From positions 5,395-69,394 of the forward strand of contig CASFUZ010000014.1 in the NCBI GenBank assembly GCA_949298065.1: a DNA stretch of 64,000 nucleotides, written 5' to 3'. Shown here piece after piece: positions 1-64,000 of the stretch. How positions within the stretch are numbered: position 1 is the first letter of the stretch; each line of letters starts with the position of its first letter. The translations under genes were made by a program, and so were the position numbers. The DNA comes from an uncultured Pseudomonadota bacterium. GTDB taxonomy: Bacteria > Pseudomonadota > Alphaproteobacteria > RF32 > CAG-239. Under the pieces are notes generated by a model, which had not been told where the DNA came from, made no database searches, and worked only from the letters and a program-made list of their open reading frames with translations.

Positions 1-916
1 AATCGGTTATCCGGTTATTGTTAAAGCCACAGCTGGCGGCGGCGGTAAAGGTATGAAAATTGCCTTTAACGATGAGGAAATGAAAGAAGCCTATACAATG
101 GCCCGTGCCGAAGCCAAAGCTGCTTTCACCAGTGATGTTGTCTATATGGAAAAATACCTCCAAAAACCGCGTCATATTGAAATGCAGATTTTGGCCGATA
201 AATATGGTCATGTTGTTCACTTGGGCGAACGTGATTGTTCCATCCAACGCAACAACCAAAAAGTCATTGAAGAGAGCCCCTCTCCGGCATTAAACGAACA
301 ACAAAGAAAAGAGATTGGCGAGATTGTTCGTAAAGCCATTGAAAAAATTGGCTACACCAACGCCGGAACCTTGGAGTTCTTGTATGAAGACGGACGTTTC
401 TACTTTATGGAAATGAACACGCGTCTGCAGGTAGAACATCCGGTAACAGAAGCCGTTACGGGCATAGACATTGTTCGTGAGCAGATTCGTATTGCCAGCG
501 GTGCCGCTTTAGGCTACACCCAAGATGACATTTCCTTCTCCGGCCACGCCATTGAGTGTCGTATCAATGCTGAAGATCCGGAGACATTCATCCCCTGCCC
601 CGGTAAGATTACCGAATGGCATGCTCCGGGAGGCTTAGGAATTCGTGTAGATTCCGAAATTTATTCCGGCTATACGATTCCACCGTTTTATGACAGTATG
701 ATTGCCAAACTCATTGTTCACGGCAAAACGCGTAATGCAGCTTTAATGCGCCTACGTCGTGCTTTGGAAGAATTTGTTATTGAAGGTGTCAAAACCACCA
801 TTCCGCTGCATCAGGAAATCATTTCCCAAGCGGAATATATTGACGGACAATACAATATTCACTGGTTGGAACAGTTTATGGAAAAACTAAAACTAAAACA
901 AAACCAAAGCAAATAA
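1..916 (+). CDS. accC: acetyl-CoA carboxylase biotin carboxylase subunit, C-terminal part (5' end outside window; frame runs from base 2)
   Basis: Translation from base 2 reads IGYPVIVKATAGGGGKGMKIA. Typical biotin-carboxylase ATP-grasp and C-domain motifs (EMNTRLQVEHPVTE). Followed by hairpin terminator. Confidence 0.9.
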   Translation, partial: IGYPVIVKATAGGGGKGMKIAFNDEEMKEAYTMARAEAKAAFTSDVVYMEKYLQKPRHIEMQILADKYGHVVHLGERDCSIQRNNQKVIEESPSPALNEQQRKEIGEIVRKAIEKIGYTNAGTLEFLYEDGRFYFMEMNTRLQVEHPVTEAVTGIDIVREQIRIASGAALGYTQDDISFSGHAIECRINAEDPETFIPCPGKITEWHAPGGLGIRVDSEIYSGYTIPPFYDSMIAKLIVHGKTRNAALMRLRRALEEFVIEGVKTTIPLHQEIISQAEYIDGQYNIHWLEQFMEKLKLKQNQSK

Positions 917-923
917 CTATCAA

Positions 924-953
924 CAGCCCCAAAAAATCGGGGCTGTTTTTTTA
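924..953 (+). terminator. rho-independent terminator after accC
   Basis: cagcccc-aaaaaatc-ggggctg stem-loop followed by T8 run. Confidence 0.7.
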
Positions 954-989
954 TTATTTTCCTTCTATTATAAGTTACGGAGGTACAAA

Positions 990-1709
990 ATGGACACCAA
1001 ACTATCCTTACGAAACATTTTATGGGAAAGCGGCCTTTTCTTACGCCAGAATTATATTCTTTCATTGAGCTTTTTTCTTTTGGCTTATGCCGCCGTTTAT
1101 TACGCTCAGGCTCTAAACATTTCCACCAACCTGCCGATTGTTTTTGCTTACCTGATTTATACTTACTTTTTCTATTACTTTTTTGTTTGCTTTTATTTCA
1201 AACAAAAAATTTTGCTAAACAAGCGCCGTTTTGCCAATGCCTTAATCCGAATGGTTGCAATCCTTTTGTTGGCTTTTGCCACTTTGCTAATACTTAAAAT
1301 CGGTTTCAAAATTCTGTTCTTTCTGGCCGGAACATTACGAGCTTTTCCTGAGGTTTATGAACAATTACGCGATATCTACATCAACATTCTAATGTCCTCC
1401 TACTTCACATGGTTTTTATCCGCATTCGTATTCGTAATTCTGAGCTTCACGTTTTTCATTCCGGCCTTTGCATGGATATCTGCCGTAATCGGGAGAGATT
1501 CTTCCATCACCAGAAGTTTCGCCCGCACCAAAGGCAATTATTGCCGTTTAATACTGATGTTTTTGCTCATTTACGGAATTTTACCTTTAACAATTCTTTT
1601 ATTCAGGGGCTGTTCAGCAGGCGTTGTTGCGGCAGTTTCTGCAGCCATGAGCCTAATTCAAATCATCATTTATCTAAAGATTTACGAAAAATTTTATTCT
1701 CAAAACTAA
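990..1709 (+). CDS. hypothetical polytopic membrane protein
   Basis: 239-aa ORF, strongly hydrophobic with multiple predicted TM segments; no recognisable family. Confidence 0.5.
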   Translation: MDTKLSLRNILWESGLFLRQNYILSLSFFLLAYAAVYYAQALNISTNLPIVFAYLIYTYFFYYFFVCFYFKQKILLNKRRFANALIRMVAILLLAFATLLILKIGFKILFFLAGTLRAFPEVYEQLRDIYINILMSSYFTWFLSAFVFVILSFTFFIPAFAWISAVIGRDSSITRSFARTKGNYCRLILMFLLIYGILPLTILLFRGCSAGVVAAVSAAMSLIQIIIYLKIYEKFYSQN

Positions 1710-1715
1710 CCCACA

Positions 1716-1750
1716 AAAAAAACTCCGCAAATTCTGCGGAGTTTTTTCTT
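1716..1750. terminator. bidirectional intrinsic terminator between convergent genes
   Basis: ctccgcaa-attc-tgcggag hairpin flanked by A-run and T-run. Confidence 0.65.
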
Positions 1751-1764
1751 GAACCTAATAGGAG

Positions 1765-2928
1765 CTATGCTGCTTTAGAGTTTTTTTTAGCGGCAAAAGC
1801 GTTCATTGTTTCAATGATATAATCCTGAGATTCCTTATCCAAATACGGATGCATCGGAATACTCAAAACAGTCTTAGCCAACTTCTCACAAACCGGCAAT
1901 GAACGAGTATTCCATTTAGCATAAGCAGTCTGCGTATTAACCGGACGCGGATAATAAGCTCCGCAAGGAATACCGTTTTCTTTCAAATAAGCCATCAATT
2001 CATCACGATCTTCGCAGGTAATGGTATAAAGAGCATAAGCTGACTTGCAGTTATCCAAAACTTTTTGTTTGCCAAAATAAACATCCAAGTTATCATCATA
2101 GCGTTTTGCAATAGTATAGCGATCTTTAAGCTCTTGGTCAAATACCTTCAATTTTTGCAAAACAACGGCAGCTTGGAAAGAATTCATACGACCGGTCATA
2201 CCCAAGCGAACATTATCATAGTGATCTTCAGGGCTCATACCATGAACACGGCAAGACTTAACCAACTCATTTTCGGTCATATTATTGGTAAATACGGCTC
2301 CACCATCACCATAAGCAGCCAACGGTTTCGTTGGATAGAAGCTGGTAGCTGTCATATCAGCAATGTTACCGGCACGTTTGCCATGATATTCAGAGCCATA
2401 GCTTTGAGCGGCATCAGACAAAACTTTCATACCGTTAGAGTGAGCAATCTTCATAATCTCATCATAGTTGCAGGGGTTACCGAAGATATCAACGGCAATA
2501 ACGGCTTTAAGATTAAGCTTACCCTCTTTCTTAACATTGGCAATAGCCTTTTCCAAATCTTTCGGATCCATATCAAAAGTATCAGGATCTGAATCAACAA
2601 AAATCGGAGTAGCACCAACGATGGCCACACATTCAGCAGAAGCAACGAAAGTGAAAGAAGAAACAAATACGGCATCACCCGGCTTAACATCCCAAGCCAT
2701 CAAGGCAAGGGTCAAAGCATCAGTACCGGAACCGCAGGTAGAGCAATATTTTGTTCCGGAATAAGCAGCCAATTTTTCATCCAATTCGCGGCACTCAGGT
2801 CCTTGAGCATAACCGCCGTGGTTCAAAATCGTTTCAAAAGCTTTCAAGAAGTTTTCCTGACCGATTACTTTCTGCGAAGCCTGAACATCAAACAGATTAA
2901 TCGGTTTAGAAGGTTTATTAGTCATCAT
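1765..2928 (-). CDS. DegT/DnrJ/EryC1/StrS-family PLP-dependent sugar aminotransferase
   Basis: Start taken at MMTNKPSK (ATG at 2926-2928), not the long upstream extension of the ORF track. Family hallmarks across the length: GPECRELDEKLAAY, SGTDAL, and the SxxxxK region. Confidence 0.85.
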   Translation of the reverse strand: MMTNKPSKPINLFDVQASQKVIGQENFLKAFETILNHGGYAQGPECRELDEKLAAYSGTKYCSTCGSGTDALTLALMAWDVKPGDAVFVSSFTFVASAECVAIVGATPIFVDSDPDTFDMDPKDLEKAIANVKKEGKLNLKAVIAVDIFGNPCNYDEIMKIAHSNGMKVLSDAAQSYGSEYHGKRAGNIADMTATSFYPTKPLAAYGDGGAVFTNNMTENELVKSCRVHGMSPEDHYDNVRLGMTGRMNSFQAAVVLQKLKVFDQELKDRYTIAKRYDDNLDVYFGKQKVLDNCKSAYALYTITCEDRDELMAYLKENGIPCGAYYPRPVNTQTAYAKWNTRSLPVCEKLAKTVLSIPMHPYLDKESQDYIIETMNAFAAKKNSKAA

Positions 2929-3103
2929 AAAATTCCTTTTCGTTGTAAGTTTTAACTGGAAGTGATAGTAGGGCAAAAAAAAACTGAATGCAAAACACAA
3001 AAAATTTCGGCTTTGTAACAAAAGAAAAAAAACATTCTCTTTCATCCCAAAACAAACAATTTTGTTGATTTACATAAAATTATTGCTATATTAAGAATGA
3101 TTT

Positions 3104-3931
3104 TTGCAAAAACCCAGAATAAGGAATTATCCCTTGCGTGGAAAATACAGAATATTGGCAGCCTGTTCACTCATTGCGCTAACGGTTGCCTCCTGCGCCA
3201 ACCCGAATGACAGAACTTCATCTATGCCCGCGGATGAACATCCGACACTTGAAGCATACAATCGTAAAATGTTTGAGTTCAACTATCAGGTTGACAAATA
3301 TGTTTTGAAGCCGACAGCCAAAGGCTATCGTGCGATTACAACGCCATACATTCGCGAACGCGTAAACAATGCACTTGCCAACATCAAAGAACCTATCTCT
3401 GCTTTCAACCACTTGCTGCAAGGCGAGTTCAAAGAAAGCGGCGTTAACTTATCTCGTTTGGTAATTAACTCCACCTTAGGTCTGGCCGGTATGTATGATG
3501 TTGCCGGCGGCTGGGGCTTAAAACCCTCCAAAGCAGGCTTTGATGAAACCTTAGCAAGATGGTGTATTAAGGATGGTCCATTTATTGTTTTACCGCTGTT
3601 AGGCCCTGCAACACCGCGTTCCACGGTCGGTATGGCTGTAGACAGCTTAACCAACCCTGTTTTCTTAGCCACACTGAATGCTCCGGCAGATGTTAAAGAT
3701 AAAATATATTACGGATACTCTGCGGTTTCGGTCATAGCGCTTCGCGAGTCTGCACTGGATTTACTGGATGATTTGGAAAGAAATTCGGTTGATTATTACA
3801 CGACCATGCGTTCCGCCTTTTTACAAAACCGTCAAAATCAAAATTGCATAAACGGCGATGAAAACATCTCTTACGACTTTGACTTTGGCTTTGAGGAAGA
3901 AGACCAAATTTTTGATGAAATGAACAACTAA
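3104..3931 (+). CDS. mlaA: MlaA/VacJ-family outer-membrane lipoprotein (phospholipid asymmetry maintenance)
   Basis: Signal peptide with lipobox (LTVASC). VacJ core motifs: KPTAKGYRAITTPYIRERVNNALANIKEP, NSTLGLAGMYDVAG. Confidence 0.85.
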   Translation: MQKPRIRNYPLRGKYRILAACSLIALTVASCANPNDRTSSMPADEHPTLEAYNRKMFEFNYQVDKYVLKPTAKGYRAITTPYIRERVNNALANIKEPISAFNHLLQGEFKESGVNLSRLVINSTLGLAGMYDVAGGWGLKPSKAGFDETLARWCIKDGPFIVLPLLGPATPRSTVGMAVDSLTNPVFLATLNAPADVKDKIYYGYSAVSVIALRESALDLLDDLERNSVDYYTTMRSAFLQNRQNQNCINGDENISYDFDFGFEEEDQIFDEMNN

Positions 3932-3952
3932 CGGACTGGAGAATAACAAAAT

Positions 3953-4558
3953 ATGAAAAAGAACTTATTTGCCGCAATTTTTGCCTCAATCTTTATGTTT
4001 TCAGCTACGGCAAATGCAGCTGTTGATGCTGCAAAAGCTGAGGAATTTGTACAAAAAGTAACCAAAGAAGGCATTGAAGACATTATCAACGCCAATGTTT
4101 CACAAACCGTTAAAGACGAACGCTTTGAAAAACTTTTTAACAATGCTTTGGACTTAAATTTTATCGGTCAATTTGTACTGGGACGCTACTGGAGAACAGC
4201 TACGGCTGAACAGAAAAAAGAATTTATCAGCGCTTACCGCGAACTCAATATCAAAACATGGTCGCAGCGTTTTGATGAGTTCAAAGGCAAAAACTTCATT
4301 TTTAAAGGCACAACACCGTCTAACACCGCCAATCAGGTTTTTGTAAACTCTGTTGTCCCGATGGATCAAGGCGAGCCTGCAAAAGTTGTATGGCGTGTTA
4401 AGCAAACCGGCAATAATTTCAAAATTGTTGATATTATCATTGAGAATGTCAGCTTAGCCATCACCGCTCGCAATGAATATACGGCTTATATAAAAACAGC
4501 CCCCGGCGGGATTGATGACTTGATTAAGGACTTGCAAAACAAAACCAAGAAAGCATAA
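3953..4558 (+). CDS. mlaC: MlaC/Ttg2D-family periplasmic phospholipid-binding protein
   Basis: Signal peptide. MlaC-like pattern (FIGQFVLGRYWRTATAEQKKEF...WRVKQTGNNFKIVDIIIENVSL). Directly downstream of mlaA. Confidence 0.75.
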   Translation: MKKNLFAAIFASIFMFSATANAAVDAAKAEEFVQKVTKEGIEDIINANVSQTVKDERFEKLFNNALDLNFIGQFVLGRYWRTATAEQKKEFISAYRELNIKTWSQRFDEFKGKNFIFKGTTPSNTANQVFVNSVVPMDQGEPAKVVWRVKQTGNNFKIVDIIIENVSLAITARNEYTAYIKTAPGGIDDLIKDLQNKTKKA

Positions 4559-4562
4559 AAAC

Positions 4563-4592
4563 TCAAAGCCCCGCCAAAGCGGGGCTTTTCAT
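4563..4592. terminator. intrinsic terminator after mlaC
   Basis: aagccccgc-caaa-gcggggctt hairpin then T-run. Confidence 0.7.
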
Positions 4593-4753
4593 TACTGCTG
4601 TTGTCCGGTAGCTGTTTCCTGAACTTGCTCAACGACTTCAACAACTTCGGGCGCATTTTCTTCAGCCTGCCAACCATCATAAACCCCTCGGCCGACCAGA
4701 TAAAACACCACCAATAAAACGGCATAAAAAATATACTTCAAAACAGTTCCCAT
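4592..4753 (-). CDS. small (53 aa) single-TM protein with acidic/Gln-rich tail
   Basis: Below the 60-aa cutoff of the ORF track. Perfect Shine-Dalgarno AGGAGG 5 nt upstream of the ATG. N-terminal TM helix. Confidence 0.4.
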   Translation of the reverse strand: MGTVLKYIFYAVLLVVFYLVGRGVYDGWQAEENAPEVVEVVEQVQETATGQQQ

Positions 4754-4880
4754 TTAAGCCTCCTGATAAAAAGATTCATACGCCGATACACATAATCACC
4801 TTTTAATAACTTTCAAGTCTGAGCACAAAAAAAGCCCCTTGGCTAAAAAGCTAAGAGACTCTTGTACGGTTTGTTTGGAA

Positions 4881-5066
4881 CTAGCAGAGCCACCACTGAC
4901 TGGGCCTGTTGTTCCAAGAAAACCCAAAATAAAATCCGGCCGCGATAATGCAAAGACCGAATAAATACCACTTTTCGGAAACTTCAGATGCAAAAAGCAC
5001 CATAATTCCGAAAAAGATACAATACAAAGCAGCGAAGAGGCTGCTGAAAAATTTAATCTTTTTCAT
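4881..5066 (-). CDS. small hypothetical membrane protein (61 aa)
   Basis: Short hydrophobic ORF; weak support. Confidence 0.25.
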   Translation of the reverse strand: MKKIKFFSSLFAALYCIFFGIMVLFASEVSEKWYLFGLCIIAAGFYFGFSWNNRPSQWWLC

Positions 5067-5177
5067 TTTTTTTATTTTAGTTAAACATAAAAATTAACAT
5101 ATATCTAATCACTTAAAAAAGAAAAATAGTACAATCTTGCTAATGCGTCAACACTTTTTGTCAAATTTACGTCAACA

Positions 5178-5212
5178 AAAAAAAGGCTCTGATTTCACAG
5201 AGCCTTTTTTAT
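5178..5212. terminator. bidirectional intrinsic terminator
   Basis: aggctctg-atttca-cagagcct hairpin flanked by A8 and T6. Confidence 0.65.
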
Positions 5213-5229
5213 TATTATAATCCAATAAG

Positions 5230-6198
5230 CTATGCGCCCTCGCCTTCTGCCGGAGTAGCATCACTTGCCGGCGCGCTTCCCGGAACATTTAAAGTGCCGA
5301 TAGCCTTTTTGCGCTTAAGCTTATTCACAAACTTAATGGAGCGCTGTGCATCCCATTTTTTCTTGCCTTCTTCGCGTTGGAAAATCTGCTTATAAACCTC
5401 AATCGCTTGGTCAAACTCCGACAACTTGGTCAAGCAACTTGCCAAACCGTCATATAATTTATGATGATAACGATTATTAATCATCATCTGTGCTTTTTTA
5501 TAGCACTTCAGCGCATCATTAAACTTAAGCATTTTTTGATAAACAAAACCAATACTGATCCATGCCTGAATCTCATGGCTGTCAATATTCAAAATTTTGG
5601 TAAAACATTTCAAAGCAGAGTTATTGTCGCCCATCAACTGATAGGTAACACCGACACCGTTCCAAGCTTTAATATTGGTTTTGTCATTAGATAAAACTTT
5701 TTTGAAGAAAGAAATAGCACGTTCATACTGTTTCAGCTTTTGTAACGTAACGGCAATGCTCAACAAGGTTTGTGTATGCTTGTTGTCAATTTTCATTGCC
5801 TGCTCCAAAACATCCAGAGCTTCTTTGTAAGAGAACATATGTTGAAGCGCAATGGCTTTACCGTTCAGTGCCTCCAAAGAGGTCTGATCAATAGCCACAG
5901 CTTCATCAAAGCATGCAATCGCGTCTTTATACAAGCCGCGCATACTTAGTGTAACGCCCTTATTATTCAGCACCTCGACCGATTGCGGATTAATCTGCAA
6001 TGCCTTATCAAAACACTCCACGGCATCAGTATACCGACTCATTTTCTGATAAGCGAAGCCTTTGCTGTTAAGCGCCTTCCATGATTTAGGTTGTTCATTA
6101 ATTGCGATATCAAACTGCTCAATCGCTTCCTTATACAACCCTTGGTCAAGCAATTCTTGCCCTCTTTTATATGCACTATTTTCGTTTGATTTAACCAT
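5230..6198 (-). CDS. TPR-repeat protein (BatC-like position in the MoxR operon)
   Basis: Multiple 34-aa TPR units (W/L-G-Y/A-F-A-P spacing). Downstream of DUF58 and MoxR genes. Confidence 0.7.
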   Translation of the reverse strand: MVKSNENSAYKRGQELLDQGLYKEAIEQFDIAINEQPKSWKALNSKGFAYQKMSRYTDAVECFDKALQINPQSVEVLNNKGVTLSMRGLYKDAIACFDEAVAIDQTSLEALNGKAIALQHMFSYKEALDVLEQAMKIDNKHTQTLLSIAVTLQKLKQYERAISFFKKVLSNDKTNIKAWNGVGVTYQLMGDNNSALKCFTKILNIDSHEIQAWISIGFVYQKMLKFNDALKCYKKAQMMINNRYHHKLYDGLASCLTKLSEFDQAIEVYKQIFQREEGKKKWDAQRSIKFVNKLKRKKAIGTLNVPGSAPASDATPAEGEGA

Positions 6199-6294
6199 AT
6201 TTTTTCTCTTTTCAAATTATAGTTACAAAATAATTTAGTTTAAGACATATCACTTTTGCCCCAAACTGTCAAGATTCCCCGCTCAAAAAAGACT

Positions 6295-7245
6295 CTAGCG
6301 GTGCATTAAAACTTTGTAAAAAGGTCCTTCGTCTGTGCGCACCGGAATATACCGACAGGCAAACTTGCGGCAAAAATCGCGTAAAGCTTGGCGTTTTGCG
6401 GCAAAATAAGCGTGATAAGTGTTGCGAAACCCCTTAGACTTTGTTTCAAAAACCACGTGTTCCTTGCCTTCCGCCGCCATATATTCACCGGCTTTTGGCG
6501 CATTATCTTCCAACACATCATATACATTCACACAATAGACTTGCGCTTTTTTGCTCAATGTTGCCAAGGCTTTTTTGTCTGCCTCGTCAAAACCGTAAAA
6601 ATCGCTGATGACAAAGACCGCCGCCCGGCTCTTAAGTCCGGCTTGCAAAACCTGCAAAGGCTTTGCCAATCGTCCCTCGTTGCGTTGTTTCAGAACCAAA
6701 GCGCTAACCTCTGAGATTTTTTTCAACACAGCCATCATTCCGGCGCGGCTGTTTTGGGGCTTAAAAACATAAGTTTCCTTGCCGTCATAAATCAGACAAC
6801 CGAATCTGTCCTTGTTTTCCAAACTCAACCAACCGAACAAAGCCGCAATTTTCGCCGCAGCCACCGATTTTAGCTCAACTTTTGTACCAAAGACCATAGA
6901 GGCGGACAAGTCCAACAAAACATAAATCTCGCGGTCTTTTTCTTCCGCAAAGAGTTTGGTATAAGGCTTTTGCTTGCGCGCCGTAACCCGCCAGTCAATA
7001 TCGCGGACATCATCACCGAAAGCATAGCTCCGAATCTCCTCAAACTCCATTCCCCGCCCCTTAAAAGCCGACTTCACATCTCCGGCTCGGGCAGATACCA
7101 CATTGCTGAACTGATAGTTTTTTAGATAAGGCACAAAGCGGCGTTGCTCCATCAACTCTTCCAAAGAAGCATACAAACCATTGCCCAAAGGCTTAACATC
7201 TTTCGGCTTAAAAAGTTTTTCGGTTAATTTCTTGAGCTTTCCCAT
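6295..7245 (-). CDS. DUF58-domain protein (MoxR-associated, vWA-like fold)
   Basis: DVRDIDWRVTARKQKPYTKLFAEEKDREIYVLLDLSASM is typical of DUF58. Immediately downstream of MoxR ATPase. Confidence 0.8.
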   Translation of the reverse strand: MGKLKKLTEKLFKPKDVKPLGNGLYASLEELMEQRRFVPYLKNYQFSNVVSARAGDVKSAFKGRGMEFEEIRSYAFGDDVRDIDWRVTARKQKPYTKLFAEEKDREIYVLLDLSASMVFGTKVELKSVAAAKIAALFGWLSLENKDRFGCLIYDGKETYVFKPQNSRAGMMAVLKKISEVSALVLKQRNEGRLAKPLQVLQAGLKSRAAVFVISDFYGFDEADKKALATLSKKAQVYCVNVYDVLEDNAPKAGEYMAAEGKEHVVFETKSKGFRNTYHAYFAAKRQALRDFCRKFACRYIPVRTDEGPFYKVLMHR

Positions 7246-7275
7246 ACGGACTCGCTTTCTTAAAATTTTCTAACC

Positions 7276-8253
7276 TTAAGGCAGCGGAACAGTCCGAAGC
7301 AAAGTTGCAATGATATCATCGGTCGTAACCCCTTCGGCCTGAGCCTCAAAGGTCAGGATAATACGGTGCCGCAACACATCATAAACCACGGCATGAATAT
7401 CTTCCGGCGTAACAAAATCCCGATTATTCAGCCAAGCATTGATTTTCGCACATTTATCCAAGGCGATTGTTGCACGCGGGCTGGCGCCGAACTGAACAAA
7501 ACCGGCCAGCTTAGCATCATATTTTTCCGGCTGTCTGGTAGCCATAATCAGCTGCACCAAATATTCCTCAATAGCCTCACTCATATGCACTTGCAAAACT
7601 TCTTTCCGCGCCGCCAAAATATCCGCGACTTCCAAAGCGGCAAAAGTTTTTGCCTGCTCAGCTCCATCATTGGCACAACCGTCTTCGCCACGCACCAAGC
7701 GCAGAATTTTTTTCTCGGCGGCCGCATCAGGCTGGTTTATTTTAACATACATCAAAAAGCGGTCCAACTGCGCTTCCGGCAAGTTATACGTTCCCTCATG
7801 CTCAATCGGGTTTTGCGTTGCCATAACCATAAATAGCTCCGGAAGAGCATAACGTTTGCCGCCCATACTGACTTGCCGCTCGGCCATCGCCTCCAACAAA
7901 GCGGATTGAACCTTTGCCGGCGCACGGTTAATTTCATCTGCCAAAACCAAGTTTGCAAAAATCGGACCTTTGCGAAATTCAAAATTTCCGGTTGCAGCCA
8001 CATATATCTCACTTCCCGTAATATCAGACGGCAGCAAATCCGGCGTAAACTGAATACGATTATATTGCGCTTTCACACAACCTGCCAAAGTCTTAATAGC
8101 TTTTGTTTTGGCTAACCCCGGCGCACCTTCCACCAAAGCATGTCCGTCCGCCAAAAGCGTAATCAGAAGTTTTTTGACCAAATCTTCTTGGCCGATAATT
8201 TTTGTTTCCATAAAATTTTTAAGCGAAATCAGCTTTTCTCTGAGTTCAGACAT
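7276..8253 (-). CDS. MoxR-family AAA+ ATPase
   Basis: Walker A GAPGLAKT, Walker B/sensor motifs, MoxR-typical length (325 aa). Confidence 0.9.
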   Translation of the reverse strand: MSELREKLISLKNFMETKIIGQEDLVKKLLITLLADGHALVEGAPGLAKTKAIKTLAGCVKAQYNRIQFTPDLLPSDITGSEIYVAATGNFEFRKGPIFANLVLADEINRAPAKVQSALLEAMAERQVSMGGKRYALPELFMVMATQNPIEHEGTYNLPEAQLDRFLMYVKINQPDAAAEKKILRLVRGEDGCANDGAEQAKTFAALEVADILAARKEVLQVHMSEAIEEYLVQLIMATRQPEKYDAKLAGFVQFGASPRATIALDKCAKINAWLNNRDFVTPEDIHAVVYDVLRHRIILTFEAQAEGVTTDDIIATLLRTVPLP

Positions 8254-8271
8254 CTACTTTCATCCCTTCCG

Positions 8272-9213
8272 TTAATTAGCCATAATCCGATTCAAAAAAT
8301 TATAATACTCGTCCAAAACCGCTTTTTTCATATCTTCGTTGCCCAAGAAATCAAACAATTCAATAGAGCGTTTATAATGGGCGCGCGCACGGTCAAAGTC
8401 GCCTTGTTCGCGATCATAAGCCTCCACCCTTGCTAAATAAAGCAACGATTCCGCCTCGGCAAAATGGTGCGAAACTTTGCCATACAGATAAACGGATTTC
8501 ATTAACGCCTTGCGCGCATTGGCAATATCTCTGATAATATAACGCAAGCAACCGATTGCCGACAATGCGCTTGCTTCACCGAGCAAGTCGCCGTTTTCGC
8601 GATAAAGATTACGGCATTTTTCCAACAAATCATGCGCCACGTCATAGTTCTTGTTTTTCATCTCAATTCTTGCAATCGCACGCAAAGTTGAAGCTTCCTT
8701 AAGCGAGTTGTGGTCTTGCTCAAACAAATCCGCCGCTTTGCGATAAGCCTGCAAAGCATCCTTTTCTTTGTTCAACATTAGATAAATATAAGCCTCGTGG
8801 TCATAAGCATCGCCGAGCAAATCAAGATTATCAATCGCGCTCAATACTTCCTGTGCCCGATGTATGGTTGCGATTGCTCCGGTTGTATTACCGTCTGCGG
8901 CTTGTACTTTGGATAATTTGATAAGTGCATCGCCATAAGTATTCTGCCCATCAATAAAGTTTTTGACCAGCTCTATGGAAGCATTTAATGCTTTGGCAGA
9001 AGCCTCATAATTTTCAAGACTGAGTTCCAATTCACCGAGTCTGGACAAAGCAAAAGCCTCCCCCTCAACATCGTTTTTTTCATCATAAAGACCGGCTGAT
9101 TTTTCATAACAGGAGCGTGCTTCGTCATATTTGCCGGCATGCCAGAAATTATCCCCTTCCTGAAAAACTTGAGACGCTTGAGTAACATATTTTCCCTGAC
9201 TTGTTCTCGGCAT
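8272..9213 (-). CDS. TPR-repeat protein
   Basis: Start taken at MPRTSQ (ATG 9211-9213); the ORF-track extension would overlap the divergent uvrD start. Tandem TPR units. Confidence 0.65.
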   Translation of the reverse strand: MPRTSQGKYVTQASQVFQEGDNFWHAGKYDEARSCYEKSAGLYDEKNDVEGEAFALSRLGELELSLENYEASAKALNASIELVKNFIDGQNTYGDALIKLSKVQAADGNTTGAIATIHRAQEVLSAIDNLDLLGDAYDHEAYIYLMLNKEKDALQAYRKAADLFEQDHNSLKEASTLRAIARIEMKNKNYDVAHDLLEKCRNLYRENGDLLGEASALSAIGCLRYIIRDIANARKALMKSVYLYGKVSHHFAEAESLLYLARVEAYDREQGDFDRARAHYKRSIELFDFLGNEDMKKAVLDEYYNFLNRIMAN

Positions 9214-9290
9214 AATAAAAACTCCTTTTAATTCATTTAATATTATTATATATATTTCGTAATAAGCAAAAAAACAAGAAGTAATAAAAA

Positions 9291-11639
9291 ATGGATAATA
9301 TATTTGACCTAGACGAAACCGCGGCTTCAAACGCTGCTCAAGCTCCCATATATAACAACACGCAAGCCCTGATGCCGGGCTATGCGTGGCTTGAGCAGTT
9401 GAACCCTGAGCAAAAGCAAGCCGTAACCACCACGGAAGGACCGCTTTTGGTCTTGTCGGGTGCCGGCACGGGAAAAACCAAAGTTTTAACTACGCGTCTG
9501 GCTTATATTTTGGCAATGGGTAAGGCTCAACCTTGGAATTGTCTGGTCGTAACCTTCACCAACCGCGCCGCCCGCGAGATGAAAGAGCGCGTTGAAAAGA
9601 TGATTGGTGAGGTTGCCAATTCTGTCTGGCTCGGCACATTTCACAGTATATGCGTCAAAATTCTGCGCAACCATGCGGAGCTTGTCGGCTTGCACTCAAA
9701 TTTCACGATTCTCTCAGAAGATGACCAAAAACGCGTCATTAAACAGATTTTGGAAGCCGAAGGCATTGATGATAAAAAATATCCGCCGCAATCCGTGCTG
9801 GATAAAATCAGCCGTTGGAAAGATAAAGGCTTAACCATTGATAAAATCCAAAACGAGTTTAAGGAAAACATCACAACGCATTTATATAAAAAATATCAGG
9901 AACGCCTGCTTGAACTAAACTGCGTAGATTTTGGCGATATATTGCTTTATGCCCTGAATATTTTGCTCTCCAACCAAGATGTTTTGGAAAAATATCAAGC
10001 CAAGTTCAAATATATTATGGTGGATGAGTATCAAGACACCAACGTAACCCAATATCTTTTGCTGCGCCTGCTCTGCCAAAAAAGCCGTAATCTGTGCTGT
10101 GTGGGAGATGACGACCAATCCATTTACTCTTGGCGCGGTGCAGAGATTGAAAATATTTTAAGATTTGAAAAAGACTTTACGGACGCAAAGACGATTCGTC
10201 TGGAGCGCAATTATCGTTCAACTGCCAATATTTTGGCTGCAGCTTCCTGCCTTATCAGCCACAATGACGGCAGATTAGGCAAAACCTTAAAAGTTGCGGA
10301 AAATTCTCCCGCCAAATATTGCGACAACACCAAAATAAAAGTCGTCAGCAATTATAACGGTGAAGATGAAGCAGATTATGTTGTTGATCAAATAGATTAT
10401 CACCTGCGCCAAGGAGCACAATATTCGGATATGGCGGTTTTGGTTCGTACCGCCTTTCAAACTCGTGAATTTGAAGATAAATTTATAAAAGAAGCCATTC
10501 CCTATCAAGTCATCGGCGGCCCGAAGTTTTATGAGCGAGCCGAGATTCGCGATGCTCTGGCTTATTTCAGAGTCATTTTGCAACCCCATGATGATTTGGC
10601 TTTTGAACGCATCATCAATAAGCCTGCACGCGGCATCGGAGCCAAGAGTATTGAAAAAATTGAACAGGAAGCCCGTTTCAGCCAAATATCCATGTATATG
10701 GCAGTTGAAAAAATGCTTGCCGAAAACCAGTTTAGCGGCAAAGCAAAATCTGCTCTGGCGGACTTAATAGCAAACTTTGAACAATGGCGCAAAACAATGA
10801 ACGCCGTCACCCCCGATGAACTCGCTTCTCAGGTCTTGGAAGATTCGGGCTATTTTGAAATGCTGAAAAATGATAAATCAGCCGAAGCCCCCGGCCGCAT
10901 AGAAAACTTAAAAGAATTAATATCTGTTATGTCTGATACGGAAAAATATCCAACCTTGTCAGAATTTTTGGAACACGTCAGTCTGGTAATGGACAATGAT
11001 GATGCGCTAAATACCAACAAAGTTATGCTCATCACCTTACACTCTGCCAAAGGTCTGGAGTTTGACATTGTTTTTCTCCCCGGCTGGGAAGAAGGGCTGT
11101 TTCCGCATCAAAGAGCATTAGACGAAGGCGGTACGGAAGCCCTGGAGGAAGAACGCCGTCTGGCTTATGTTGCCATCACCCGCGCCCGCAAACAATTATA
11201 TATCATGACGGCACTCAACCGCCGTGTATATGGACAATGGCAAAACAATATTCCCTCAAGGTTTATCAACGAACTTCCGCCTGAGAATATTGAAATTTGC
11301 AACAATGCCGCTAAATTCTATGGTGGCGGATATAATGACTATACTGCAACACAGCAAAACAAGTCATATAACAACAATTATTATAAAAAGAACACTTATA
11401 ACGCATGGAACACAAATAAAACAAAGAAAGGAAACGACTATGGCATTTCTGATTATAGCAGTACCGGCAGCGATTTTAGCTATATATCTGATGACCGGCG
11501 GTTAATCGGCACCAGAGTATATCACCAAACTTTCGGTTATGGCAAAATCACTGCCGCCGAAGAAAACTGCATGGAAGTAAATTTTGACAAATACGGTCGC
11601 AAAAAGATAATGAGCTCCTATCTTGAAAAAGTAGATTAG
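9291..11639 (+). CDS. uvrD: UvrD/Rep/PcrA-family ATP-dependent DNA helicase, with Asn/Tyr-rich low-complexity linker before C-terminal Tudor-like domain
   Basis: Walker A GAGTGKT, motif II DEYQDTN, VGDDDQSIYSWRGA, helicase C motifs, C-terminal VYHQTFGYGKI. Confidence 0.9.
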   Translation: MDNIFDLDETAASNAAQAPIYNNTQALMPGYAWLEQLNPEQKQAVTTTEGPLLVLSGAGTGKTKVLTTRLAYILAMGKAQPWNCLVVTFTNRAAREMKERVEKMIGEVANSVWLGTFHSICVKILRNHAELVGLHSNFTILSEDDQKRVIKQILEAEGIDDKKYPPQSVLDKISRWKDKGLTIDKIQNEFKENITTHLYKKYQERLLELNCVDFGDILLYALNILLSNQDVLEKYQAKFKYIMVDEYQDTNVTQYLLLRLLCQKSRNLCCVGDDDQSIYSWRGAEIENILRFEKDFTDAKTIRLERNYRSTANILAAASCLISHNDGRLGKTLKVAENSPAKYCDNTKIKVVSNYNGEDEADYVVDQIDYHLRQGAQYSDMAVLVRTAFQTREFEDKFIKEAIPYQVIGGPKFYERAEIRDALAYFRVILQPHDDLAFERIINKPARGIGAKSIEKIEQEARFSQISMYMAVEKMLAENQFSGKAKSALADLIANFEQWRKTMNAVTPDELASQVLEDSGYFEMLKNDKSAEAPGRIENLKELISVMSDTEKYPTLSEFLEHVSLVMDNDDALNTNKVMLITLHSAKGLEFDIVFLPGWEEGLFPHQRALDEGGTEALEEERRLAYVAITRARKQLYIMTALNRRVYGQWQNNIPSRFINELPPENIEICNNAAKFYGGGYNDYTATQQNKSYNNNYYKKNTYNAWNTNKTKKGNDYGISDYSSTGSDFSYISDDRRLIGTRVYHQTFGYGKITAAEENCMEVNFDKYGRKKIMSSYLEKVD

Positions 11640-11721
11640 TCAGTCTCAAGCGGCCATAGAAAATTAACGGATAAATAAAGATCCGAAAATTAGTTGTTAC
11701 AAAATAACTTTAAGGAAAAAG

Positions 11722-12081
11722 ATGAAAAAATTATCATATTTTTTAGCTCTGGTAACAATACTCATCATTTCAGCCTGTGACAAGCCCCAAGAAGCAACAA
11801 AGATAGCGGAAAACAAAGCCTATATGTTTTATTCGGAAAGTTGCCCGCATTGCCATGACGCACAGGAATTTTTGAAGCAAAAATATCCTGACTTAAATAT
11901 CATAAAACTCAATGTTGCCACACCTGAAGGACAACAAATGCTTATGCAATGTGCCAAAAAATTCAAAATTAAAGAAGGTTTAGGAGTTCCGCTTTTCTGC
12001 CTAGGCGATAATTATATTATGGGTTGGAGCCCCAGATATGAACAAAAGTTTCAAAACTACATCAAACCGTTTTTAAAATAA
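11722..12081 (+). CDS. thioredoxin-fold lipoprotein with CPHC active site
   Basis: Signal peptide plus lipobox (IISAC). Redox motif SESCPHCHDAQ. 119 aa. Confidence 0.6.
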   Translation: MKKLSYFLALVTILIISACDKPQEATKIAENKAYMFYSESCPHCHDAQEFLKQKYPDLNIIKLNVATPEGQQMLMQCAKKFKIKEGLGVPLFCLGDNYIMGWSPRYEQKFQNYIKPFLK

Positions 12082-12084
12082 TTT

Positions 12085-12108
12085 AAGCCTCTTCGGAGGC
12101 TTTTTTTC
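12085..12108 (+). terminator. intrinsic terminator
   Basis: aagcctc-ttcg-gaggctt hairpin followed by T7. Confidence 0.7.
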
Positions 12109-12120
12109 AAAGTTGGTTAC

Positions 12121-12175
12121 AAAAAAAACCACTCAAAAGAGTGGTTTTTTTTATTGGTAGCCAGCGGCGGATTCC
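12121..12175. repeat. direct repeat copy 1: terminator hairpin (aaccactc-aaaa-gagtggtt) plus about 21 nt matching the 3' end of tRNA-Met
   Basis: About 55 bp, near-identical to 12320-12376. Contains tggtagccagcggcggattc versus tggtagcgaggggcggattc in the tRNA. Confidence 0.8.
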
Positions 12176-12319
12176 CCAAGTTTGTTTTGTAACATTTGCA
12201 TCCTTGCGCTATCGCTTCTTGCAAATTAACAAAACTGCACCGTTCGCAACGAAAAGCTCCACCGGAGCTTTTCTATCGGCTCACGCCGTCTCCGGTTCGA
12301 ATCCCTGTCTTTATTACCA

Positions 12320-12353
12320 ATAAAAAAACCACTCAAAAGAGTGGTTTTTTTAT
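12320..12353. terminator. intrinsic terminator immediately 3' of tRNA-Met (copy 2 of repeat)
   Basis: aaccactc-aaaa-gagtggtt hairpin with flanking A/T runs; reads as a terminator on the minus strand. Confidence 0.7.
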
Positions 12354-12430
12354 TGGTAGCGAGGGGCGGATTCGAACCGTCGACACGCGGATTATGATTC
12401 CGCTGCTCTAACCAACTGAGCTACCCCGCC
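12354..12430 (-). tRNA. tRNA-Met (anticodon CAT; elongator-like; could alternatively be tRNA-Ile2 if lysidinylated)
   Basis: Reverse complement gives GGCGGGG-TA-GCTCAGTTGGTTAGAGC-A-GCGGA-ATCATAA-TCCGC-GTGTC-GACGGTTCGAATCCGCC-CCTCGCT-A-CCA. Cloverleaf with CAT anticodon, GTTCGAATC T-loop and encoded CCA. One A:C mismatch in T-stem. Confidence 0.8.
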
Positions 12431-12514
12431 ATTGGAAAGTCGTGTATTTAATAAACTTTCTGTCGCCTCTTGTCAACAATTATTTTATAACTTTTCCGCA
12501 TAAAACAAATATTA

Positions 12515-12799
12515 CTATTTTTTCAAATCATTAGCATCAACAATTTCAAATTCAGCATCAATAATTTTAGAAGCTCTGCCCTCTTCCATAATCGGCTCAT
12601 CCGCATCAACAAAACTGCGCAGATTCTCAAATTGTTTCCTGATTTTATATTGCCTATACCATCCTATGGCAAACAACACGGCAAACATCAACAAAACAAA
12701 AGGCAACAATAAGGCCGCCGTATAAAACAACAAAAACACCGCCGCCATACCAAAAGCCAAAGTACCGATTCTCATCAAAAGAGCCATAAGTCCGTTCAT
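12515..12799 (-). CDS. small hypothetical membrane protein
   Basis: 94-aa ORF with two TM helices, stop/start-coupled to upstream ROK kinase gene. Confidence 0.4.
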   Translation of the reverse strand: MNGLMALLMRIGTLAFGMAAVFLLFYTAALLLPFVLLMFAVLFAIGWYRQYKIRKQFENLRSFVDADEPIMEEGRASKIIDAEFEIVDANDLKK

Positions 12800-13695
12800 T
12801 ACTTCTTTTCCTTCATAATTTTTTCCGCTGCAATTAAGGCCGCCCCAATCATTGCCGCATTATTCTCAAACTTTGCGCGCCTGAGCTTAATTGGTCTTGC
12901 CAAAATATCCTTATTAACAATTTTTTCCAACTTCTCATAATTCATAAACTCGGTTAACGAACCAAACAACAAAACAATCTCGGGGTCAAAAATATTAACC
13001 AAACCGATAATACCGTTAACCACATCTTGTTCCCATTCGTTGAAAACTTTAATTGCAAGTGGATTATTCTCTTTCATTCCTTTGATAACATCATGGCTTG
13101 TAATGCTGTCATCTTTATAAGCTTCTTTGGCATCAATTCCCAAAGCCGTACCGGAAGCATAAATCTCATAACAATCATAAGCTCCGCAGCCGCAACGCCT
13201 TTGGTTTCCTCTGGCAACCTTAAAATGCGCCTCTCCGGCAGCTCCTGACTTTCCTTTAAGCAATTGTCCGTTAACAATAAAACTGATACCGACACCCGTG
13301 CCTATGGCCACCAGCATTGCGTCATTCATTCCCTTTGCTGCGCCGAGCTTATATTCTGCCCACATAGCGGCATTGGCATCATTTTCTACCACCACGGGCT
13401 TAGAAGAAAGTTCGGCAAAAGGTGTATTCATATAATCTTTGGGCATATTTCCGACAGAGGCAATGATTCGGTCATTATCTTTGCTAACCTCGCCGGCAGT
13501 TGCCACAGCAACAGCTTCAATCTGGTTCTCAAAACCGGAAACAATACGTTTTAAGGTTGCCAAAATTTCGGCACTATCGCGAGGTGTGCTGATTTTTGTA
13601 ACATCGCTGCAAATTTTACCTTTTTCATCAATCAAGGCATAAGCAATTTTAGTTCCGCCGATATCAAATGCCAAAATTTTTTTACTGTCAGTCAT
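12799..13695 (-). CDS. ROK-family sugar kinase (glucokinase/N-acetylglucosamine kinase-like)
   Basis: Start at MTDSKK (ATG 13693-13695) with AAGGA RBS. ILAFDIGGTKIAYAL N-terminal ATPase motif. Cys-rich zinc motif CGCGAYDCYE typical of ROK. Confidence 0.8.
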   Translation of the reverse strand: MTDSKKILAFDIGGTKIAYALIDEKGKICSDVTKISTPRDSAEILATLKRIVSGFENQIEAVAVATAGEVSKDNDRIIASVGNMPKDYMNTPFAELSSKPVVVENDANAAMWAEYKLGAAKGMNDAMLVAIGTGVGISFIVNGQLLKGKSGAAGEAHFKVARGNQRRCGCGAYDCYEIYASGTALGIDAKEAYKDDSITSHDVIKGMKENNPLAIKVFNEWEQDVVNGIIGLVNIFDPEIVLLFGSLTEFMNYEKLEKIVNKDILARPIKLRRAKFENNAAMIGAALIAAEKIMKEKK

Positions 13696-13858
13696 ACACA
13701 TATTCCTTAGCTTCTTTCTTACTTTTATATAAATATATAGTTTATATTCCACAAAAGCAAACACCAAAACCGATTTTTTTACACCTTTAAAAAGGTTCTT
13801 GCCAAATAAACATTTTTCTTCTAGCCTCAAAGCAGAGACACCAGCAAAGGAGAAAATC

Positions 13859-14236
13859 ATGAATAGAAAACTACTTAGCCTATCCGTTTTAACATCTGCT
13901 TTAATTTTAAGTTCGCACACTTTTGCTAAACCACAAAGTGGCGGCTTTTATGGTCCGACAGCTCCTTCTGCTTCCGTAACCGTTGCCGAAGCAAAGAATC
14001 TCAAAGATGAAAGTTTTGTTGTTTTGAAAGGCAACATTAAACAAATGGTCGGCAAAGAAAAATATTTGTTTGAAGACAAAACCGGTAGCATTGTAATTGA
14101 AATTGATGATGATGACTGGAATGGTCTAAGTGTCAGCCCTGAAGACATTGTAGAAATCCGCGGCGAAGTTGATACACATTGGCGCAAACCTGCTGATATT
14201 GATGTTGAAAGCATCACTTACATCACCACCAAATAA
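13859..14236 (+). CDS. YgiW/YdeI (BOF) family periplasmic OB-fold stress protein
   Basis: Start at MNRKLL with AAAGGAGAAA RBS. Signal peptide. OB-fold pattern KGNIKQMVGKEKYLFEDKTGSIVIEIDDDDW...VEIRGEVD. Confidence 0.65.
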   Translation: MNRKLLSLSVLTSALILSSHTFAKPQSGGFYGPTAPSASVTVAEAKNLKDESFVVLKGNIKQMVGKEKYLFEDKTGSIVIEIDDDDWNGLSVSPEDIVEIRGEVDTHWRKPADIDVESITYITTK

Positions 14237-14244
14237 TCAATAAA

Positions 14245-14271
14245 AAAACTGCCGCAACGGCAGTTTTTTTA
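14245..14271 (+). terminator. intrinsic terminator
   Basis: ctgccg-caa-cggcag hairpin then T7. Confidence 0.75.
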
Positions 14272-14360
14272 TGTTCTATCAACCTCTTCCATTAACTCTA
14301 AATTAAATGATTTAATTTATAAAATATAAAAAAATTTTAATTGTTGAGGAAAGAATTTCA

Positions 14361-15137
14361 ATGGAAAAAAGTACAACTTACGGAATGTTGCTGGGTTTAT
14401 TCGCCGTTGGCTATGGCATGTACCTAAAAGGCGCAGACCCTCATGCTTTAATCAATCCTGCAGCATTTCTCATCATTTTTGTCGGAACTTTTGCGGCTTT
14501 ATTCAACGCCTTTCCGATGAAAGACATTAAAAGATTCGGCAAACTCCTGAAAATCATATTTACCGGAAAAAAGACAATGCCCAAGCAAGAGGTTTTGGAG
14601 CTGTTTGTCAACCTTGCCAAAGCAGCAAAAAACGAAGGTGTTATGGCCATTGAAAAGAAAGCCAATGAGCAAGAAGACCCATTTCTTAAATCTACCCTGA
14701 TTTTGGTTGCTGACGGTTTTCCGGCTGACTTCATTGCCGAAACCGTAGAAGGCGAGATTAAACAAATGGAAGAACGTCATCGCTCCGGTGCAGCCATTTT
14801 TGCCCAAGGCGGAATGTATGCCCCGACCCTTGGTGTATTAGGTGCCGTTATCGGTCTTATTGCTGCCTTAGGAAACTTATCAGATATTGAAATGCTTGGC
14901 CACTCCATCGCCGCCGCTTTCGTTGCCACCCTGCTCGGTATTTTTACCGGATATGTTATGTGGCACCCATTTGCCAACAAGCTCAAACGCATCTCTGCCG
15001 AAGAAGTAGAAGTCAAGAAAATGATTCTTGAAGGTGCTTTGGCTCTTCAAAGCGGCGCTTCTTCCATCGCCATGGAAGCAAAGTTGCAATCCTTCATTCC
15101 GCTGAGCGAACGCAAATCATTAAGAGGCGGGGAATAA
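14361..15137 (+). CDS. motA: flagellar motor stator protein MotA/PomA
   Basis: MotA/TolQ/ExbB family 4-TM protein directly followed by an OmpA-domain MotB; flagellar genes elsewhere in window. Confidence 0.75.
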   Translation: MEKSTTYGMLLGLFAVGYGMYLKGADPHALINPAAFLIIFVGTFAALFNAFPMKDIKRFGKLLKIIFTGKKTMPKQEVLELFVNLAKAAKNEGVMAIEKKANEQEDPFLKSTLILVADGFPADFIAETVEGEIKQMEERHRSGAAIFAQGGMYAPTLGVLGAVIGLIAALGNLSDIEMLGHSIAAAFVATLLGIFTGYVMWHPFANKLKRISAEEVEVKKMILEGALALQSGASSIAMEAKLQSFIPLSERKSLRGGE

Positions 15138-15138
15138 T

Positions 15139-15801
15139 ATGTCCAGAAAAAAACAACATTCCGAACCACATGAAGAACATGCCGACGAAACATGGTTAAT
15201 CCCCTATTCGGACTTATTAACCTTGCTTTTAGCCTTGTTTATTGTGCTTTTTGCTTCATCAAGTTTAGACAAAGAAAAAGCGGCTCAAATGGAATATGCT
15301 ATGGCCGCAGCGTTCAACAGCATTCCGACAGAACAACTAAACGGAACCATATTAAGCTTTATGGACGATGCCAGAGAAATGGACTTAGGCGAAGGTGTTG
15401 GTTTAGGCTCAGATTCCCGAGGTGCTGTTTTGGATATTGCTGATATAAACCTCTTTGAACAAGGTGAAGCCAACATCACTCCGGAAGGCGTAAAAACCAT
15501 CAAAAGAATTGCACCGCTTTTGAGCAACAATCGCTACAAACGCTTCCGCGTTGTTGTTGAAGGTCATACGGATGACATGCCCATTGTCAGCAATACTTTT
15601 GCCTCAAGCTGGGAGCTTTCAGCAGCAAGGGCTGCTGCCGTTGTACGCGAATTTATCAAAGCCGGCCTAAAACCTGATAGATTCCAAGCTGTCGGCATGG
15701 CAAACATAGCTCCAAAATATCCCAACAGAGATTTAAACGGCACACCGATTCCTGAAAATAGAATAAAGAACCGCCGCATCTCCGTTCATGTTGAGATATA
15801 A
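15139..15801 (+). CDS. motB: flagellar motor stator protein MotB/PomB (OmpA-like peptidoglycan-binding C-domain)
   Basis: N-terminal TM helix (LLTLLLALFIVLFA). C-terminal OmpA-like domain (RVVVEGHTDDMPI...ELSAARAAAV). Start overlaps motA stop. Confidence 0.75.
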   Translation: MSRKKQHSEPHEEHADETWLIPYSDLLTLLLALFIVLFASSSLDKEKAAQMEYAMAAAFNSIPTEQLNGTILSFMDDAREMDLGEGVGLGSDSRGAVLDIADINLFEQGEANITPEGVKTIKRIAPLLSNNRYKRFRVVVEGHTDDMPIVSNTFASSWELSAARAAAVVREFIKAGLKPDRFQAVGMANIAPKYPNRDLNGTPIPENRIKNRRISVHVEI

Positions 15802-16575
15802 TTATTCCAGAGGCTTATCCTTAAGACCGATTCTTCCAATTAAGGGAAGTTTCAGAGCGGGGCGGTAAAAATCCGCCCCAAAATTTAAGCCCAACAAATT
15901 AAATTCTATTCCTTCGGCCGCACCGAACGAAACGCCCAACACACCATATAAAGATAACAAATATCCCTGCCCGCTTTCAGCTTTTTCAATAAAATTCGGA
16001 GTCCAATCCTTACCGATTGCATGTGGCGGAAGCTCAACCGTTAATTCGGGCACATTACGAATAATATAAGAAATAAAGGTATTACTGTTTGGCCCCGGCC
16101 ACGCCCGATAAGTCTGGCCATAAGGATAATTTTGAGCGAGTTTTTTTATTTGAGGAATAGCTTTTTCGGCTTTTTCACCGCGTAATTCCTGAACAAGCTC
16201 AGGCATTGCGCCATACCATTTTCTGTCTGGAATATCTTGTTTAATATCAACCGCTGTGCCTCTATAACGCAGCTGCCATCCCATAACCTGATAAGTTGTA
16301 TATAAAGAAGCATTCTTTTCTTTGGTCGCAATCCAAGTATGCACGGCAAAATACCCACGCCAACTAAAAGTTCTGGCGGCATAAACTTGCACAACAGCTT
16401 CCGAAACATCCTTTGGCAAAGGCGCCAAACCAGAGCTTTCGCGACTGGCCGTACGCCAATCTCCGCCGCTAAAAGCCATAAAAAGAATAAGACTTGCACC
16501 GCCAAGCAAAAAAGCTGCTTTTCTGACCCGCAAACTCATAAGAGAAGATAAAAATGCTCTCATTTTTTTATCCAT
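15802..16575 (-). CDS. hypothetical secreted/membrane-anchored protein (DUF3750-like; assignment uncertain)
   Basis: N-terminal TM/signal segment; conserved-looking core HTWIATKEKN...WPGPNSNTF. Confidence 0.45.
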   Translation of the reverse strand: MDKKMRAFLSSLMSLRVRKAAFLLGGASLILFMAFSGGDWRTASRESSGLAPLPKDVSEAVVQVYAARTFSWRGYFAVHTWIATKEKNASLYTTYQVMGWQLRYRGTAVDIKQDIPDRKWYGAMPELVQELRGEKAEKAIPQIKKLAQNYPYGQTYRAWPGPNSNTFISYIIRNVPELTVELPPHAIGKDWTPNFIEKAESGQGYLLSLYGVLGVSFGAAEGIEFNLLGLNFGADFYRPALKLPLIGRIGLKDKPLE

Positions 16576-16717
16576 TTTTCTTCAAACTGCATATTTAAGG
16601 ATACCAGAAAAATAAGTTCAAGAAAACCTAAAAATTATCATTGACGTGAGCCGTCACATAACATACCCTCACTTGTGAACGAAACTAATTTTATAAAATA
16701 AGGAATTATATTCTGCT

Positions 16718-17680
16718 ATGGAAAAATTACATGAAATTTTTACCAACCACTTTATTATGCCGACCTATATGATGTGGATTATCTTCGGCGTAATAGTTTG
16801 CGTACTTTTGTTTTTGGACTTATGCGTTTTTCATAAAAAAGATGAAGAACCGACCATTTCCGAAACCTTTAAGCTCAGTGCTTTTTATATCATCATCGCC
16901 CTTATCTTCGGTGTGTTTATTATCTATGAGCACGGCACGCAAGACGGTATGTTATATTACACCGGCTATCTGGTAGAAAAAAGCCTTTCTATGGATAATA
17001 TTTTTGTTATTTCGCTGATTTTCTCAAGCCTGAATATTCCGACCAAATATCAACATCGTGTTTTGTTCTGGGGTATTTTAGGCGCTATTGTTATGCGCGC
17101 TTTAATGATTGGTATCGGCGCTCAGCTGGTTAGCCGTTTTCATTGGATATTGTACATTTTCTCACTCTTCTTGCTTTATACGGGTATCAAAATGGTCGCC
17201 CAAAAAGAAGATGACACCCCCTTAACTGAGACCAAACTTTACCAGTTCATTCGCCGCAAATTCAACGTAACCAAGCGCATTCATAATGAACACTTTTTCA
17301 TTCATCGCCAGGGCAAATATTTCATCACACCGCTGTTCTTTGCCTTGTTGGTCATTGAAACGATGGATGTTATTTTTGCGGTAGACAGTATCCCGGCAAT
17401 TTTCTTGATTACCCAAGATGTCTTTATTGTTTATACAAGTAACATTTTTGCCATTTTGGGCTTAAGATCCTTGTACTTTTTGCTGGCCGCCGCGGTCAAC
17501 CGCTTTGTTTACTTAAAACCGGCCTTAGCTGTTATTCTGATATTCATCGGCACCAAAATCTTCTTGCCGCATATTGGTATAAATATTGAGGCGGTTCATT
17601 CCTTGAGTATCACCTTTGGTATTTTGTTTATAGGTATTTTTGCCTCACTGATAAAAACCAAACAACCTCAGGTAAAATAA
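16718..17680 (+). CDS. TerC-family integral membrane protein
   Basis: TerC hallmarks DNIFVISLIFSSL and VDSIPAIF, about 9 TM segments. Confidence 0.85.
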   Translation: MEKLHEIFTNHFIMPTYMMWIIFGVIVCVLLFLDLCVFHKKDEEPTISETFKLSAFYIIIALIFGVFIIYEHGTQDGMLYYTGYLVEKSLSMDNIFVISLIFSSLNIPTKYQHRVLFWGILGAIVMRALMIGIGAQLVSRFHWILYIFSLFLLYTGIKMVAQKEDDTPLTETKLYQFIRRKFNVTKRIHNEHFFIHRQGKYFITPLFFALLVIETMDVIFAVDSIPAIFLITQDVFIVYTSNIFAILGLRSLYFLLAAAVNRFVYLKPALAVILIFIGTKIFLPHIGINIEAVHSLSITFGILFIGIFASLIKTKQPQVK

Positions 17681-17682
17681 AG

Positions 17683-17710
17683 CAAAGCTCCCGCAAGGGA
17701 GCTTTTTTAT
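17683..17710 (+). terminator. intrinsic terminator after terC
   Basis: aagctccc-gcaa-gggagctt hairpin then T6. Confidence 0.75.
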
Positions 17711-17739
17711 TACAATAAAAATCCAAAGTACAAAGCACT

Positions 17740-18016
17740 CACTAACGATATGCACATTGGAAGCATCGCGATTCAGTAAAGACTGTAGCCACAGCCAGTG
17801 ATGCGGTCAAGCTGGCAACAGCTTGAAGCATTGCGGTTCAACAAAGGTTGCCATCGCAGCCAGTGTTCGCTCAAGAGCGTTTCCTTGTCAAGCTGGCTAC
17901 AGATAAAAAAAACCAGAGTACATGGTGCTATCGTGCGATATGTACTCTGGAAGCATCGCGGTTCAACAATGATTGCCACCACAGCCATTGATGCGGTCAA
18001 GCTGGCTACAGCTTGA
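17740..18016. repeat. intergenic repeat array: three copies of a roughly 68-bp unit (ggaagcatcgcgRttca...ccacagccaKtgatgcggtcaagctggcWacagcttga) plus an 11-bp perfect inverted repeat (ccagagtacat...atgtactctgg)
   Basis: Copies at about 17759-17826, 17827-17902 (diverged) and 17949-18016; the last copy overlaps the final codons and stop of rfbB. Confidence 0.8.
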
Positions 18017-19022
18017 GCTTTTTCAGGTACCAGTCTACAGTCTTAACAATACCCGTATCAAAGTTTTCATCAGCTTTCCAACCAAGTTGTGTTGTGAGCT
18101 TGGTTGCATCAATAGCATAACGACGGTCATGTCCCGGACGATCTGAAACAAAGACGATTAAGTCTTTATAAGAACCACCATCCTTCTTCGGGCACTTGCT
18201 ATCCAAAATAGAACAAATAGCATCAACAATCTGCAGATTGTTGCGCTCATTATGCCCACCGATATTATAAGTCTCACCGGACTTACCATTATGGAAAATC
18301 AAGTCAATAGCTTTGCAGTGATCCAAAACATAGAGCCAATCGCGAACATTTTTACCATCGCCGTAAATCGGAATATTTTTGCCGCTTAGAGCATTGGAAA
18401 TAATTTTGGGAATAAGCTTTTCGGGGTGCTGTTTCGGACCATAGTTGTTAGAACAGTTAGAAACCGTAACATTCATACCATAAGTGCGATGATATGCGCG
18501 CACCAACATATCCGAACTAGCCTTGGAAGCAGAATATGGAGAGCTCGGATCATAAGGTGTTGTTTCCTTAAAGAAACCTGTTTCTCCCAATGCGCCATAC
18601 ACCTCATCTGTAGAGATATGGTGGAAGCGGCAATCTTCATAACCGGCTTTAACCTTATGAGGAGCTTCCATCCAAGCATTACGAGCAACATCAAGCAACG
18701 TAAAGGTACCGACAATATTTGTTTCAATAAACGCCTTCGGACCGGTAATAGAATTATCCACATGGCTTTCTGCCGCAAAGTGAATAACACCTCTGATATC
18801 ATTTTCGGCAAAGAGTTTTTCAATCAAAGCTCTGTCACAAATATCACCCTGCACAAACTGATAATTTGCACAGTCTGCACAATCGGAAAGATTATCCAAA
18901 TTTCCGGCATAGGTTAACTTATCCAAATTGATGACCTTATATTCCGGATATTTCTTGGCAAAATAAGGTACGAAATTCGCACCGATAAAGCCGGCACCGC
19001 CGGTAACTAGAATAGACTTCAT
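18006..19022 (-). CDS. rfbB: dTDP-glucose 4,6-dehydratase
   Basis: Start at MKSILVTGGAGFIG (GGAG RBS). SDR extended-family motifs. YSASK catalytic YxxxK. Confidence 0.9.
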   Translation of the reverse strand: MKSILVTGGAGFIGANFVPYFAKKYPEYKVINLDKLTYAGNLDNLSDCADCANYQFVQGDICDRALIEKLFAENDIRGVIHFAAESHVDNSITGPKAFIETNIVGTFTLLDVARNAWMEAPHKVKAGYEDCRFHHISTDEVYGALGETGFFKETTPYDPSSPYSASKASSDMLVRAYHRTYGMNVTVSNCSNNYGPKQHPEKLIPKIISNALSGKNIPIYGDGKNVRDWLYVLDHCKAIDLIFHNGKSGETYNIGGHNERNNLQIVDAICSILDSKCPKKDGGSYKDLIVFVSDRPGHDRRYAIDATKLTTQLGWKADENFDTGIVKTVDWYLKKLKL

Positions 19023-19057
19023 ATTATTCTCCATAAAGTTTAATATTAAAATTTTTA

Positions 19058-20182
19058 CTAATCATATTCTCCCCCGAAAATCCGCGGATAATTGGCAAAA
19101 CGCTGAAAATATCTTTCCACCAACTCATCTACAACAATATCAGGCTTAGTTTCATCCACAACAGCCTCAATTTCAGAAAGTTTCTTTAACCCTGCCGCCG
19201 CATAAAAAGAATACGCAAAGGTCTTGTTAACATAAGGCATCAACGCCTCTGCAAAAGAATCACTCCACATCAAAATCCTTTGCGGATATTTCTTATTGCT
19301 GGCCACACATTCCTTAACAGATTCTATTTTAGAATTAGCTTGACAGTTTACGGAAATATCCGGCAAATAATCAACCTGATAGGCAAACTCCCGAGCCCCT
19401 ACCTCCATATCCATATCTCGCAATTTTCCTTTAGCTATATTCATATCTCGCAAATCAGGAACGGATACTTTTACACCTAAACCAACCAAACCAGAAGCTA
19501 AAGCATCAAACCCGACATAAGCACCAATATTATTCCAGTGCGTATCTTTTTTGAAATACAGATTTTGCTCAACTTTTTCTTTGGCAGCCAATATCACAGG
19601 CTTCGCATTAACAATTTCAGCTTTAACATGCTTTTTCAAATATTCAACAGCCTTATCCATCCGCGAAATATCTGATTTTCTGATTCTCTGCATTCTTTCC
19701 GGCATAAATTCGGAATAAATATTTTCCTTATTCGGAGCCACAAAAATAACATATTTTATACCGCGTTTAGCATAGAAATCATATGCCATATTGATACCTT
19801 CAACCATTTTGGCCAAATCATCATCATCAAAATAAACTTCGGCATAATAGTCAACCAACGTATTTCCGTTGTTAGCCTTAATAGAATCATAAAAAATCCA
19901 ACCATCTTGACCATAAAAATACTGCCCCGTATCAATATTCAAACTACGCTGTAACTTAACATATTTTGAAATAATTTTTTTGCGTCCGGCAAAAGTATCA
20001 TTATAATAAGCTTCAAATTCTTTTGCAAAATTTCTGGTAAACTCCGTAGGCTTTTCATTAAGCGGACGATTATCCATAATTGCCGTATTTGTATAAAACA
20101 AATTAGCCGCAAACGGATAAAAAACCATCACTAACATCAAAACTGCCGGAAGCAACATATATAAGCGAACAAATCTTAACAT
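19058..20182 (-). CDS. AlgJ/AlgX-like (SGNH-like) polysaccharide O-acetylation protein, N-terminal membrane anchor
   Basis: Conserved VAPNKENIYSEF and KKDTHWNNIGAYVG motifs shared with the paralog at 30851-32176; adjacent to an MBOAT gene (AlgI/AlgJ-type pairing). Confidence 0.6.
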   Translation of the reverse strand: MLRFVRLYMLLPAVLMLVMVFYPFAANLFYTNTAIMDNRPLNEKPTEFTRNFAKEFEAYYNDTFAGRKKIISKYVKLQRSLNIDTGQYFYGQDGWIFYDSIKANNGNTLVDYYAEVYFDDDDLAKMVEGINMAYDFYAKRGIKYVIFVAPNKENIYSEFMPERMQRIRKSDISRMDKAVEYLKKHVKAEIVNAKPVILAAKEKVEQNLYFKKDTHWNNIGAYVGFDALASGLVGLGVKVSVPDLRDMNIAKGKLRDMDMEVGAREFAYQVDYLPDISVNCQANSKIESVKECVASNKKYPQRILMWSDSFAEALMPYVNKTFAYSFYAAAGLKKLSEIEAVVDETKPDIVVDELVERYFQRFANYPRIFGGEYD

Positions 20183-20184
20183 AA

Positions 20185-21588
20185 TCAGAACCTGAAATAA
20201 ATAAACGGATTATATGTATTGCTGGCCAATAACAAGATGCTGAAATATGCAATCACAGCACAAAATGCCGGATTAACAGCCTTGAGCAACACATTTCCCC
20301 AATTCTCATGTTTCAAAACAGCAAAAACTTTCTGGTAAAGCATTACACCAAAGCCACAAGAAACAAAAGCCAACACCGCAACATAAACAAACTCGTTAGA
20401 TAAATATTTGCTGTAAGATTCCATATCAAAAGGCACAAACATTCTGTTCAAATACCCCCATGCAGCACCCAAAGTTTCTGCACGGAAGAAGACCCAAGCC
20501 ACAATAACAATCAGCAACGTATAAATACTCTGCAGCAAGCGAAACCTCAAAAATTTTTCAATCGGAAAAATTCGCTCCAAGACCAAGAAACAGCCATGAA
20601 ACAACCCCCAAATCACAAAGTTCCAACTCGCGCCATGCCACAAACCTGTCAGGAAAAACACAATCATCAAATTCCGATAAGTTTTTAGCGTCCCTTCTCT
20701 GTTTCCGCCCAACGGAATATACAAATACTCCTTAAACCAAGTGGAAAGAGAAATATGCCACCGCCGCCAAAAATCTTTAATAGAAGTTGCGGTATAAGGA
20801 TAATTAAAGTTCTCATGAATCTGGAAGCCAAACATCTTCCCTAAACCGATTGCCATATCCGAATATCCTGAAAAATCAAAATAGATTTGGAACGTATAGG
20901 CAATAATGCCAATCCATGCGGCAGGTGTGCTCAAATCATTAAGCCCCAAAGCAAAAATCTCATCGGCAGTTTTGGCCATAATATTAGCGATAATAACCTT
21001 TTTAGCCAAGCCTTGTAAAAAACGAACAGCCCCCTCATTAAACAAAGGCAAAGTAACCTGTCGTTTATCAATCTGACTGGCTATATCATAATATTTCAAA
21101 ATCGGACCGGCAATCAACTGCGGGAAGAAAGAGATAAACAAGCCCATTTTGATAATATTTCTCTGCGGCTCGCAAACTTTGCGATAAATATCCACCAAAT
21201 AAGAAATAGATTGGAAAGTGTAAAAAGAAATACCAATCGGCAAAGGCAAATGCTTAACCTCGACCTGCAGACCAAAGATTGCATTCACATTTTCCGTAAA
21301 GAAACCGGTATATTTGAAAACACCCAATAAGGCTAAGTTTACAAACACAGCCCAAAACAATGCTCTTTTGCGTTTATGTTCTTCTGCCGCACCGATTTTC
21401 AAACCACAAAAATAGTTTATGATAATAGATAAAATCATCACAAAAACATAAACCGGCTCGCCCCAAGCATAAAAGAACAAACTCGCAACCAACAAAATCA
21501 CATTGCGATATTGCTCTTTAGCAAGAAAATATAACGTAAAAACAACAGGCAAAAACAGCCATAAAAATATTAAGGAACTAAAGACCAC
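20185..21588 (-). CDS. MBOAT-family membrane-bound O-acyltransferase (AlgI/DltB-like), paralog 1
   Basis: 467 aa, polytopic, conserved MBOAT His region (LWHGASWNFVIWG). Paralog of 29433-30839 (same N-terminus pattern, identical C-terminus NTYNPFIYFRF). Confidence 0.85.
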   Translation of the reverse strand: MVFSSLIFLWLFLPVVFTLYFLAKEQYRNVILLVASLFFYAWGEPVYVFVMILSIIINYFCGLKIGAAEEHKRKRALFWAVFVNLALLGVFKYTGFFTENVNAIFGLQVEVKHLPLPIGISFYTFQSISYLVDIYRKVCEPQRNIIKMGLFISFFPQLIAGPILKYYDIASQIDKRQVTLPLFNEGAVRFLQGLAKKVIIANIMAKTADEIFALGLNDLSTPAAWIGIIAYTFQIYFDFSGYSDMAIGLGKMFGFQIHENFNYPYTATSIKDFWRRWHISLSTWFKEYLYIPLGGNREGTLKTYRNLMIVFFLTGLWHGASWNFVIWGLFHGCFLVLERIFPIEKFLRFRLLQSIYTLLIVIVAWVFFRAETLGAAWGYLNRMFVPFDMESYSKYLSNEFVYVAVLAFVSCGFGVMLYQKVFAVLKHENWGNVLLKAVNPAFCAVIAYFSILLLASNTYNPFIYFRF

Positions 21589-22414
21589 TGTTCAACTTCT
21601 CCACGCAATCTTTCAAACTTTCCGACCAATGCTTAATTTCTAAACCCAAATCCTCTTTGACTTTTCCTTTGTTTAAAACCGAATAGAAAGGACGTTTTGC
21701 CGGGGTTGGATAATCCTTGCTCTCAATAGGTTTAACTTTGCACTTCAAGCCAGACAATTTCATAATCTCAATGGCAAAGTCATACCACGAACAAACACCC
21801 TCGTTTGAAAAATGATACACTTCTTTCACGCCGACTTTGAGCTTAGGCAACATTGCCACAATGGCCTCTGCCAAATCTCGTGCATAAGTCGGCGTTCCGA
21901 CCTGGTCAAAGACCACGGTCAGATTTTCTCGCTCAGCTCCCAAACGGCGCATTGTTTTCACAAAATTATTGCCGAATGTAGAATAAAGCCATGCCGTACG
22001 TACCACAAAACAGCCGCTGGCTTTTTCCAAAACAGCTTTTTCTCCCGCCAATTTTGTAGCTCCATACACAGATTGCGGATGAGTTTCATCATCTTCTTTA
22101 TATGGTCTGTGTCCCAAACCATCAAAGACATAATCCGTTGAAACTTGTACCAAAGGCACACCTGTCTCCGCCAAATTCTTCGGCCCGTCCACATTAATTT
22201 TTTCAGCCAGCTGAGCATCACTTTCCGCTTTGTCAACAGCAGTATAAGCTGCACAATTAATAACCGCGCTGTATTTCTCCGGCTTAACAAAATTCTTCAC
22301 CGCACCGGCATCCGTAATATCCAACAACTCTCTATCTACATACTCAGCCGCATCACCCAAAATCAGGCGCAACTCATTTCCGAGTTGTCCGTTTGCTCCA
22401 ACAACTAAAAACAT
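21578..22414 (-). CDS. rfbD: dTDP-4-dehydrorhamnose reductase
   Basis: MFLVVGANGQLG Rossmann motif, RmlD-like length and motifs. Confidence 0.9.
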   Translation of the reverse strand: MFLVVGANGQLGNELRLILGDAAEYVDRELLDITDAGAVKNFVKPEKYSAVINCAAYTAVDKAESDAQLAEKINVDGPKNLAETGVPLVQVSTDYVFDGLGHRPYKEDDETHPQSVYGATKLAGEKAVLEKASGCFVVRTAWLYSTFGNNFVKTMRRLGAERENLTVVFDQVGTPTYARDLAEAIVAMLPKLKVGVKEVYHFSNEGVCSWYDFAIEIMKLSGLKCKVKPIESKDYPTPAKRPFYSVLNKGKVKEDLGLEIKHWSESLKDCVEKLNSGL

Positions 22415-22950
22415 GTAACATCCTTCAAAAACGGTGCATTTTTATCTTTTTCTGACAAAATAGCCTCTTCCGGCTTAATCTTCCAATCCACATGGATATC
22501 TGGGTCATCAAAGCGAATACCGCCCTCAGATTCTTTGTTATAGACATTATCACATTTATAAGTAAACACAGCTGTTTCAGATAATACGGAGAATCCATGC
22601 CCGAAACCACGCGGAATCATCAACTGACGTTTATTTTCTGCAGATAGCTCAACAGCCACATATTTTCCGAAAGTCTTAGAACCTTTACGCAAATCAACAG
22701 CCACATCCCAAACTGTTCCTTCCAATACGCGAACCAACTTTGCTTGCGCAAACTCGCCTTTCTGAAAATGAATACCACGGATTGTGCCATATTTGGACAT
22801 AGACTGGTTATCCTGAACAAAATTGTACTTCAATCCAGCCTCATCCATTTTTTGCTTATTATAGCTTTCAAAAAAATAACCGCGGTTATCCTCAAAAACC
22901 TGAGGTTCAATAACATAAACCCCTTCTATCGCCGTGTTAATAATCTTCAT
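22405..22950 (-). CDS. rfbC: dTDP-4-dehydrorhamnose 3,5-epimerase
   Basis: Cupin-fold RmlC motifs (EGVYVIEPQVFEDNRGYFFESY, RGIHFQ). Confidence 0.9.
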   Translation of the reverse strand: MKIINTAIEGVYVIEPQVFEDNRGYFFESYNKQKMDEAGLKYNFVQDNQSMSKYGTIRGIHFQKGEFAQAKLVRVLEGTVWDVAVDLRKGSKTFGKYVAVELSAENKRQLMIPRGFGHGFSVLSETAVFTYKCDNVYNKESEGGIRFDDPDIHVDWKIKPEEAILSEKDKNAPFLKDVTCF

Positions 22951-23821
22951 GACTATCCTCATATACGCGTTTTAAATAACTCTTATAATCAACACCGTCT
23001 TTTAGTGCGTCAATAAGCTTAAGCATTTGGGCATCATCAATAAAACCGCGCTTATAGGCAATTTCTTCAACACAAGCAATTTTGAGATCCTGACGTTTTT
23101 CAATAATGCCGATAAAATTAGAGGCATCTAACAAAGATTGCGGCGTACCGGCATCAAGCCAAGCATTACCGCGTTTCATTGTAACCACATTTAAGCGACC
23201 CTCTTCCAAATACTCTTTGTTCAAATCCGTAATTTCCAATTCACCTCTGGCAGAAGGCTTCAATTTGCGAGCCTTTTCAACCACATCGGATTTATAAAAA
23301 TACAAACCGACCACAGCATAATTAGACTTAGGCTGCTTGGGTTTTTCTTCAATGGAAATAGCTTTGTGATTTTTATCAAATTCAACCACACCGAAACGTT
23401 CCGGATCCGAGACATGGTACCCAAAGACCGTACCGCCGACATTTTTAGAAACCTCTTCGCGGAAGAGCTTTAGCTGTTCACCCATATAGAAGATATTATC
23501 TCCCAAAATCAAGCAAACATCATCATTACCGATAAAATCAGCACCGATGGTAAAAGCTTGCGCAATACCTTTCGGTTCATCCTGAACCTTATAGCAAATA
23601 TCCAAGCCAAGTTGTTTTCCGTCACCAAATAATTTTTCAATATTCGGCGTATCTTGCGGTGTGGAAATAATCAAAATCTCTCTGATACCAAACAACATCA
23701 ACGTTGACAAAGGATAATAAATCATCGGTTTATCATAAACCGGCAAAAGTTGTTTACTGGTTGTTTTGGTCAGCGGATAAAGTCTGGAACCGCTTCCTCC
23801 AGCTAAAATGATACCTTTCAT
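22937..23821 (-). CDS. rfbA: glucose-1-phosphate thymidylyltransferase
   Basis: Start at MKGIILAGGSGSRLYPLT (ATG 23819-23821, AGAGAGG RBS); RmlA motifs throughout. Confidence 0.9.
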   Translation of the reverse strand: MKGIILAGGSGSRLYPLTKTTSKQLLPVYDKPMIYYPLSTLMLFGIREILIISTPQDTPNIEKLFGDGKQLGLDICYKVQDEPKGIAQAFTIGADFIGNDDVCLILGDNIFYMGEQLKLFREEVSKNVGGTVFGYHVSDPERFGVVEFDKNHKAISIEEKPKQPKSNYAVVGLYFYKSDVVEKARKLKPSARGELEITDLNKEYLEEGRLNVVTMKRGNAWLDAGTPQSLLDASNFIGIIEKRQDLKIACVEEIAYKRGFIDDAQMLKLIDALKDGVDYKSYLKRVYEDSHEDY

Positions 23822-23912
23822 AACAAAAACCTCTCTTGTTACACAAACAGAATGGACGTATTTTATACCAGCTTTTCGGCAAAGCAATCTTTTTCCCTAT
23901 CATATTCACAAA

Positions 23913-23945
23913 AAACCCCGCCATTCAGCGGGGTTTTAGTTGTTT
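23913..23945 (-). terminator. intrinsic terminator after permease gene
   Basis: ccccgc-cattca-gcgggg hairpin followed by T-run on minus strand. Confidence 0.65.
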
Positions 23946-23951
23946 TTTAGG

Positions 23952-25289
23952 CTAATTATATTCTAAAAACAAGAAGATATTTGCAATCGCTACACTTAAA
24001 AGCATAACGGGGATTGACCAAATCAAAAATCCCAAAAACTTAATCGGATGCCCTTCTCGCATAGCCATCCCGGCAACAACCACATTGGCTGAAGCGCCGA
24101 TAAGTGTTCCGTTTCCGCCAAAGCATGCACCCAAAGACAACGCCCACCAGACAGGCATCATCACCTCTCTGCCGCCGACAGATTCCTCCATAGATTTAAT
24201 CATCGGAATCATTGTCGCCACAAAGGGAATATTATCAATTACGCTGGAAAGAATTGCCGAGCTCCACAAAACCAAATAAGTCATAGCCGTCAAGCTTCCA
24301 CCGGTCAATTCCAAGAACCAATGTCCAAGGGCTTCCAAAACACCAGTTTCTTCCAAACCATAAACAATCACAAACAAACCGGTAAAGAAGAAAATCGTTG
24401 TCCAGTCAACCAAACCAAAGACTTCTTGCACTTTCGCATCTCTATCTTCGCCCTTAAACTTCCAGCTATAAAGCAACAATAAAACAGCCGCCCCGACCAG
24501 AGCAATTGTGCCGTTATCCAGGTTTAACTGTTTTGCCGAGACAAAGGCCGCAATCACGCAAGCCAAAACGAATAAAGAGTTATAAAGCAATCCTTTATCA
24601 ACAATACAGTCAACTTCATTCATAGACATCACAGCCGCTTTGCAGTCATCACTTGTGGTCATGCGTCTTCCCCAAATAAGGTCAAACATAATGAGCAAAA
24701 CAACCATTGTAGCCACAACAACCGGCGTCAAATGATAAACAAAATCCATAAAAGATAAACCGACGGACGAGCCGATAAGAATATTCGGCGGATCACCGAT
24801 AAGCGTTGCCGTACCGCCGATGTTTGAAGCAAAAATCTCCAAAATCAGATACGGATACGGATTTATTTTCAGCGTCCGGGTAATCTGAAACGTCACGGGA
24901 GCAATCAGTAATACCGTTGTAACATTATCCAAAAATGCCGAGAACACAGCCGTAACCACCGGCAGCACAATCAACAATCCGCGCGGCGATGCTTTAACTC
25001 TTTTTGCGCCCCAAACCGCCACGAACTGAAAAATACCCGATTTTTCAGAAATACCAACAATAATCATCATACCGGTCAATAAGGCCAAAGTGTTAAAATC
25101 AACACCTTTTAAAGCTGTTTGTTGTGTCAAAATCCCAGATATAATCATCACTCCGGCACCGAGCAAAGCGATAATGGCACGGTTAATTTTTTCACTGAAA
25201 ATAATCAGATAACAAACAGACATAATCACGATTGCCAACATCTGCGGATGCAATCCCCAAATCAAAGACACATCATTCAAATTATCCAT
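23952..25289 (-). CDS. ArsB/NhaD-superfamily anion/ion permease
   Basis: 445 aa, about 12 TM segments; FLDNVTTVLLIAPV motif typical of the ArsB/NhaD/CitMHS permease superfamily. Confidence 0.65.
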   Translation of the reverse strand: MDNLNDVSLIWGLHPQMLAIVIMSVCYLIIFSEKINRAIIALLGAGVMIISGILTQQTALKGVDFNTLALLTGMMIIVGISEKSGIFQFVAVWGAKRVKASPRGLLIVLPVVTAVFSAFLDNVTTVLLIAPVTFQITRTLKINPYPYLILEIFASNIGGTATLIGDPPNILIGSSVGLSFMDFVYHLTPVVVATMVVLLIMFDLIWGRRMTTSDDCKAAVMSMNEVDCIVDKGLLYNSLFVLACVIAAFVSAKQLNLDNGTIALVGAAVLLLLYSWKFKGEDRDAKVQEVFGLVDWTTIFFFTGLFVIVYGLEETGVLEALGHWFLELTGGSLTAMTYLVLWSSAILSSVIDNIPFVATMIPMIKSMEESVGGREVMMPVWWALSLGACFGGNGTLIGASANVVVAGMAMREGHPIKFLGFLIWSIPVMLLSVAIANIFLFLEYN

Positions 25290-25382
25290 ACTAATCCTCC
25301 GAACAAAATTCGCTACTTTTGATAAAAGACAGCAAAAATTACGGGATAAAAAGAATTTTTTTCAAGTTATGCGCCGATTTTT

Positions 25383-25901
25383 TTATTTAGTAACTTCCCA
25401 ACTCTTGGAAAATTCCTCATCTTTAAACAAATTAGCCAACCCCGTAATTTGTTTTAAGCGCAACAACTCATCGGCTGACATTCCGATATTTCGGCAAATC
25501 CAAGAATCACTTTTCCCCATTTCCAAAAGCTCAGCCACAATATTACTCATCAAATCCACACTATGGCTGCCGCGTGCACGGTTATGCCTGATGGTTGAAG
25601 CCATTCTCTCCCCCAATTCTTTATCAATAACCACCACCGGCATTTTACCTTTTTCACGATTTCTGATTCTTTCACTGGTAAGCATTGTTGTAAAACGATG
25701 AAACCCATCCACGACAATATATTCGTCATTTGCCTTATCATAATAACAAACAATTGGCTGTGTAAAACCATCCTCCCAAATAGAAATTTCCAAAAGCTTC
25801 ATCTCCGGCGGAGCAACTTTGTTGGGGTTATAATCATTTGCTTTAATCTTTTCCAGAGGGATAGCTCTGACATTATAAACAGGACTGACAAATTCGCTCA
25901 T
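25383..25901 (-). CDS. ParB/Srx-like nuclease-domain protein (IbrB/YbdM-like)
   Basis: ParB N-domain pattern IPLEKIKANDYNPNKV...VVDGFHRFTT...HNRARG. GAGG RBS. Immediately downstream of the PAPS-reductase-like gene. Confidence 0.75.
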   Translation of the reverse strand: MSEFVSPVYNVRAIPLEKIKANDYNPNKVAPPEMKLLEISIWEDGFTQPIVCYYDKANDEYIVVDGFHRFTTMLTSERIRNREKGKMPVVVIDKELGERMASTIRHNRARGSHSVDLMSNIVAELLEMGKSDSWICRNIGMSADELLRLKQITGLANLFKDEEFSKSWEVTK

Positions 25902-25911
25902 TTACCCTACC

Positions 25912-27213
25912 TCATAAATTTTTATATTTTTCCATCAATGCCTTTTGTCTCAAATTTTGTTTTTGTGTTTGAGCAAAGCCCATATACTTACACAAATGAT
26001 CATTTTTCAATATACAAACAGCCATTCTTTTCCATGAGGGAATATCAATGGTAGATTTAATATCATCAGTATGATCCGGAGTTCCCAAAAACACAATTTT
26101 TTCTTTACTGCTTTTATAATTGCTCTTACCATTATGCCGAATAGGATAATTGCAAGCCTCCAATTCCTTAATAGCAGCATCGTCAACCACACCACCTTTT
26201 TTCCACCAAAACCTAATAGAGGTTTTAAACTTTTCAATATAATTTCGCCTCATTGAATCAGGTAAAGTTGCCAACAAAAACTTCACATAGCTACGCCAAG
26301 TATGCCCCGGCGGCAATTCAATCTTACGAGCACCCAAAGCATGAGAATTTCCATAAATTGCACCGAAATTTGCGCCCTGCACCCGAGACACGATGCGAAC
26401 CCATGTTGAGGGTTCCAAAACCCTATATAGATTAAGACTATCCTTGGCCGTTTCATGATAAGGACTGGCAACCCGCATCTGATGAATAGAAAGCCCTGCT
26501 TTCCAAAACAAATCATAAATCCGATTATAATCATAATCAAACTTACCATTGGCTATCCACACATCCTTTGTTGTCCAATCATACATTGGATAAGCGTTCC
26601 ACCAATTTTCCCCCATTTTCGTTGTCCACTGATTCCCTTTCAGAATAGTTTTACGGTCATTAGCATAAGCCCGATACCGATTAAGGGATTCATCGGCCCG
26701 AATACCGAGCAAACAAATTGTCTTCCCTTTCTTTTGTCTGGAATACCAATCACCAAACTCAGCATACAAATCTTCTTGTACCATTTTATAACGATAAAAA
26801 TCAAAAGGATTATTATCCATATTAATAATGTATGGCATTTTGGGCATAGGCCGCACCCACAAATTTTTCTGATCCGGATCCCAAGTATACCAATACATCT
26901 GATAATTACTAACTGCGCAACGAGACCCCATCGGCAAACAAACCCAATAAGGCTCAATATCGCTCATATTATTTTCAAACATTCTGGTAACAAAATCCGT
27001 TGTTGTCTGATATTGAGCCTCAAAATCCTGATGAAAAACACCAATTTTCTTGGTAATATTATTCCTTCGTTTGTAGCTCAAAACCATATTTAACAACAAA
27101 CCACTATCTTTGCCACCGGAAAAAGAAACATAAATATTATCAAAATTATCAAAAATAAATTTCAATCTTTCCTGCAAAGCCTCATAAACATTTTTTTCCA
27201 AATATTTCTTCAT
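25912..27213 (-). CDS. PAPS-reductase-like PP-loop ATP pyrophosphatase with C-terminal DUF3440-like region (IbrA/YbdN-like)
   Basis: PP-loop SFSGGKDSG. Start taken at MKKYLEK (ATG 27211-27213), preceded by a strong AGGAGG RBS. That ATG overlaps the upstream gene's TGA stop as ATGA. Confidence 0.8.
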   Translation of the reverse strand: MKKYLEKNVYEALQERLKFIFDNFDNIYVSFSGGKDSGLLLNMVLSYKRRNNITKKIGVFHQDFEAQYQTTTDFVTRMFENNMSDIEPYWVCLPMGSRCAVSNYQMYWYTWDPDQKNLWVRPMPKMPYIINMDNNPFDFYRYKMVQEDLYAEFGDWYSRQKKGKTICLLGIRADESLNRYRAYANDRKTILKGNQWTTKMGENWWNAYPMYDWTTKDVWIANGKFDYDYNRIYDLFWKAGLSIHQMRVASPYHETAKDSLNLYRVLEPSTWVRIVSRVQGANFGAIYGNSHALGARKIELPPGHTWRSYVKFLLATLPDSMRRNYIEKFKTSIRFWWKKGGVVDDAAIKELEACNYPIRHNGKSNYKSSKEKIVFLGTPDHTDDIKSTIDIPSWKRMAVCILKNDHLCKYMGFAQTQKQNLRQKALMEKYKNL

Positions 27214-28460
27214 AATGTCAAGGCCTCCTCCTTTGAAATCATACGACAAACATTAGACAAGACATTTCTTTTACGACTCAAATTTTGCCTGATAAGTTTA
27301 TCCAATCCCGTATTAATCCAAAGATTATAAACATTGATACTTTGTCCCGAATAAGACTGATATACATTATGCATACACTGCAACTTGCTTTTATAATCAA
27401 ATGTTTGAGAAAAATAAATAATATTATTGCAATTACACAAATCCAAACCTCTGGAATCCACCCCATAAGTAGAAAACATAATATTTATTCTTTGCCCAAA
27501 AAGCTTAACTGCTTTTTTCTTATTACTACGCCCGGACAAAATAACATACTTCCCTCTTTGGAGTAAACCACTTTCCACAAAAAAACTAATTTCATCAAGA
27601 TATTTAAGATATATAATAACTTTTTCATTACGCTCTAGAATTTCGTTAATTAAGCGAAACAAACCCTCTACCTTATTTTTAGCAAGAGTATAAATATGCT
27701 GAAAACGCTGCACGACCTCCATAAATACCACCTGCTCTTTATCTTGAAGAAAAGCATTTTTCTCTTCCTGATAACTATCCTCTTCTTTTTGTGTTAAATC
27801 AAAAAAAAGATCAATATAATTAAGATTAAAACGGTCTTCCAAATCACACTCAAAAATAAAAGGGCGCATTTGCTCAATCAAAATTTTTTCATTTTCCGGC
27901 TTTGACCATTTCCGAACTGTTCCATCATCATAAGGAGACAGATAAGTATTAAGAAACTGGCTCTCAGACATATTAAGCACAGAAGGATGCATAAACTCAA
28001 TCTGAGAATACAAATCTACCAACCCCTGTGTTAATGGCAAACTACTTAAAATCAGACGATAATCAAACATATTACGCATCAGCAGCAAACGCTTAGTCCG
28101 TCCGGCCTCAGTATTTTTGATTGTAATACTCTCATCTACCACACAAAAAACCCTGTATTTCTCAGCCAAAGAATAAAGCTGCAGATAATGCAAATCAGAA
28201 CAAGAAATATTTTCAATGGAAAAAAAATAAATTTCTTTTTTCAAGTCAATCAAATTTTCATCAATAATATCAGCATACCCCTTCCACGCTAAAAAAGAAG
28301 AAGGAGCAATCCACACCACAACATCTATCTCACCTTGTTTGTCTTTAACTAAATCCAGAGCCGCCTTAATCTTCTTGGAGCCCATCTTCATAAACAAAGC
28401 ACCCGCTTTAAGTCTTGATAATTTGGCGCTGGAAGATTCAAAATTGCAATCTTTATCCAT
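27210..28460 (-). CDS. minimal SNF2-family helicase-like protein with degenerate ATPase motifs (probable pseudo-ATPase)
   Basis: SNF2 motif Ia VVVWIAPSSFLAWKGY; motif II VFCVVDESITIKN (DExH-KN); motif III RLILSSLPLTQGLVDLYSQIEFMHPSVL; motifs IV-VI in the C-lobe (IMFSTYGVDSRGLDL...YQSYSGQSINVYNLW). Walker A replaced by KMGSKKI; Arg fingers missing. Confidence 0.7.
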   Translation of the reverse strand: MDKDCNFESSSAKLSRLKAGALFMKMGSKKIKAALDLVKDKQGEIDVVVWIAPSSFLAWKGYADIIDENLIDLKKEIYFFSIENISCSDLHYLQLYSLAEKYRVFCVVDESITIKNTEAGRTKRLLLMRNMFDYRLILSSLPLTQGLVDLYSQIEFMHPSVLNMSESQFLNTYLSPYDDGTVRKWSKPENEKILIEQMRPFIFECDLEDRFNLNYIDLFFDLTQKEEDSYQEEKNAFLQDKEQVVFMEVVQRFQHIYTLAKNKVEGLFRLINEILERNEKVIIYLKYLDEISFFVESGLLQRGKYVILSGRSNKKKAVKLFGQRINIMFSTYGVDSRGLDLCNCNNIIYFSQTFDYKSKLQCMHNVYQSYSGQSINVYNLWINTGLDKLIRQNLSRKRNVLSNVCRMISKEEALTL

Positions 28461-28463
28461 CTT

Positions 28464-28495
28464 TTATATCTGACTGAATTTATATCTGACTGAAT
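28464..28495. repeat. perfect tandem direct repeat 2 x 16 bp (ttatatctgactgaat) in the divergent promoter region
   Basis: Begins 4 bp upstream of the SNF2-like ATG; candidate operator/regulator site. Confidence 0.8.
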
Positions 28496-28697
28496 ATAGA
28501 ATATAAACAAAGTTTATTGTATATCAAGCCTTTCATATTTTCTAGCTGTAGCTTATATTTGTTAACAACTTACGCATTTTTACATGCATATATTTTTATC
28601 CCTTACAAAAAAACTGGATTTTTATAACAAAATCAATTATATATAGTAATATTATAACGGCAAGAGCCAAAAAAATTCATCAGGAGGAATTGGCCGA

Positions 28698-29297
28698 ATG
28701 ACTGATAACACCATTACTTGCACAAATTTTTATTCTTTGGAAGAAAACATTATCCATAACTTCACATCCAACAAAAAAGCTGAAATATTAGCACATACCC
28801 TAAAAGTTAAAGACAATGCGCTAGCCTTGGCTAAAAGATTTGTTATAGACTATGAACAAGCCAAAACGGCCGCACTTTTGCATGACATCAGCACACTTAT
28901 CCCTATTGAACATTATATTCCGATGGCAGAAGCTCTTGATTTAGAAATTTTTGCTGTAGAACGTGAAAACCCATATCTTCTTCATCAAAGAATATCTCGC
29001 ATTGTTGCGGTTGAAACATTTAATATTGTAGATAAAGAAGTTCTCAATGCCATCAACTGCCATACAACTCTGCGCAAAAATGCCACCAACTTAGATAAAC
29101 TTCTCTTCTTAGCCGACAAATTAAGTTGGGATAGCAAAGATACTCCGGCTTATATGCCTTTAGTAAAAAAAGCTGCAGAGGTTTCCTTAAATAATGCCAT
29201 CAAATGTTATTTTGAAAATCTGATGCTTAATAAAGATAAAATTAAAACCCCTCACCCTTGGCTTTTGGAAGCTTGGGAAGAAATTCATAACACATAG
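28698..29297 (+). CDS. HD-domain phosphohydrolase (YqeK-like)
   Basis: H...K...LLHDIS HD motif, further His/Asp residues (LLHQRIS, FLADKLS). Strong AGGAGG RBS. Divergent from the SNF2-like operon. Confidence 0.7.
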   Translation: MTDNTITCTNFYSLEENIIHNFTSNKKAEILAHTLKVKDNALALAKRFVIDYEQAKTAALLHDISTLIPIEHYIPMAEALDLEIFAVERENPYLLHQRISRIVAVETFNIVDKEVLNAINCHTTLRKNATNLDKLLFLADKLSWDSKDTPAYMPLVKKAAEVSLNNAIKCYFENLMLNKDKIKTPHPWLLEAWEEIHNT

Positions 29298-29338
29298 TCT
29301 CTTTCAAAATTCCGACAGCAATAACCAAATTTCCCATT

Positions 29339-29439
29339 CTTCTTCTGAAAATCACGATTAATGCGGAAAGTTGTAGGCACTTAGGATTTTGAAAATTTTA
29401 AACGCCCAAATTTCCCATTAAGCGTGATTTTCCTAGAAG
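29339..29439. repeat. imperfect about 24-bp inverted repeat with about 52-bp spacer, each arm preceded by direct repeat ccaaatttcccatt
   Basis: cttcttctgaaaatcacgattaatg versus reverse complement cttctaggaaaatcacgcttaatg; lies between convergent HD and MBOAT-2 genes (overlaps MBOAT-2 stop). Confidence 0.7.
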
Positions 29440-30839
29440 CGGAAATAAATAAACGGATTATACGTTGACGATGCAAGAGATATGGTAGACCAATAAAAAA
29501 GGATAAAAATCCAAATATTAATGATACTACGCAATACCTTATGCTCATATTTTACGTAAAGCATATTTTTAAATATCGGTGCAGAACAAATAATTCCCAA
29601 AACCAACATTAAAATAAACTTATTATTGATACCAAAATCTACTTCTGTCAGAACTTCCGGTTGATTTAGCATAAACATCTGTTGTAAATAATCCCAAGCA
29701 TAATCCATATTAATGGAGCGAAAAGCCACCAGTCCCAAAACAAAGACAAGCATCGCATAGACATGCCTCAATGCTGATATATACTTACTTTCATCTTTAG
29801 GCTTGTGCCAACCGACAAACTTTTCAAAACAAATAAAGATAGCGTTCCAAACACCCCATAATACGAATGTCCAACTTGCTCCATGCCAAACACCGGTAAC
29901 TAAAAAGACCACAAACAAATTGACATAAGTACGCACCGGCGAAACCCTGTTTCCGCCAAGGGGAATATATAAATATTGTTTAAACCACGTTGCCAAAGAG
30001 ATATGCCATCTCTGCCAAAACTCAGAAATAGATTTGGAAATATAGGGATAATTAAAGTTTTCTAAAAACCGAAAGCCAAACATCCGCCCCAAACCAATAG
30101 CCATATCCGAATATCCAGAGAAGTCAAAATAAAGCTGAATAGCATAAGCAATAATTCCGAGCCAAGCATAGCCAAAGCCCAAAGTTTCTGGCTGTTGCAT
30201 AAAGATTCTATCAACCACAACAGCCAAAGTATTAGCTATCAAAACTTTTTTAGCCAAGCCGATAATAAAGCGTTTTAAGCCAAAAGAAACATCGGCAAAA
30301 GTAACTTTTCTGTCATCAATTTGCTCGCAAACATCATGATACTTAACAATCGGTCCGGCAACAAGCTGCGGAAAAAGAACAATATAAAGAGCCAATTTGT
30401 TAATATCGTCCTGAGCCTCAACTTCCCGACGATAAACATCTATCAAATAAGATATGGCTTGAAAGGTATAAAAAGAAATACCAATCGGCATAACCACATC
30501 AATAAAGTCAAGATTAAGCTGTAAAACCGCATTAACATTATCAACGATAAAATTAAAATACTTAAAATAAACCAGGAAACCCAAATCAACCAAAATCGTA
30601 GCTGCCATCGCCAATTTGCGTTTTTTATCATCCAAACATCTATCTACGATTCTGGCCCCCACATAAGTAACAACGATTGTCATAATCATAATTGCCAAAT
30701 ATCTGGGCTCGCCCCAAGCATAAAAGATAATGCTCGCCGCTAACAAGACATAATTTCTGATATCTTTTTTAGAGAGCAAATAAATGCTCATCACCACCGG
30801 CATAAACACAAACAAAAATGTCATAGAACTAAAAAGCAT
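29433..30839 (-). CDS. MBOAT-family membrane-bound O-acyltransferase (AlgI/DltB-like), paralog 2
   Basis: 468 aa; conserved His region VWHGASWTFVLWG; same C-terminus as paralog 1. Confidence 0.85.
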   Translation of the reverse strand: MLFSSMTFLFVFMPVVMSIYLLSKKDIRNYVLLAASIIFYAWGEPRYLAIMIMTIVVTYVGARIVDRCLDDKKRKLAMAATILVDLGFLVYFKYFNFIVDNVNAVLQLNLDFIDVVMPIGISFYTFQAISYLIDVYRREVEAQDDINKLALYIVLFPQLVAGPIVKYHDVCEQIDDRKVTFADVSFGLKRFIIGLAKKVLIANTLAVVVDRIFMQQPETLGFGYAWLGIIAYAIQLYFDFSGYSDMAIGLGRMFGFRFLENFNYPYISKSISEFWQRWHISLATWFKQYLYIPLGGNRVSPVRTYVNLFVVFLVTGVWHGASWTFVLWGVWNAIFICFEKFVGWHKPKDESKYISALRHVYAMLVFVLGLVAFRSINMDYAWDYLQQMFMLNQPEVLTEVDFGINNKFILMLVLGIICSAPIFKNMLYVKYEHKVLRSIINIWIFILFYWSTISLASSTYNPFIYFRF

Positions 30840-30850
30840 TTATTTTTCCT

Positions 30851-32176
30851 TTACTCTTCCGGAGCCTCAATTTTCATCAGACGATTAAGAAAACGCTCGC
30901 CGGTTGCAATAACCAACATATTTGGCGCAAAATTTTCAATATCTTCAGCCATATAGGGAATATCAAAATTTTTTCCATAACCGACATAAATATGCTGCAT
31001 TTCTTTAAAGCTTTCAGCCACATACCAATTCATCCGCAAGAACTGGCTATCTGCGTAAAAAATGGCCTTCAGTTTATTTGCGGGATTATCACTCACAAAG
31101 TCAAAAGTCTCAATCCGCAACTTTTTGTTTACGAACTCATGTTTTACAGCCGTCGTTTGCCTTTTTAAAGAAAAGACATCATAAGTCATATCTTCTTTAG
31201 GGAAGGTTGTTTTTGCATCAATTCCCAAAGCATTGGCAATATCCTCATCGGCACTAAACTGCGGTTCTATATTAAAATCAGCTTCTTTTAAAATCTTAAG
31301 CGACGGAAAATCTTTTTTAAGCATCTTCATCATCTCAAGATATGCAACATAAGCCCCACGATGGTTCCAATGTGTTCCTGTTTTATAATAAAGCAAATGG
31401 TCTTTTTTAGCCTTTTCCAAAGCCTTAATTGGATAAACCACCGGAATATCCGTCTCATTTTTCAAAAATTCATAAGCTTGTTCAATTTTAGCTTGTTCAT
31501 TGACTTTGACATAGCCATCGGGATAAAATTCACCATAAACACGTTCTTTATCCGGCACCAACATCAAATAGAGTTTAATATTTCTTTTTGCCAACCAAGA
31601 CTGCAGATTTTCCAAACGATATTTAATTTTAGAAAGTTCCTCATCATCAAACAAATACTTGTTACGGAACATATCTTCGGAGTTCCACCTTTTGGTAAAC
31701 AACCAATTTTCTTTGCCGGCCATGGCATCAAAATTCTTCAACTCATTATTAATTAGCAAATCAATCATCTTGCTGTTTTTAATAAACTGACGCCGACCAA
31801 AGAAACGATCATTAAACCAGTTTTCAAAATCCTTACCAAAATTATAATTTACTAACCCTGTTTCATCATCAATAAGCGGCACATATTTAGCCAAAGACCT
31901 ATTTTCCTGTACCGAAATTTCATCACGGTTAATATGCAAAATCGGCACAAACATAAAAGCCACAACACAAACCACAAAAACAATATCTATACGCGAATTA
32001 TTTTCAACAATCTTAAAACGCGCCAAATATTGCACCAACTTATAGCAAATCATATAAGAAAGTGTGATGATGATGATAAAAAGTTTATAATCAAAACCGA
32101 CATCTGTCAGATAAAGCCGATGTCCCCACAAGGTAAGCAACAGCGTCAGGATAATACTTATAATTAAACGTCGCAT
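30851..32176 (-). CDS. AlgJ/AlgX-like polysaccharide O-acetylation protein, paralog 2
   Basis: N-terminal TM helices; shares LVPDKERVYGEF and YKTGTHWNHRGAYVAY motifs with 19058-20182. Confidence 0.6.
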   Translation of the reverse strand: MRRLIISIILTLLLTLWGHRLYLTDVGFDYKLFIIIITLSYMICYKLVQYLARFKIVENNSRIDIVFVVCVVAFMFVPILHINRDEISVQENRSLAKYVPLIDDETGLVNYNFGKDFENWFNDRFFGRRQFIKNSKMIDLLINNELKNFDAMAGKENWLFTKRWNSEDMFRNKYLFDDEELSKIKYRLENLQSWLAKRNIKLYLMLVPDKERVYGEFYPDGYVKVNEQAKIEQAYEFLKNETDIPVVYPIKALEKAKKDHLLYYKTGTHWNHRGAYVAYLEMMKMLKKDFPSLKILKEADFNIEPQFSADEDIANALGIDAKTTFPKEDMTYDVFSLKRQTTAVKHEFVNKKLRIETFDFVSDNPANKLKAIFYADSQFLRMNWYVAESFKEMQHIYVGYGKNFDIPYMAEDIENFAPNMLVIATGERFLNRLMKIEAPEE

Positions 32177-32267
32177 TCAAAAAATCCACAAGTTAACTTT
32201 GTTTTTGAAGTTAGATATAAAAACTCTGCTTGTCAACCACACATTCACTTAGGTGTGAACAATACAA

Positions 32268-33215
32268 CTACATATCGCACAAATAAGCTTTTATTTCCTG
32301 ATAAACAGCCTCATTGAGCTGTGATCCGAAATGCCCTCGCCCCGGCACAATCACAAACTTTGACTTTGGAAGTTTCTTATGCAGATTATAAGCGGATTGT
32401 ATCGGACAAACCATATCCAAACGATTATGAACCATCAGCACCGGAATATGGGCAATTTTTTGAACATTTTTTGCAATCTGATTTTCAGCCAAGAAATAAC
32501 GTTTACTCAAATAGGTTAAAGAGATTCTGATTTCCGCCAAATCTTCGGGAGACAATTCTTTGTAGCCGAGTTTAGGATTAACCGCGCCCAAACAGCGTTC
32601 ATAACTTCCGGCCAAGTTCGCGGCTTTAACCTGTTTCATAATATCATCCGAATTGATTAAATCAGCATAATATTCCAACACCGGCTCACCTTTTTTGACT
32701 TCCTTTTCAATTTTTTCCCAAATATCGGGATAAAACAAGCGGCTGGTTTCCACATTCCAATTTTGCCCAATCTCATCAGCCAAATAGATTTGCGAAACCA
32801 AAATTTTCTCCACTCTTTCAGGATATTTTTCAGCAAAAAGCAAAGCCAGTGTAGATCCCCAAGAAGCCCCGCGAAGAATAATTTTGCCATCAACATTCAA
32901 ATAATCCAAAAGCCTTACGGCATCATCAATCAAAGCTTCGGTATTATTATTTTTCATCTCGCCTAAAGGAAGGGACTTTCCGCAGCCTCTTTGGTCAAAC
33001 AAAATCACTCTGTGCTTTTTTCGGTCAAAAGGAAGGGCATAGCGCAAATTCATACCGCCGCCGGGACCTCCATGAAAAACCAACACAGGCGTACCATTCG
33101 GATTACCCATCTCCACAAAATATATCTGATGCCCGTCAAACTCAGGTAAATATCCCTGGTTAAAAATTTTCGGTGCCCAAATCTTACGCCATATGTTTTT
33201 TAACTTCATATTCAC
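32268..33215 (-). CDS. alpha/beta hydrolase, prolyl aminopeptidase (S33) family
   Basis: HGGPGGG oxyanion motif, nucleophile elbow GASWGSTLAL, C-terminal His. Confidence 0.8.
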   Translation of the reverse strand: MNMKLKNIWRKIWAPKIFNQGYLPEFDGHQIYFVEMGNPNGTPVLVFHGGPGGGMNLRYALPFDRKKHRVILFDQRGCGKSLPLGEMKNNNTEALIDDAVRLLDYLNVDGKIILRGASWGSTLALLFAEKYPERVEKILVSQIYLADEIGQNWNVETSRLFYPDIWEKIEKEVKKGEPVLEYYADLINSDDIMKQVKAANLAGSYERCLGAVNPKLGYKELSPEDLAEIRISLTYLSKRYFLAENQIAKNVQKIAHIPVLMVHNRLDMVCPIQSAYNLHKKLPKSKFVIVPGRGHFGSQLNEAVYQEIKAYLCDM

Positions 33216-33216
33216 C

Positions 33217-34815
33217 TCATAAAAAGTGTGTTTCTTTTATTGTTCTTTCAAGAGCTTTTTCTAAAGAAAACTTTGGATTATATCCCAATAATTTTTTAGC
33301 TTTAGATATATTTGCCACCTTTCTTTTAACATGAACCGCACTGGAGGACAAAAACTCTACTTCAATTTTCTTATCCAAAATTTTTTCCAAAAGCTTAAGC
33401 AATTTTCCAAGACAAACGGCTTTACCACTCGCTAAATTGAAGACATCAAATTTTTTCGGATATTTCCAAGCTTTTTCTATACCATCAACAACATCATCAA
33501 TATAAACAAAATCTCTTTTATCTTTTTCGCCATAATGTAGCTGAACTTTTGTATGATTTCGTACCGAATTTAATAAATTTCCGATAACACCGTCCGAAAA
33601 TTGCCCTGGTCCGAACACATTAAAAAAGCGCAGGCAAATTGCCGATAAACCATATAACTTGGTATAAGTATATATTAATGTTTCAGCAGCAGATTTAACG
33701 GCACCTTCCAAAGAGCACGGTCTTGAAGCACTACATTTTTCACTAAAAGTCCAACGTTTATCTTTGCCGTACACAGCTGCCGATGATCCCAAAATCAACT
33801 TTTTAGCCTTAAACTTCCGCATATTTTCCAAAACATTAAATATGCCCTCAAGTTCTTCTTTAACATCTGTTGTTTTTTGCGTAGCTCTCACCTTTTCTTG
33901 AAAATAAAAAACAACATCCGGCTTATTTTCTAAAAAAACTTTTTCCAAAAACTCATTATTAAAAACATTTCCTTGATAAAACTTATAATTTTTATTGCTT
34001 TCGTTTTGGGCAAGATTTTGTTTTTTCAAACCGGCATCAAAAACACCATCAAAATCATCAATAACCACAACCCTTGAATTTAACTGCAACATTCTTTCTG
34101 TGACGGCAGCACCAACAAAACCACAACCGCCGACAATCAAAACTTTTGGATTATGCGGATAAATAGCAAAATCAGGAGATGGACAACGAGCATTTTTTAC
34201 AAAAAGATTCTTTACATCATAACCATTTTTCCAAAGTACATAAGTAAAACTCAGCTGATCTCTTTTACTAAAATCTCTAACAAAGCTCCACCACATATCC
34301 ATAGTTTTCATAATTTCGGGTTTAAGATGTTTCCGATAAAGAACATTTGTTTCAGCGAGCCCCCATTTTTTAGGAAATCCGTCATCTTCAAGCAATTTTT
34401 CTTGGTGTCTGATAACATCAACATCATCATACCCAAGCTTTTCAACTTCTGCAAATTCATCATAAATACAATCTCGGCAAAAATGTACCGGCACTAAAAT
34501 ATCCGTTTTTCTTTTTAAAATTTGTTCAAAAATATACGAGCTTAAAATATTGACATTACTATCACACCATATACTCTGCTCATATTCAGGAAAAAGCTTG
34601 TGTGGATTAATTTTATGATAACGACTATTTCTGGTATTATCTCTTTCTTGAAAAGCCAGTGGTCTTATTTTCCAAACACCAACATTTTTTTGAGCCACCA
34701 AATTTTCATCATCGGTAAAACACACATAATCCCAATTTTCATCAACATACACAGGCTGTCTAAGTGTATCATAATTACCGGTTAAACAAGTATAAACAAC
34801 CCCAAGCTGAACCAT
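33217..34815 (-). CDS. two-domain protein: N-terminal putative glycosyltransferase-like domain (DUF616/TOD1-like; uncertain) fused to C-terminal NAD-dependent epimerase/dehydratase (extended SDR)
   Basis: N-terminus VYTCLTGNYD...CFTDD. From about residue 230, Rossmann motif VLIVGGCGFVGAAV and catalytic YxxxK-like AAVYGKDK/YTYTKLYG. Confidence 0.65.
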   Translation of the reverse strand: MVQLGVVYTCLTGNYDTLRQPVYVDENWDYVCFTDDENLVAQKNVGVWKIRPLAFQERDNTRNSRYHKINPHKLFPEYEQSIWCDSNVNILSSYIFEQILKRKTDILVPVHFCRDCIYDEFAEVEKLGYDDVDVIRHQEKLLEDDGFPKKWGLAETNVLYRKHLKPEIMKTMDMWWSFVRDFSKRDQLSFTYVLWKNGYDVKNLFVKNARCPSPDFAIYPHNPKVLIVGGCGFVGAAVTERMLQLNSRVVVIDDFDGVFDAGLKKQNLAQNESNKNYKFYQGNVFNNEFLEKVFLENKPDVVFYFQEKVRATQKTTDVKEELEGIFNVLENMRKFKAKKLILGSSAAVYGKDKRWTFSEKCSASRPCSLEGAVKSAAETLIYTYTKLYGLSAICLRFFNVFGPGQFSDGVIGNLLNSVRNHTKVQLHYGEKDKRDFVYIDDVVDGIEKAWKYPKKFDVFNLASGKAVCLGKLLKLLEKILDKKIEVEFLSSSAVHVKRKVANISKAKKLLGYNPKFSLEKALERTIKETHFL

Positions 34816-34971
34816 AGTTACAGTCCTTAAAAAATTTTCAACTTAATTTAAAGTATACAACGCTTTTATATTAGTCAACCAACATTAAAAATAAAATAAA
34901 TTTTGTTTGCCGAATTTTTACCTTTAAGTCATAATATGACCATATTAAATAAATTAAATATAGAGAAATTT

Positions 34972-36156
34972 ATGAGTTCAGAAATTTGCTTGCATAATGC
35001 CACGGTTCTAACCGGTTATTCGGTTATGAAAAACTGTGCGGTTTTAATCAAAAGTTACAAAATCATAGATGTTTTCAATGAGGCCAGATTCGCCACCAAA
35101 CAATTCAAAGATGACGTAAAGTTCATAGACCTCAAAGGTGCATACATCGCCCCCGGCTATATGGACACCCACATCCACGGCATTGAAGGACACGGCACGG
35201 ATGACCAATCCACCGATTCTATTTTAAAGATGTCTGAATCTCTGACCAAATACGGTGTAACCTCCTTCATCCCGACCTTATATTCTTCTCCTAAAGAAAA
35301 GATGCTAAAAGACATTAAAGCAATCACAGCAGCTATAGGCAAAGAAAAAGGCGCGAAGATTCTCGGTCTTCATCTGGAGGGACCTTTTATCTCTCCTGAA
35401 CGTTTAGGCGTTCAAACGCCGGATTCTTTAAGCCCTGTTGACTTGAACCTGATGGAAGAATTATGGAAAGCCTCAAAAGGCAAAATTATTAATATGACGG
35501 TTGCACCGGAACTTAAAGGCATGAGAGAACTTTCGCTATATTGCATCGGCAAAGGTATTGTCCTGCAAGCCGGACATACCAATGCAAACTATAATCAGAT
35601 GGTTGAAGGCATGCAGGTACGTATTTTGCACGTAACCCACTTGTTTAATGCCATGAGCCGCATGCACCACCGCGACCCAAATGCAGTAGGTGCAGTCTTT
35701 ATACATCCTGAAATCTCCTGTGAGATTATTGCCGACGGCATTCATATTAACCCGAACCTGATTAAATTTTTACTCAGATGTAAACCGATAGATAAATTGG
35801 TACTGGTAACAGATTCGCTCAAACCGACCAAACAAAAAGAATTGCCCCTAATGGCAAACGGCGAAGAAGTATATTTAGACGGCTGTTTTTATCGCAAATC
35901 AGACAATGTTATTGCCGGCTCGGCACTCACGATGAGTGATGGTGTCAAAAACTTAGTTTCTTTTGGCATTAGCTTAGACCAAGCTATCCAAATGGCTTCC
36001 ACCAATCCGGCCAATATTATGAGACAAGAACATTTAGGGCTCATCGCCCCCGGCTATGATGCCGATTTGGTTGTTTTAGACCAAGACCTCAACCCGCTAT
36101 ATACCATCGTCAAAGGCGAATTTTTCAAAGAAGGAGAAAAACTATGCGCGTTATAA
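34972..36156 (+). CDS. nagA: N-acetylglucosamine-6-phosphate deacetylase
   Basis: Amidohydrolase HxH motif ([13 protein letters not shown]), NagA-length; alternative start at 34903. Confidence 0.85.
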
Positions 36157-36947
36157 TCAGACCGGACTACGACAAATGCTCCGTTTGGGCAGCAAATTAT
36201 ATTGCTTATAAAATAAATGGTTTTCGCCCAACCGCTGATAGGCCTTTTGTTCTTGGCTTACCGACAGGTTCCACGCCACTCGGAACTTATAAAGAGCTGA
36301 TAAAGCTTCATCAAGCCGGCAAACTCTCCTTTGAAAATGTCATTACTTTTAATATGGATGAATACATCGGCTTAGATGAAAATCATCCGCAAAGCTACCA
36401 TTATTTTATGTGGGAAAACTTTTTCAAACATATCAATATCAAAAAAGAAAATGTCCATATGCTTAATGGTATGACCAAAGATTATGCCAAAGAGTGCCGC
36501 GAATATGAAGAACAAATCAAAGCTTGCGGCGGCATTAAGTTGTTTTTGGGTGGCGTTGGCTCGGATGGACATATTGCCTTCAACGAACCGGGCTCATCCC
36601 TAACCTCTCGCACAAGGGTCAAAACCTTAACCACAGAAACCATACAAGCAAATTCACGCTTCTTTGACAACGACATCAATCAAGTTCCGAGAACGGCTTT
36701 AACCGTTGGCGTTGGTACAATTTGTGATGCGGAAGAAGTCATGATTTTAGCAACCGGAACCAACAAAGCAAGAGCTTTGCACCACGCCATTGAAGGAAGC
36801 ATTAACCATATGTGGACCATCAGTATTTTACAAATGCATCAACACGCCATCATTGTTTGCGATGATGAAGCCACCAAAGAACTCAAAGCTGATACGGTCA
36901 AATATTTCAAAGACATTGAACAAAGCAACTTCGTCAATGTGAAATAA
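36144..36947 (+). CDS. nagB: glucosamine-6-phosphate deaminase
   Basis: NagB motifs ([32 protein letters not shown]); overlaps nagA stop. Confidence 0.9.
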
Positions 36948-36955
36948 CTAAAAGA

Positions 36956-36986
36956 AAAAGCCTCCAAAAATTGGAGGCTTTTTAAT
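36956..36986 (+). terminator. intrinsic terminator after nagB
   Basis: aagcctcca-aaaat-tggaggctt hairpin then T5. Confidence 0.75.
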
Positions 36987-36987
36987 A

Positions 36988-37135
36988 CTATATTAGTTAC
37001 CCATTCCTGTAAAAACTCGGAGAATGCGGTAAATAATAAGAAACAAGGGGAAAATTTTTTGAGTGTACAAGAAGTACATTACTAAAAATTTTACCCTGCA
37101 GTTTCTGTATTAGTTACCCACTATACAAGCTTTTT
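36988..37135. repeat. small repeat element, copy 1 (about 148 bp) bounded by about 30-bp direct repeats ctRtattagttaccca.t
   Basis: Homologous to 45758-46016. Shared blocks: ggagaatgMgRYaRataRtaagaaaYaagg and ccctg...tttctgtaYtagYtRYccaYtatacaaRctttt. Internal palindrome gtgtacaagaagtacat. Confidence 0.75.
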
Positions 37136-37900
37136 CTAGTTGAGCCAAAATTCTATCGTAGACACCACTCTAACTCTTTTATTGATTTGCGAGCTTTCAG
37201 ATTCTCCGGCTATGGCTAAAAGCGGCTGAATAGAAAATACGCCTTGAGAAGCGCGGCGAATTTTGCCAACTTCGCTACCCGAACTTTTCGCAAACTCCAA
37301 AGCGGCCTGACGTGCATTTCTCGTTGCTTCTTCAAGCATTTGAGGTTTAATATCATTAAGACGCGTAAAAATATAAGACACGGGAGAACCATAAGTTTGG
37401 CTGTCAAAAACCACACCTTTGGCAACAAGCTCCCCGCTTGAACGAAGCGTTTGTTCAATCAAATCAACTTTTTCACTACGCAACGTAACTGTCTGGTTTA
37501 AGATATAACGAGCGGCAAAATCCTTATCCCGATAAGGATTCGTCATCAGGTCGTTGGTCTCAATCCGTCCTTCTGAAATTTCGTTTGCATCAAAACCTTT
37601 TTCAATCAGATAATTTTTAATAAGAGAAAGATTGCTTGCCATATTTTTTTGCACGGTCAACAAATCATTACCTGTTGCCACAAATTTGATGTTCCAGATT
37701 CCCAAATCCGCCTTAACATCCATTTCTGCCAGGCCTTTGACCGTAACAAAATTATCTTTAAGCTTGGCCTGATAGTAATAATATCCGGGAAAGAAACCGC
37801 CCAAAGCAATACCCAAAGCAAGAATAACAAAGGCCCAAAGTTTTTTGCCACAACATTTTGAAGTTTCGCAAGCATTTTCAGACATATCATCACTCCTCAA
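37136..37900 (-). CDS. SIMPL/DUF541-domain protein (BP26/OMP28-like periplasmic protein)
   Basis: N-terminal TM/signal; SIMPL-like pattern FVTVKGLAEMDVKAD...TVTLRS...EATRNARQAALEFAK...VVSTIEF. Confidence 0.65.
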   Translation of the reverse strand: MRSDDMSENACETSKCCGKKLWAFVILALGIALGGFFPGYYYYQAKLKDNFVTVKGLAEMDVKADLGIWNIKFVATGNDLLTVQKNMASNLSLIKNYLIEKGFDANEISEGRIETNDLMTNPYRDKDFAARYILNQTVTLRSEKVDLIEQTLRSSGELVAKGVVFDSQTYGSPVSYIFTRLNDIKPQMLEEATRNARQAALEFAKSSGSEVGKIRRASQGVFSIQPLLAIAGESESSQINKRVRVVSTIEFWLN

Positions 37901-37980
37901 AAATCATTTAGAAAAGCATGGTAGCACAAAGCTTAAGCAAGTCAACAATTAGAGAACAGATTTAAATAGGAATAAAATCC

Positions 37981-38076
37981 TTGACAAAGAGATTTTTTTA
38001 TGCTAAAAGCAAAATATCACTTACCAGAAGTGTATCTGCCAAACAGCTTTGTTACCAAACAAAGCTGTTTTTTTTG
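37981..38076 (+). ncRNA. candidate small RNA or leader: consensus -35 TTGACA followed about 55 nt later by a strong intrinsic terminator with no upstream + strand gene
   Basis: Terminator aaacagctttgtt-accaa-acaaagctgttt plus T8 at 38041-38076; TTGACA at 37981-37986; weak -10. Confidence 0.3.
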
Positions 38077-38105
38077 TTTTAAACAACAACTTGGAGAAAA
38101 AGAAT

Positions 38106-39068
38106 ATGTCTGAAACCTTAGAAATCGGCAGCATCAAACCGCGTATTCGTTATGAAGGAGACGGAAGCACCAAAGAGTTCAACTTTGCTTTTACCATCTT
38201 TGACGAAAGCGACATTGATGTTTATGCAGATGAAATTTTATTATCTGACGGCTACACCGTTCAACAAGAAGAGCAAGGCGGAAAAGTAATTTTCAACACC
38301 GCCCCCGCAAGCGGTATAATCATCACAATTTATCGTAATTTAGAGCTCAAACGCACCACCAATTTTCAGGAGGTCGGACCTTTTCGCACATCAAAAGTCA
38401 ATCTGGAATTTGATTATCAATTAGCCTGTATGGAACAACTGCAAGACTTAATCAGTCGCACCGTGACTTTTCCCCCTTATTCCCCCACGCAACTAAATGT
38501 AACTCTCCCCATGCCTATACCGGGGAAAGCCATTATCTGGAATTCGGAAGGCAACAGTTTACAAAATTCCAGTATAGAAATAGAAGAATTAAGTCATTAC
38601 TATAGTGATATTGTACAAAAAGCAACTGAAGTAGCCACCAACACCGGCAAAACACTAACAGCTAACACACAGGCACAAGAAGCAGCGCAACAGGCAATAC
38701 AAAAGGCACAATTTGTCCAAAACAGACCTGAAACAATATATACCCAACAAAAAACGTTGGAAACAAGCGAAGGAGATATAACCATCTCCATAGAGCCCGG
38801 AATTTTTGAATATGCCGTAACGCCTTCTGGCAACATCAACTTCAGTTTTGATTTTAGTCAATGCAACACCGACATGATAATCAGCTTTTCCTTACTTTTA
38901 AAAGAAACAGCAGCTGATTACACATATTCATACAACTTTGAAGATAACGAGAATTTTCAGTGGCTTGATAATTTACCGGCCATCCCGAGCGGTAGTTATT
39001 TAATGACTTTCCGCCGCTACCCCGATGGGCATATTTTAGGTGTAGCCAATGGAGTAATAGCATCATGA
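38106..39068 (+). CDS. phage T7-like tail-fibre N-terminal-domain protein
   Basis: Start at MSETLE. N-terminus matches T7 gp17 N-domain pattern (Y..DGS...FN..F ... I.I.R...R.T.F......R...LN....Q). Confidence 0.55.
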   Translation: MSETLEIGSIKPRIRYEGDGSTKEFNFAFTIFDESDIDVYADEILLSDGYTVQQEEQGGKVIFNTAPASGIIITIYRNLELKRTTNFQEVGPFRTSKVNLEFDYQLACMEQLQDLISRTVTFPPYSPTQLNVTLPMPIPGKAIIWNSEGNSLQNSSIEIEELSHYYSDIVQKATEVATNTGKTLTANTQAQEAAQQAIQKAQFVQNRPETIYTQQKTLETSEGDITISIEPGIFEYAVTPSGNINFSFDFSQCNTDMIISFSLLLKETAADYTYSYNFEDNENFQWLDNLPAIPSGSYLMTFRRYPDGHILGVANGVIAS

Positions 39069-39715
39069 CAATAATGGGAAAATCAAACACCTTAGGAGGG
39101 AGTGTCTGCGCCTACTTTCCTGGAACAATTCTATTTGACGGAAAAAACGGAGCATCTGCAAATATTTCACTAAAAAAAGGAACATATTACATCCGAGCCC
39201 AAGGTGCCGGAGCCGGCGGCGGTAACAGCGGAGCCTATGGTATCGGCGGCGGTGGCGGTAGTGGTGCTGGATTTGACGGTAATATTTACATAAATAACAA
39301 TCAAGAAAACATAATCTGTTATGCCGGCATTGCCGAACAAGCCAACCGAAAAAATGGTGAAGCCAGCTATATAGGCGATTTAATAACTTTAGGCGGAGGT
39401 TTTGTTGGTGGCTCAGATAATGGCAAAGCAGGATCTGGCGGAACTTTAACCATATCTAACAATATAAACATCATCTCATACGACATTAAATCAAATGGCA
39501 ACCCCGGAAATCCTACAATAAACGGTTCAGCAACAAAAGCCGGTGGAAATTCCGTCATCACCAACACTGGTGGCGGAATATACAAAGGAACTTTCGCAGA
39601 ACGCTGCGCTACTGCTCCGGGAGCAGGAGGTGCTGGAGGCAAACAATGGGATTTAAACGGCGGCTATGGCATGTATGGCGAAGTTAAAATTCAATATCTA
39701 AAACCCAAACCATAA
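39065..39715 (+). CDS. glycine-rich repeat protein (phage tail-fibre distal segment-like)
   Basis: Overlaps upstream stop by 4 bp; long GGxGG/GAGAGGGNSG tracts; ends GGYGMYGEVKIQY. Confidence 0.45.
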   Translation: MTIMGKSNTLGGSVCAYFPGTILFDGKNGASANISLKKGTYYIRAQGAGAGGGNSGAYGIGGGGGSGAGFDGNIYINNNQENIICYAGIAEQANRKNGEASYIGDLITLGGGFVGGSDNGKAGSGGTLTISNNINIISYDIKSNGNPGNPTINGSATKAGGNSVITNTGGGIYKGTFAERCATAPGAGGAGGKQWDLNGGYGMYGEVKIQYLKPKP

Positions 39716-39730
39716 ATTAAGGAGAAAAAA

Positions 39731-40132
39731 ATGTATGCAAAACTTATCAATGGGATATTAACACCCGCGCCATCAAACTTAAGCAAAAATAATACCTTTT
39801 ACCAAAACTACAATCGGGATACAAATGCCGAAATGCTCTTAACTGATGGCTACAAACCTGTGGAAGAAACGCTCCCCCCAACAGATATGAAACAACCTAG
39901 GAAATACTATGTTGAAAATGAAGACAAAATAATTTCAGTCTATACAGAATCTTACGTTGAACCCGATTATCGTGAAAAACGCGCTTCCGAATATCCTGAT
40001 TTCAGAGAATATTTAGATGCCATGGTTAAAATTAACTCCGGCTCTGAAGAACTAATTGCAGAGGGAAAAACGCAACTACAAAATTACTACGACCTCTGCC
40101 TTGAAGTCAAAGCAAAATACCCCAAAGAATAA
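39731..40132 (+). CDS. hypothetical protein (possible tail-fibre assembly/chaperone; speculative)
   Basis: 133-aa ORF with RBS GGAGAAAAAA, immediately after the Gly-rich ORF. Confidence 0.4.
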   Translation: MYAKLINGILTPAPSNLSKNNTFYQNYNRDTNAEMLLTDGYKPVEETLPPTDMKQPRKYYVENEDKIISVYTESYVEPDYREKRASEYPDFREYLDAMVKINSGSEELIAEGKTQLQNYYDLCLEVKAKYPKE

Positions 40133-40138
40133 CAAAAC

Positions 40139-40172
40139 GGCCGGAGCAAAAACTCCGGCCTGCTTCTTTATT
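40139..40172. terminator. bidirectional intrinsic terminator
   Basis: ggccggag-caaaaa-ctccggcc hairpin with flanking A/T runs. Confidence 0.7.
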
Positions 40173-41130
40173 GTTCAAGTGCCCAAGTGGTGCGGATAAT
40201 TTCTTCAATATTAGTGTATTTCGGAACCCAACCGAGCATTTCTTTAGCCTTGGCAGAAGAAGCTGTCAGCACAGCAGGATCACCGGAACGCCGTCCGACA
40301 TATTCAACCTTAAGCTTTTTGCCAATCACTTTTTCGGTTGCCGCAATAATCTCTTTGACGGTTGTCCCCTGCCCTGTTCCTAAGTTTAGACTATCAGAAA
40401 CACCTCCCTTGAGCAAATGCTCAATTGCCAAAACATGGGCTTTGGCCAAATCCGTCACATGGATATAATCTCTGACGCAAGTTCCATCACGCGTATCATA
40501 ATCTGTTCCGAAGACGCAAAGCTTTTCTCTGCGCCCCGTTGCCGCATCCATAATAATCGGCAACAAATTTTGTGAGCCGATTTCGCGTCCTCTAATACTT
40601 CCTTCCGCATCATAGCCGACAGCATTAAAATAGCGCAGCGCCATATAATGAAAATCCTTAAGCTTGGCATACCATTCCATATATCTTTCAATATCAAGTT
40701 TGGTGTAGCCGTAAAAATTAATTGGCTTTAAGGGATGCTTTTCATCAATAGGCAAATATTCAGGCATTCCGTAAACTGCGGCAGAAGACGAAAAAACAAT
40801 ATGGCGCACATTGTTCTTAAGCATCGCATTCAAGATATTTAATGAGCCAATCATATTATTTTGCGCATAAAGCGCCGGATTTTCCATAGATTCGCCAACC
40901 GCTTTTTTGGCCGCCAAATGCACCACCGCATCTTGCCCCTTCATAGCATCCGAGAGCTTTTCAAAATCCAAAATATCCCCTTTAATAAACTTGGCTTGCG
41001 AAAATAAGTTTATCTCTCTGCCTGTTGAAAGATTATCATATACGCTAACCTCATAACCGTTTTTTAAAAGAGCCTTAACTACATGGCTTCCGATATAACC
41101 GGCACCGCCGGCAACCAGGACTTTAACCAT
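40168..41130 (-). CDS. galE: UDP-glucose 4-epimerase
   Basis: VLVAGGAGYIGSHVV Rossmann motif, YGYTKLDIE-type YxxxK, GalE length. Confidence 0.85.
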   Translation of the reverse strand: MVKVLVAGGAGYIGSHVVKALLKNGYEVSVYDNLSTGREINLFSQAKFIKGDILDFEKLSDAMKGQDAVVHLAAKKAVGESMENPALYAQNNMIGSLNILNAMLKNNVRHIVFSSSAAVYGMPEYLPIDEKHPLKPINFYGYTKLDIERYMEWYAKLKDFHYMALRYFNAVGYDAEGSIRGREIGSQNLLPIIMDAATGRREKLCVFGTDYDTRDGTCVRDYIHVTDLAKAHVLAIEHLLKGGVSDSLNLGTGQGTTVKEIIAATEKVIGKKLKVEYVGRRSGDPAVLTASSAKAKEMLGWVPKYTNIEEIIRTTWALEQ

Positions 41131-41138
41131 TTTTCCTC

Positions 41139-42440
41139 CTATCTCATACCAATGCAGGCGTAATCAAAACCGGCGGCCTTAACTTCGGTTACATTGAGCA
41201 TATTACGCAAATCCAAAATCTTATGCGTTTTCATCTGTCCGCGAACCTTATTTAGATCTGCATTTCTGAACTCTTCCCATTCGGTTAAGATAACCAAAAT
41301 ATCGGCATCTTTGCAGGCTTCGTAAGCATCTTGAGCATATTTAACCTTATCTCCGATAATTTTTTTGGCATTATCCATAGCCTTAGGGTCATAAACCGTA
41401 ACATTAGAAGAATGTTTGATAATTTCAGAAACAATATCCATCGCCGGAGATTCTCTGCAATCATCGGTTCCGCCCTTAAAAGCCAAGCCCCAAACGGCAA
41501 TTTTACCGTTTTTATCTTTGTCTAAAGAATCAATCACCCTTTGCGCCATATTAACCTTGCGCTCATCATTTTTGGCAATGGTTGTCTCAATCAGGTTCAA
41601 ATGCGCACCATACTTACGTCCCATCTGCGCCATAGCATTGGTATCTTTGGGGAAGCAAGAGCCACCATATCCTGGTCCCGGATTCAAAAACTTTTTGCCA
41701 ATTCTGGAATCAAGCCCCATACCTTTGGCAACTTCCCGAATATCCGCACCGGCTTTTTCGCAAAAATCCGCCATTTCGTTAATATAATGAATCTTCATTG
41801 CCAAGAAAGCATTGGAAGCATATTTGATTGTCTCGGAGGACTTGCGGTTAACCAACAAGAACTCGGTTTTACCTTCAAAAGGTGCATACAGCTTGAGCAA
41901 AACATTGCGAGCTTTTTCGTTATTTGCACCGATAACAATACGGTCTGGATGGAAGAAGTCATGCACGGCAAAACCTTCGCGTAAAAATTCCGGCAAAGAA
42001 ACCACATCATAGTCTGCTGTCGGATTAACCTTTTTGATAATGGCTTCCACCTCATCACCTGTTCCGACCGGAACGGTAGATTTAGTTGCTACCACCGTAT
42101 ATCCGTCTAAGTATTGCGCCAATTCTTCCGCCGCAGCATAAATATACTTAAGATCAGCTTCTTTGGTAACCGGATGCGGCGGCGTTCCGACAGCCAACAT
42201 AACCACATCAACTCCGTTCACGGCTTTTGCCATATCGGTTGTAAAAGACAGCGCACCGCTTTTGCGGTGTTTTTGAAACAACTCTTCCATACCATCTTCA
42301 TAAATAGTAGCCTTTCCGGCAGATAGTGAAGCTATCTTTTCCTCAATTTTGTCCACACAAACAACTTCATTACCAAGCTCAGCCAAGCCGATACCTGTCG
42401 GCAAACCGACATATCCGGTTCCAATAATCGCAATTTTCAT
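41139..42440 (-). CDS. ugd: UDP-glucose 6-dehydrogenase / nucleotide-sugar dehydrogenase
   Basis: MKIAIIGTGYVGLPTG N-terminus, catalytic GGSCFPKD cysteine motif. Confidence 0.9.
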   Translation of the reverse strand: MKIAIIGTGYVGLPTGIGLAELGNEVVCVDKIEEKIASLSAGKATIYEDGMEELFQKHRKSGALSFTTDMAKAVNGVDVVMLAVGTPPHPVTKEADLKYIYAAAEELAQYLDGYTVVATKSTVPVGTGDEVEAIIKKVNPTADYDVVSLPEFLREGFAVHDFFHPDRIVIGANNEKARNVLLKLYAPFEGKTEFLLVNRKSSETIKYASNAFLAMKIHYINEMADFCEKAGADIREVAKGMGLDSRIGKKFLNPGPGYGGSCFPKDTNAMAQMGRKYGAHLNLIETTIAKNDERKVNMAQRVIDSLDKDKNGKIAVWGLAFKGGTDDCRESPAMDIVSEIIKHSSNVTVYDPKAMDNAKKIIGDKVKYAQDAYEACKDADILVILTEWEEFRNADLNKVRGQMKTHKILDLRNMLNVTEVKAAGFDYACIGMR

Positions 42441-42536
42441 ATCAAGTCCTTACATAAGTCTAAAAAGATGACAGCATTGTAGCAATCAACCTTAGAAAAT
42501 CAACGGAAATATACCGCCTTTCCACCACTAAAAAAA

Positions 42537-44129
42537 TCACAGAAGAGCCTTGCAGATTTTAAGACCGTCAACGGCGGAAGAAACAATACCACCGGCATAG
42601 CCTGCCCCTTCACCGCAAGGATAAAGCCCTTTGATGTTTGCTTCAAAATTTTCATCACGCAAAATGCGGATAGGCGATGAACTTCTGGTCTCCACACCGG
42701 TCAAGACCGCATCATGAGCGGCAAAACCATGGAGCTTTTTATCCATCTCCGCTAAGGCCAACCGCATTGTTTCAAAGACATAAGGCGGCAAAATATCGGC
42801 CAAATTACAAAAGCGCACTCCCGGCGTATAAGAAGGCGTAACTTCTCCTTGCCCTGAAGAGGGCTGATTTTTCAAGAAATCGCCGACCAATTGCGCCGGA
42901 GCTTTGTAGTCTTCTCCACCAAGCCGAAAAGCCGCCTCTTCCAATTTGCGTTGAAAATACATTCCCTGAAGCGGATGCTCTCCGCCAAAATCTTTGGGCT
43001 CAACCCCAACCAACAGTGCGGCATTAGCATTCTCTTTGGCGCGGGCAAATTCGCTCATTCCGTTGGTAACCACGCGTCCTTCCTCGGAAGCAGCAGCCAC
43101 CACCTCGCCCCCAGGACACATACAGAAAGTATAAGCCGAACGCTTATTGGCAAAATGGGTTGCCAACTTATAATCTGCCGCACCCAAGGCTTTGTGGTTC
43201 GCAAACCGCCCATATTGCGCCTGATTAATCATCTGTTGCTTGTGTTCTATTCTGGCACCGACAGAAAAAGGTTTTTGCTCTATTTTTATACCATTGCGGT
43301 ATAACATCTCAAAAGTATCACGCGCGCTATGCCCCACCGCCAAAATCACCTTATCCGTTGCCAAATCATAAACCTCGCCGTTTGCTTGACGAACTTTTAC
43401 ACCGACCAAGACACCGTCTTTAACAATCAAATCTTCCAATCTGTTTTCAAAGCGATATTCTCCGCCGAGCTCCACGATTTTTTTGCGAATATTCTGCACC
43501 ACGATTGCCAAGTTATCCGTACCGATATGGGGCTTTGCCAAATATAATATCTCTTCAGGAGCTCCTGCCAAAACCAGCTCATGCAAAACTTTGGCGGTAA
43601 ATTCGTCTTTCTTAATCCCTGTCATCAACTTGCCGTCAGAAAAAGTCCCTGCCCCGCCTTCACCGAATTGCACATTAGATTCGGTTTTGAGTTGTCCGCA
43701 TTTCCAGAAAAAATCAACATCCTTTTGGCGTTCGGAAAGTTTTTTGCCGCGCTCTAGCAAAATCGGCTTCAGTCCGGCTTCCGCCAGAGCCAAACCCGCA
43801 AACATTCCGGCCGGACCTGTTCCGACCACCACGGGGCGTAAGGCAGAGATTTTATGAGAATGTGTAAAGGAAACAATTTTTTCTTGCTTGATTTGCCAAA
43901 CATCTTTCCAAGCCAAAATGGTAGAAATATAGTCTTCATCACCAAAAACTTCCATATCCAAGGCATAAACAAACTGCACATTACTTTTATTGCGCGCATC
44001 CACCGATTTTTTGGCAATCTTCAGGCTTTTAATCCGCTCCGGCTCAAGCCCTGTCTTCATGGAAACGATTTCCTTCAAACCCTCCATATCAACGTCTAAA
44101 TCAGCTTTAATATTGTTTATCCTAATCAT
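42537..44129 (-). CDS. FAD-dependent oxidoreductase (COG2509-type uncharacterised FAD protein)
   Basis: FAD GxGxxG VVVGTGPAGMFAG, about 530 aa. Confidence 0.7.
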   Translation of the reverse strand: MIRINNIKADLDVDMEGLKEIVSMKTGLEPERIKSLKIAKKSVDARNKSNVQFVYALDMEVFGDEDYISTILAWKDVWQIKQEKIVSFTHSHKISALRPVVVGTGPAGMFAGLALAEAGLKPILLERGKKLSERQKDVDFFWKCGQLKTESNVQFGEGGAGTFSDGKLMTGIKKDEFTAKVLHELVLAGAPEEILYLAKPHIGTDNLAIVVQNIRKKIVELGGEYRFENRLEDLIVKDGVLVGVKVRQANGEVYDLATDKVILAVGHSARDTFEMLYRNGIKIEQKPFSVGARIEHKQQMINQAQYGRFANHKALGAADYKLATHFANKRSAYTFCMCPGGEVVAAASEEGRVVTNGMSEFARAKENANAALLVGVEPKDFGGEHPLQGMYFQRKLEEAAFRLGGEDYKAPAQLVGDFLKNQPSSGQGEVTPSYTPGVRFCNLADILPPYVFETMRLALAEMDKKLHGFAAHDAVLTGVETRSSSPIRILRDENFEANIKGLYPCGEGAGYAGGIVSSAVDGLKICKALL

Positions 44130-44228
44130 TCCTGCGCCTTTTGTGTTTAAATAAAACCTAATTTACTTGCCAATATACACAAATTGCGCTAAAAGTTAAG
44201 TTCAAAAATAACTATTGCGGAAGACAAT

Positions 44229-44891
44229 ATGACCACGGACTTAGAGTTATTTATGCTCTGGAACAACGGCCGAAAGCTTGAAGAGCAAATTATTGAGGAT
44301 ATTCAAAAACAATATGAAATTATCAGCCTCTGCGAAGTGAGCTGGAGCAAAGAACATTTTGCCACCAATCTGGCACGTTTTTATGGCAAAAACTTGCGCA
44401 AAGGCCGCAAAAAAATCAAAGAAAGCGGCACGGGACCTTTTCTGCTGATTGTGGTTGCCGACCATTCCCCGCAATATTACAATGGCAAAAACATAAACCT
44501 CACCACCAGTAAATCTAAATATCGCAAGCTTTTCGGCGGTGGCTATATGGTTCACGCCAGCGACTGCGCCAAAGAAGCTTTTGAAAACTTTTTGTTCCTC
44601 ACCGGAGAAAATCTGGCAGACTTTGCCCAAAACAAAAAAGGCAGTCCAATCGCCTTTGGCGACCCTGTCGGGATTAAACCGTGGCAAGATGAGGCCGAAA
44701 TCAGCCAACTTTTGAGCAAAATCTCGGATTGTCAGATAGACTTTGAACAAGCCCCAATCTGCATAAAGACCGCCGACCCAAATTTTGTGGCACGCTTACT
44801 TAATGCTAAGAAATGTTGGCTTGGCAAAAATCTATATAAAGTCAACCTAAACGAACAAAAACACAAGCTTAAGATTATACCTCTTTCTTAG
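44229..44891 (+). CDS. hypothetical protein
   Basis: 220-aa ORF, no recognisable family. Confidence 0.4.
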   Translation: MTTDLELFMLWNNGRKLEEQIIEDIQKQYEIISLCEVSWSKEHFATNLARFYGKNLRKGRKKIKESGTGPFLLIVVADHSPQYYNGKNINLTTSKSKYRKLFGGGYMVHASDCAKEAFENFLFLTGENLADFAQNKKGSPIAFGDPVGIKPWQDEAEISQLLSKISDCQIDFEQAPICIKTADPNFVARLLNAKKCWLGKNLYKVNLNEQKHKLKIIPLS

Positions 44892-45210
44892 ACGAAGGCT
44901 CATCATCATCGTCATCATCTGCGGAAGAAAAGAAAACCCGAAACACCGCCTTGCGATACATCCACAAATTAATCAAGCCCAAAACCACGGACAAAGAACC
45001 GAACAAATAGAGCATATAATACCAGTTCAACTCATTGGCGCTCATCATCACATCTTGCCCCGAGACCCGAATAAAACCGATAGCCACTGCCGTAATGGCA
45101 AAACAAAGCATAAAAGCCAAAGACCAAATACGGTTTAAGACCCGCTTTTGAACCATAAACGCCGTCAGAACATACATCAAAAACATTGCCAAAAACAAAT
45201 ATATTTCCAT
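44875..45210 (-). CDS. small membrane protein with poly-Asp C-terminus
   Basis: Three TM helices then SSADDDDDDEPSSKKEV. Confidence 0.4.
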   Translation of the reverse strand: MEIYLFLAMFLMYVLTAFMVQKRVLNRIWSLAFMLCFAITAVAIGFIRVSGQDVMMSANELNWYYMLYLFGSLSVVLGLINLWMYRKAVFRVFFSSADDDDDDEPSSKKEV

Positions 45211-45338
45211 AACTTTTTCCTTTATAAAAATGTACCTGACTTATAAATAATCCATACAAAACCTTTTTCAATTTCCGGCAACAAAAAAGGACTTTGACAT
45301 AAATGTCAAAATCCTTTTTCGTTATTTTTTTGCCGACT

Positions 45339-45572
45339 TTAGAACCATTTACAAATATAAATGATTACTCCGACAATAAAGCCGGCAATAAATCCCATTA
45401 CACCAGCGGAGAAAATAATGCTGGCTATTAACCAACAAATAGCTCCGCCTACAAGACCAAAAATACCTCCCAAAAAGAAGATACCGATGATCTTGCAAAA
45501 AAAATCCATAATAGCACCTCCAAACAATGCGCAAAGCACAAAGATGGAGATAATTCCAATTACAATTTCCAT
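45339..45572 (-). CDS. small glycine-zipper membrane protein (77 aa)
   Basis: GxxxG-rich TM helices; T-rich homopolymer tract immediately upstream. Confidence 0.4.
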   Translation of the reverse strand: MEIVIGIISIFVLCALFGGAIMDFFCKIIGIFFLGGIFGLVGGAICWLIASIIFSAGVMGFIAGFIVGVIIYICKWF

Positions 45573-45757
45573 AACTTTTTATTTTTTTTTATTATTTTTC
45601 TTTTTTTTATTTCTCTCTCAACCGCACAATTATCAACATAATTCTTATTTTTGTACTTTAGATTATAGCACAAAAAACCCCCTTTGACAACAATCCTTGA
45701 GAGCCGGAATTTTTAAACTTTTATGACAAAAACATGAGCACTTTTTCAGCTCACAAA

Positions 45758-46016
45758 ATCTGTATTAGCTGTCCATTATACGAATTTTTGCAAAAGTTTG
45801 GAGAATGAGACAGATAGTAAGAAATAAGGCAAAAGTACCCTGCCGCAAAAGAAAGCCCCCAAATGTGCTTTCTTTAAGGAAAAGCAATGAGACTTTCCTT
45901 TGTTAGAATGCGACAGCTTTCGCAACAAAGGTATAGTCGGAATTGGTACATTGAGGTACGTGAGGACACTTTTGCCCTGAAATTTCTGTACTAGCTGTCC
46001 ATTATACAAACTTTTG
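45758..46016. repeat. small repeat element, copy 2 (about 259 bp; same family as 36988-37135, with about 110-bp extra internal segment)
   Basis: Terminal direct repeats tctgtattagctgtccattatacgaatttttg / tttctgtactagctgtccattatacaaacttttg; shared internal blocks with copy 1. Confidence 0.75.
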
Positions 46017-46018
46017 TA

Positions 46019-47773
46019 TTACAGCTTAGGCCACTCCCCATGCACCAACTCTTCCAAACTTTCGCTCGGCTGCCCGAAACGCGCGTTATACATCCAAAAG
46101 TTCGCCAAAACACGCTCAATATAAATACGCGTCTGCCGCGAGGGGATAGCTTCAATAAACATCAGCGGATCATTACCATATTTCACCCGCTTCTGCCATT
46201 TATACAAATTTCCCGGCCCTGCATTATACGCCGTAGTCAGGAAAAATAAGTTATTACTGATAAAATCCTTTTCCATCAGGTAGTTTACATAGCGCTGCCC
46301 GGTTTCCAGATTATATTCTGTTTCAAACAAAGGCGTGGAATCTCTGCGCAAACGCTTGTCTTTGGTAACATAAGCCGCCGTGCTTGACAAAAGCTGCATT
46401 AAACCTTTAGCACCTGCTCCGCTCTGCGCCTTGGCATTAAAACCGGATTCTTGACGCACCAATGCCCAAACTAAAGCCCTGTCAACCTGCCACCCGTTTT
46501 TCGGCTCCCAGTCAGGGTCCGGATAAGCAATTCCGTCATAATAAATCTCGCGTTCATTATCTTTAATCAAATTAGATATACTAATCGCCAAAGCATGCAT
46601 ATTATATTGCTTGGCAATAAACAAAGCTGCTTCGCGTTGCTTTTCGTTCATTGCGTCCAAATCTGCGCGCAACTCTTTGGCCGCCAAATCAGGCTGTTTG
46701 GCATGTATCAAAACCAATGCACGCCGAATAGAAGGCGATGCCGTTAACTCACTAACCACGCCACAGTTACTGAAATCATTTAAGTATGGCACACTGTCCC
46801 AGTTATATTTGAGCGGATTACCCAAAGCATAGTTAGCCAACAAGCCATAAAATGTCCGCCGATATTTTGAGGCCATAGTCAAATATTTTTTGGCCTTTTT
46901 AGCATCGCCTATTTTGTCATAAGCCCGATAAGCCCAATAAGCTCCGGCCGAAATCAGCCATTCGTCATTATCATTTTTTGCCCCGAGCTTCCCAAAATTA
47001 ATGGCTGCTTCTCTAATTTTCCCTTGCCGCCAAAAAGCCAAACCTCTAAACCAAAGCCCGGTTGCATCTTGGCTGCGTCTGGCCGGTTTGGCGGACCACT
47101 CCAAAGCAAGTTTGTCCTGCCCGTCCAAAAAATAAAGAGTTGTCAGGGTTGCTGCCATCGCATCCCATTCTCTATCAGGAATTGCCATCCGCAAAGCCTT
47201 GTTCTGCAAAATCCTTTTGGCACGAAGCGTTTTGCCCTGATTAATATAACGCAAAAACTTATTCACATTCTGCCGCACAAGCTGACGTTTTGCCGGAGAT
47301 AAGTTTTCATAATCATTATTATACCAGCTATAAGGCGTTCGGTTAATTTTAGACAAGCTATCCGGTTTCATCAGCTCATCTTTATTGCCTTTTCTGGAAG
47401 CTAATCTATAAATACGCGGCGCTTGCGGATGGTCGCTGTAAAGCTCCAACCATTCCTTAAGCTCATCATAACTTGATTTATAAGTTTTGGATAAATATTT
47501 TTGCGCCAAGACATGACCCATCAAAATCTGATTTTCAACTTCATCAGATAAATCATCGGCTTCTTCTATATCTTCTTTCTCAATAGCTCTGAAAATTTTC
47601 TTATAAAGCGTAACATCATCTTTATCAATGGTCATTTCAGACAAGAGCTGATTATAGCAAGAACTGTCAATAACGCTTGTCGGTTCGGCTAAAACTTGAG
47701 AAGCACAACCGACCCCAACCATAAAAGCCAAACTTGCTAAAACGCTCTTGCGAAACACCGCCTCAAACCCCAA
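46019..47773 (-). CDS. slt: soluble lytic murein transglycosylase (Slt70-like)
   Basis: Signal peptide, superhelical N-domain, SLT catalytic motif ALVRQESGFNAKAQSGAGAKGLMQL. Confidence 0.8.
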   Translation of the reverse strand: MGFEAVFRKSVLASLAFMVGVGCASQVLAEPTSVIDSSCYNQLLSEMTIDKDDVTLYKKIFRAIEKEDIEEADDLSDEVENQILMGHVLAQKYLSKTYKSSYDELKEWLELYSDHPQAPRIYRLASRKGNKDELMKPDSLSKINRTPYSWYNNDYENLSPAKRQLVRQNVNKFLRYINQGKTLRAKRILQNKALRMAIPDREWDAMAATLTTLYFLDGQDKLALEWSAKPARRSQDATGLWFRGLAFWRQGKIREAAINFGKLGAKNDNDEWLISAGAYWAYRAYDKIGDAKKAKKYLTMASKYRRTFYGLLANYALGNPLKYNWDSVPYLNDFSNCGVVSELTASPSIRRALVLIHAKQPDLAAKELRADLDAMNEKQREAALFIAKQYNMHALAISISNLIKDNEREIYYDGIAYPDPDWEPKNGWQVDRALVWALVRQESGFNAKAQSGAGAKGLMQLLSSTAAYVTKDKRLRRDSTPLFETEYNLETGQRYVNYLMEKDFISNNLFFLTTAYNAGPGNLYKWQKRVKYGNDPLMFIEAIPSRQTRIYIERVLANFWMYNARFGQPSESLEELVHGEWPKL

Positions 47774-47798
47774 GATTCAAAGTTACATTATTCAGCAA

Positions 47799-48500
47799 CT
47801 ATTGCTTTTTTAACCAACGAATTTTATTTGCGCAAGCGCTTTGAGATAAGCCTTTCGCACGACACCGATTAACAATCACATTGGGAATTTTATCCATAGA
47901 ATAACAACCATCCCCAACCAATGTATAATCAAAATATGTTTCAGTATTGGGTTCAACATCATTATAACTTAGGGTTGTTTCCATATTCGGCCATTTTAAA
48001 CGGAAGCTCAAATTATTAATATTATTATCTAGGGTATGCAAAACACTAAAGCGCACATCACACATAACCATACCACTCATTGTTTGGTTAATATTAAAAT
48101 CTTTATAAAACAAGAATATAAGGCTTTCCTCTTCCGTTTGTTTTTCACCAGGTCCATACACCCGACGAATAGCCGCGCCGGTACCGCGTTTACCTTTCAA
48201 AGATTGACTTAAAGCCTCCGCCGCATCTTTTTGCGCTTTCTGAGCTGCCAGAGCTGCATCTTTTTGAGCCTGAGCGCCGGTTTTATCAACATCCAAATCA
48301 GGCATCTGAGCATCCTTTTGCTGTACAGGAGCAGACCTCGGATTAGCCCAAGTATTATTAAATTTAGGTTTCGTATCCTGTTGTGTATCAGCAGTATAAG
48401 AAGTTGGCTCAGCAAACATTTGTGCCCTTGCACCGACAGGTTTCAAGCACAACAAAGCGGCAAATATAACACAAGCATTTTTTTTCCAACTTTTTGCCAT
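47799..48500 (-). CDS. hypothetical secreted protein (paralog of next gene in C-terminal domain)
   Basis: Signal peptide; C-terminal region with CD...F.N.S...L.L.W pattern shared with 48517-49263. Confidence 0.45.
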   Translation of the reverse strand: MAKSWKKNACVIFAALLCLKPVGARAQMFAEPTSYTADTQQDTKPKFNNTWANPRSAPVQQKDAQMPDLDVDKTGAQAQKDAALAAQKAQKDAAEALSQSLKGKRGTGAAIRRVYGPGEKQTEEESLIFLFYKDFNINQTMSGMVMCDVRFSVLHTLDNNINNLSFRLKWPNMETTLSYNDVEPNTETYFDYTLVGDGCYSMDKIPNVIVNRCRAKGLSQSACANKIRWLKKQ

Positions 48501-48516
48501 ATTCCGCTCCCGACAA

Positions 48517-49263
48517 CTACTTAATTTCGGACAATGATTGTGTTAAAATATCTAAGCTTTTAACCGTTTGCTGATATTGTTCTTCCATTTCTTTTTCCTG
48601 ATTAGCTCTTTCTTTTACTTCAGCATTTTTCTTTGCGTCAAAAGAAATTTCTTGAAAACCGGTATAATATTCAGGATTATCCAAAGAGACAAAACTAAAC
48701 AAAGCATTACAGCTGTTATTAGACGACAAAGAAGAGCTGCCTGGAGCCTGCTTAACGACACAAGACCTAACTCTGATAGCCAAATCATCAAGCAACATAT
48801 AACAACGATCAGTTTTAACAGATTGTTTAACAGTCACTTGTTTATAAGACTTAACGGCCGGCATATTAACAGAAGCTGTCAATTGAGGAGGGTTTTGTTT
48901 CTGAGTATAAGAAAAACCGGCATCCACATCCTCGCCCTTAGACTTTTGGGCGGCGCTCTCTTCTTTTTCATTCTCAATCACAGATGTCAAGGAATTATCT
49001 TCCCAAGTCAAATCCAGCTGAGCACTGGAAATATCCTTCAAAGAGCGATTATAAAACGTAACATAAAAATCACAAGACGTAACGACATCCCCGTTCAAAG
49101 CTTTAATTGGGGTAATATCATGCACTTTAAACAAGATAGCCTCATCCTCTTCTTCGGCAACCGGAGCCGCATTATTCTTTTCTACTTGAGCATTAGCAAC
49201 ACCAGCCGCCAACATCAAAGCGGCAATTTCCAACCAAAATTTATTTTGAAATTTCATTGTCAT
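48517..49263 (-). CDS. hypothetical secreted protein
   Basis: Signal peptide (AGVANAQ); shared domain with 47799-48500. Confidence 0.45.
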   Translation of the reverse strand: MTMKFQNKFWLEIAALMLAAGVANAQVEKNNAAPVAEEEDEAILFKVHDITPIKALNGDVVTSCDFYVTFYNRSLKDISSAQLDLTWEDNSLTSVIENEKEESAAQKSKGEDVDAGFSYTQKQNPPQLTASVNMPAVKSYKQVTVKQSVKTDRCYMLLDDLAIRVRSCVVKQAPGSSSLSSNNSCNALFSFVSLDNPEYYTGFQEISFDAKKNAEVKERANQEKEMEEQYQQTVKSLDILTQSLSEIK

Positions 49264-49355
49264 ATCCTTATATATTTACGTCTATAATCGGTATTTATCC
49301 AAATAATAATCCATTTATTTTAATTTACCAACAAATTATGAACAAAAGGATAACA

Positions 49356-50156
49356 TCATTGCATAAGTTTTTGTTTCATACGCAACAAATCTACCCAAGC
49401 TTTAGCTTTTTGAGCCGTATTTCTCAACAAATATGCCGGATGAAAACTAGCCAAAACCGGAATAATTTTACCTTTCGGAGTTTTATATTCCAACCACTTT
49501 CCACGCAAGCGAGAAATAGGCTCTTCATTATCCAAAAGCGCGTTAGCCGCACTTCCACCCAAGACGACAATAACATCAGGCTCAATCAGCTCAATCTGTC
49601 TTTTCAAAAACGGTAAACAAACCGCAATTTCACCATCTGTCGGCGTACGGTTCCCTGGCGGCCGCCAAGGCAAAACATTTGTAATATAGCAAGAGTTCCT
49701 ATCCATTCCGACAGCTTGCAGCATTTTATCCAAGAGATGCCCGCTTCTGCCGACAAAAGGCAAACCGATTCTGTCCTCGTCCGCCCCCGGAGCTTCGCCG
49801 ATAAGCATAACTTTTGAATTTGGATTTCCGCCGCCGAACACGGTTTTATTGGCGGTTAGTTTCAAAGCACAACCATCAAAGCTCTCAACCAAACGCTTAA
49901 GCTCGTCCAAAGAGCTCACTTCTGAACAAATATCTCTGGCATTTTTGCAAGCAGAAATTGTGGCCTGAGCCAAATCCGTTGTTGCGGCTCTGGGCTTGGT
50001 GCTATCTTCGGCTCTGGTCGTTAACATAGGCTTAGGAGGCTCAACCACCTTTGGTTTAGGTGCTTCAAGTCCAAACGGAACTTCACCGAAAGTTTCATCA
50101 ACTCCGGCGGTAACATACCATTCCAAAATTTGTCTTATATTCAAATTATCTTCCAT
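49356..50156 (-). CDS. uracil-DNA glycosylase, family 4 type, with N-terminal extension
   Basis: GEAPGADEDRIGLPFVGRSGHLLDKML motif characteristic of family-4 UDG. Confidence 0.8.
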   Translation of the reverse strand: MEDNLNIRQILEWYVTAGVDETFGEVPFGLEAPKPKVVEPPKPMLTTRAEDSTKPRAATTDLAQATISACKNARDICSEVSSLDELKRLVESFDGCALKLTANKTVFGGGNPNSKVMLIGEAPGADEDRIGLPFVGRSGHLLDKMLQAVGMDRNSCYITNVLPWRPPGNRTPTDGEIAVCLPFLKRQIELIEPDVIVVLGGSAANALLDNEEPISRLRGKWLEYKTPKGKIIPVLASFHPAYLLRNTAQKAKAWVDLLRMKQKLMQ

Positions 50157-50330
50157 AATTCTACAAATTAAAGCAAATCAAAATATTTTCAAGAACAAAC
50201 CTCGTGTTATGATATAAATTATTTATTTACACACTATATGTATAATCTTGAAATTGTTATTGTATGATTTTAAAATTTATATAGAATATTCAGAGATTTT
50301 AGGCAGATTCCTAAAATAAACGGGAAATAA

Positions 50331-52127
50331 TTGGTTATGGCAAAATTTGGCTACATATTCGCTTTCATTTTCGGCTTTGTTCTGTTCAACTCTTGCACCA
50401 AGCAAGCAGAGCTTACCTCCTCTCCGCAAACCGAAAACTTTATTCTTAAAGACACAAAGCTCAAAAAATCTTATGGTGCATATCTGGCCGGACGCGTAGC
50501 CCACTTGCGCAAAAACTTCAATGTTGCCGCGGATTATTATATGGAAGCCCTAAGTGAAGACCCTGAGAACAAAGAGCTTTTAGGACGAGTTTATGTCATT
50601 TTGGCTTCCAAAGGGCGCATTTCCGAAGCGGCCAAATATGCCGAGATTTCACTCAAAAAGGGCGACAAAAACAACTTCACCTATATCATTATGGCTGTTG
50701 ATGAAATGAAAAAAGGCAATTTTGCCGAGGTCAACGAAACCATTAACCAGTTGGACGGTCCGGTTTATAAAGAATTTATCATTCCGCTGATGTCCGCTTG
50801 GGCTTATGCCGGTCTTAATCAGCCGGAAAAAGCACTTAAAACTTTGTCTGTTTTAGACAAAGAGCCAAGTTTTCGCGCATTGTATCATTTCCATGCCGGC
50901 ATGATTAATGATTATTTTGACCGCACGGATGAAGCACGCCGCAATTACGAAATTATTGTCAATGATGAGAACATGGAAATGTCTTTCCGTGCCTTACAAG
51001 TCATTACCAACTTTTACATTCGCAACGGCGAAAAAGACAAAGCCGTCAAGCTAACTACTCATTATACGGATGAAAAACTTTTGGCCGATATGCTCAACAA
51101 ATTGGCCAAGAATGTACGCAAAGCCAAGCCCGAAAAGACAACAAAGATTGTCAATGACCCCAACATTGGTATGTCTGAGGCCCTGTTTAGCATTGCCGCG
51201 ACTTTAAGACAAGGCAGTTCCGGCATAGACTTAGCCCATATTTTCATCAGCCTTTCCATTTATGCCAACCCCAAATATGACCTAGCCAAACTCTTGTTGG
51301 CAGATATTTTGGAAAGCCGCGAAATGTATGCCGAAGCCAACAGCATTTATGACGAGATTAATGAAACCTCGGAAGCTTATTATTCAGCTCAGGTCAAAAA
51401 AGCCGGAAATCTGGTCATTTTGCAAGATTATGCCTCCGCAGAATTATTACTCAAATCTCTGGCATTAGAAACAGCCAATAACTACCAATTATTATTGGAT
51501 TTAGGCGATGTTTTGCGTATCCGTAACAAACATGACGAAGCCATCACCTATTATCAGGAAGCTCTAAAGGACCTGCCCAAAATTGAAAATCAGCACTGGG
51601 TTTTATTCTATGCCTTAGGTATCTCCTATGACAGCATAGGCGAATGGGACAAAGCCGAAGAGAACTTTCGCAAAGCCTTAGAACTAAGTCAAAACCATTA
51701 TCTTGTCCTAAACTTTTTGGGCTATAGCTTGCTTAAGCACGGCAAAAACACGGATGAAGCTTTTGGTATGATTGTAGATGCCTACAACCAACTTCCCAAT
51801 GACGGACATATAACCGACAGCTTGGGTTGGGCTTTTTATCGTCTGGGTAAATATGACCAAGCAATAGAATATTTGGAAAAGGCAGCAGAGCTTGTTCCGT
51901 CCAACGCGCTCATCTGCGACCACTTAGGTGATGCTTACTGGTTTGGCGGCAGGAAGAACGAAGCCATTTTCCAATGGAACCATGCCCTGATTTTGGAAGA
52001 CGAAACCAATGAGATTGATAAAGAAGCCGTCCGCCAAAAACTTTCTTCCCGAAAGGTAGAAAACAAGGTTCTGCCTTATACAAAAGAAGTTGTTGAAAAA
52101 AAGATTAGCGAAATCACTAATGAATAA
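50331..52127 (+). CDS. TPR-repeat lipoprotein
   Basis: Signal peptide plus lipobox (LFNSC), many TPR units. Confidence 0.7.
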   Translation: MVMAKFGYIFAFIFGFVLFNSCTKQAELTSSPQTENFILKDTKLKKSYGAYLAGRVAHLRKNFNVAADYYMEALSEDPENKELLGRVYVILASKGRISEAAKYAEISLKKGDKNNFTYIIMAVDEMKKGNFAEVNETINQLDGPVYKEFIIPLMSAWAYAGLNQPEKALKTLSVLDKEPSFRALYHFHAGMINDYFDRTDEARRNYEIIVNDENMEMSFRALQVITNFYIRNGEKDKAVKLTTHYTDEKLLADMLNKLAKNVRKAKPEKTTKIVNDPNIGMSEALFSIAATLRQGSSGIDLAHIFISLSIYANPKYDLAKLLLADILESREMYAEANSIYDEINETSEAYYSAQVKKAGNLVILQDYASAELLLKSLALETANNYQLLLDLGDVLRIRNKHDEAITYYQEALKDLPKIENQHWVLFYALGISYDSIGEWDKAEENFRKALELSQNHYLVLNFLGYSLLKHGKNTDEAFGMIVDAYNQLPNDGHITDSLGWAFYRLGKYDQAIEYLEKAAELVPSNALICDHLGDAYWFGGRKNEAIFQWNHALILEDETNEIDKEAVRQKLSSRKVENKVLPYTKEVVEKKISEITNE

Positions 52128-52153
52128 AAAAACTTTTTAACCAGACTTAAAAA

Positions 52154-52185
52154 TAAAGCCCTCTTTGAAAGAGGGCTTTATCATT
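52154..52185. terminator. bidirectional intrinsic terminator
   Basis: aagccctctt-tgaa-agagggctt hairpin. Confidence 0.7.
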
Positions 52186-52195
52186 TCAGAAAAAC

Positions 52196-54583
52196 CTATT
52201 GCCTGAGCTCGGCATTACATTTTTTCTTCATCTCCTGAATAACCTTATTCATCAGATTTTCAATATCCTGATCCGTAAAGGTCTTGTCTTTCGGTTGGAA
52301 GGTCAAAGCCAAAGCAATAGACTTCTTACCTTCCGGCAGATTTTCGCCTTCATACACGTCAAAGACACGCACATCTGCAATAAATTCTCTGTCTGCGGTC
52401 TTGGCTGCCGTCATCAAATTGATGGCAGGAACGGTCTTGTCAACCACAAAAGCCAAATCCTTATCTACGGGTTGGAATGAAGACAATTCAAGTTTTTTCT
52501 TAGCTTTGTCATTGCTTGTTCTCGGCAACGGAATATTGCTCAAAACAACTTCAAAAGCCATAACCCGCTGTTTGATACCAAACTTCTTTAAGACAGCCGG
52601 ATGAAGTTCTCCGAAATAAGCCAACACGTTTTTACCCAAACGCAAAGCCCCCGAACGTCCCGGATGATAATAAGACGGCGCATCTAAGGTAATCTGCGCA
52701 TTTTCAAACGGACCGTTCGCTGCCGCGATTGCCGCCAAAGCATCAGCCTTAACATCAAACACATCATAAGCCCGCGCCGAACCATTCCAGTCTTTCTTAG
52801 AGGTCATGCCGCAACGAACCCCTGCGGCAACCTGATTTTGTTCTCCGGGTTTACGACCGAAGAACTCCGGCCCCACCTCAAACAAAGCCACATTACCATA
52901 TCCTCGGGCAGCATTGTTCTTTACAGCCAACAATAAATTTGGCAAAAGTGATGGCCGCATCTCATCCAAATCAGCGGCAATCGGGTTAAATAGTAAAACA
53001 GGCTCTTTACCTTTACGGAAATCTTTTGCCAGATTTGAATCGGTAAAGCTCCAAGTAACCGTTTCATACATACCGCGAGAAGCCAACTCATGCTTCAACG
53101 TAACGGCACGGCGCTGTGCCGAAGACAATACCTGTTTGGGGAACTTTCCATGCGGCAAAGATTCAGGCTCAATCGCATCCAAACCAATCATCCGCACAAC
53201 TTCTTCAACCAAGTCATGCTCACCCTCAATATCCCCGCGCCATGTTGGGGAGATTGCCTTAATTTTGTCGTTTTCTTCGCTGGTTACAAAGCCCAAATGA
53301 TTCAAAATCTCAACAATTTTTTCTTTACTTACTTCCATACCGATTAAATCTTTAATCCGGCTCGGACGAATATAAGCAACTCTTTGCTCATTAGGCTCAC
53401 TTCCGGCAACAACCACTTCGGAAGCCTCACCGCCGCAAATTTCCAAAATCATCTGCGTTGCATAGTCAGAACCTAAAATATTAGATTTCGGATCAACCCA
53501 ACGCTCATAACGATATCTGGAATCAGAATCAATGGCAAACTTGCGTCCCGTGCGGGCAATGCATTCCGGCGTAAACAAAGCGCACTCCAAAAAGACATTG
53601 GTCGTATCATCACTGCAGCCTTTTTCGGCACCGCCCATAATACCGCCCAAGCATTGTACACCTTCATCATCGCAGATTCCGAGAGATTTGTTATCCAAGG
53701 CATATTCCTTTTCTTCCAAGGATACGAATTTTTCGCCCTCTTTAGCCATTCTGACCACAATATCGCCTTTGAGTTTGTCGGCATCAAAAACATGCAACGG
53801 ACGCGCCATATCATAATTGATATAGTTGGTAATATCCACCAACGGCGAAATTGGGCGCAGGCCGATAGCTGTTAAACGGTCTTTCATCCACTTCGGCGTT
53901 TCGGCTTTATTATTAACATTTTTAATATATCTGCCGACATAAACCGGACAAACGTCAAAATCTTCAATTTTTACATTAATTGGGCTCTTGAACTTACCGT
54001 CAGTCTTAGAAATTTTCAAAGGCTTAAGTGTTCCAAGGCCAGCTGCGGCCAAATCACGAGCCACACCGCGTACACCCAAACATTCAGCACGGTTAGGCGT
54101 AATATTAATCTCAATCACGGGGTCAATATTCAAAATCTCTGCTGCCGGAAGACCGACTTTGGTGTCTGCTGGCAGTTCAATAATTCCCGTATGATCTTCG
54201 CCGACACCGAGCTCTTTTTCTGAGCACATCATACCGAAGCTCTCCACACCGCGGATTTTGCCAACCTTCAACTCTTCACCATAGCAAGGAATAACCACGC
54301 CAACGGGTGCAAAAATACCTTTCAAACCTTGCTTGCAGTTTGGTGCACCGCAAACAACCTGCAGCTTCTCCTTACCGGTATTAACCGTCAACAAACCCAA
54401 GTGGTCTGAATTCGGGTGTCTTTCATAAGTTTCAACTTCTGCTGTAATAAAACCGTCTAACTTACTGGCAGGATTGAATATTTCCTCAACTTCTAAGCCG
54501 ATTTTTGTCAGCGTCTCAGCAATTTCATCCACCGAGGCTGTTGTATCCAAATGTTCTTTCAACCACGAAATAGAAAATTTCAT
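52196..54583 (-). CDS. pheT: phenylalanine--tRNA ligase beta subunit
   Basis: 795 aa; tRNA-binding N-domain, B3/4, B5, FDX-ACB domains; overlaps pheS stop. Confidence 0.95.
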   Translation of the reverse strand: MKFSISWLKEHLDTTASVDEIAETLTKIGLEVEEIFNPASKLDGFITAEVETYERHPNSDHLGLLTVNTGKEKLQVVCGAPNCKQGLKGIFAPVGVVIPCYGEELKVGKIRGVESFGMMCSEKELGVGEDHTGIIELPADTKVGLPAAEILNIDPVIEINITPNRAECLGVRGVARDLAAAGLGTLKPLKISKTDGKFKSPINVKIEDFDVCPVYVGRYIKNVNNKAETPKWMKDRLTAIGLRPISPLVDITNYINYDMARPLHVFDADKLKGDIVVRMAKEGEKFVSLEEKEYALDNKSLGICDDEGVQCLGGIMGGAEKGCSDDTTNVFLECALFTPECIARTGRKFAIDSDSRYRYERWVDPKSNILGSDYATQMILEICGGEASEVVVAGSEPNEQRVAYIRPSRIKDLIGMEVSKEKIVEILNHLGFVTSEENDKIKAISPTWRGDIEGEHDLVEEVVRMIGLDAIEPESLPHGKFPKQVLSSAQRRAVTLKHELASRGMYETVTWSFTDSNLAKDFRKGKEPVLLFNPIAADLDEMRPSLLPNLLLAVKNNAARGYGNVALFEVGPEFFGRKPGEQNQVAAGVRCGMTSKKDWNGSARAYDVFDVKADALAAIAAANGPFENAQITLDAPSYYHPGRSGALRLGKNVLAYFGELHPAVLKKFGIKQRVMAFEVVLSNIPLPRTSNDKAKKKLELSSFQPVDKDLAFVVDKTVPAINLMTAAKTADREFIADVRVFDVYEGENLPEGKKSIALALTFQPKDKTFTDQDIENLMNKVIQEMKKKCNAELRQ

Positions 54584-55683
54584 CTTGCCAATCCTCCGTT
54601 ATTACTCAAACCGCCTGTCATTGAAGACTCATCCAACGGCAAAAATCCATAATGCTTCAACCAACGCACATCCGATTCAAAGAACGTGCGCAAATCCGGA
54701 ATACCATATTTCAGCATAGCCAATCTGTCTAAGCCCATACCAAACGCAAATCCCTGATACTCATCGGGGTCAATACCTCCGGCACGCAAAACATTCGGAT
54801 GCACCATACCGCAGCCCAAAATCTCCAACCAATCTGTTCCGGCACCGATTTTGAGCTCATTTTTGGTCTTCAAACAACCAATATCCATTTCTGCCGAAGG
54901 CTCCGTAAACGGAAAATATGACGGACGATACCGAACCGGAATCTCATCCAACTCAAAAAAGGCCTTCACAAAATCATACAAACAACCTTTCAGATGCGCC
55001 ATAGTTGTCGTCTTATCAATAACCAAACCCTCAACTTGGTGGAACATTGGGGTATGAGTTGCATCATAGTCTGAACGATATGTGCGTCCCGGCGCAATAA
55101 TACGGATCGGTAACGGATGATTTTCCATTGTTCTGATTTGCACCGGCGAAGTATGCGTTCTGACCACAAAACTATCATCTTTATCATCGCTGTCAGGATT
55201 CGGAATATAAAAAGTATCCTGCATTTGGCGTGCCGGATGGTTGGCCGGCATATTCAAAGCATTAAAATTGTGGAACTGGTCCTCAATATCCGGACCTTCG
55301 GCAACTTCAAATCCCATCTCGCCGAAAATAGCCACAACTTCTTCATAAATTTTGCTAACCGGATGAATGCGACCTTGTTGTTCCGGTCTAATCGGCAAAG
55401 TAACATCAATTCTTTCTGCGGCCAACTTTGCTTCCAATTCTTTTGTGGCCAACTCTTCCTTTTTGGCATCCAAAGCTTTTTCCACATCAGACTTCAAGAT
55501 ATTAAGGCTTTTGCCCATTTCCTTTTTCTCTTCAACGGAAAGTCCGCCCAAGTTTTTCATCAACTCGGTAATTTTGCCTTTTTTACCCAAAACGGCAACG
55601 CGCACCTCTTCCAAAGACTTCATATCCGAGGCTTTTTCCACCTCAGCCAGAAGCTCTTTTTTCAAATCATCCATATTTTCCAT
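54580..55683 (-). CDS. pheS: phenylalanine--tRNA ligase alpha subunit
   Basis: Class II aaRS motifs (FRPSYFPFTEPS, GAGTDWLEILGCGMVHPNVL). Confidence 0.95.
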   Translation of the reverse strand: MENMDDLKKELLAEVEKASDMKSLEEVRVAVLGKKGKITELMKNLGGLSVEEKKEMGKSLNILKSDVEKALDAKKEELATKELEAKLAAERIDVTLPIRPEQQGRIHPVSKIYEEVVAIFGEMGFEVAEGPDIEDQFHNFNALNMPANHPARQMQDTFYIPNPDSDDKDDSFVVRTHTSPVQIRTMENHPLPIRIIAPGRTYRSDYDATHTPMFHQVEGLVIDKTTTMAHLKGCLYDFVKAFFELDEIPVRYRPSYFPFTEPSAEMDIGCLKTKNELKIGAGTDWLEILGCGMVHPNVLRAGGIDPDEYQGFAFGMGLDRLAMLKYGIPDLRTFFESDVRWLKHYGFLPLDESSMTGGLSNNGGLAR

Positions 55684-55807
55684 ATTTCCACCTAAATATT
55701 AAACTCTAACTTTAACTTTTTAAAATTTCTGTCTGAATTTAAAATAATAAAGAGTTAACCCGAAAAACGAGGTCAACTCTTTATATAAAATGCTTTTACA
55801 AAGTAGA

Positions 55808-56167
55808 TTACTTGCTCAAAGCGCTTTTTGCTTGTTCAACCAATTTGGCGAAGTTTGCAGGCTCTTTCAAAGCAATATCAGCAAGGACTTTTCGGTCGAG
55901 TTCAATGCCGGCTTTGTTAAGCCCGCTGATAAATCGCGAATAAGTCATATCATGCAAACGAGTAGCGGCGTTGATGCGTTGAATCCACAAAGAACGGAAA
56001 TTTCTCTTCTTTGCTCTTCTGTCGCGATAAGCATATTGCAATGCTTTTTCAACTTTTTCAACGGCAACTCTGAAAACGTTTTTATTACGACCTCTGTAAC
56101 CTTTGGCCATATCCAGAATTTTCTTGTGGCGTGCGTGAGCAACTACGCCTCTTTTAACGCGAGACAT
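55808..56167 (-). CDS. rplT: 50S ribosomal protein L20
   Basis: [18 protein letters not shown]... canonical L20. Confidence 0.95.
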
Positions 56168-56179
56168 CTAAATTTCCTC

Positions 56180-56377
56180 CTACAAATAAGGTAAAAACTG
56201 TTTAACAATCTTGGTATCAGACTCAGACAACAGAGTAGTACCGCGAGCTTGTCTTTTCATTTTTTGTGTTTTGCAGAAGAGGCAGTGTCTCTTTTTTGCA
56301 AAGTTTCTTTTCAATTTGCCGGTTCCGGTAACACCGAAGCGTTTTTTAACGGAACTCTTAGTTTTCAACTTAGGCAT
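56180..56377 (-). CDS. rpmI: 50S ribosomal protein L35
   Basis: Start at [14 protein letters not shown] (not the upstream ORF-track ATG). Confidence 0.9.
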
Positions 56378-56518
56378 TTTGCTTCCTTTCAATAAAGTTA
56401 TTATTTGGATGCTTTACGAGCATTCAGGCATGCCATACCAGCTCTGCAATGCTCAAAACAAGAGCGTTATACACTCAAGATTCCTATTTTGCAAGCACTT
56501 TTTTAGCTCTTTTGTTTT

Positions 56519-56875
56519 CTAATAATAAATTCCTTCATTATCATCACGTTGTTTACGAACAAAATCAGCCAATTCGGCGCTTGAAAGAAAACCGTCTTCA
56601 TCCGTATCGGCAGCTTTAAACTGTTGTTCGGGAGACATATAAAAACCCTCTTTCTTGGCACGACGCACATTTCTTCTTTCATCCCGACCATAATTTGCCA
56701 CTTTGCGCTTAAATTCATCCAAAGAGAGTTTTCCATCTCTGTCTGCATCCAGCTCATTCATCTGCCAATTAGCAATTTTATCGGAGCGAGATACGATTCC
56801 TTCCGGAGCATTATACTTTGCTTCTGCCTCGCAAACAAAAGCCATCACAAACAACAAAGCCACTATTTTTTTCAT
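56519..56875 (-). CDS. secreted EF-hand calcium-binding protein (two EF-hand loops)
   Basis: Start at MKKIVALL with AGGAGG RBS; signal peptide; loops DADRDGKLSLDEF and DTDEDGFLSSAEL. Confidence 0.7.
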   Translation of the reverse strand: MKKIVALLFVMAFVCEAEAKYNAPEGIVSRSDKIANWQMNELDADRDGKLSLDEFKRKVANYGRDERRNVRRAKKEGFYMSPEQQFKAADTDEDGFLSSAELADFVRKQRDDNEGIYY

Positions 56876-56894
56876 TTCCAAGCCTCCTTGTTTT

Positions 56895-57617
56895 TTAATA
56901 AAAATTTTCCCCCGGAGCAAAGACTTGCGCGCGCAAATCTATCAGTTTTCCGTCTTGGAGCTTAACCTTGCGGTCCATTTTATCAGCCAACTCAAAGTTA
57001 TGCGTAGCAATCAATGCCGACAAGCCTGTTTCTTTAACAATAGAGAGCAACTCTAAGAAAACACTTTCAGATGTTTTAGGGTCAAGGTTTCCGGTGGGTT
57101 CATCTGCCAACAGGAGCTTTGGTGAATTAGCCAAGGCTCTGGCAATAGCCACACGCTGCTGCTCGCCGCCCGAAAGCTCCGCCGGCCGATGTTTAAGCCT
57201 TTTGCTCAATCCTAAGCGTTCCAAAAGCCAGCGAGCCTTTTCCCGAGCCGTTTTAGTATCCACGCCGGCAATCAATTGCGGCAACATCACATTTTCGGTC
57301 GCGTCAAAATCTGCCAACAAATTATGATACTGATAAACAAATCCCAAATAATCGCGCCGCAAAGCCGTCCGCATACCATCGCCAAGTTTGCTGCATTTCA
57401 TATCATCAAGCAAGATTTCACCTTTGCTTGGTCTGTCCAACAAACCGGCAATCTGCAGCATTGTAGACTTTCCGGAACCAGACGGTCCGATTAAAGCAAC
57501 AATTTCGCCCGGCATAATCTCAAGGTCAACACCTTTCAAAACCTCAAGCGTCTGGCTACCCTGCTTAAAGCTCTTGCTTATTTTTTTCAGGCTCAAAGTC
57601 GGTTTAACATTATTCAT
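56895..57617 (-). CDS. lolD: lipoprotein-releasing system ATP-binding protein LolD
   Basis: ABC Walker A GPSGSGKST, signature LSGGEQQR, Walker B LLLADEPTG; start at MNNVKPTL. Confidence 0.85.
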   Translation of the reverse strand: MNNVKPTLSLKKISKSFKQGSQTLEVLKGVDLEIMPGEIVALIGPSGSGKSTMLQIAGLLDRPSKGEILLDDMKCSKLGDGMRTALRRDYLGFVYQYHNLLADFDATENVMLPQLIAGVDTKTAREKARWLLERLGLSKRLKHRPAELSGGEQQRVAIARALANSPKLLLADEPTGNLDPKTSESVFLELLSIVKETGLSALIATHNFELADKMDRKVKLQDGKLIDLRAQVFAPGENFY

Positions 57618-58857
57618 AGCGCAAAGCCTCCACCGGATCAAATTTTGCGGCCCGATAAGCCGGATAAATCGTTGCCATAAACGAGAGCAACAAAGAGATA
57701 ATTACCACAACGGCAACTTCCGTATAATCAATCTCGGCCGGTAGCTGCGACAAGAAATAAATCTCCGCCGAAAACAAATCCCGCCCGACAATATCTTGCA
57801 AAAACTGTCTGATAGCCTCAATATTTCGGCAGAATAACACGCCTAAGGCTAAACCGATAGATGTTCCAACCACTCCGATAAAAGCGCCGTCCATAAAGAA
57901 GATTCGCATAATCATCCCCTTGGTCGCCCCCATCGTCCGCAACACGGCAATATCACGCCCTTTATCTTTCACCAACATAATCAAACCGGTAATGATGTTA
58001 AATGCCGCCACCAATATAATTAAGGTCAAGATCACAAACATAACATTACGCTCAACTGCAATGGCATTAAAGAAAGCGGCGTTTGTCTGCTTCCAGTCGT
58101 AAACATATGCCCCCGCACCAACGCTTTCCTCAATTGCTTTGCGCATTTCACGAAGATAGTTATCATTATCCAATGTTACATCAATATTGCTGACCGCGCC
58201 TTTCAAACCAAAATAAACTTGCGCCGATTCCAAAGGCATAAAAATAAAGTTTGAGTCATATTCATACATTCCGACCTCAAACGTGCCGATAATTTTATAG
58301 GACTTCATCCGAGGCACCGTTCCGAAAGCCGTAACTTTCCCGTTTGGCGAAATCAGCGTAATCTCATCACCGGGGATAAGTCCCATTTTCTGAGCAAGCC
58401 TATTACCAATAACCACATTGTTTCCGGCAAAATCATCAATATTTACGCGCTGCAAGCTGTTTTTCAAAATCTCTTTTTTCAGCAAATCATCTTTACTGAT
58501 ACCGCGCACCATCGCGCCTTCGGCCACAGAGCCGGAAGAAACCAAAAGCTGCCTTTCAATCATCGGAATAACCGTCTGCACATGCTCAAAATCGCTGATT
58601 TCCTTAACCGCCTCAGCATAGTTATTAAACGGCACACCGGCCACCGCCATAATTCCGATATGTCCGTTAATTCCCAGAATTCTGGACAACAACTCATGCC
58701 TAAAACCGTTCATCACCGACATAACGATAATCAAGGTTGCCACACCCAAAGCGATTCCCGTAAAAGCAAAACCGGTAATAACCGAAATAAAACCTTCGCG
58801 GCGTTTGGCTTTTAAGTAGCGTCTGGCCACCAATCTCTCAAACTTTGAAAAGAACAT
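57610..58857 (-). CDS. lolE: lipoprotein-releasing system permease LolC/LolE
   Basis: FtsX/MacB-like permease with large periplasmic loop, 415 aa, overlaps lolD start. Confidence 0.85.
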   Translation of the reverse strand: MFFSKFERLVARRYLKAKRREGFISVITGFAFTGIALGVATLIIVMSVMNGFRHELLSRILGINGHIGIMAVAGVPFNNYAEAVKEISDFEHVQTVIPMIERQLLVSSGSVAEGAMVRGISKDDLLKKEILKNSLQRVNIDDFAGNNVVIGNRLAQKMGLIPGDEITLISPNGKVTAFGTVPRMKSYKIIGTFEVGMYEYDSNFIFMPLESAQVYFGLKGAVSNIDVTLDNDNYLREMRKAIEESVGAGAYVYDWKQTNAAFFNAIAVERNVMFVILTLIILVAAFNIITGLIMLVKDKGRDIAVLRTMGATKGMIMRIFFMDGAFIGVVGTSIGLALGVLFCRNIEAIRQFLQDIVGRDLFSAEIYFLSQLPAEIDYTEVAVVVIISLLLSFMATIYPAYRAAKFDPVEALRYE

Positions 58858-58939
58858 CTGCGACTTCTCCTTATTTACCTTAAAGTTATACGGATTAAAG
58901 CCCTATTTTGCAACCACTCCTCAACTTCAATGTGCATAA

Positions 58940-58973
58940 AAAAAACTCCGGCAAATAACCGGAGATTTTTTTC
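58940..58973. terminator. bidirectional intrinsic terminator
   Basis: ctccgg-caaataa-ccggag hairpin flanked by A7 and T7. Confidence 0.7.
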
Positions 58974-58991
58974 AATTACTTATCGGTCCTT

Positions 58992-59660
58992 TCAACAGGC
59001 AATCCTCTTGGTCATCAGACCTTCAGAGATTTGCAAATTGGTCATAATCATGGAATCAAGAGCTTTTTGGTTAATATTATCAACATTTTTACCAATTTCC
59101 AAAGTTTTGCTTGAAACATAATCAGCCAACTTAATCAAATTGCTTTTTGTCTCGGGCGGCAACGGATTATCATGCTTAGAAGCCAAGGTTTTAATATAAA
59201 CCCACAACTGCATATTATTATCCAAAGCGCTGACCAACTCTTTGGCATCCCCGTTTTCGCGAGCCATAGACAAGTCAATTGCGCATTTTAAGAGAGAAAA
59301 GGCTTCTTCCGTAGCCAAATTATTTTTAACCGCCTCAATCAAGCCTTCAGAAATCTGCATATTAATATTAATCAAGCAGTCAAAGTCAGACTTGGTCATT
59401 TTAGAACCTTTAGAAAGTGTCATACGCTCCACAAAACGAGACAACTTAATCAGATTCGCCTTAATATCTTCGGGAAGCAAATTCTTTGCACTTTTAAGTG
59501 ATGTTTCTATTTCCACCCAAAGTTTCAAATTGCTGTCTAATACAGAAACAATTTCCAGTTCATCATTGCTGGTAGAGGCTTTAGCCAAGGCCATAGCATG
59601 GTTCAGCAATATAATTGCTTCGTTTTCAGCATTTTTAACTTGGTCAATTTTATTGTTCAT
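58992..59660 (-). CDS. flaF: tandem-duplicated FlaF-like flagellin-synthesis regulator (two about 100-aa repeats in one 222-aa protein)
   Basis: Two internal repeats each with ...LD.N..LWV.I.T.......LP...K.NLIKL...V.......N...ISEGL. This resembles the alphaproteobacterial FlaF family. Adjacent to flgH-flgA-flgG-flgF. Confidence 0.5.
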   Translation of the reverse strand: MNNKIDQVKNAENEAIILLNHAMALAKASTSNDELEIVSVLDSNLKLWVEIETSLKSAKNLLPEDIKANLIKLSRFVERMTLSKGSKMTKSDFDCLININMQISEGLIEAVKNNLATEEAFSLLKCAIDLSMARENGDAKELVSALDNNMQLWVYIKTLASKHDNPLPPETKSNLIKLADYVSSKTLEIGKNVDNINQKALDSMIMTNLQISEGLMTKRIAC

Positions 59661-59907
59661 TTCCGCTTCCTTAAAAAAACTAATATGGTTATCACAAAAA
59701 TTTATAATCTATCAGATTATCTTTTTAAACAGTTAATTTTACTTAATACCCTGAAAAAAAGTCTGCCTCATAATAGGGGAAAAAAGACAGACTTTAATTT
59801 CAGGAAAATACAGAGCTTGGGGAAACTCTGCACCTAAAGAAAAAATTGGGGAGATTTTTTCTTTAAAAGCGTCAACATAATAATAGGGGAACTTATCAAT
59901 AATTTTA

Positions 59908-60666
59908 TTAGAACGGAGCCACAATATCCAACAGCTGACGACCATATCTTGGTTGCTGCATATCAGAGATTGTACCCTGCCCGCCGTAAGAAACTCTAAG
60001 CTCGGCAATCTTTTTGGATTCAATAGAGTTGTCGGAAGAAATATCTGCTCGTCTGATAATACCTCTGACTGTTAACTGGCGCAGTTCATAGTTAACTCTG
60101 ATTTCCTGTGTACCCTCAATCACCAAATTTCCGTTTGGCAAAACCTGCGTAACTACGGCAGCCATTGTTACATCAATTTCTTCACTACGGTCAATTTTAC
60201 CTTCACCTGAAACATCGTGGTCAGACTGCACATCAACTAAATTTGACGGGATAGCTGCATCCGGCAAATAATCCGTCGCATAGCTTTCATAACCAAACAA
60301 GCGGCTTACACCGAGTGTATCAGAGTTATTATCACGTGTTTGCTCTGTTTCATTTTCAAGTTTTGCCGCATCTGAAGCCGAAATTTTAACCGTCAAAATA
60401 TCGCCCACCTTAGATGCTCTCTGGTCTTTAAAGAAACCGGAGGAGCCAGCGCGCCATAAAGAATTCGCTCCGGCATAATGTTGTGGCTGTTCCGGCATCG
60501 GCATAGAAACAGGCTTATAATCAGGAGCTTCTACGGGATTCTCAATCGGTGTCAACGGTGGTTCCGCACCGATATTTTTAATTCTTGTCCAAGCATTACA
60601 ACCGCTCAAAGTTGTCGCCATAAGCAACACGGCTGTCAATTTTGCAAAATTTTGAGTATCTTTCAT
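59908..60666 (-). CDS. flgH: flagellar L-ring lipoprotein FlgH
   Basis: Lipobox LSGC; FlgH core (LLDIVAPF-type C-terminus). Confidence 0.9.
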   Translation of the reverse strand: MKDTQNFAKLTAVLLMATTLSGCNAWTRIKNIGAEPPLTPIENPVEAPDYKPVSMPMPEQPQHYAGANSLWRAGSSGFFKDQRASKVGDILTVKISASDAAKLENETEQTRDNNSDTLGVSRLFGYESYATDYLPDAAIPSNLVDVQSDHDVSGEGKIDRSEEIDVTMAAVVTQVLPNGNLVIEGTQEIRVNYELRQLTVRGIIRRADISSDNSIESKKIAELRVSYGGQGTISDMQQPRYGRQLLDIVAPF

Positions 60667-60681
60667 TGCAATAGTCCCCTT

Positions 60682-61404
60682 CTATTGTACTTCCGCACTA
60701 ACGGTATCTTTATCCAAGACCTCGCCAAACAAAGTCTTTTTGCTTTTAGGATTCAACAGTTCAATTTTGTCGCCTTCCCCGCCATCGTTCAAAGCCTCAA
60801 CTTTTGCCGTAATCTGCATCTTATCGGTTTTGTAAACGACAGTAACTGTATCACCTTTTTTAATGAGCATTTGTTTGCCGACATCTCTGTCAGAAGCAAT
60901 TTTGCCTTCTTTTAAGAGCTTTTTAGCTTCCAATCCGACCAATTTGTCTTTATCTGTAACAAAGCTAGGTTTAATCCGGTTTGCACGCACCTGAATCTGC
61001 CGCAACATTTCTGGCTTAATCAGCTCACCTTTCTGGACATTACGAGCCGGCACCCAAATTTCGCTCAACAAAAAATACCTGCCGGAAATATCCGTCTTGG
61101 CAAAAGATTTACCATCGGCAAAAATTTCCGCATTACAAGAGAACTTGTTTTGCAACTCATCAAATGTTAAACCAGAGACCAAAATTTTAGCTTTTTGAGC
61201 ATTTTGGATATGAAAGACGGTTTGCCCACCAAAAAGTTCCAAATCCACATTCTGATTCTGCCCCTGTTCAACGAACTCTTGTTCAATTGCCTGCCTGATT
61301 TCATCTTCCCCCACAATCAGCAGATTCTCTGCTTTTGCCATACTAACCTGGCTTAACATCAAAACTGCGGCTAAAAAGAATTTCATCATCATTACTCCCG
61401 GCAT
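60682..61404 (-). CDS. flgA: flagellar P-ring assembly chaperone FlgA (start uncertain, probably MKFF at about 61386)
   Basis: Signal peptide, SAF/FlgA C-domain (GDTVTVVYKTDKMQITAKVEALNDGGEGDKIELLN). Confidence 0.75.
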   Translation of the reverse strand: MPGVMMMKFFLAAVLMLSQVSMAKAENLLIVGEDEIRQAIEQEFVEQGQNQNVDLELFGGQTVFHIQNAQKAKILVSGLTFDELQNKFSCNAEIFADGKSFAKTDISGRYFLLSEIWVPARNVQKGELIKPEMLRQIQVRANRIKPSFVTDKDKLVGLEAKKLLKEGKIASDRDVGKQMLIKKGDTVTVVYKTDKMQITAKVEALNDGGEGDKIELLNPKSKKTLFGEVLDKDTVSAEVQ

Positions 61405-61411
61405 CCGGCCA

Positions 61412-62200
61412 TTATCTCAACGATGTAATCGTGCTCAACATTTGGTCAGAGGTCTGAATAATTTTTGAGTTCATCTCATACGCACGTTGCGCAGAAACCA
61501 ACTCGGTTATCTCGGCCACCGGATTAACATTAGATGTCTCAAGGTAGCCTTGCAGCACCGAACCAAAAGATTCGGTATCCGGATTATCAACAATCGGCGC
61601 GCCGGATGCTTGAGTTTCCAAGAAGAGGTTTTGCCCCATAGCTTCCAAACCGGCCTCGTTCGGAAAGGTAGCCAACTCAAGCTGTCCGACATTAACTTCA
61701 TCGGTTTCGCCGTCTTGCTTAATCCAAACTTCACCTGAATTATTGACATAAATTTCAACGGCATCATCAGGAATGGTAATTTCCGGCTGAACCACATAAC
61801 CGTCATGCGTAACAATCACACCATCACCGTTGCGCTGAAAAGCACCGTCTCTGGTATAAGCCGTACCTTTGCCTTCCGGCAGTTCAATCTGAAAATAACC
61901 ACGTCCGCGAATAGCCAAATCCAAAGAATTATTTGTATTTGTTAAGCTTGTTCCGTCCGTAATACGATAAACCGCAGCTGTTCTGACACCAAGACCAAGC
62001 TGAATACCGGACGGTACGATTGTATCAGATGCCGTAGAAGCAGCACCCGGACGAATAATATTTTGATATAAGAGGTCATTAAACTCGGCTCTTCTTTTGG
62101 TATAAGCCGTTGTATTCATATTGGCGATATTGTTGGAAATAACATCTACGTTTGTTTGCTGTGCCAACATTCCCGTTGCGCCGATTGCTAAAGATCTCAT
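61412..62200 (-). CDS. flgG: flagellar basal-body rod protein FlgG
   Basis: N-terminal rod motif ISNNIANMNTTAY, C-terminal SNVNPVAEITELVSAQRAYEMNSKII. Confidence 0.9.
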   Translation of the reverse strand: MRSLAIGATGMLAQQTNVDVISNNIANMNTTAYTKRRAEFNDLLYQNIIRPGAASTASDTIVPSGIQLGLGVRTAAVYRITDGTSLTNTNNSLDLAIRGRGYFQIELPEGKGTAYTRDGAFQRNGDGVIVTHDGYVVQPEITIPDDAVEIYVNNSGEVWIKQDGETDEVNVGQLELATFPNEAGLEAMGQNLFLETQASGAPIVDNPDTESFGSVLQGYLETSNVNPVAEITELVSAQRAYEMNSKIIQTSDQMLSTITSLR

Positions 62201-62217
62201 TTTCTTTTCCCCTTACA

Positions 62218-62958
62218 TTAAGCTAATTGTGAATAAGTGCTGATTGTGTTTGAAAGCCGCTCATGTTCTTCATCAATCATAGACTGAACCATCTCATAAG
62301 AACGTTGCAGTTTAATCATCTTGGTCATTTCTACAATCGGATCAACATTAGACTTTTCAACCGCCCCCTGAATAACTTTCACATTATCCGCCGGTTGCAT
62401 CATATTGCCGTTTGTGTTTTCAAACATCGTATCAGCCACTTTTAAGAGTTTCTGATTATTTTCAAACGAAACCGTTTTAATGGTTCCGATAACACCATTT
62501 TCCGTATAAACATCGCCACTTTCTGTAATAGAAATTTCTGTTTCACCCGGAGCAATAAAGAAAGGCTCATTATTCTCCGACATCACGGCATAACCTTCAC
62601 TTGTTACCAACATACCATTGGCATCCAACTGAAACTGACCTTTTCTTGTATATCTTTCCCCTTCAGGTGTTTCTACAGCGAAGAAAGCATCGCCTTGCAA
62701 AGCCAAATCAAAAGTATTTCCGGTATGTTGAATTACACCTTCTCTGAAATCCTTATACATTCCGAAATCTTGCGTAAAATAAACCGGAACTTTGCCAAAA
62801 CCCTCGGCATTTTTGGTCTGTGTGAGATAAGAGGCAAAAATTGCATCATCTTGCTTGAAACCGGATGTATTCATATTAGCCATATTGTTGGAAACAATGT
62901 CCATCTGTTTCCACAAGGCCATCTGGCGCGATAAGGCAATGTATTTTGTATTATCCAT
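62218..62958 (-). CDS. flgF: flagellar basal-body rod protein FlgF
   Basis: VSNNMANMNTSGFK N-terminus, rod C-terminal domain. Confidence 0.85.
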   Translation of the reverse strand: MDNTKYIALSRQMALWKQMDIVSNNMANMNTSGFKQDDAIFASYLTQTKNAEGFGKVPVYFTQDFGMYKDFREGVIQHTGNTFDLALQGDAFFAVETPEGERYTRKGQFQLDANGMLVTSEGYAVMSENNEPFFIAPGETEISITESGDVYTENGVIGTIKTVSFENNQKLLKVADTMFENTNGNMMQPADNVKVIQGAVEKSNVDPIVEMTKMIKLQRSYEMVQSMIDEEHERLSNTISTYSQLA

Positions 62959-63224
62959 TATATTCTCCCCAATAACATTTGGATAATTTTTACGGTTGCC
63001 TATTCTTATGCAACTACCGTGCCATTTTTTGTTTTTGTAAAATAAAAAAGCTAAAATTCATTACAGATTGACTTTTTTTGCAAACTACGTTACTATAAAA
63101 AGTGATGGGTGTGATATGATGTGTGTGATTAGCAATTCTTCGCGCAATTTTTGCTGTATGAATAATGCTATGTGTCTAAGCACACCTAACCTTTTATAGG
63201 TTTTTCCTATATTTAAGTTGTGGG

Positions 63225-64000
63225 GTGTGTGTGATGTCTGATAAATATCTTTTTTCCATTTCATTATATTTAAGTACAAGTCTTCTTGGGGCTAACTTAG
63301 CTCAGGCCCAAGATTTTAATCAATCCAACAATTTCATATCCAACGTAGATTTTGGTATATCAGATATAGGCAAATTATCAAGCGCTCAGCTTTTTCCCGA
63401 AATTAACACAAAGGAAGCATATAAAACAGCTGCAGTCTGCTTTTTAGGGGAAGGAAATTGCGCCGGCATTTCATTTGGCAAAGGGGATGACACTTACGAA
63501 ATTGACACAATCCAACAATGTCAAAACGAAGGCTACATAACCACTTCCTGTACAAAACCATCTTATCCTTTTAATTCATGTCCCTATAACAACGAATATT
63601 ACAAAGGTTGTAAGGAAGACACGGACAAAGCCTGCAAAGAAAGCGGTTATGTTAACTCTTGCGGTGAAGGCTATGTTAAAGATGAGGGACAAATATGTCC
63701 TTATGACAGTTCTTATTATAAATGCAAATGCAACCCTTGTGACGGATATACTTACAGCTATGCCGAAGCCACGGCTGATGGTTATGTTGAGGACGGTAGC
63801 TGCAACAGTTGCGGCACAATGAAATACAGACGCAAAATGCGGCGGCGAGATTGGAACACCGACTTGTAAAAGCGGTAGTGTAATCAAATATCAAACTTGT
63901 AAAAGTTGTTGTGAGAACAGATGTACGGAAGCCACTTGCCCCGATGGTTATATTTGCGAGAAAGAAGCTTGTTCCAACAAATATTGCATAACCGGATGTG
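63225..64000 (+). pseudogene. secreted cysteine-rich repeat protein, apparently frameshifted near the A4 tract (about 63835) and continuing in the +1 frame to the window edge
   Basis: Signal peptide. Frame A ends ...CNSCGTMKYRRKMRRRDWNTDL*. The +1 frame continues CGGEIGTPTCKSGSVIKYQTCKSCCENRCTEATCPDGYICEKEACSNKYCITGC with the same C..GY.C spacing as upstream. Confidence 0.5.

Follow-up and report, generated by a model that had tools for sequence, protein, structure and literature searches.

A candidate phage-derived SNF2-IbrA-IbrB module with a predicted ATPase-dead SNF2 subunit on the chromosome of uncultured gut Alphaproteobacteria

What could an SNF2-like, an IbrA-like and an IbrB-like gene do together on a bacterial chromosome, within a surface-polysaccharide locus? 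The question was raised by the 64,000-nucleotide stretch of DNA analysed here (the window), in which a first-pass annotation had seen a laterally acquired, low-GC, candidate anti-phage or DNA-modification module. That observation was partly confirmed and its interpretation partly supported. Our analysis showed that the triad is a widespread phage cassette matching no known defence system. Read from its sequences, it has about an even chance of being a module of phage origin that modifies nucleic acid, probably DNA, or acts in regulation, and that was domesticated with a pseudo-SNF2 as its scaffold.

An ORF check bore out the positions of the three minus-strand genes and the plus-strand gene beside them. 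The SNF2-family core gene (27210..28460, minus strand) encodes 416 aa with both RecA-like lobes and no accessory domains. The IbrA/YbdN-type gene (25912..27213, minus) encodes 433 aa counted from the ATG, a PP-loop domain followed by DUF3440, and the IbrB/YbdM-type gene (25383..25901, minus) 172 aa, an N-terminal ParB/Srx domain with a C-terminal HTH-like segment. As had been noticed, the SNF2 gene ends and IbrA begins within a shared ATGA. Good Shine-Dalgarno sequences had also been claimed; these were found for IbrA (AGGAGG), IbrB (GAGG) and the plus-strand gene (AGGAGG) but not for SNF2, whose upstream sequence is ..cagatataaaagATG. Directly upstream of the SNF2 start, at 28463-28494, there is a perfect 16-nt tandem duplication specific to the window. 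The AT-rich divergent intergenic region (28461..28697, unstranded) is presumed to hold the operon promoter. Alignment with orthologous regions revealed two blocks kept in close relatives. On the minus strand, 28663-28636 and 28527-28500 hold promoter-like hexamers, which are no more frequent than in shuffled sequences.

The plus-strand gene (28698..29297) encodes a 199 aa YqeK-family HD hydrolase (Pfam HD, 36.2 bits). It had been counted as a possible module component, but it accompanies the triad only in the closest relatives (loci L001-4 and L013-18, one subclade), was missing at about 150 other cassette loci and corresponds to no phage family. It is thus an unrelated neighbour outside the cassette.

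The SNF2 relationship was upheld by the profile search, in which the protein matched Pfam SNF2-rel_dom at 29.6 bits, above the cut-off of 24.9, and the phage family PHROG_62 at 131 bits. A phmmer search against the PDB found Mot1 (2e-8) and SsoRad54 (9e-8). Every top Foldseek match of its AF2 model (pLDDT 78) was a SWI2/SNF2 core, the neighbours including Mot1, RapA and Rad26/CSB. The first impression of an inactive core held as well: motif I reads GSKKI in place of GxGKT, motif III reads SSLP in place of NGTP, and motif VI (HNVYQSYSGQ) lacks the arginine fingers, while the DES of motif II is retained. The motifs therefore predict a subunit that has no ATPase activity and binds DNA or serves as a scaffold. 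DndH, whose inactive SNF2 lobe serves as a DNA binder, provides a precedent (PMC10853773).

IbrA matched Pfam DUF3440 (261 bits, 7e-78), PAPS_reduct (35.1 bits, 1.7e-8) and PHROG_2302 (363 bits), and is 32% identical over its full length to E. coli YbdN (8e-70). Its PP-loop ATP pyrophosphatase domain, of the PAPS-reductase family, has intact SGGKDS and GIRxDES motifs, and SGGKDS, D63, E65, R172, E175, S176 and R179 are invariant across 77 IbrA sequences, which argues for real ATP-pyrophosphatase chemistry. Weak profile matches place DndC and BrxP, which act on DNA, as its nearest PP-loop relatives. No cysteine is invariant among the 77 sequences (C92 in 70, C400 in 67 and C408 in 70), and no cysteine desulfurase was linked to the cassette among the surveyed loci; phosphorothioation-like chemistry is thus unsupported. 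The structure prediction (pLDDT 49) was too poor to read DUF3440.

For IbrB, the ParB_N match (23.8 bits, 4.5e-5) fell just below the cut-off of 26.3. The protein matched PHROG_2159 at 264 bits, shares 49% identity with E. coli YbdM (2e-52), and found Spo0J and Noc in the PDB as weak matches. Its ParB/Srx domain carries the motifs ANxYNPN, DGFHR and RHNRARGxH, of which DGFHR and RHNRARG are conserved among relatives. The earlier domain calls were hence correct, those for SNF2, PAPS_reduct plus DUF3440 and HD by Pfam and that for ParB_N below threshold.

Do the three genes belong together? Their proposed coupling as one functional unit is supported by strict conservation of the neighbourhood. 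SNF2, IbrA and IbrB were adjacent in 76 of 80 genome loci, the other four ending at contig ends, and in 79 of 80 IMG/VR loci surveyed among the 411 viral contigs that carry a relative, the remaining one being cut by a contig end. Among the viral loci, membership is constant and gene order variable, mostly the same as in the window. Annotated phages with the cassette include CR28/phiAQ113 of Lactobacillus, Pika, CHPC1230 and D4276 of Streptococcus, FCL-2 of Flavobacterium and Listeria LM 4-14-1, and dedicated PHROG families exist for the cassette proteins. IbrAB pairs without SNF2 are common too (E. coli K-12, 763 plasmids, mycobacteriophages), suggesting that the SNF2 partner is optional for the core activity.

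Phage-type cassettes have terminases, portal genes, integrases and endolysins as neighbours, as well as DNA methyltransferases; an amidoligase was seen once, as was a TET-associated glycosyltransferase. In Bacteroidota phages the cassette lies between terL and portal. FCL-2 has been reported as strictly lytic, without integrase, repressor or lysogeny (PMC4541368). The ancestral home of the cassette is tailed-phage and prophage genomes, which points to a benefit for the phage itself, through DNA modification, counter-defence or regulation, and away from the anti-phage role first proposed. Judged from its motifs, the phage cassette comprises a putatively ATPase-competent minimal SNF2 motor, IbrA and IbrB, usually preceded by one or two conserved small genes of the phrog_5809 and phrog_27058 types.

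The chromosomal derivative differs. It was found in at least 33 species-level genomes of the clade to which the window belongs, uncultured gut Alphaproteobacteria (Ca. Scatocola / CAG:495-like). In all 41 alphaproteobacterial SNF2 copies DESxxIKN is retained but G.GK[ST] (Walker A), NG[TEQ]P and the arginines of motif VI are missing, whereas 76 of the 80 viral copies still have the ATPase motifs, as do essentially all 52 others. Phage cassettes keep the GxGKT, NGTP and RxxRxGQ that the window copy has lost. From these motifs, the loss of the putative ATPase residues, namely Walker A, motif III and the arginine fingers, is clade-specific, and the protein should bind but not translocate. The small genes are also gone: none was found in any of the 41 clade copies, nor any remnant in the window. 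No dead-type SNF2 copy was found on viral contigs, the best viral identity being 48%. The window copy shares 28-48% identity with phage copies in SNF2, 27-50% in IbrA and 49-78% in IbrB; in a comparison that spanned phyla as well as phages, IbrB identity was 62-78%. Despite the lost residues, the SNF2 gene is still selected (dN/dS 0.02-0.10), and all three genes are under strong purifying selection in the clade (IbrA 0.005-0.06; IbrB 0.007-0.05). Relative to IbrA, SNF2 evolves faster within the clade, with an identity of 0.51 against 0.69 outside it at 70-80% IbrA identity.

The setting does not suggest recent defence cargo in a hotspot. Clade cassettes occupy at least six ordinary chromosomal contexts (e.g. 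flgI/mnmA, rml/MBOAT), and the same locus is retained in related species; this is not a freshly acquired defence island. The window copy, unlike phage cassettes, sits among housekeeping and polysaccharide genes, and of the flanks described earlier, the rml genes, a CitMHS permease and nagA/nagB were recovered, together with two MBOAT+AlgX pairs in which the MBOATs share 46% identity. Evidence for a low-GC insert was weak. The GC content of IbrB (0.397, z -0.3), IbrA (0.366, z -1.2), SNF2 (0.335, z -2.1) and HD (0.352, z -1.6) amounts to a modest dip common to the flank, the neighbouring MBOAT, AlgX and epimerase genes being equally low (0.33-0.36) out to 34.8 kb. No att-like repeats flanking the triad and no tRNA were found.

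In the explanation that we prefer, IbrB would use its HTH and its nucleotide-binding ParB/Srx domain to bind DNA, and would recruit IbrA, which would adenylate a group on nucleic acid, most likely DNA, at the expense of ATP. The group would thereby be activated for substitution, and a covalent mark would remain. In phages, the SNF2 motor might move along or open the duplex and so spread the mark across the phage genome, shielding it from host restriction or altering its expression. In this bacterium the complex would act without translocation, with the pseudo-SNF2 as DNA-binding or assembly scaffold, and the module would probably exert local epigenetic or regulatory control on the host chromosome. 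Such a role fits the genetic role of E. coli IbrAB, which are reportedly activators of prophage eib genes, by genetic evidence only.

A non-covalent regulator of transcription or chromatin is possible but doubtful. Here IbrB would bind DNA, SNF2 would act like RapA or Mot1 in remodelling or displacing nucleoid proteins or RNA polymerase, and IbrA would be a nucleotide-sensing or accessory subunit that modifies no nucleic acid. The structural neighbours named above favour it, as does the dedicated LysR repressor that controls E. coli ybdNM (PMC9068703). However, all 77 IbrA sequences have the complete PP-loop catalytic signature, and an SNF2 protein without ATP hydrolysis could not remodel, yet is kept under selection. 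The two readings can be reconciled if the modification changes expression. That IbrA acts on RNA (e.g. tRNA thiolation or a lysidine-like reaction; cf. TtcA, TilS, MnmA), with IbrB and SNF2 tethering RNA or DNA, seems quite unlikely: its weak NCBIfam matches to TtcA, TilS and LarE span only the generic PP-loop (aa 2-78), the ParB/Srx-HTH and SNF2 partners are DNA-directed families, and phage cassettes adjoin packaging genes and DNA methyltransferases. One subclade has the cassette next to mnmA, but that gene is convergent and confined to one synteny group.

An anti-phage modification or restriction system, with or without HD, of the Dnd, Ssp, BREX type 4, Dpd or DISARM kind is unlikely. PP-loop, ParB-like and SNF2 parts do recur in Dnd, Ssp, Dpd and DISARM, defence genes are often found in prophages, and PADLOC gave weak matches to ZorD (5e-12, helicase part only), DpdE, DrmD, DndC and BrxP. 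But those of IbrA and SNF2 are partial and domain-level, IbrB had none, and neither the window nor about 160 loci showed a linked nuclease or other effector. The cassette occurs in a phage reported as non-lysogenic and beside packaging genes, this lineage retains it vertically at ordinary loci outside defence islands, its motor is predicted dead there, and HD is unlinked beyond one subclade. Highly improbable is the reading of IbrA as an ordinary CysH PAPS reductase or viral auxiliary metabolic gene, or of the cassette as a functionless decaying prophage remnant. The Pfam PAPS_reduct match, the decayed SNF2 motifs and the phage literature, which routinely calls such genes sulfur AMGs (PMC10434257), speak for it. 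Against it, cys genes are absent from the vicinity, the IbrA C-terminus carries DUF3440 in place of the CysH ECGLH motif (read directly in the sequence), and IbrA is obligately paired with the ParB-like IbrB. A functionless remnant is ruled out by dN/dS values at or below 0.02-0.10 for all three genes in many species.

PADLOC gave no system-level match on the window, and a literature search found no description of the SNF2, IbrA and IbrB combination, in agreement with the earlier impression that it was undescribed. Its parts resemble known systems. The DNA phosphorothioation modules DndB/DndC (of DndABCDE), SspB/SspD and the BREX type 4 BrxP likewise combine a PAPS-reductase-like PP-loop ATP pyrophosphatase acting on DNA with a member of the ParB superfamily, and involve a further ATPase (DndD or SspC). 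Unlike them, the cassette lacks a cysteine desulfurase, DndD/E and a restriction partner; IbrA has no invariant cysteines or Fe-S signature, reaches 20 bits against DndC models with a cut-off of 290 bits, and has DUF3440 as its specific domain. The Dpd 7-deazaguanine system (DpdA/DpdB with SNF2-type DpdE/DpdJ) likewise joins a ParB-like ATPase, DpdB, to a base-modifying enzyme and includes SNF2-family helicases, but the cassette lacks TGT/DpdA, DpdC and a QueC-type gene, and the DpdE matches of the window SNF2 cover only about 70-100 helicase-core residues. Like SsoRad54-like minimal SWI2/SNF2 cores and helicase-derived pseudo-ATPases, the window protein has a two-lobe SNF2 fold, about 400-470 aa long and free of accessory domains, SsoRad54 (1z63) being among its best structural and sequence matches; the difference lies in the Walker A and motifs III and VI degenerate in this clade. 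E. coli IbrA/IbrB (ECOR-9 island) and YbdN/YbdM (K-12 citR-ybdNM) belong to the same two families, adjacent and translationally coupled, and like the window genes lie on a chromosome, whereas elsewhere the pair is carried by mobile elements. The K-12 ybdNM pair has a LysR repressor instead of SNF2, whereas in the window a minimal SNF2 gene, its product predicted to be ATPase-dead, is joined to the operon by the ATGA overlap.

Our analysis showed that the SNF2 gene (27210-28460, minus strand, 416 aa), the IbrA gene (25912-27213, minus strand, 433 aa) and the IbrB gene (25383-25901, minus strand, 172 aa) behave as one cassette, which is of phage origin. Members of the short SNF2 family stand alone and are about 390-480 aa long; there were 246 close matches and 236 representatives of 50% clusters at E≤1e-30. 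With each GTDB species represented by one genome, the scan yielded 80 SNF2 loci, and IbrA and IbrB homologues lay directly beside SNF2 in 76 of them, that is, in all loci not cut by a contig end. In IMG/VR, 411 viral contigs carried a SNF2 relative; among the best 80 of these, IbrA and/or IbrB was adjacent to it in 79. The gene order varied (SNF2-IbrA-IbrB, SNF2-IbrB-IbrA or IbrA-IbrB-SNF2), but the membership was constant. The first-pass annotation had regarded the three genes as a coupled unit, and this conserved neighbourhood bears it out.

Several cultured phages possess the cassette: Lactobacillus phages CR28 and phiAQ113, Streptococcus equinus phage Pika and its relatives, S. thermophilus phages CHPC1230, D4276 and others, about 90 Flavobacterium columnare phages including FCL-2, and one Listeria phage. 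It is located between the large terminase and portal genes in FCL-2 and in Bacteroidota prophages, and between the lysis and early genes in Firmicutes phages. Integrase, repressor and lysogeny have all been reported absent from FCL-2 (PMC4541368). At the start of most phage cassettes stand one or two small conserved proteins (phrog_5809, phrog_27058). These small upstream genes were missing from all the alphaproteobacterial copies, and no remnant of them was seen in the window. Small proteins of 85-130 aa with a C-terminal H.P..I.P..N..I.eLK-like motif were observed in five compared loci (L008:7751-8017, L012:3825-4148, L011:4353-4751, L044:494-745 and L071:5669-6004), and neither the small accessory proteins nor the c41, c70 and c94 inserts matched anything in Pfam. 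In some cassettes, a further protein (about 210 aa) carries DPPC and a C-terminal DLCMGxGxxG (L059:4704-5330, L088:8077-8718, L091:9740-10405). It has no match in Pfam or PHROG, and its motifs are reminiscent of a permuted DNA methyltransferase.

The commonest neighbours of the cassette were DNA methyltransferases, integrases, terminase subunits, endolysins, further ParB-like proteins and repressors, while a TET-associated glycosyltransferase and an amidoligase occurred once each. IbrAB pairs without SNF2 are also common, and were found in the citR-ybdN-ybdM operon of E. coli K-12 (locus L173, 4748-6570), in 763 plasmids and in mycobacteriophages. We sought a leading-region (anti-defence) context in plasmids; in the one Klebsiella plasmid inspected (IncFIB/IncHI1B, NZ_CP072654.1, locus L174, 7784-9645), the pair sits between the fec and iro genes.

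The SNF2 protein of the window was identified by several searches. Pfam SNF2-rel_dom scored 29.6 bits (cut-off 24.9), Helicase_C fell just under its cut-off (21.9 against 23.5 bits), and PHROG_62 scored 131 bits. The PDB sequence matches found by phmmer were Mot1, SsoRad54 and Ino80, with 1z63 spanning aa 102-404, and every top Foldseek neighbour of the AlphaFold model (pLDDT 78) was a SWI2/SNF2 core. Since profiles, PDB matches and predicted structure agree on the SNF2 fold, the possibility that this protein is not SNF2-related, which the first-pass annotation had itself raised, is set aside. That annotation had also described the core as inactive-looking, and the motifs agree. Walker A reads GSKKI instead of G.GK[ST], motif III reads SSLP instead of NG[TEQ]P, and motif VI (HNVYQSYSGQ) has no arginines, whereas the DES of motif II is kept. 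The same three losses were found in all 41 copies, the window included, from a clade of gut Alphaproteobacteria (Ca. Scatocola / CAG:495-like) that carries the cassette on the chromosome; all 41 retain DESxTIKN. In contrast, the full motif set is kept in 76 of 80 viral copies and in essentially all of the 52 other bacterial copies. Judged from these motifs, the SNF2 ATPase of the clade is dead.

The three genes are nevertheless not decaying in this clade, where pairwise dN/dS was 0.02-0.10 for SNF2, 0.005-0.06 for IbrA and 0.007-0.05 for IbrB. At 70-80% IbrA identity, SNF2 identity was 0.51 inside the clade versus 0.69 outside, showing that SNF2 evolves faster relative to IbrA here than in other lineages. 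Low dN/dS, lost motifs and faster SNF2 divergence are what one would expect of a pseudo-enzyme that is kept for a non-catalytic function. DndH, in which an inactive SNF2 lobe serves as a DNA binder, provides a precedent (PMC10853773).

The loci closest to the window came from MAGs of the Ca. Scatocola / CAG:495-like group. Proteins identical to the window IbrA occur in NCBI MAGs, and one IbrA variant of the clade was found on at least 1000 contigs. In the clade, six or more distinct chromosomal settings, none of them phage, harbour the cassette, for instance between flgI and mnmA or, as in the window, between MBOAT-HD and CitMHS-rml; no dead-type SNF2 copy was found on viral contigs in the IMG/VR scan. 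The clade has kept the cassette long after its motor was inactivated. A prophage (L008, 1-17227) holds the nearest ATPase-intact SNF2 relative (48% identity), and capture of the cassette by the clade from a phage of this kind is compatible with our results. Other products of this prophage are an N6/N4 DNA methyltransferase, GapR, DUF4942 and a Tad2-like protein, and its early region is rich in DNA-modification and anti-defence genes. GapR is a nucleoid protein of Alphaproteobacteria, so the prophage probably infects members of this class.

IbrA matched PAPS_reduct (35.1 bits, cut-off 22.5) and DUF3440 (261 bits, cut-off 25) in Pfam and PHROG_2302 (363 bits), and it is 32% identical over its full length to E. 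coli YbdN (8e-70), with an IbrB-type gene adjacent. By these matches it is a member of the IbrA/YbdN family, with a PP-loop PAPS-reductase-family domain followed by DUF3440, as had been proposed. Its PP-loop signature is complete and does not vary within the family ((F)SGGKDS, D63, E65, R172, E175, S176 and R179). A KRMxxCILKNDxxCKYMGF tail is likewise conserved in IbrA. No cysteine was invariant among the aligned family sequences and no Fe-S signature was present. A PDB sequence search found no solved relative, the AlphaFold2 model built from an 11-sequence alignment had a pLDDT of 49, and nearly all matches from two further protein searches were at least 89% identical. In three IbrA homologues (P0241, P0242 and P0244; 494-535 aa), some 100 residues around the YPxYDW region are duplicated internally, which may be an assembly artefact or a real repeat. 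The IbrB/YbdM-like assignment of the third gene also held, with 49% identity to E. coli YbdM over 164 aa (2e-52) and 264 bits to PHROG_2159, although ParB_N was just under its cut-off (23.8 against 26.3 bits) and the PDB matches to Spo0J/Noc were weak. DGFHR, RHNRARGxH and an HTH-like tail are conserved in IbrB, and the DGFHR motif together with the PHROG_2159 score speaks for a ParB-like protein.

Re-reading of the window gave the same coordinates for all four genes as claimed before. The 433 aa of IbrA are counted from the ATG that overlaps the SNF2 stop as ATGA, confirming the proposed stop-start overlap, and IbrB starts 11 nt past the IbrA stop. A good Shine-Dalgarno sequence had been claimed for each of the coupled genes; clear ones were seen for IbrA, IbrB and HD but none for SNF2. 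A perfect 16-nt tandem duplication (TTTATATCTGACTGAA twice, 28463-28494) lies directly upstream of the SNF2 start codon, at the expected Shine-Dalgarno position. In five related genomes the orthologous intergenic region lacks it, and it was therefore rejected as an operator.

The HD gene (28698-29297, plus strand, 199 aa) lies across a 237-bp AT-rich spacer from SNF2. Its product exceeded the cut-off of the NCBIfam equivalog TIGR00488 (83.4 against 70.15 bits), matched Pfam HD (36.2 bits) and has an LLHD motif, which identify it as a YqeK-family hydrolase, putatively acting on Ap4A. It had been proposed as a member of the module, but it adjoins the three genes only in the closest relatives of the window (the Ca. 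Scatocola-like subclade, L001-4 and L013-18), is missing from about 150 other cassette loci, and matched no phage family in PHROGs. The HD gene is a neighbour, not a component of the cassette. Between it and the convergent MBOAT gene, a 22-nt inverted repeat (29347-29432, 86% complementary, 42-nt loop) is probably a bidirectional terminator, and a 14-nt direct repeat occurs at 29325 and 29406.

Compared with 61 window ORFs (mean GC 0.408, sd 0.035), GC was 0.397 in IbrB (z −0.3), 0.366 in IbrA (z −1.2), 0.335 in SNF2 (z −2.1) and 0.352 in HD (z −1.6); the least constrained cassette gene has the lowest GC. The low-GC insert described before is thus a weak and non-specific signal, because the adjoining MBOAT, AlgX and TOD1-epimerase fusion genes are equally AT-rich out to 34.8 kb and no tRNA or att-like repeats flank the cassette. 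An Rfam scan detected no RNA element there either. The neighbours in the window are rml, CitMHS, MBOAT, AlgX, hydrolase and nag genes. The rml genes, the permease and the cassette are enclosed by two MBOAT and AlgX/SGNH pairs (19058-21588 and 29433-32176), which share 46% identity between their MBOATs and are probably two polysaccharide O-acylation systems. The fusion gene (33217-34815, minus strand) joins a TOD1/MUCI70 glycosyltransferase-like domain to an NAD-dependent epimerase/dehydratase and has the lowest GC3 of the window (0.237); in the relatives L001 and L003 the TOD1 domain is a separate 235-aa gene.

For the function of the cassette, we advance a tentative proposal that we hold to be possible rather than likely. 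The small-protein/SNF2/IbrA/IbrB cassette would install a novel covalent DNA modification through PP-loop adenylation, distinct from methylation, phosphorothioation and 7-deazaguanine. It would let hundreds of phages and many plasmids evade restriction or silencing, and gut Alphaproteobacteria would have captured the cassette and turned it into a host epigenetic or regulatory system with a pseudo-SNF2 scaffold. To the general mechanism behind this proposal we give about even odds. IbrB would target DNA and recruit IbrA, which would adenylate a group on nucleic acid to yield a covalent mark. The phage SNF2 motor would distribute this activity along the genome; in the clade of the window the pseudo-SNF2 may serve as a scaffold for DNA binding or assembly, and the module may act locally. 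Such local action is in line with E. coli IbrAB, which are reportedly genetic activators of prophage eib genes. The cassette might instead be a purely non-covalent regulator, but this leaves the invariant PP-loop of IbrA unexplained. That IbrA modifies RNA seems to us quite improbable. The first-pass annotation had suggested laterally acquired anti-phage cargo in a hotspot. A defence system is unlikely because PADLOC found none in the window, no effector was linked in the window or in about 160 loci, reportedly lytic phages carry the cassette, and the clade retains it vertically at ordinary loci. A dead remnant was rejected, as dN/dS did not exceed 0.10 for any of the three genes.

IbrA and IbrB are among the commoner annotated but not understood pairs of phages, plasmids and enterobacterial chromosomes, and viromics routinely mislabels them as sulfur-metabolism AMGs or partition proteins. 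In a large phage subfamily, the pair is obligately accompanied by a minimal SNF2 motor and by small accessory proteins. These partners, the single-cassette behaviour and the retention of a dead motor offer a testable handle on IbrAB function, and the dead-motor cassette amounts to a separation-of-function mutant supplied by nature. Should the product prove to be a new DNA mark, it would matter for phage-host conflict, for the evasion of restriction in the gut microbiome and for modification-aware sequencing.

Among known systems, DndC (Dnd/Ssp) and BrxP are the nearest PP-loop matches of IbrA, and both are weak: TIGR03183 reached 20.3 of the 290 bits required, the PADLOC model of DndC gave 23.9 bits on a stretch of about 100 aa, and BrxP of BREX type 4 gave 17 bits over aa 5-44 only. 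No cysteine desulfurase, DndD/E, SspB/C or restriction module was present among the window neighbours, nor were such partners among the 25 most frequent families listed for 150 representative neighbours taken from the remaining genome and viral loci. The cysteines of IbrA were rejected as a sign of sulfur transfer because none is invariant, and phosphorothioation is not supported, since no invariant cysteine, Fe-S signature or linked desulfurase was found. The SNF2 protein matched DpdE of Dpd (22 bits or less) and DrmD of DISARM (13.5 bits) over part of the core domain, and ZorD of Zorya (42.7 bits) in the helicase part (565-884 of 908), the Mrr domain not being covered; PglZ, DpdA, DrmA/B and ZorA/B were absent from the annotated window neighbourhood. 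PADLOC thus returned partial domain matches only for the window proteins, and no defence system. An assimilatory PAPS/APS reductase was also rejected: CysH carries a C-terminal ECG[LI]H catalytic motif, whereas IbrA lacks ECGLH, its C-terminus being DUF3440 ending ..CILKNDHLCKYMGF.., and no cys genes lie near the window cassette. E. coli K-12 YbdN/YbdM belong to the same two families as IbrA/IbrB but have no SNF2 partner. Our literature search found no mechanistic or system-level description of SNF2-IbrA-IbrB or of its ATPase-dead chromosomal form, in agreement with the earlier view of this combination as an undescribed system. What is already known is IbrA and IbrB as families without a mechanism, and the adjacency of SNF2, IbrA and IbrB, which is visible in phage annotations.

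Follow-up and report, generated by a model that had tools for sequence, protein, structure and literature searches.

In a lineage of gut Alphaproteobacteria, the first gene of an operon shared with IbrA- and IbrB-like genes encodes a protein that keeps an SNF2-type fold under purifying selection and has lost most of its ATP-handling residues. The gene was analysed in the window, by which we mean the whole stretch of 64,000 nucleotides, and the degenerate state is common to about 70 species-level genomes of gut Alphaproteobacteria. The protein probably descends from an active cassette ATPase and now serves IbrA-IbrB as a DNA-binding or adaptor subunit that does not translocate. A non-motor partner role is the most likely one, because about 70 species have retained the gene unbroken at the head of its operon although its ATP-burning residues are eroded.

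Operon organization and SNF2-type fold

The operon lies on the minus strand, with the following features.

25383..25901, minus strand: IbrB-like gene, 172 aa, ParB/Srx-fold protein (ParB_N and PHROG matches)
25912..27213, minus strand: IbrA-like gene, 433 aa from its ATG, PP-loop/PAPS-reductase-like domain plus DUF3440
27210..27213, minus strand: ATGA overlap of the SNF2-like stop and the IbrA start (TGA 27212-27210 overlapping ATG 27213-27211)
27224..27233, minus strand: Shine-Dalgarno-like AAGGAGGAGG for IbrA, read from the sequence, inside the 3' end of the SNF2-like gene and about 10 nt 5' of the IbrA start
27210..28460, minus strand: putative SNF2-fold pseudo-ATPase gene, first gene of the operon, 416 aa, ATG start (ORF call; Pfam, PADLOC and PHROG matches; AF2/Foldseek)
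28500..28527, minus strand: candidate sigma-70-type promoter, TTGATA-16-TATATT (consensus scan only, 10/12 matches)

The SNF2 family assignment is well above chance. The protein matches Pfam SNF2-rel_dom (PF00176; 4.9e-7, 29.6 bits with the cut-off at 24.9) over residues 105-232 only, with the motif I region outside the match, and its lobe 2 scores below the gathering score of Helicase_C (PF00271; 21.9 against 23.5 bits), for which canonical relatives of the same family have a precomputed match. Further matches are to ZorD in PADLOC (5e-12), to the "DNA helicase" family phrog_62 in PHROG (7.7e-38) and, by sequence in the PDB, to Mot1, SsoRad54 and Ino80. The AF2 model (pLDDT 81, pTM 0.72) predicts two RecA-like lobes in SNF2-type architecture, and Foldseek aligns it to the ATPase cores of Mot1, ISW1, Ino80, CSB and Rad26 with probability 1.00 and TMq 0.72-0.78. 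The SNF2 core that the first-pass annotation had aligned by eye is thus recovered by both of the checks it proposed, HMM matching and structure prediction, and the strings that it quoted are all present in the translation (KMGSKKI at 25-31, VVVWIAPSSFLAWKGY at 47-62, VVDESITIKN at 107-116, RLILSSLPLTQGLVDLYSQIEFMHPSVL at 135-162 and HNVYQSYSGQ at 364-373).

The absence of accessory domains and the short N-terminus, also pointed out at first pass, are traits of the whole family (homologs of 407-450 aa, the window protein 416 aa; 246 homologs of about 416 aa among database clusters) and not signs of truncation. A missed upstream start was considered and ruled out: a stop codon bounds the window ORF upstream and leaves no room for a 5' extension, and canonical relatives are equally short, with their Q motif already at position 7.

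The order SNF2-like, IbrA, IbrB on one strand was found in all loci with enough sequence, and the 4-nt start/stop overlap between SNF2-like and IbrA genes in 67 of 77 related loci, so that the translational coupling noted at first pass is real and extends well beyond the window. IbrA matches DUF3440 (Pfam, 7.4e-78), PAPS_reduct (1.8e-8) and phrog_2302 (PHROG, 2.9e-108); its PP-loop SGGKDS is invariant in 77 loci, and most orthologs are called at 433 aa. IbrB matches phrog_2159 (3.8e-78) and, below the 26.3-bit cut-off, Pfam ParB_N (4.5e-5, 23.8 bits), with DGFHR (DGxHR) and IRHNRARG invariant in 71 loci. A PDB search for structures of the partners returned none for IbrA and a match at chance level for IbrB.

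Erosion of the ATPase motifs

Motif equivalences were set by alignment to canonical relatives and Ino80, and residues were counted in 70 degenerate and 8 canonical loci. The motifs of the window protein are as follows.

28440..28442, minus strand: Q-motif position, codon 7, Phe (canonical state Gln, in 8/8 loci and throughout the canonical proteins of alignment A2)
28368..28388, minus strand: degenerate motif I/Walker A KMGSKKI, residues 25-31 (canonical MGTGKT)
28113..28142, minus strand: motif II region VVDESITIKN, residues 107-116 (Asp109, Lys115 and Asn116 invariant or nearly so in both clades)
28032..28058, minus strand: degenerate motif III RLILSSLPL, residues 135-143 (canonical LILNGTP; NGTP replaced by SSLP)
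27438..27470, minus strand: degenerate motif V STYGVDSRGLD, residues 331-341 (Gly335 and Gly338 conserved in canonical relatives, unconstrained in the degenerate clade)
27342..27380, minus strand: degenerate motif VI QCMHNVYQSYSGQ, residues 361-373, both arginine fingers gone (Ino80 alignment, DRAHRLGQ over HNVYQSYS)

In motif I, where the first-pass annotation had read KMGSKKI in place of GLGKT, alignment sets MGSKKI of the window against MGTGKT of canonical relatives: the second P-loop glycine has become Lys and the threonine Ile, and Lys30 is kept. Across the degenerate loci, the glycine is K, E or R in 61/70 and the threonine I, V, L or M in 67/70; position 30 is K or R in every locus. The commonest residues at position 7, L and R, reach only 11/70 each. 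Canonical relatives have an invariant N-G-T in motif III, where the degenerate clade has S at position 139 and varies at 140 and 141; the canonical Gly335 of motif V is Asp in the window protein. The replacement of the arginine-finger region is borne out by both the Ino80 and the canonical alignments: canonical S-M-H-R-I-Y-R-I-G-Q corresponds to C-M-H-N-V-Y-Q-S-Y-S, so that N365, Q368, Y370 and S371 take the places of R, R, G and Q, each kept in 8/8 or 7/8 canonical loci. Arg365 and Arg368 themselves are present in all eight, and are represented in the degenerate clade by S/N/C/D and Q/N/S. Altogether, the canonical set shows little or no variation at Q7, G29, T31, N139-G140-T141, G335, R365, R368, G370 and Q371, positions that vary freely in the degenerate clade.

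Motif II is the exception. Its DES is intact in the window protein, and Asp109 is found in 70/70 degenerate loci; position 110 is E in 43, D in 19, N in 4, G in 3 and A in 1. Since Lys of Walker A and Asp-Glu of motif II remain, the nucleotide pocket, as far as the sequence tells, is crippled rather than erased, and some binding of a nucleotide or phosphate may persist. ATP-driven translocation is nevertheless not expected, because the residues that contact the nucleotide in the Q motif and in motifs I, III, V and VI have been lost and their positions are free of constraint.

Selection and a single origin of motif loss

The comparison sequences come mostly from MAGs, and the SNF2-like ORF is intact in every complete locus of the degenerate clade except L075, a truncated copy of 275 aa in one MAG. 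Against the closest strain, dN/dS is 0.058 at a dS of 0.33, similar to neighboring housekeeping genes (0.03-0.06); against more distant species it is 0.08-0.11, at dS values near saturation, as in all comparisons but the closest. The median SNF2-like/IbrA distance ratio is 2.87 for degenerate loci against 1.09 for canonical ones, a contrast between rate ratios that are compressed because the genome-derived canonical set is small (8 loci) and highly diverged. Constraint on the SNF2-like protein is thus relaxed but real.

Its distribution along the protein is reversed between the clades: motif columns are the best conserved part of canonical relatives (median pairwise identity 0.80 against 0.67 for the rest) and the worst conserved part of the degenerate clade (0.34 against 0.53). 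The best-conserved blocks of the SNF2-like protein are Ia, IKN, IV and QTFDYK, motifs without nucleotide contact, which in SNF2 proteins have a DNA-contact role. With the former catalytic positions drifting among orthologs and the rest under purifying selection, the sequences support the pseudo-ATPase reading put forward at first pass.

When the motif columns were masked before tree building, 77 degenerate sequences fell into one clade, whose sister group is canonical. This places a single origin of motif loss at the base of the degenerate clade, in an NJ tree without bootstrap support values. The setting of degenerate loci is chromosomal, among housekeeping genes that differ between species.

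Canonical relatives and a second degenerate lineage

Canonical GxGKT and arginine fingers do occur in homologs at 48-52% identity, which belong to the separate sister clade and to other phyla. The comparison of orthologs that had been proposed therefore gives about 70 species-level genomes in the degenerate state and canonical homologs that are not orthologs of the same lineage, with no sign of artefact. The two sister-clade members that we looked up are on contigs of phage-like character, which carry holin, amidase, integrase and HNH genes.

Canonical cassettes carry a small coupled ORF (80-130 aa) directly 5' of the SNF2 gene, and a positional counterpart is present in Listeria. An HMM built for this ORF matched canonical loci only, with no match in the window or in about 72 degenerate loci. 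The AF2 model of its product (pLDDT 81) has a small beta-barrel and a C-terminal helix, for which Foldseek found no PDB match at E = 0.1 or better.

A second, unrelated IbrAB-linked lineage (P0214, P0250 and P0253) has also lost motifs I, III and VI; the ATPase motifs were lost there independently. These lineages limit two generalizations. Chromosomal domestication does not always lead to motor decay, for the Listeria copy keeps both canonical motifs and a small upstream ORF. Nor does loss of the small gene always accompany motif loss, for the second degenerate lineage retains a small upstream ORF, one with no detectable homology to the first small-ORF family.

Proposed role and alternatives

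We propose that the ancestor was an active minimal SNF2 ATPase of a widespread phage and bacterial cassette (small ORF, SNF2, IbrA, IbrB). In one ancestor of the gut alphaproteobacterial lineage, among relatives of Candidatus Scatocola and CAG:495, the residues that handle ATP (Q motif, Walker A Gly and Thr, motif III, motif V and both motif VI arginines) would have been released from constraint, and the small upstream gene is likewise missing from this lineage. Purifying selection has continued to maintain the two-lobe fold, Ia WIAP, IKN, IV, the QTFDYK block and the C-terminal helix. The ATGA overlap would yield the SNF2-like protein in fixed stoichiometric coupling with IbrA, and the subunit may position a still-active IbrA (PP-loop ATP-pyrophosphatase-like) and IbrB (ParB-fold) on DNA. 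Loss of ATP hydrolysis, a complex with IbrA/IbrB, DNA binding and the activity of IbrA-IbrB are all things that we infer. Synteny and analogy point to the adaptor role for IbrAB on DNA; the scaffold or regulatory role already suggested at first pass would accord with the invariant synteny, the conserved coupling and the intact partner motifs. The activity of IbrA-IbrB is likely to be DNA-directed modification or regulation, as the analogy to DndB-DndC and further DNA-modifying enzymes assisted by ParB proteins suggests.

A wider proposal is possible but much more tentative. The IbrAB cassette may be machinery for DNA-directed modification or regulation, with an SNF2 subunit that can be switched between two modes: an ATP-driven translocase accompanied by a small beta-barrel protein (phages, Listeria and other bacteria), or a static, fast-evolving DNA- or target-recognition subunit (the gut lineage and, independently, the second lineage). 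The dead SNF2 protein would then have been neofunctionalized as the specificity reader of a system that resides among housekeeping genes, and any mobility on DNA would come from the ParB-fold IbrB clamp.

We think it improbable that the protein is a nucleotide-binding switch or sensor, comparable to pseudokinases, in which occupancy by ATP or another nucleotide gates IbrA-IbrB without hydrolysis. Retention of K or R at position 30 and of Asp109 in all 70 loci, and of E or D at 110 in 62/70, is more than pure drift would leave. However, the Gln of the Q motif that reads adenine is gone with no consistent replacement, the second P-loop glycine is mostly a bulky charged residue, the Mg-ligand Thr is mostly I, V, L or M, and conservation along the protein is lowest in the motif columns; Lys30 and Asp109 may have been kept as a structural salt bridge.

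A role away from DNA, as an inhibitor, an antitoxin-like protein or a chaperone that regulates or assembles IbrA-IbrB and uses the SNF2 fold only as a protein-protein platform, also seems unlikely to us. It would suit the tight translational coupling and the fast evolution of the SNF2-like protein relative to two highly conserved partners, and Listeria IbrB/IbrA were flagged through guilt by association in a toxin-antitoxin survey (PMC7020466). Nevertheless, DNA contact would explain the retention of Ia, IKN, IV and QTFDYK as the best-conserved blocks more easily than an arbitrary protein interface does.

An ATPase that is still active at a non-canonical site, its missing residues supplied in cis or, by IbrA or IbrB, in trans, is very unlikely. 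The window protein does retain Lys30, Asp109 and Glu110, and protein complexes can provide arginine fingers in trans. However, at none of the lost positions has the clade settled on a substitute residue, and the motif II Glu itself is lost in some orthologs (DN, DG, DA). Neither IbrA nor IbrB differs between the degenerate and canonical clades in length or in its invariant motifs, so no compensating change is visible in them.

Finally, a sequencing or assembly artefact or a decaying gene, to which the truncated MAG copy and an SNF2-like protein evolving about 3 times faster than its partners might point, is refuted by the comparative data and retains a negligible probability, since 246 database clusters and about 70 independent genomes share the degenerate state, with an intact ORF of about 416 aa, a dN/dS of 0.06-0.11 and conserved IbrA coupling; the first-pass view that this is no decayed pseudogene holds.

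Comparison with known systems

The closest known relatives of the SNF2-like protein are lmo1311 of Listeria monocytogenes (with lmo1310 and lmo1309) and the "DNA helicase" genes of Streptococcus, Lactobacillus, Listeria and Flavobacterium phages, which belong to the same family (30-52% identity). These minimal SNF2 ATPases share with the window protein a length of about 400-450 aa, the absence of accessory domains, the order SNF2-IbrA-IbrB and overlapping stop and start codons. However, they keep the Q motif, GxGKT, NGTP, RxxRxGQ and a small coupled upstream ORF, all of which the window clade lacks. The literature that we searched gave no biochemical characterization of these relatives, no mechanism for the cassette and no description of a dead SNF2 protein within it. 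The canonical SNF2/Swi2 translocases SsoRad54, Mot1, Ino80, ISWI, CSB/Rad26 and RapA share the two RecA-like lobes, with Ia, II (DExx-IKN), IV and the pre-VI block recognizable, but the window protein lacks their nucleotide-contacting residues and flanking targeting domains. Among SNF2 proteins of known defense systems, ZorD (residues 565-884 of 908), DpdE and DrmD (short stretches) match in the helicase core only and were rejected as counterparts, and no Zor, Dpd or DISARM partners were found in the locus neighborhood.

Pairing of a ParB-fold protein with a PP-loop enzyme occurs in DNA modification in SspB-SspD and BrxP. DndB-DndC is a pair of the same type as IbrB (ParB fold, DGxHR) and IbrA (PP-loop SGGKDS), and an NTPase partner is found in Dnd too (PMC10853773). 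ParB-fold partners of DNA-modifying enzymes are on record (PMC13229309, PMC10853773), and inactive Swi2/Snf2-like P-loop domains are retained in PglZ of BREX and DndH of Dnd, for which a binding or sensing module has been proposed (PMC12839542). The likeness to PglZ and DndH lies in an SNF2-derived P-loop module without ATP-binding motifs, fast-evolving yet kept in a DNA-modification or conflict system (PMC12839542). They differ in that their lobes are single, shortened and fused to large effectors, whereas the window protein is a complete stand-alone two-lobe core with an identifiable active sister clade. A Dnd, Ssp or BREX-4 phosphorothioation module was ruled out at the window locus: IbrA scores 20.2 bits against the NCBIfam DndC cut-off of 290.4, its PADLOC matches to DndC (4.3e-6) and BrxP (2.6e-4) are partial, and no cysteine desulfurase, DndD/E, SspB/C or restriction genes adjoin the locus.

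In E. coli, IbrAB reportedly activates prophage eib genes, a result credited to Sandt et al. in 2002, and to our knowledge this is the only phenotype attached to the IbrA/IbrB pair. As at the window locus, E. coli IbrA is PAPS-reductase-like with DUF3440 and IbrB is ParB-like. YbdN/YbdM of E. coli K-12 is also an IbrAB-like pair, with no SNF2 gene mentioned beside ybdNM (PMC9068703). An IbrAB-like pair can thus exist without SNF2, and the SNF2-like subunit may be accessory rather than central.

Significance

Stand-alone SNF2 cores are normally defined by motor activity, and it is uncommon for a whole bacterial lineage to keep the full SNF2 fold under purifying selection with its ATP-handling motifs eroded. 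Retention of the fold after motif loss points to an ATP-independent job for it. For annotation, the label "SNF2 family helicase" in these gut Alphaproteobacteria does not imply an ATPase. Phages, Listeria, Flavobacterium and gut bacteria all carry the SNF2-IbrA-IbrB cassette, and a comparative series for dissecting it is provided by an active sister clade, intact IbrA and IbrB partners and the second independent loss. If the SNF2 subunit does come in two modes, nature would have provided a separation-of-function series for a widespread three- or four-gene system.

An intact SNF2 fold co-translated with IbrA and IbrB

Read from the first start codon past the in-frame stop, the minus-strand ORF at 27210..28460 encodes a 416-aa product whose translation contains every sequence string quoted in the first-pass annotation. 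The helicase fold proposed there is confirmed by profile searches, PDB matches, and structure prediction. Pfam SNF2-rel_dom is matched over residues 105-232 only (4.9e-7, 29.6 bits, cut-off 24.9), with Helicase_C slightly under threshold (21.9 bits, threshold 23.5); the PADLOC matches to ZorD (5e-12), DpdE, and DrmD involve the helicase core only, PHROGs assigns the protein to phrog_62 'DNA helicase' (7.7e-38), and PDB sequence searches return Mot1, SsoRad54, Ino80, and Snf2. An AF2 model built with 96 homologs (mean pLDDT 81, pTM 0.72) aligns in Foldseek with the SNF2 ATPase cores of Mot1, ISW1, Ino80, CSB, and Rad26 at probability 1.00 and TMq 0.72-0.78. By fold and Pfam score, the protein is a member of the SNF2 family.

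Wherever a locus has enough sequence, the genes share a strand and come in the order SNF2-like, IbrA-like (Pfam PAPS_reduct and DUF3440, 7.4e-78), and IbrB-like (ParB_N). The TGA stop codon of the window's SNF2-like gene (27212-27210) overlaps an ATG (27213-27211) preceded by AAGGAGGAGG, and a 4-nt start/stop overlap recurs in 67/77 loci, bearing out the proposed translational coupling to the downstream enzyme gene. The 445-aa version of the window IbrA ORF, starting at TTG, is probably too long, since IbrA orthologs called on inspected contigs begin at the matching ATG and are 433 aa in length. The SNF2-like protein is co-translated with two conserved enzymes: the IbrA PP-loop SGGKDS and the IbrB motifs DGxHR and IRHNRARG are invariant across canonical and degenerate clades, and the enzymatic partners are thus intact.

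Loss of the ATPase motifs

An alignment of homologs divides the family into two groups, one with canonical and one with degenerate ATPase motifs.

ATPase motifs of canonical relatives and of the window protein
Q motif: canonical Gln at position 7; window protein Phe7
Motif I: canonical MGTGKT; window protein MGSKKI
Motif II: canonical DESITIKN; window protein DESITIKN
Motif III: canonical LILNGTP; window protein LILSSLP
Motif V: canonical YGVGSxG; window protein YGVDSRG
Motif VI: canonical SMHRIYRIGQ; window protein CMHNVYQSYS

In the Ino80 profile alignment, DRAHRLGQ falls on HNVYQSYS of the window protein, and therefore both arginine fingers are lost; the degenerate Walker A and missing arginine fingers first noticed by eye hold up against both homologs and Ino80. 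Across 70 degenerate-clade loci, the second P-loop Gly is replaced by K/E/R in 61 and the Mg-ligand Thr by I/V/L/M in 67, the R365 position holds S/N/C/D and the R368 position Q/N/S, and the commonest residues at the Q position, L and R, each occur in merely 11. Lys30 is K or R and Asp109 is kept in all 70, and the Glu110 position is E in 43, D in 19, and N/G/A in 8. The motif columns are the most conserved part of canonical relatives (median pairwise identity 0.80 vs 0.67 elsewhere), whereas those of the degenerate clade are conserved least (0.34 vs 0.53), so that constraint on these columns is reversed between the groups. The blocks still conserved are WIAP (Ia), DES-TIKN, YRLILS-PLTQGL-DLY, VIIY-K (IV), and FSQTFDYK. 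The nucleotide-handling residues of the SNF2 fold are lost and unconstrained, and we infer that ATP hydrolysis has gone with them, because the protein lacks the Mg-ligand Thr, P-loop Gly, Q-motif Gln, and both arginine fingers. Since its catalytic motifs depart from those that define the family, the name SNF2 ATPase/helicase is unsuitable for this protein.

A maintained gene under relaxed constraint

A protein search returned 246 clusters, almost all of about 416 aa. When one genome was scanned for each species, 78 loci emerged; uncultured gut Alphaproteobacteria, namely Candidatus Scatocola (Rhodospirillales), 'Proteobacteria bacterium CAG:495', and MAGs of 'Azospirillum sp.', account for about 70 of them. 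The window falls among these: the loci nearest to it, at 80-84% identity, are likewise flanked by HD, CitMHS, and MBOAT genes, and a 97%-identical copy on another contig lies in the same surroundings. Orthologs in the roughly 70 species-level loci carry the same degenerate motifs, with variable residues at former catalytic positions, and this recurrence rules out a local artefact. The majority of sequences derive from MAGs, and the ORF is intact in all complete degenerate-clade loci except one. In that MAG (L075), a truncated SNF2-like ORF of 275 aa lies at 5932-6759 with the remaining similarity in another frame, which points either to a genuine pseudogene or to misassembly.

Against the closest strain (L085), dN/dS is 0.058 for the SNF2-like gene (dS 0.33), 0.015 for IbrA, 0.023 for IbrB, and 0.03-0.06 for neighboring genes. 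Against more distant species it is 0.08-0.11, 0.02-0.04, and 0.014-0.065 for the three cassette genes, values to be read with dS near saturation, as it is past the closest pair. The SNF2-like gene is maintained by purifying selection; intact ORFs outside L075 and ratios from 0.058 to 0.11 agree with the earlier view that it is not a decayed pseudogene. Identity to the window proteins across the degenerate clade is 74-94% for IbrA, 79-98% for IbrB, and 35-84% for the SNF2-like protein, and the Poisson-corrected SNF2-like/IbrA distance ratio has a median of 2.87 in this clade vs 1.09 in a small and diverged canonical set (8 loci), in which the pairs with least saturation give about 1.0-1.2. Constraint on the SNF2-like protein of the degenerate clade is relaxed but real.

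Genomic surroundings

The cassette sits amid housekeeping genes, and species differ in which ones. In the window these are rml genes, MBOAT/AlgX pairs, and a CitMHS transporter gene; in other species they are flagellar genes with MnmA, or MutL, PGI, and LpxK.

Features around the cassette in the window
18006-23887: dTDP-rhamnose genes (rmlABCD-like)
19058-21588 and 29433-32176: two paralogous MBOAT + AlgX-like (SGNH) gene pairs flanking the region, putative polysaccharide O-acetylation modules
28463-28494, minus strand: exact 16-bp tandem duplication (TTCAGTCAGATATAAA twice), directly upstream of the SNF2-like ATG and downstream of a promoter-like site at 28500-28527
28698-29297, plus strand: YqeK-like HD-domain protein, divergent from and upstream of the cassette

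The HD protein scores 83 bits (cut-off 70) against TIGR00488, bis(5'-nucleosyl)-tetraphosphatase, and its gene probably does not belong to the cassette, since it is syntenic in the closest relatives only. The nearest strain has the 16-bp unit once (L085 7984-7999), which makes its duplication strain-specific. GC content at 26-36 kb is 0.34-0.37, below the remainder of the window (about 0.40-0.43). Relative to L085, dS within the cassette (25383-28460) is 0.33 for the SNF2-like gene, 0.58 for IbrA, and 0.75 for IbrB, far above that of the flanking MBOAT (0.12), CitMHS (0.16), and HD (0.28) genes, a pattern suggesting that recombination between strains has replaced the cassette.

The wider family and the origin of the degenerate state

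When 1.8 billion representatives were searched with a profile, 241 clusters passed E <= 1e-30 and 5662 passed E <= 1e-10. Of the full-length representatives within the best 150, nearly all are minimal SNF2 proteins (about 400-480 aa) in which the Q, GxGKT, DExxxIKN, [NT]GTP, and RxxRxGQ motifs are canonical. The SNF2-IbrA-IbrB cassette with canonical motifs is also found in Streptococcus, Lactobacillus, Listeria, and Flavobacterium phage records; its counterpart in Listeria monocytogenes is lmo1309-lmo1311 (PMC5736727). The Listeria motifs are canonical, so a chromosomal setting by itself does not imply decay.

In canonical cassettes the SNF2 gene is preceded by a fourth gene, which encodes 80-130 aa and often terminates in P-x-YNQEAIDELK; the stop codon of this ORF overlaps the start of the SNF2 gene.

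Small upstream ORFs by locus
L055: 494-745
L061: 5766-6008
L063: 5712-5981
L068: 5739-5999
L071: 5733-5981
L079: 3362-3751
L080: 3825-4148
L081 and L082: 5751-6017
L090: 20-322

An HMM of this ORF matches in canonical loci only, with no match in the window, including 28461-28697 upstream of the SNF2-like gene, or in about 72 degenerate alphaproteobacterial loci. The small protein matches no Pfam family and falls into PHROG families 5809 and 8389, both annotated 'unknown function'; its AF2 model, a small beta-barrel with a C-terminal helix, gave no significant match in a PDB search. The window protein counts among the minimal SNF2 proteins of the IbrAB-associated subfamily, from which it differs in two tested features, its ATPase motifs and the small upstream gene.

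In a neighbor-joining tree with ATPase motif columns masked, 77 degenerate sequences form a single clade whose sister comprises 21 canonical sequences. These 21 include P0109, called degenerate by pattern match solely for ATGKT, which retains both motif VI arginines; two other members, P0088 and P0097, lie on phage-like contigs that also carry holin, amidase, integrase, HNH, and Lar genes. As the tree carries no bootstrap support, one loss event behind the degenerate clade is the most economical reading, not a proven one.

Three further proteins, 39-44% identical to each other and 23-25% identical to the window protein, form a lineage unrelated to the window clade in which motifs I, III, and VI degenerated independently.

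SNF2-like genes of the second degenerate lineage
L087: 3355-4680 (P0250)
L089: 5001-6338 (P0253)
L088: 271-1623 (P0214)

P0250 and P0253 each have an IbrA-like gene downstream, in a chromosomal setting (two of three placeable; the P0214 contig is too short). A ParB_N protein follows the IbrA-like gene of P0253, and the 186-aa gene following that of P0250 has no Pfam match. This lineage retains a small ORF upstream, which belongs to another family.

A likely role beside IbrA-IbrB

Sandt et al. in 2002 reportedly found that IbrAB activates prophage eib genes in E. coli ECOR-9, to our knowledge the sole phenotype for the IbrA-IbrB pair. In E. coli K-12, the IbrAB-like pair ybdNM is not reported to have an SNF2 gene as a neighbor (PMC9068703). 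Inactive Snf2-like P-loop modules in PglZ and DndH are fused, shortened domains (PMC12839542), whereas the window protein is a complete stand-alone core. In the literature searched, we found neither a dead SNF2 core described as a complete, stand-alone protein nor a mechanism for the SNF2-IbrA-IbrB cassette.

A structural salt bridge may link the retained Lys30 and Asp109. A nucleotide-binding switch, favored by the retention of these two residues but opposed by the loss of the Q-motif Gln, P-loop Gly, and Mg-ligand Thr, is an unlikely role for the SNF2-like protein, and an ATPase with a non-canonical site is more improbable still. That it regulates IbrA-IbrB and does not act on DNA is as doubtful as the switch. 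By analogy with DndB-DndC, in which a PP-loop ATP pyrophosphatase is paired with a ParB fold (PMC10853773), and with ParB-fold proteins that activate DNA-modifying enzymes acting on dsDNA (PMC13229309), our best guess for the pair is a DNA-directed modification or regulatory activity. The SNF2-like protein would most likely serve IbrA-IbrB as a static DNA-binding or adaptor subunit.

Follow-up and report, generated by a model that had tools for sequence, protein, structure and literature searches.

Fibre cassette and its neighbourhood

Positions 38106-40132 of the window (i.e., the whole 64-kb stretch of DNA that was analysed) are filled by three open reading frames (ORFs), henceforth called F1, F2, and F3, which constitute a genuine phage tail-fibre cassette (Table 1). 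The original prediction had described three tightly coupled ORFs at this place, and their positions, the 4-bp overlap, and the 15-nt gap were all borne out. Its description of the flanks agreed with the Pfam annotation, according to which a SIMPL gene lies on one side and galE followed by ugd on the other, with galE convergent to F3. When the window ORFs of at least 50 aa were compared with the sets of podovirus genes from related loci, only F1 and one ABC ATPase were matched, and Pfam searches with 24 window proteins returned housekeeping and polysaccharide genes but no phage genes beyond the cassette. No head–tail cluster was found within the 38 kb on one side and the 24 kb on the other side of the cassette. 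On the strength of the ORF and Pfam searches, the cassette is, as had been claimed, an orphan within the 64 kb. It was intact in about 40 gut-alphaproteobacterial MAG loci (species-level), and a further orphan cassette (L046) adjoins glycosyltransferase genes.

Table 1 Features of the fibre cassette and its surroundings (nucleotide positions refer to the window, residues to F1)
Feature	Position	Strand	Description
SIMPL gene	37136-37900	minus	Flank of the cassette
Promoter signature TAGGAATAAAATCCTTGAC	37967..37985	+	Inverted repeat AGGAA..TTCCT over the -35; candidate operator or activator site
Putative sigma-70-type promoter	37981..38009	+	-35 TTGACA (37981-37986), 17-nt spacer, -10 TAAAAG (38004-38009); read from the sequence
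Leader element	38018..38036	+	Hairpin CACTT-ACCAG-AAGTG (38018-38032), overlapping the block GTGTATC (38030-38036)
Predicted intrinsic terminator, 5' leader	38041..38081	+	13-bp stem, ACCA loop, T-run; ends 25 nt upstream of the F1 start codon
F1, tail fibre	38106..39068	+	320 aa, counted from ATG
F1, gp17-type tail anchor	residues ~1-158
F1, long helix (coiled-coil stalk)	residues 159-205
F1, beta-sandwich tip domain	residues 214-319
F2, glycine-rich protein	39065..39715	+	216 aa; shares 4 bp with the end of F1
F3, small accessory protein	39731..40132	+	133 aa; 15-nt gap after F2
Bidirectional terminator hairpin	40139..40160		GGCCGGAG-CAAAAA-CTCCGGCC; between the stops of F3 and convergent galE

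Tail fibre with a gp17-type anchor

The T7 gp17-type N-terminal domain predicted for F1 is supported by a match to PHROG 1640 ("tail protein," E = 1.2e-19) together with fold comparisons; about 20 further tail-fibre PHROGs matched as well. The Pfam check that had been suggested gave a mixed outcome, as residues 10-119 matched PF03906 (Phage_T7_tail) at a significant E-value (1.2e-4) but at 22.2 bits fell short of the gathering score of 25.2 bits; a precomputed PF03906 match is present on some close F1 homologues. The AF2 model of F1 resembled fibre N-terminal domains solved within podovirus portal–tail complexes, i.e., those of LME-1 (9efk), Carin-1, Kp7, P-SCSP1u, and T7 gp17 (7boz and 7ey9), with Foldseek E-values of 6e-9 (9efk_AE), 7e-6 (8ck1_B), 4e-4 (7ey9_b), and 1.6e-3 (7boz_a). 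The beta-sandwich-plus-helix anchor fold is thus common to F1, T7 gp17, and the podovirus tail complexes (7boz, 7ey9, 9efk, 8ck1). In F1 as in T7 gp17, a conserved anchor is followed by a coiled coil and then by a variable tip; besides its sub-threshold Pfam score, F1 differs in being shorter than the T7 fibre (553 aa) and in having a tip that, unlike that of gp17, appears to be completed by a separate glycine-rich protein (F2). In the gp17 family the fibre gene comes after the nozzle gene, and in at least 52 related clusters an F1 homologue likewise stands directly behind tubular B, one of the tubular A/B (adaptor–nozzle) genes, whereas the F1 gene of the window lies outside any phage genome.

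The most conserved section of F1 is the tail-anchor domain, which has 25 invariant positions in common with fibres encoded inside such clusters, and no signal-peptide-like N-terminus was seen in F1, F2, or F3 (read by eye). These observations count against the "tailocin or adhesin-like" role that had been offered for the cassette, i.e., a stand-alone domesticated surface protein (adhesin or killing fibre) in need of neither capsid nor tail. Such a role would suit a stretch of 64 kb without particle genes and a position adjoining surface-polysaccharide genes, yet the cassette is linked to a particle programme with release by lysis through its shared late promoter and the terminators in its leader (described below), and the partner cluster of relatives encodes capsid, portal, and terminase and is therefore not a tailocin. 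A stand-alone role is accordingly given a very low probability.

Glycine-rich protein and small accessory protein

For F2, the prediction of a glycine-rich, distal-fibre-like protein held up, as its glycines were invariant among homologues and its model (pLDDT 88.8; jelly-roll plus polyglycine fold) matched phage fibre and tail-tip proteins. Best matches were the cyanophage Pam3 fibre (7ypx, E = 1e-6, 25% identity) and Bxb1 tail-tip proteins (9d93), followed by the glycine-rich domains (GRD) of ALK/LTK (7ls0; weak, E about 0.03-0.1), to all of which F2 aligned over its full length with a TM of about 0.5. It differs from these glycine-rich fibre-tip domains in being a free-standing protein of 216 aa without a Pfam (E <= 1) or PHROG match of its own, and no match was obtained by tblastn of F2 against GenBank phages. 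A phage homologue of F2 gave a weak Pfam match to ALK_LTK_GRD (PF12810, E = 5.6e-4, below the cut-off). In T7-like viral contigs, F2 homologues with 35-47% identity stand directly behind an F1-like fibre gene with the 4-bp overlap kept. Judging from the model, F2 is probably a distal fibre tip or adhesin.

F3 is composed of an N-terminal part (about residues 1-90) that is common to large phage proteins and a C-terminal domain of 55 aa that is widespread in small proteins and occurs among fibre genes. Its only PHROG matches were 9114, 2687, and 1787, all of unknown function; no known tail-fibre chaperone family was matched among the PHROGs, and Pfam gave no relevant match. The gene comes after F2 in phage contigs L072, L076, L077, L079, and L081, in L072 and L076 as a fusion of its N-terminal part with an 863-aa protein. 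Gene order in L076 is tubular B, internal virion proteins, F1-like, F2-like (again overlapping by 4 bp), F3-N fusion, endolysin, and spanins. By these homologies the whole cassette is of phage origin, and the location of F3 among fibre genes is suggestive of an assembly role.

Predicted promoter, leader, and terminators upstream of F1

A signature of the form TAGGAW-N5-TCCTTGAC, overlapping the -35 hexamer, was common to 37 related loci upstream of F1. It occurred in a single copy within the window and exactly once, about 115-180 nt 5' of F1, in the 37 loci, with no further copy anywhere in the ~1.3 Mb of locus sequence scanned. Both hexamers of the putative promoter as well as their spacing were kept among orthologous loci despite saturation at synonymous sites. 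The leader element lies downstream of the -10, at an offset of about 20-25 nt. Its full form, ATCACTT-N5-AAGTGTATCTG, had one occurrence in the window; the shorter core CACTT-N5-AAGTGTATC was present in all loci of context (i), i.e., the context of the window's species (Ca. Scatocola-like MAGs), and the G[TC][GC]TATC block was also found in leaders of other contexts and of the main head–tail clusters. Signature and block are followed by one or two intrinsic terminators. Terminator-like hairpins (dG <= -10, <= 110 nt upstream of the start) preceded F1 in 34 of 39 orphan loci, compared with 12 of 180 control genes. While the stems vary in sequence by lineage, with compensatory changes, the non-coding leader as such is strongly conserved among loci. 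No known RNA family was detected in it with Rfam (gathering and E-value modes).

In viral contigs the signature pattern was matched seven times, and four of these matches, about the number expected by chance, came without leader-like sequence. One match (L086) had a promoter-plus-hairpin layout resembling the cassette leader; the window-specific promoter variant was not found in the viral contigs scanned. Alternatively, the host may encode a fibre that is incorporated into the progeny of T7-like phages infecting it, serving as a host-range module or, in defence, as a decoy by which this progeny is spoiled. A terminator-gated promoter could await a phage-borne antiterminator, and free T7-like gut phages of 40 kb, whose GC content matches, encode proteins with 32-47% identity to F2 and F3. 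Against it, identity of the F1 anchor is only 26% to those of the free phages vs 35-49% to chromosomal-cluster fibres, the signature was missing from all phage loci scanned but the chromosomal-type cluster L088/L089, and the resident cluster carries a duplicate of the signature. A fibre dedicated to incoming phages is hence judged quite improbable.

Selection on the cassette

The N-terminal half of F1 evolves at a dN of 0.098, close to the neighbouring galE (0.090) and SIMPL (0.086) genes, at pS values of 0.6-0.75, i.e., with synonymous sites saturated. Evolution is about 2.5 times as fast in the C-terminal half of F1, in F2, and in F3. The original prediction had left "prophage remnant or domesticated" as alternatives; the intact ORFs, a dN similar to that of galE, and the conserved leader favour domestication over a passive remnant. 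An inert remnant would be what a deletion left of an old T7-like prophage, namely its right-hand end, now functionless and not yet decayed, and it would account for the phage derivation of the cassette, for the spanin pair retained in context (ii), as at a prophage end, and for the chromosomal position of the cassette varying among lineages. It does not fit with some 40 loci staying intact over saturated synonymous divergence while the anchor evolves like its housekeeping neighbours, with a conserved promoter–leader–terminator architecture unique to the cassette, or with a co-resident particle cluster driven by the same promoter. Selection and regulatory data thus largely refute this reading, and it retains hardly any probability.

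Partner head–tail cluster in relatives

In relatives, a compact chromosomal cluster of roughly 10.5 kb encodes head, tail, packaging, and lysis functions (S24 repressor, p126, p134, portal, scaffold, capsid, tubular A, tubular B, TerL, lysozyme, and holin). Its structural genes comprise a T7-type portal (PF12236), a Phage_T7_Capsid-like scaffold, and tubular proteins of PHROG 394/376, and its holin matches PF11351 (GTA_holin_3TM). For the two small conserved proteins p126 and p134, no Pfam, PHROG, or PDB-sequence match was obtained, and a p126 profile searched against PDB sequences also remained empty. Neither recognisable internal virion (ejection) proteins nor a small terminase were identified in the cluster; therefore, it might lack function or operate in another way. 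A connection with Bartonella BaGTA suggested by the Pfam name Phage_Bbp19 was dropped because "bbp" refers to genes of Bordetella phage BPP-1.

In gut-associated lineages the fibre gene is absent from the head–tail cluster, and the F1 cassette is found at a separate locus. The signature recurs upstream of the portal gene of such fibre-less clusters (L088/L174, L094, L178), whose leaders have the same terminator-containing layout as that of the fibre cassette. On a 118-kb gut contig (L177/L178), the cluster and a cassette of F1 and c2 lie 7 kb apart, both with the signature and with an identical N5 spacer in the two promoters, in the same arrangement as at MAG locus L040; lnt, rpmJ, lon, and rpsU stand between them in L178. 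A 340-aa ORF near the L174 cluster was considered as a fibre candidate and rejected. The fibre-less clusters grouped together in a tubular-B tree (neighbour-joining with midpoint root; locus gene calls from a crude ORF picker). The link between cassette and cluster derives from relatives whose F1 anchor is 38-43% identical, with the cluster known from the genomes of these relatives. Tubular B relatives numbered more than 496 in one metagenome scan, on contigs of up to 1.19 Mb and 1.89 Mb. Among cultured bacteria, Magnetospirillum/Phaeospirillum molischianum DSM 120 carries the type with the fibre gene inside the cluster. A tubular B profile search of a set of 5.8 billion proteins yielded L076-type phage contigs only, none longer than 49 kb, and is uninformative on the partner cluster because the chromosomal class of 635 aa was missed.

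The cluster occupies one chromosomal site (purC-NADK / nhaA-icd) in L109, L112, and L116, and purC-NADK also flank it in L124. Its divergence is about that of the flanks, with identities of 76% for MCP and 67.5% for tubular B, compared with 77% for purC, 76% for icd, and 66% for NADK. Among the features that mark a GTA, chromosomal head–tail–packaging–lysis genes without replication or integration genes were found in all five loci inspected (L140, L109, L174, L178, L179), which also lacked att-like features; vertical inheritance with co-divergence was indicated by the flank identities for the cluster and by dN for the cassette, and dispersal of genes over more than one locus was seen in L178. 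It had been put forward against the original prediction that the cassette might be the edge of an intact prophage beyond the window. Only half of this applies: relatives do have a partner cluster, but it comprises roughly 10.5 kb of head–tail–lysis genes with neither integrase nor replication genes, and essential host genes lie between it and the fibre genes.

Rather than a GTA in the service of the host, cluster and cassette together could be a satellite with mobility of its own or a temperate phage of unusual kind, packaging and moving itself with a helper. Capsid-forming satellites of similar size exist, the element is compact and has a CI/LexA-like repressor, and such clusters are called viral by IMG/VR. 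The lack of integrase, replication, and att-like features, a shared chromosomal site in at least three diverged genomes with divergence equal to that of the flanks, and the essential genes standing between fibre gene and cluster in L178 argue against mobility, and we regard this explanation as unlikely.

Proposed element and its regulation

We propose, with a probability of roughly 0.65, that F1-F3 represent the detached receptor-binding module of a podovirus-type, multi-locus GTA-like element whose cluster is seen in relatives. By analogy to known antitermination units, this GTA-like element is probably turned on through antitermination. Its S24 (LexA/CI-like) repressor would keep it silent, and upon induction p126 and p134 would turn on transcription from the signature promoters and enable RNA polymerase to pass the leader terminators in the manner of Q-type antitermination; with the promoters active and the terminators read through, fibre cassette and particle genes would consequently be made together. 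F1 trimers would attach to the tail via their N-terminal domain, F2 would cap the F1 tip and bind the cell-surface polysaccharide that is synthesised by the genes on the flanks of the cassette, and F3 may aid assembly or docking before the particles exit by lysis.

The predicted order of promoter, terminator(s), and late genes is the one found in Q-type and GTA antitermination units, i.e., lambda PR'-tR', BrrG of BaGTA, and GafZ of CcGTA. GafZ acts by antitermination in CcGTA (PMC11150451), and in BaGTA the Q21-like BrrG is accompanied by a -10-like element and a terminator in the leader (bioRxiv 10.1101/2024.11.20.624540). Shared traits further include a strong promoter, an element resembling a protein-binding site, a conserved block just past the -10, and the service of two dispersed loci by one promoter–leader unit. 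In contrast to Q-type units, not every locus has a conserved block that reads as a clear NANNNT element, and no homologue of Q, BrrG, or GafZ was found for the element.

Comparison with known GTAs

RcGTA of Rhodobacter capsulatus has its fibre and head-spike genes next to EPS/capsule genes rather than in the main cluster (PMC5026251). The element resembles RcGTA in that receptor-binding genes (rcc00171 and rcc01079/80 in RcGTA; Hynes et al. 2016, PMC5026251) stand apart from the head–tail cluster, adjoin genes for EPS/capsule or, here, polysaccharide synthesis, and evolve faster than the core, as well as in vertical inheritance in Alphaproteobacteria and a holin of the same family (PF11351). 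It differs in its particle genes, since RcGTA is siphovirus-like with HK97-type g1-g15, whereas the T7-type portal (PF12236), tubular proteins A and B, and the gp17-type anchor are found here; no homology to RcGTA (Rhodogtaviriformidae) structural genes was seen in the clusters, with the holin family as the only common one. Packaging and transfer have been demonstrated for RcGTA, while the present element is known from its genes alone.

FpGTA of Faecalibacterium was described in 2026 as the human gut microbiome's first GTA-like element and as the first to have a podovirus-like morphology (PMC12946183). Its main operon of ~10.5 kb is comparable to the cluster described here, and it has a second operon with further structural and lysis genes where the present element would have the fibre cassette as its second locus. 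FpGTA packaging was seen in nanopore reads of capsid DNA, a kind of record that differs from the gene-based one for our element. The host of FpGTA belongs to the Firmicutes, and its likeness to the present element is one of description.

To our knowledge, the known alphaproteobacterial GTAs belong to two gene families, RcGTA-like and BaGTA, which have shaped views of viral domestication by bacteria for gene exchange. As a broader and tentative proposal, to which we assign somewhat less than even odds, a large undescribed family of podovirus-derived GTAs may extend through Alphaproteobacteria from marine Rhodospirillales-like genomes to lineages of the human and animal gut, where the fibre would have left the main cluster as a swappable cassette beside polysaccharide loci, with a duplicated terminator-gated late promoter, a p126/p134 antiterminator, and an SOS-type S24 repressor. 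The shared promoter signature offers a simple route to listing all loci of the element in any genome, and the detached fibre cassette provides a concrete, testable model. It also calls for caution in annotation, as an "orphan" tail-fibre gene may belong to a dispersed system. If true, this would be a third family of alphaproteobacterial GTAs, far more widespread and including common Alphaproteobacteria of the human gut, and the placement of fibre genes beside polysaccharide genes would tie the receptor specificity of the particle to the receptor of its own kin.

Identity and surroundings of the cassette

The three co-directional ORFs that the original prediction had read as a T7-like tail-fibre module, i.e., F1 (fibre with a gp17-type anchor), F2 (Gly-rich), and F3 (small accessory protein), were recovered as described and are listed together with neighbouring features in the table. 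F1 matched the T7 tail-fibre domain (Pfam PF03906) over residues 10–119 with an E-value of 1.2e-4, slightly under the gathering score, and PHROG 1640 ("tail protein") over the same residues with an E-value of 1.2e-19; about twenty further tail-fibre PHROGs matched as well. Podophage matches obtained with tblastn (Vibrio phages; "tail fiber protein" of Methylophilales phage MEP301) covered the N-terminal half of F1 only. The AlphaFold model of F1 (pLDDT 76.8) consists of a beta-sandwich, a helix, a 47-residue helix, and a C-terminal beta-sandwich, and its top PDB matches were fibre N-terminal domains within podovirus portal-tail complexes (LME-1, Carin-1, Kp7, P-SCSP1u, PhiM1, T7 gp17). Profile searches with F2 (Pfam, PHROG) gave no match; its model was confident (pLDDT 88.8), with a likeness to the cyanophage Pam3 fibre and to Bxb1 tail-tip proteins and a weaker one to the glycine-rich domains of ALK/LTK. 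The C-terminal 55 residues of F3 constitute a domain present in 263 representative protein clusters, and a protein with this domain is encoded between annotated tail-fibre genes in Methylophilales phage MEP402.

Features of the window (positions in nt)
Feature	Position	Description
MBOAT O-acyltransferases	20185-21588, 29433-30839, 30851-32176	two MBOAT genes and an AlgX/DHHW SGNH-type protein adjoining one of them
PAPS-reductase/DUF3440 and SNF2-related helicase-like proteins	25912-28460 (minus)	overlapping pair, 445 aa and 416 aa
TOD1/MUCI70 fusion	33217-34815 (minus)	532-aa single ORF; glycosyltransferase-like domain fused to NAD-dependent epimerase/dehydratase
TAGGAATAAAATCCTTGAC	37967-37985	AGGAA/TTCCT inverted repeat overlapping -35
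Predicted promoter		-35 TTGACA, 17-nt spacer, -10 TAAAAG
Small hairpin	38018-38036	overlaps GTGTATC
Predicted intrinsic terminator	38041-38081	13-bp stem, T-run; then RBS, ATG
F1-F2-F3	38106-40132	whole cassette
F1	38106-39068	320 aa counted from ATG; longer ORF with TTG start begins 38049
F2	39065-39715	216 aa; 4-bp overlap with F1
F3	39731-40132	133 aa; 15 nt after F2

F1, F2, and F3 together make up a phage module, with a gene order that recurs on IMG/VR contigs of T7-like phages (~40 kb, 36–47% GC). On one of these, L076, tubular protein B is followed by three internal virion proteins, an F1-like fibre, an F2 homologue overlapping the fibre gene by 4 bp, an 863-aa protein with an F3-like N-terminus, an endolysin, and spanins. 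An HNH endonuclease gene (15094–15693) lies between the i-spanin-like and o-spanin-like genes of this T7-like gut phage contig. The gut cassettes look mosaic, with an anchor from a chromosomal element and a tip, F2, and F3 whose relatives are found in free T7-like gut phages.

The cassette does lie between the SIMPL and galE/ugd genes, surrounded by many polysaccharide and O-acyltransferase genes, and no other podovirus gene was detected within the 64 kb. The MBOAT genes suggest two polysaccharide O-acylation systems close by, and a single-ORF TOD1/MUCI70 fusion is also encoded. The PAPS-reductase/DUF3440 and SNF2-related helicase-like pair, which could serve in DNA modification or defence, is kept in a related species (L001, 1–1712).

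Orphan cassettes and their conservation

F1 homologues numbered 46 in a large protein set, and 51 F1 loci were found in species-representative genomes, nearly all labelled as Alphaproteobacteria or "proteobacterium" (one Christensenella) and most of them gut MAGs, including Ca. Scatocola; more distant members occurred in Rhodospirillales and Magnetospirillum. About 40 orphan loci, i.e., F1 cassettes outside any head-tail-packaging-lysis cluster (main cluster), fell into three chromosomal settings: (i) as in the window, SIMPL, F1-F2-F3, and galE-ugd; (ii) asd/DUF1796, F1-F2-F3-i-spanin-o-spanin, and DivIC-M23-bactofilin-SmpB; and (iii) F1 with an F3-like protein of ~100 aa, convergent with large glycosyltransferase clusters. 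The overlapping pair following the cassette in setting (ii) (L004, 12031–12406; also L015 and L020–L023) encodes a 68-aa N-terminal-TM protein ending in ..RPNA..LL.LM.NN.L and a lipoprotein homologous to an L076 gene; the two resemble i-spanin/o-spanin genes travelling with fibre genes. Main clusters L174 and L106 have homologues of the lipoprotein at or just past their 3' ends. Two MAGs, JAZQUH01 (L026, L034) and JAFXFY01 (L033, L036), carry two orphan F1 plus F3-like cassettes apiece, each with promoter and leader architecture, a hint that one particle could have several alternative fibres.

Seven orthologues of setting (i) had saturated synonymous sites (pS 0.6–0.75) and intact ORFs throughout. 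The dN of the F1 anchor was 0.098, on a par with 0.090 for galE and 0.086 for SIMPL, and F1 tip, F2, and F3 evolved ~2.5 times faster; as dS is saturated, dN/dS ratios are indicative only. In the F1 family alignment, 24 of the 25 invariant positions lie within the first 155 residues, and coiled coil and tip are variable. This is the pattern of a working receptor-binding protein still docking on a conserved partner. The original prediction had offered a prophage remnant as one possibility; its T7-type fibre module, orphan within 64 kb, stands, but a decaying remnant is contradicted by ORFs left intact despite saturated synonymous sites, by an anchor whose dN is like that of galE and SIMPL, and by a conserved leader.

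Predicted promoter and terminator-bearing leader

The 205-nt spacer upstream of F1 is far more conserved than coding synonymous sites. With SIMPL oriented divergently, transcription of F1 has to begin in this spacer and run past the predicted terminator. The promoter motif TAGGAW-N5-TCCTTGAC (the signature) occurs exactly once in the window; across 37 loci from all three settings, it was found in one copy each, upstream of F1, and nowhere else in the ~1.3 Mb searched. Terminator-like hairpins (dG ≤ −10) at most 110 nt from the F1 start were present at 34/39 orphan loci vs 12/180 controls, genes with similar intergenic space (Fisher's p 2e-24, the loci being phylogenetically related and hence not independent). 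The stems vary in sequence among lineages with compensatory changes, many loci have tandem terminator pairs, and no Rfam family matched the leader. Read-through control of the fibre gene seems, as the data suggest, to be older than fibre relocation; strong intrinsic terminators lie ~20–40 nt before in-cluster F1 genes of L049, L050, L052, and L053. The signature is also present on an IMG/VR contig of 36% GC (L086, 3659–3681), where an extended -10 and a long, perfectly paired hairpin with T-run precede an uncharacterised gene.

The main cluster in relatives

Scanning IMG/VR for the signature yielded L088/L089, where signature, GTATATC block, and terminator precede a compact cluster encoding a 61-aa protein, portal, Bbp19-like protein, scaffold, a 285-aa capsid protein, tubular A, tubular B (635 aa), two small proteins, TerL, lysozyme, and small membrane proteins; the stretch from tubular B to TerL lacks a fibre gene. 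Metagenomes scanned with a tubular-B alignment yielded >496 relatives, many on contigs of 0.1–1.2 Mb, and exact-sequence look-ups led to contigs of up to 1.89 Mb and to several MAG copies labelled "Alphaproteobacteria bacterium." The conserved order is a divergent S24 or HTH repressor, p126, p134, a small protein, portal, Bbp19-like, scaffold, MCP, c7, tubular A, tubular B, c5, [F1, ~675 aa], p96, TerL, c14, lysozyme, and holin (PF11351, GTA_holin_3TM), where p126 and p134 are two small conserved proteins. L169 and L170 (human gut metagenome) are rearranged, with a p126-p134-p96-TerL-lysozyme block ahead of the portal-to-tubular-B block; the L169 tubular B is on 417 contigs, one of 1.89 Mb, and the element is thus very common in gut metagenomes.

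F1 follows tubular B at no fewer than 52 loci. At 20 loci no F1 was detected by tblastn, and at least three of these (L110, L112, L120) have an in-cluster fibre by protein clustering. Gene calls at the loci were crude. Truly fibre-less loci belong mainly to neighbouring clades of the tubular-B tree (neighbour-joining; L088, L092, L094, L095; L098, L099, L106; L163, L169, L170), which hold signature-bearing and gut-derived contigs. Internal virion (ejection) proteins or an obvious small terminase were not recognised in the inspected clusters. p126 and p134 invariably occupy the first two places after the repressor, and neither matched a known family in Pfam, PHROG, or PDB-sequence searches; this makes them candidates for regulating the signature promoter. 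An invariant W..W...C...D...H...G..P..W pattern is present in p126, and a conserved GF(K/R)HC...DP motif in p134 (L088, 1–798; L094, 4740–5561; L140, 4910–5709; alignment A7).

The main cluster looks domesticated. Neither integrase nor replication genes were found at any inspected locus, and host genes flank it directly: cobD and EAL protein plus M16 peptidase (L140); T2SS-E/F, ftsJ, rsmB and lnt, RNase H (L174); pgm and fabD-fabG-acpP-fabF (L179); purC-NADK and nhaA-icd (L109, L112, L116; L124 shows the purC-NADK side only). In the latter group, structural proteins diverge like flanking genes, with identities of 76% for MCP vs 77% for purC and 76% for icd, and of 67.5% for tubular B vs 66% for NADK and 69% for nhaA. 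GTA status of the element is put forward as a hypothesis drawn from sequence, and the main alternative is that the system as a whole is a satellite or an odd defective phage.

Cassette and cluster on one contig

The orphan locus L040 (human-gut MAG contig, 118 kb) carries an S24 repressor homologue and the start of p126 at 7–9 kb from F1. In L177/L178, the same region from another assembly, cluster and cassette share one contig: lysozyme, TerL, two small proteins, tubular B, tubular A, MCP, scaffold, Bbp19-like, portal, p124, p122, and the S24 repressor are separated by lnt, rpmJ, a 141-aa protein, lon, an RHH protein, and rpsU, housekeeping genes among them, from an F3-like protein and F1 (43% identical to the window's anchor), with DegT and GT2 polysaccharide genes beyond. 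These 20.6 kb contain exactly two copies of the signature, one ahead of the portal gene and one ahead of F1, with identical N5 spacers, identity from -35 to ~+12 (TCCTTGACATT-N10-TGTGATATAGTG), and, after each copy, a TAT-containing hairpin with T-run and a second terminator. Because of these shared elements, the fibre promoter is apparently a duplicate of the cluster's late promoter.

Proposed mechanism and classification

The S24 repressor would keep p126/p134 off; once made, these would act at signature promoters and allow RNA polymerase past the leader terminators. F1 trimers would dock at the tubular A/B junction, with F2 capping the tip and F3 assisting, and lysis would release the particles. 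Such read-through, as we infer it for p126/p134, would follow the antitermination logic of lambda Q, of CcGTA GafZ, and of BaGTA BrrG (promoter binding, attenuating leader, -10-like element, terminator bypass). F1-F2-F3 are best filed as the detached receptor-binding cassette of a novel, podovirus-type version of the multi-locus GTA theme, its cluster being known from relatives. No podovirus-type GTA from Alphaproteobacteria was described in the literature searched, which was incomplete in coverage. In RcGTA, fibre and head-spike genes likewise lie outside the main cluster beside EPS/capsule genes, the capsule being the receptor, just as the window's cassette adjoins polysaccharide genes; this linkage would let binding specificity and kin receptor be inherited together.
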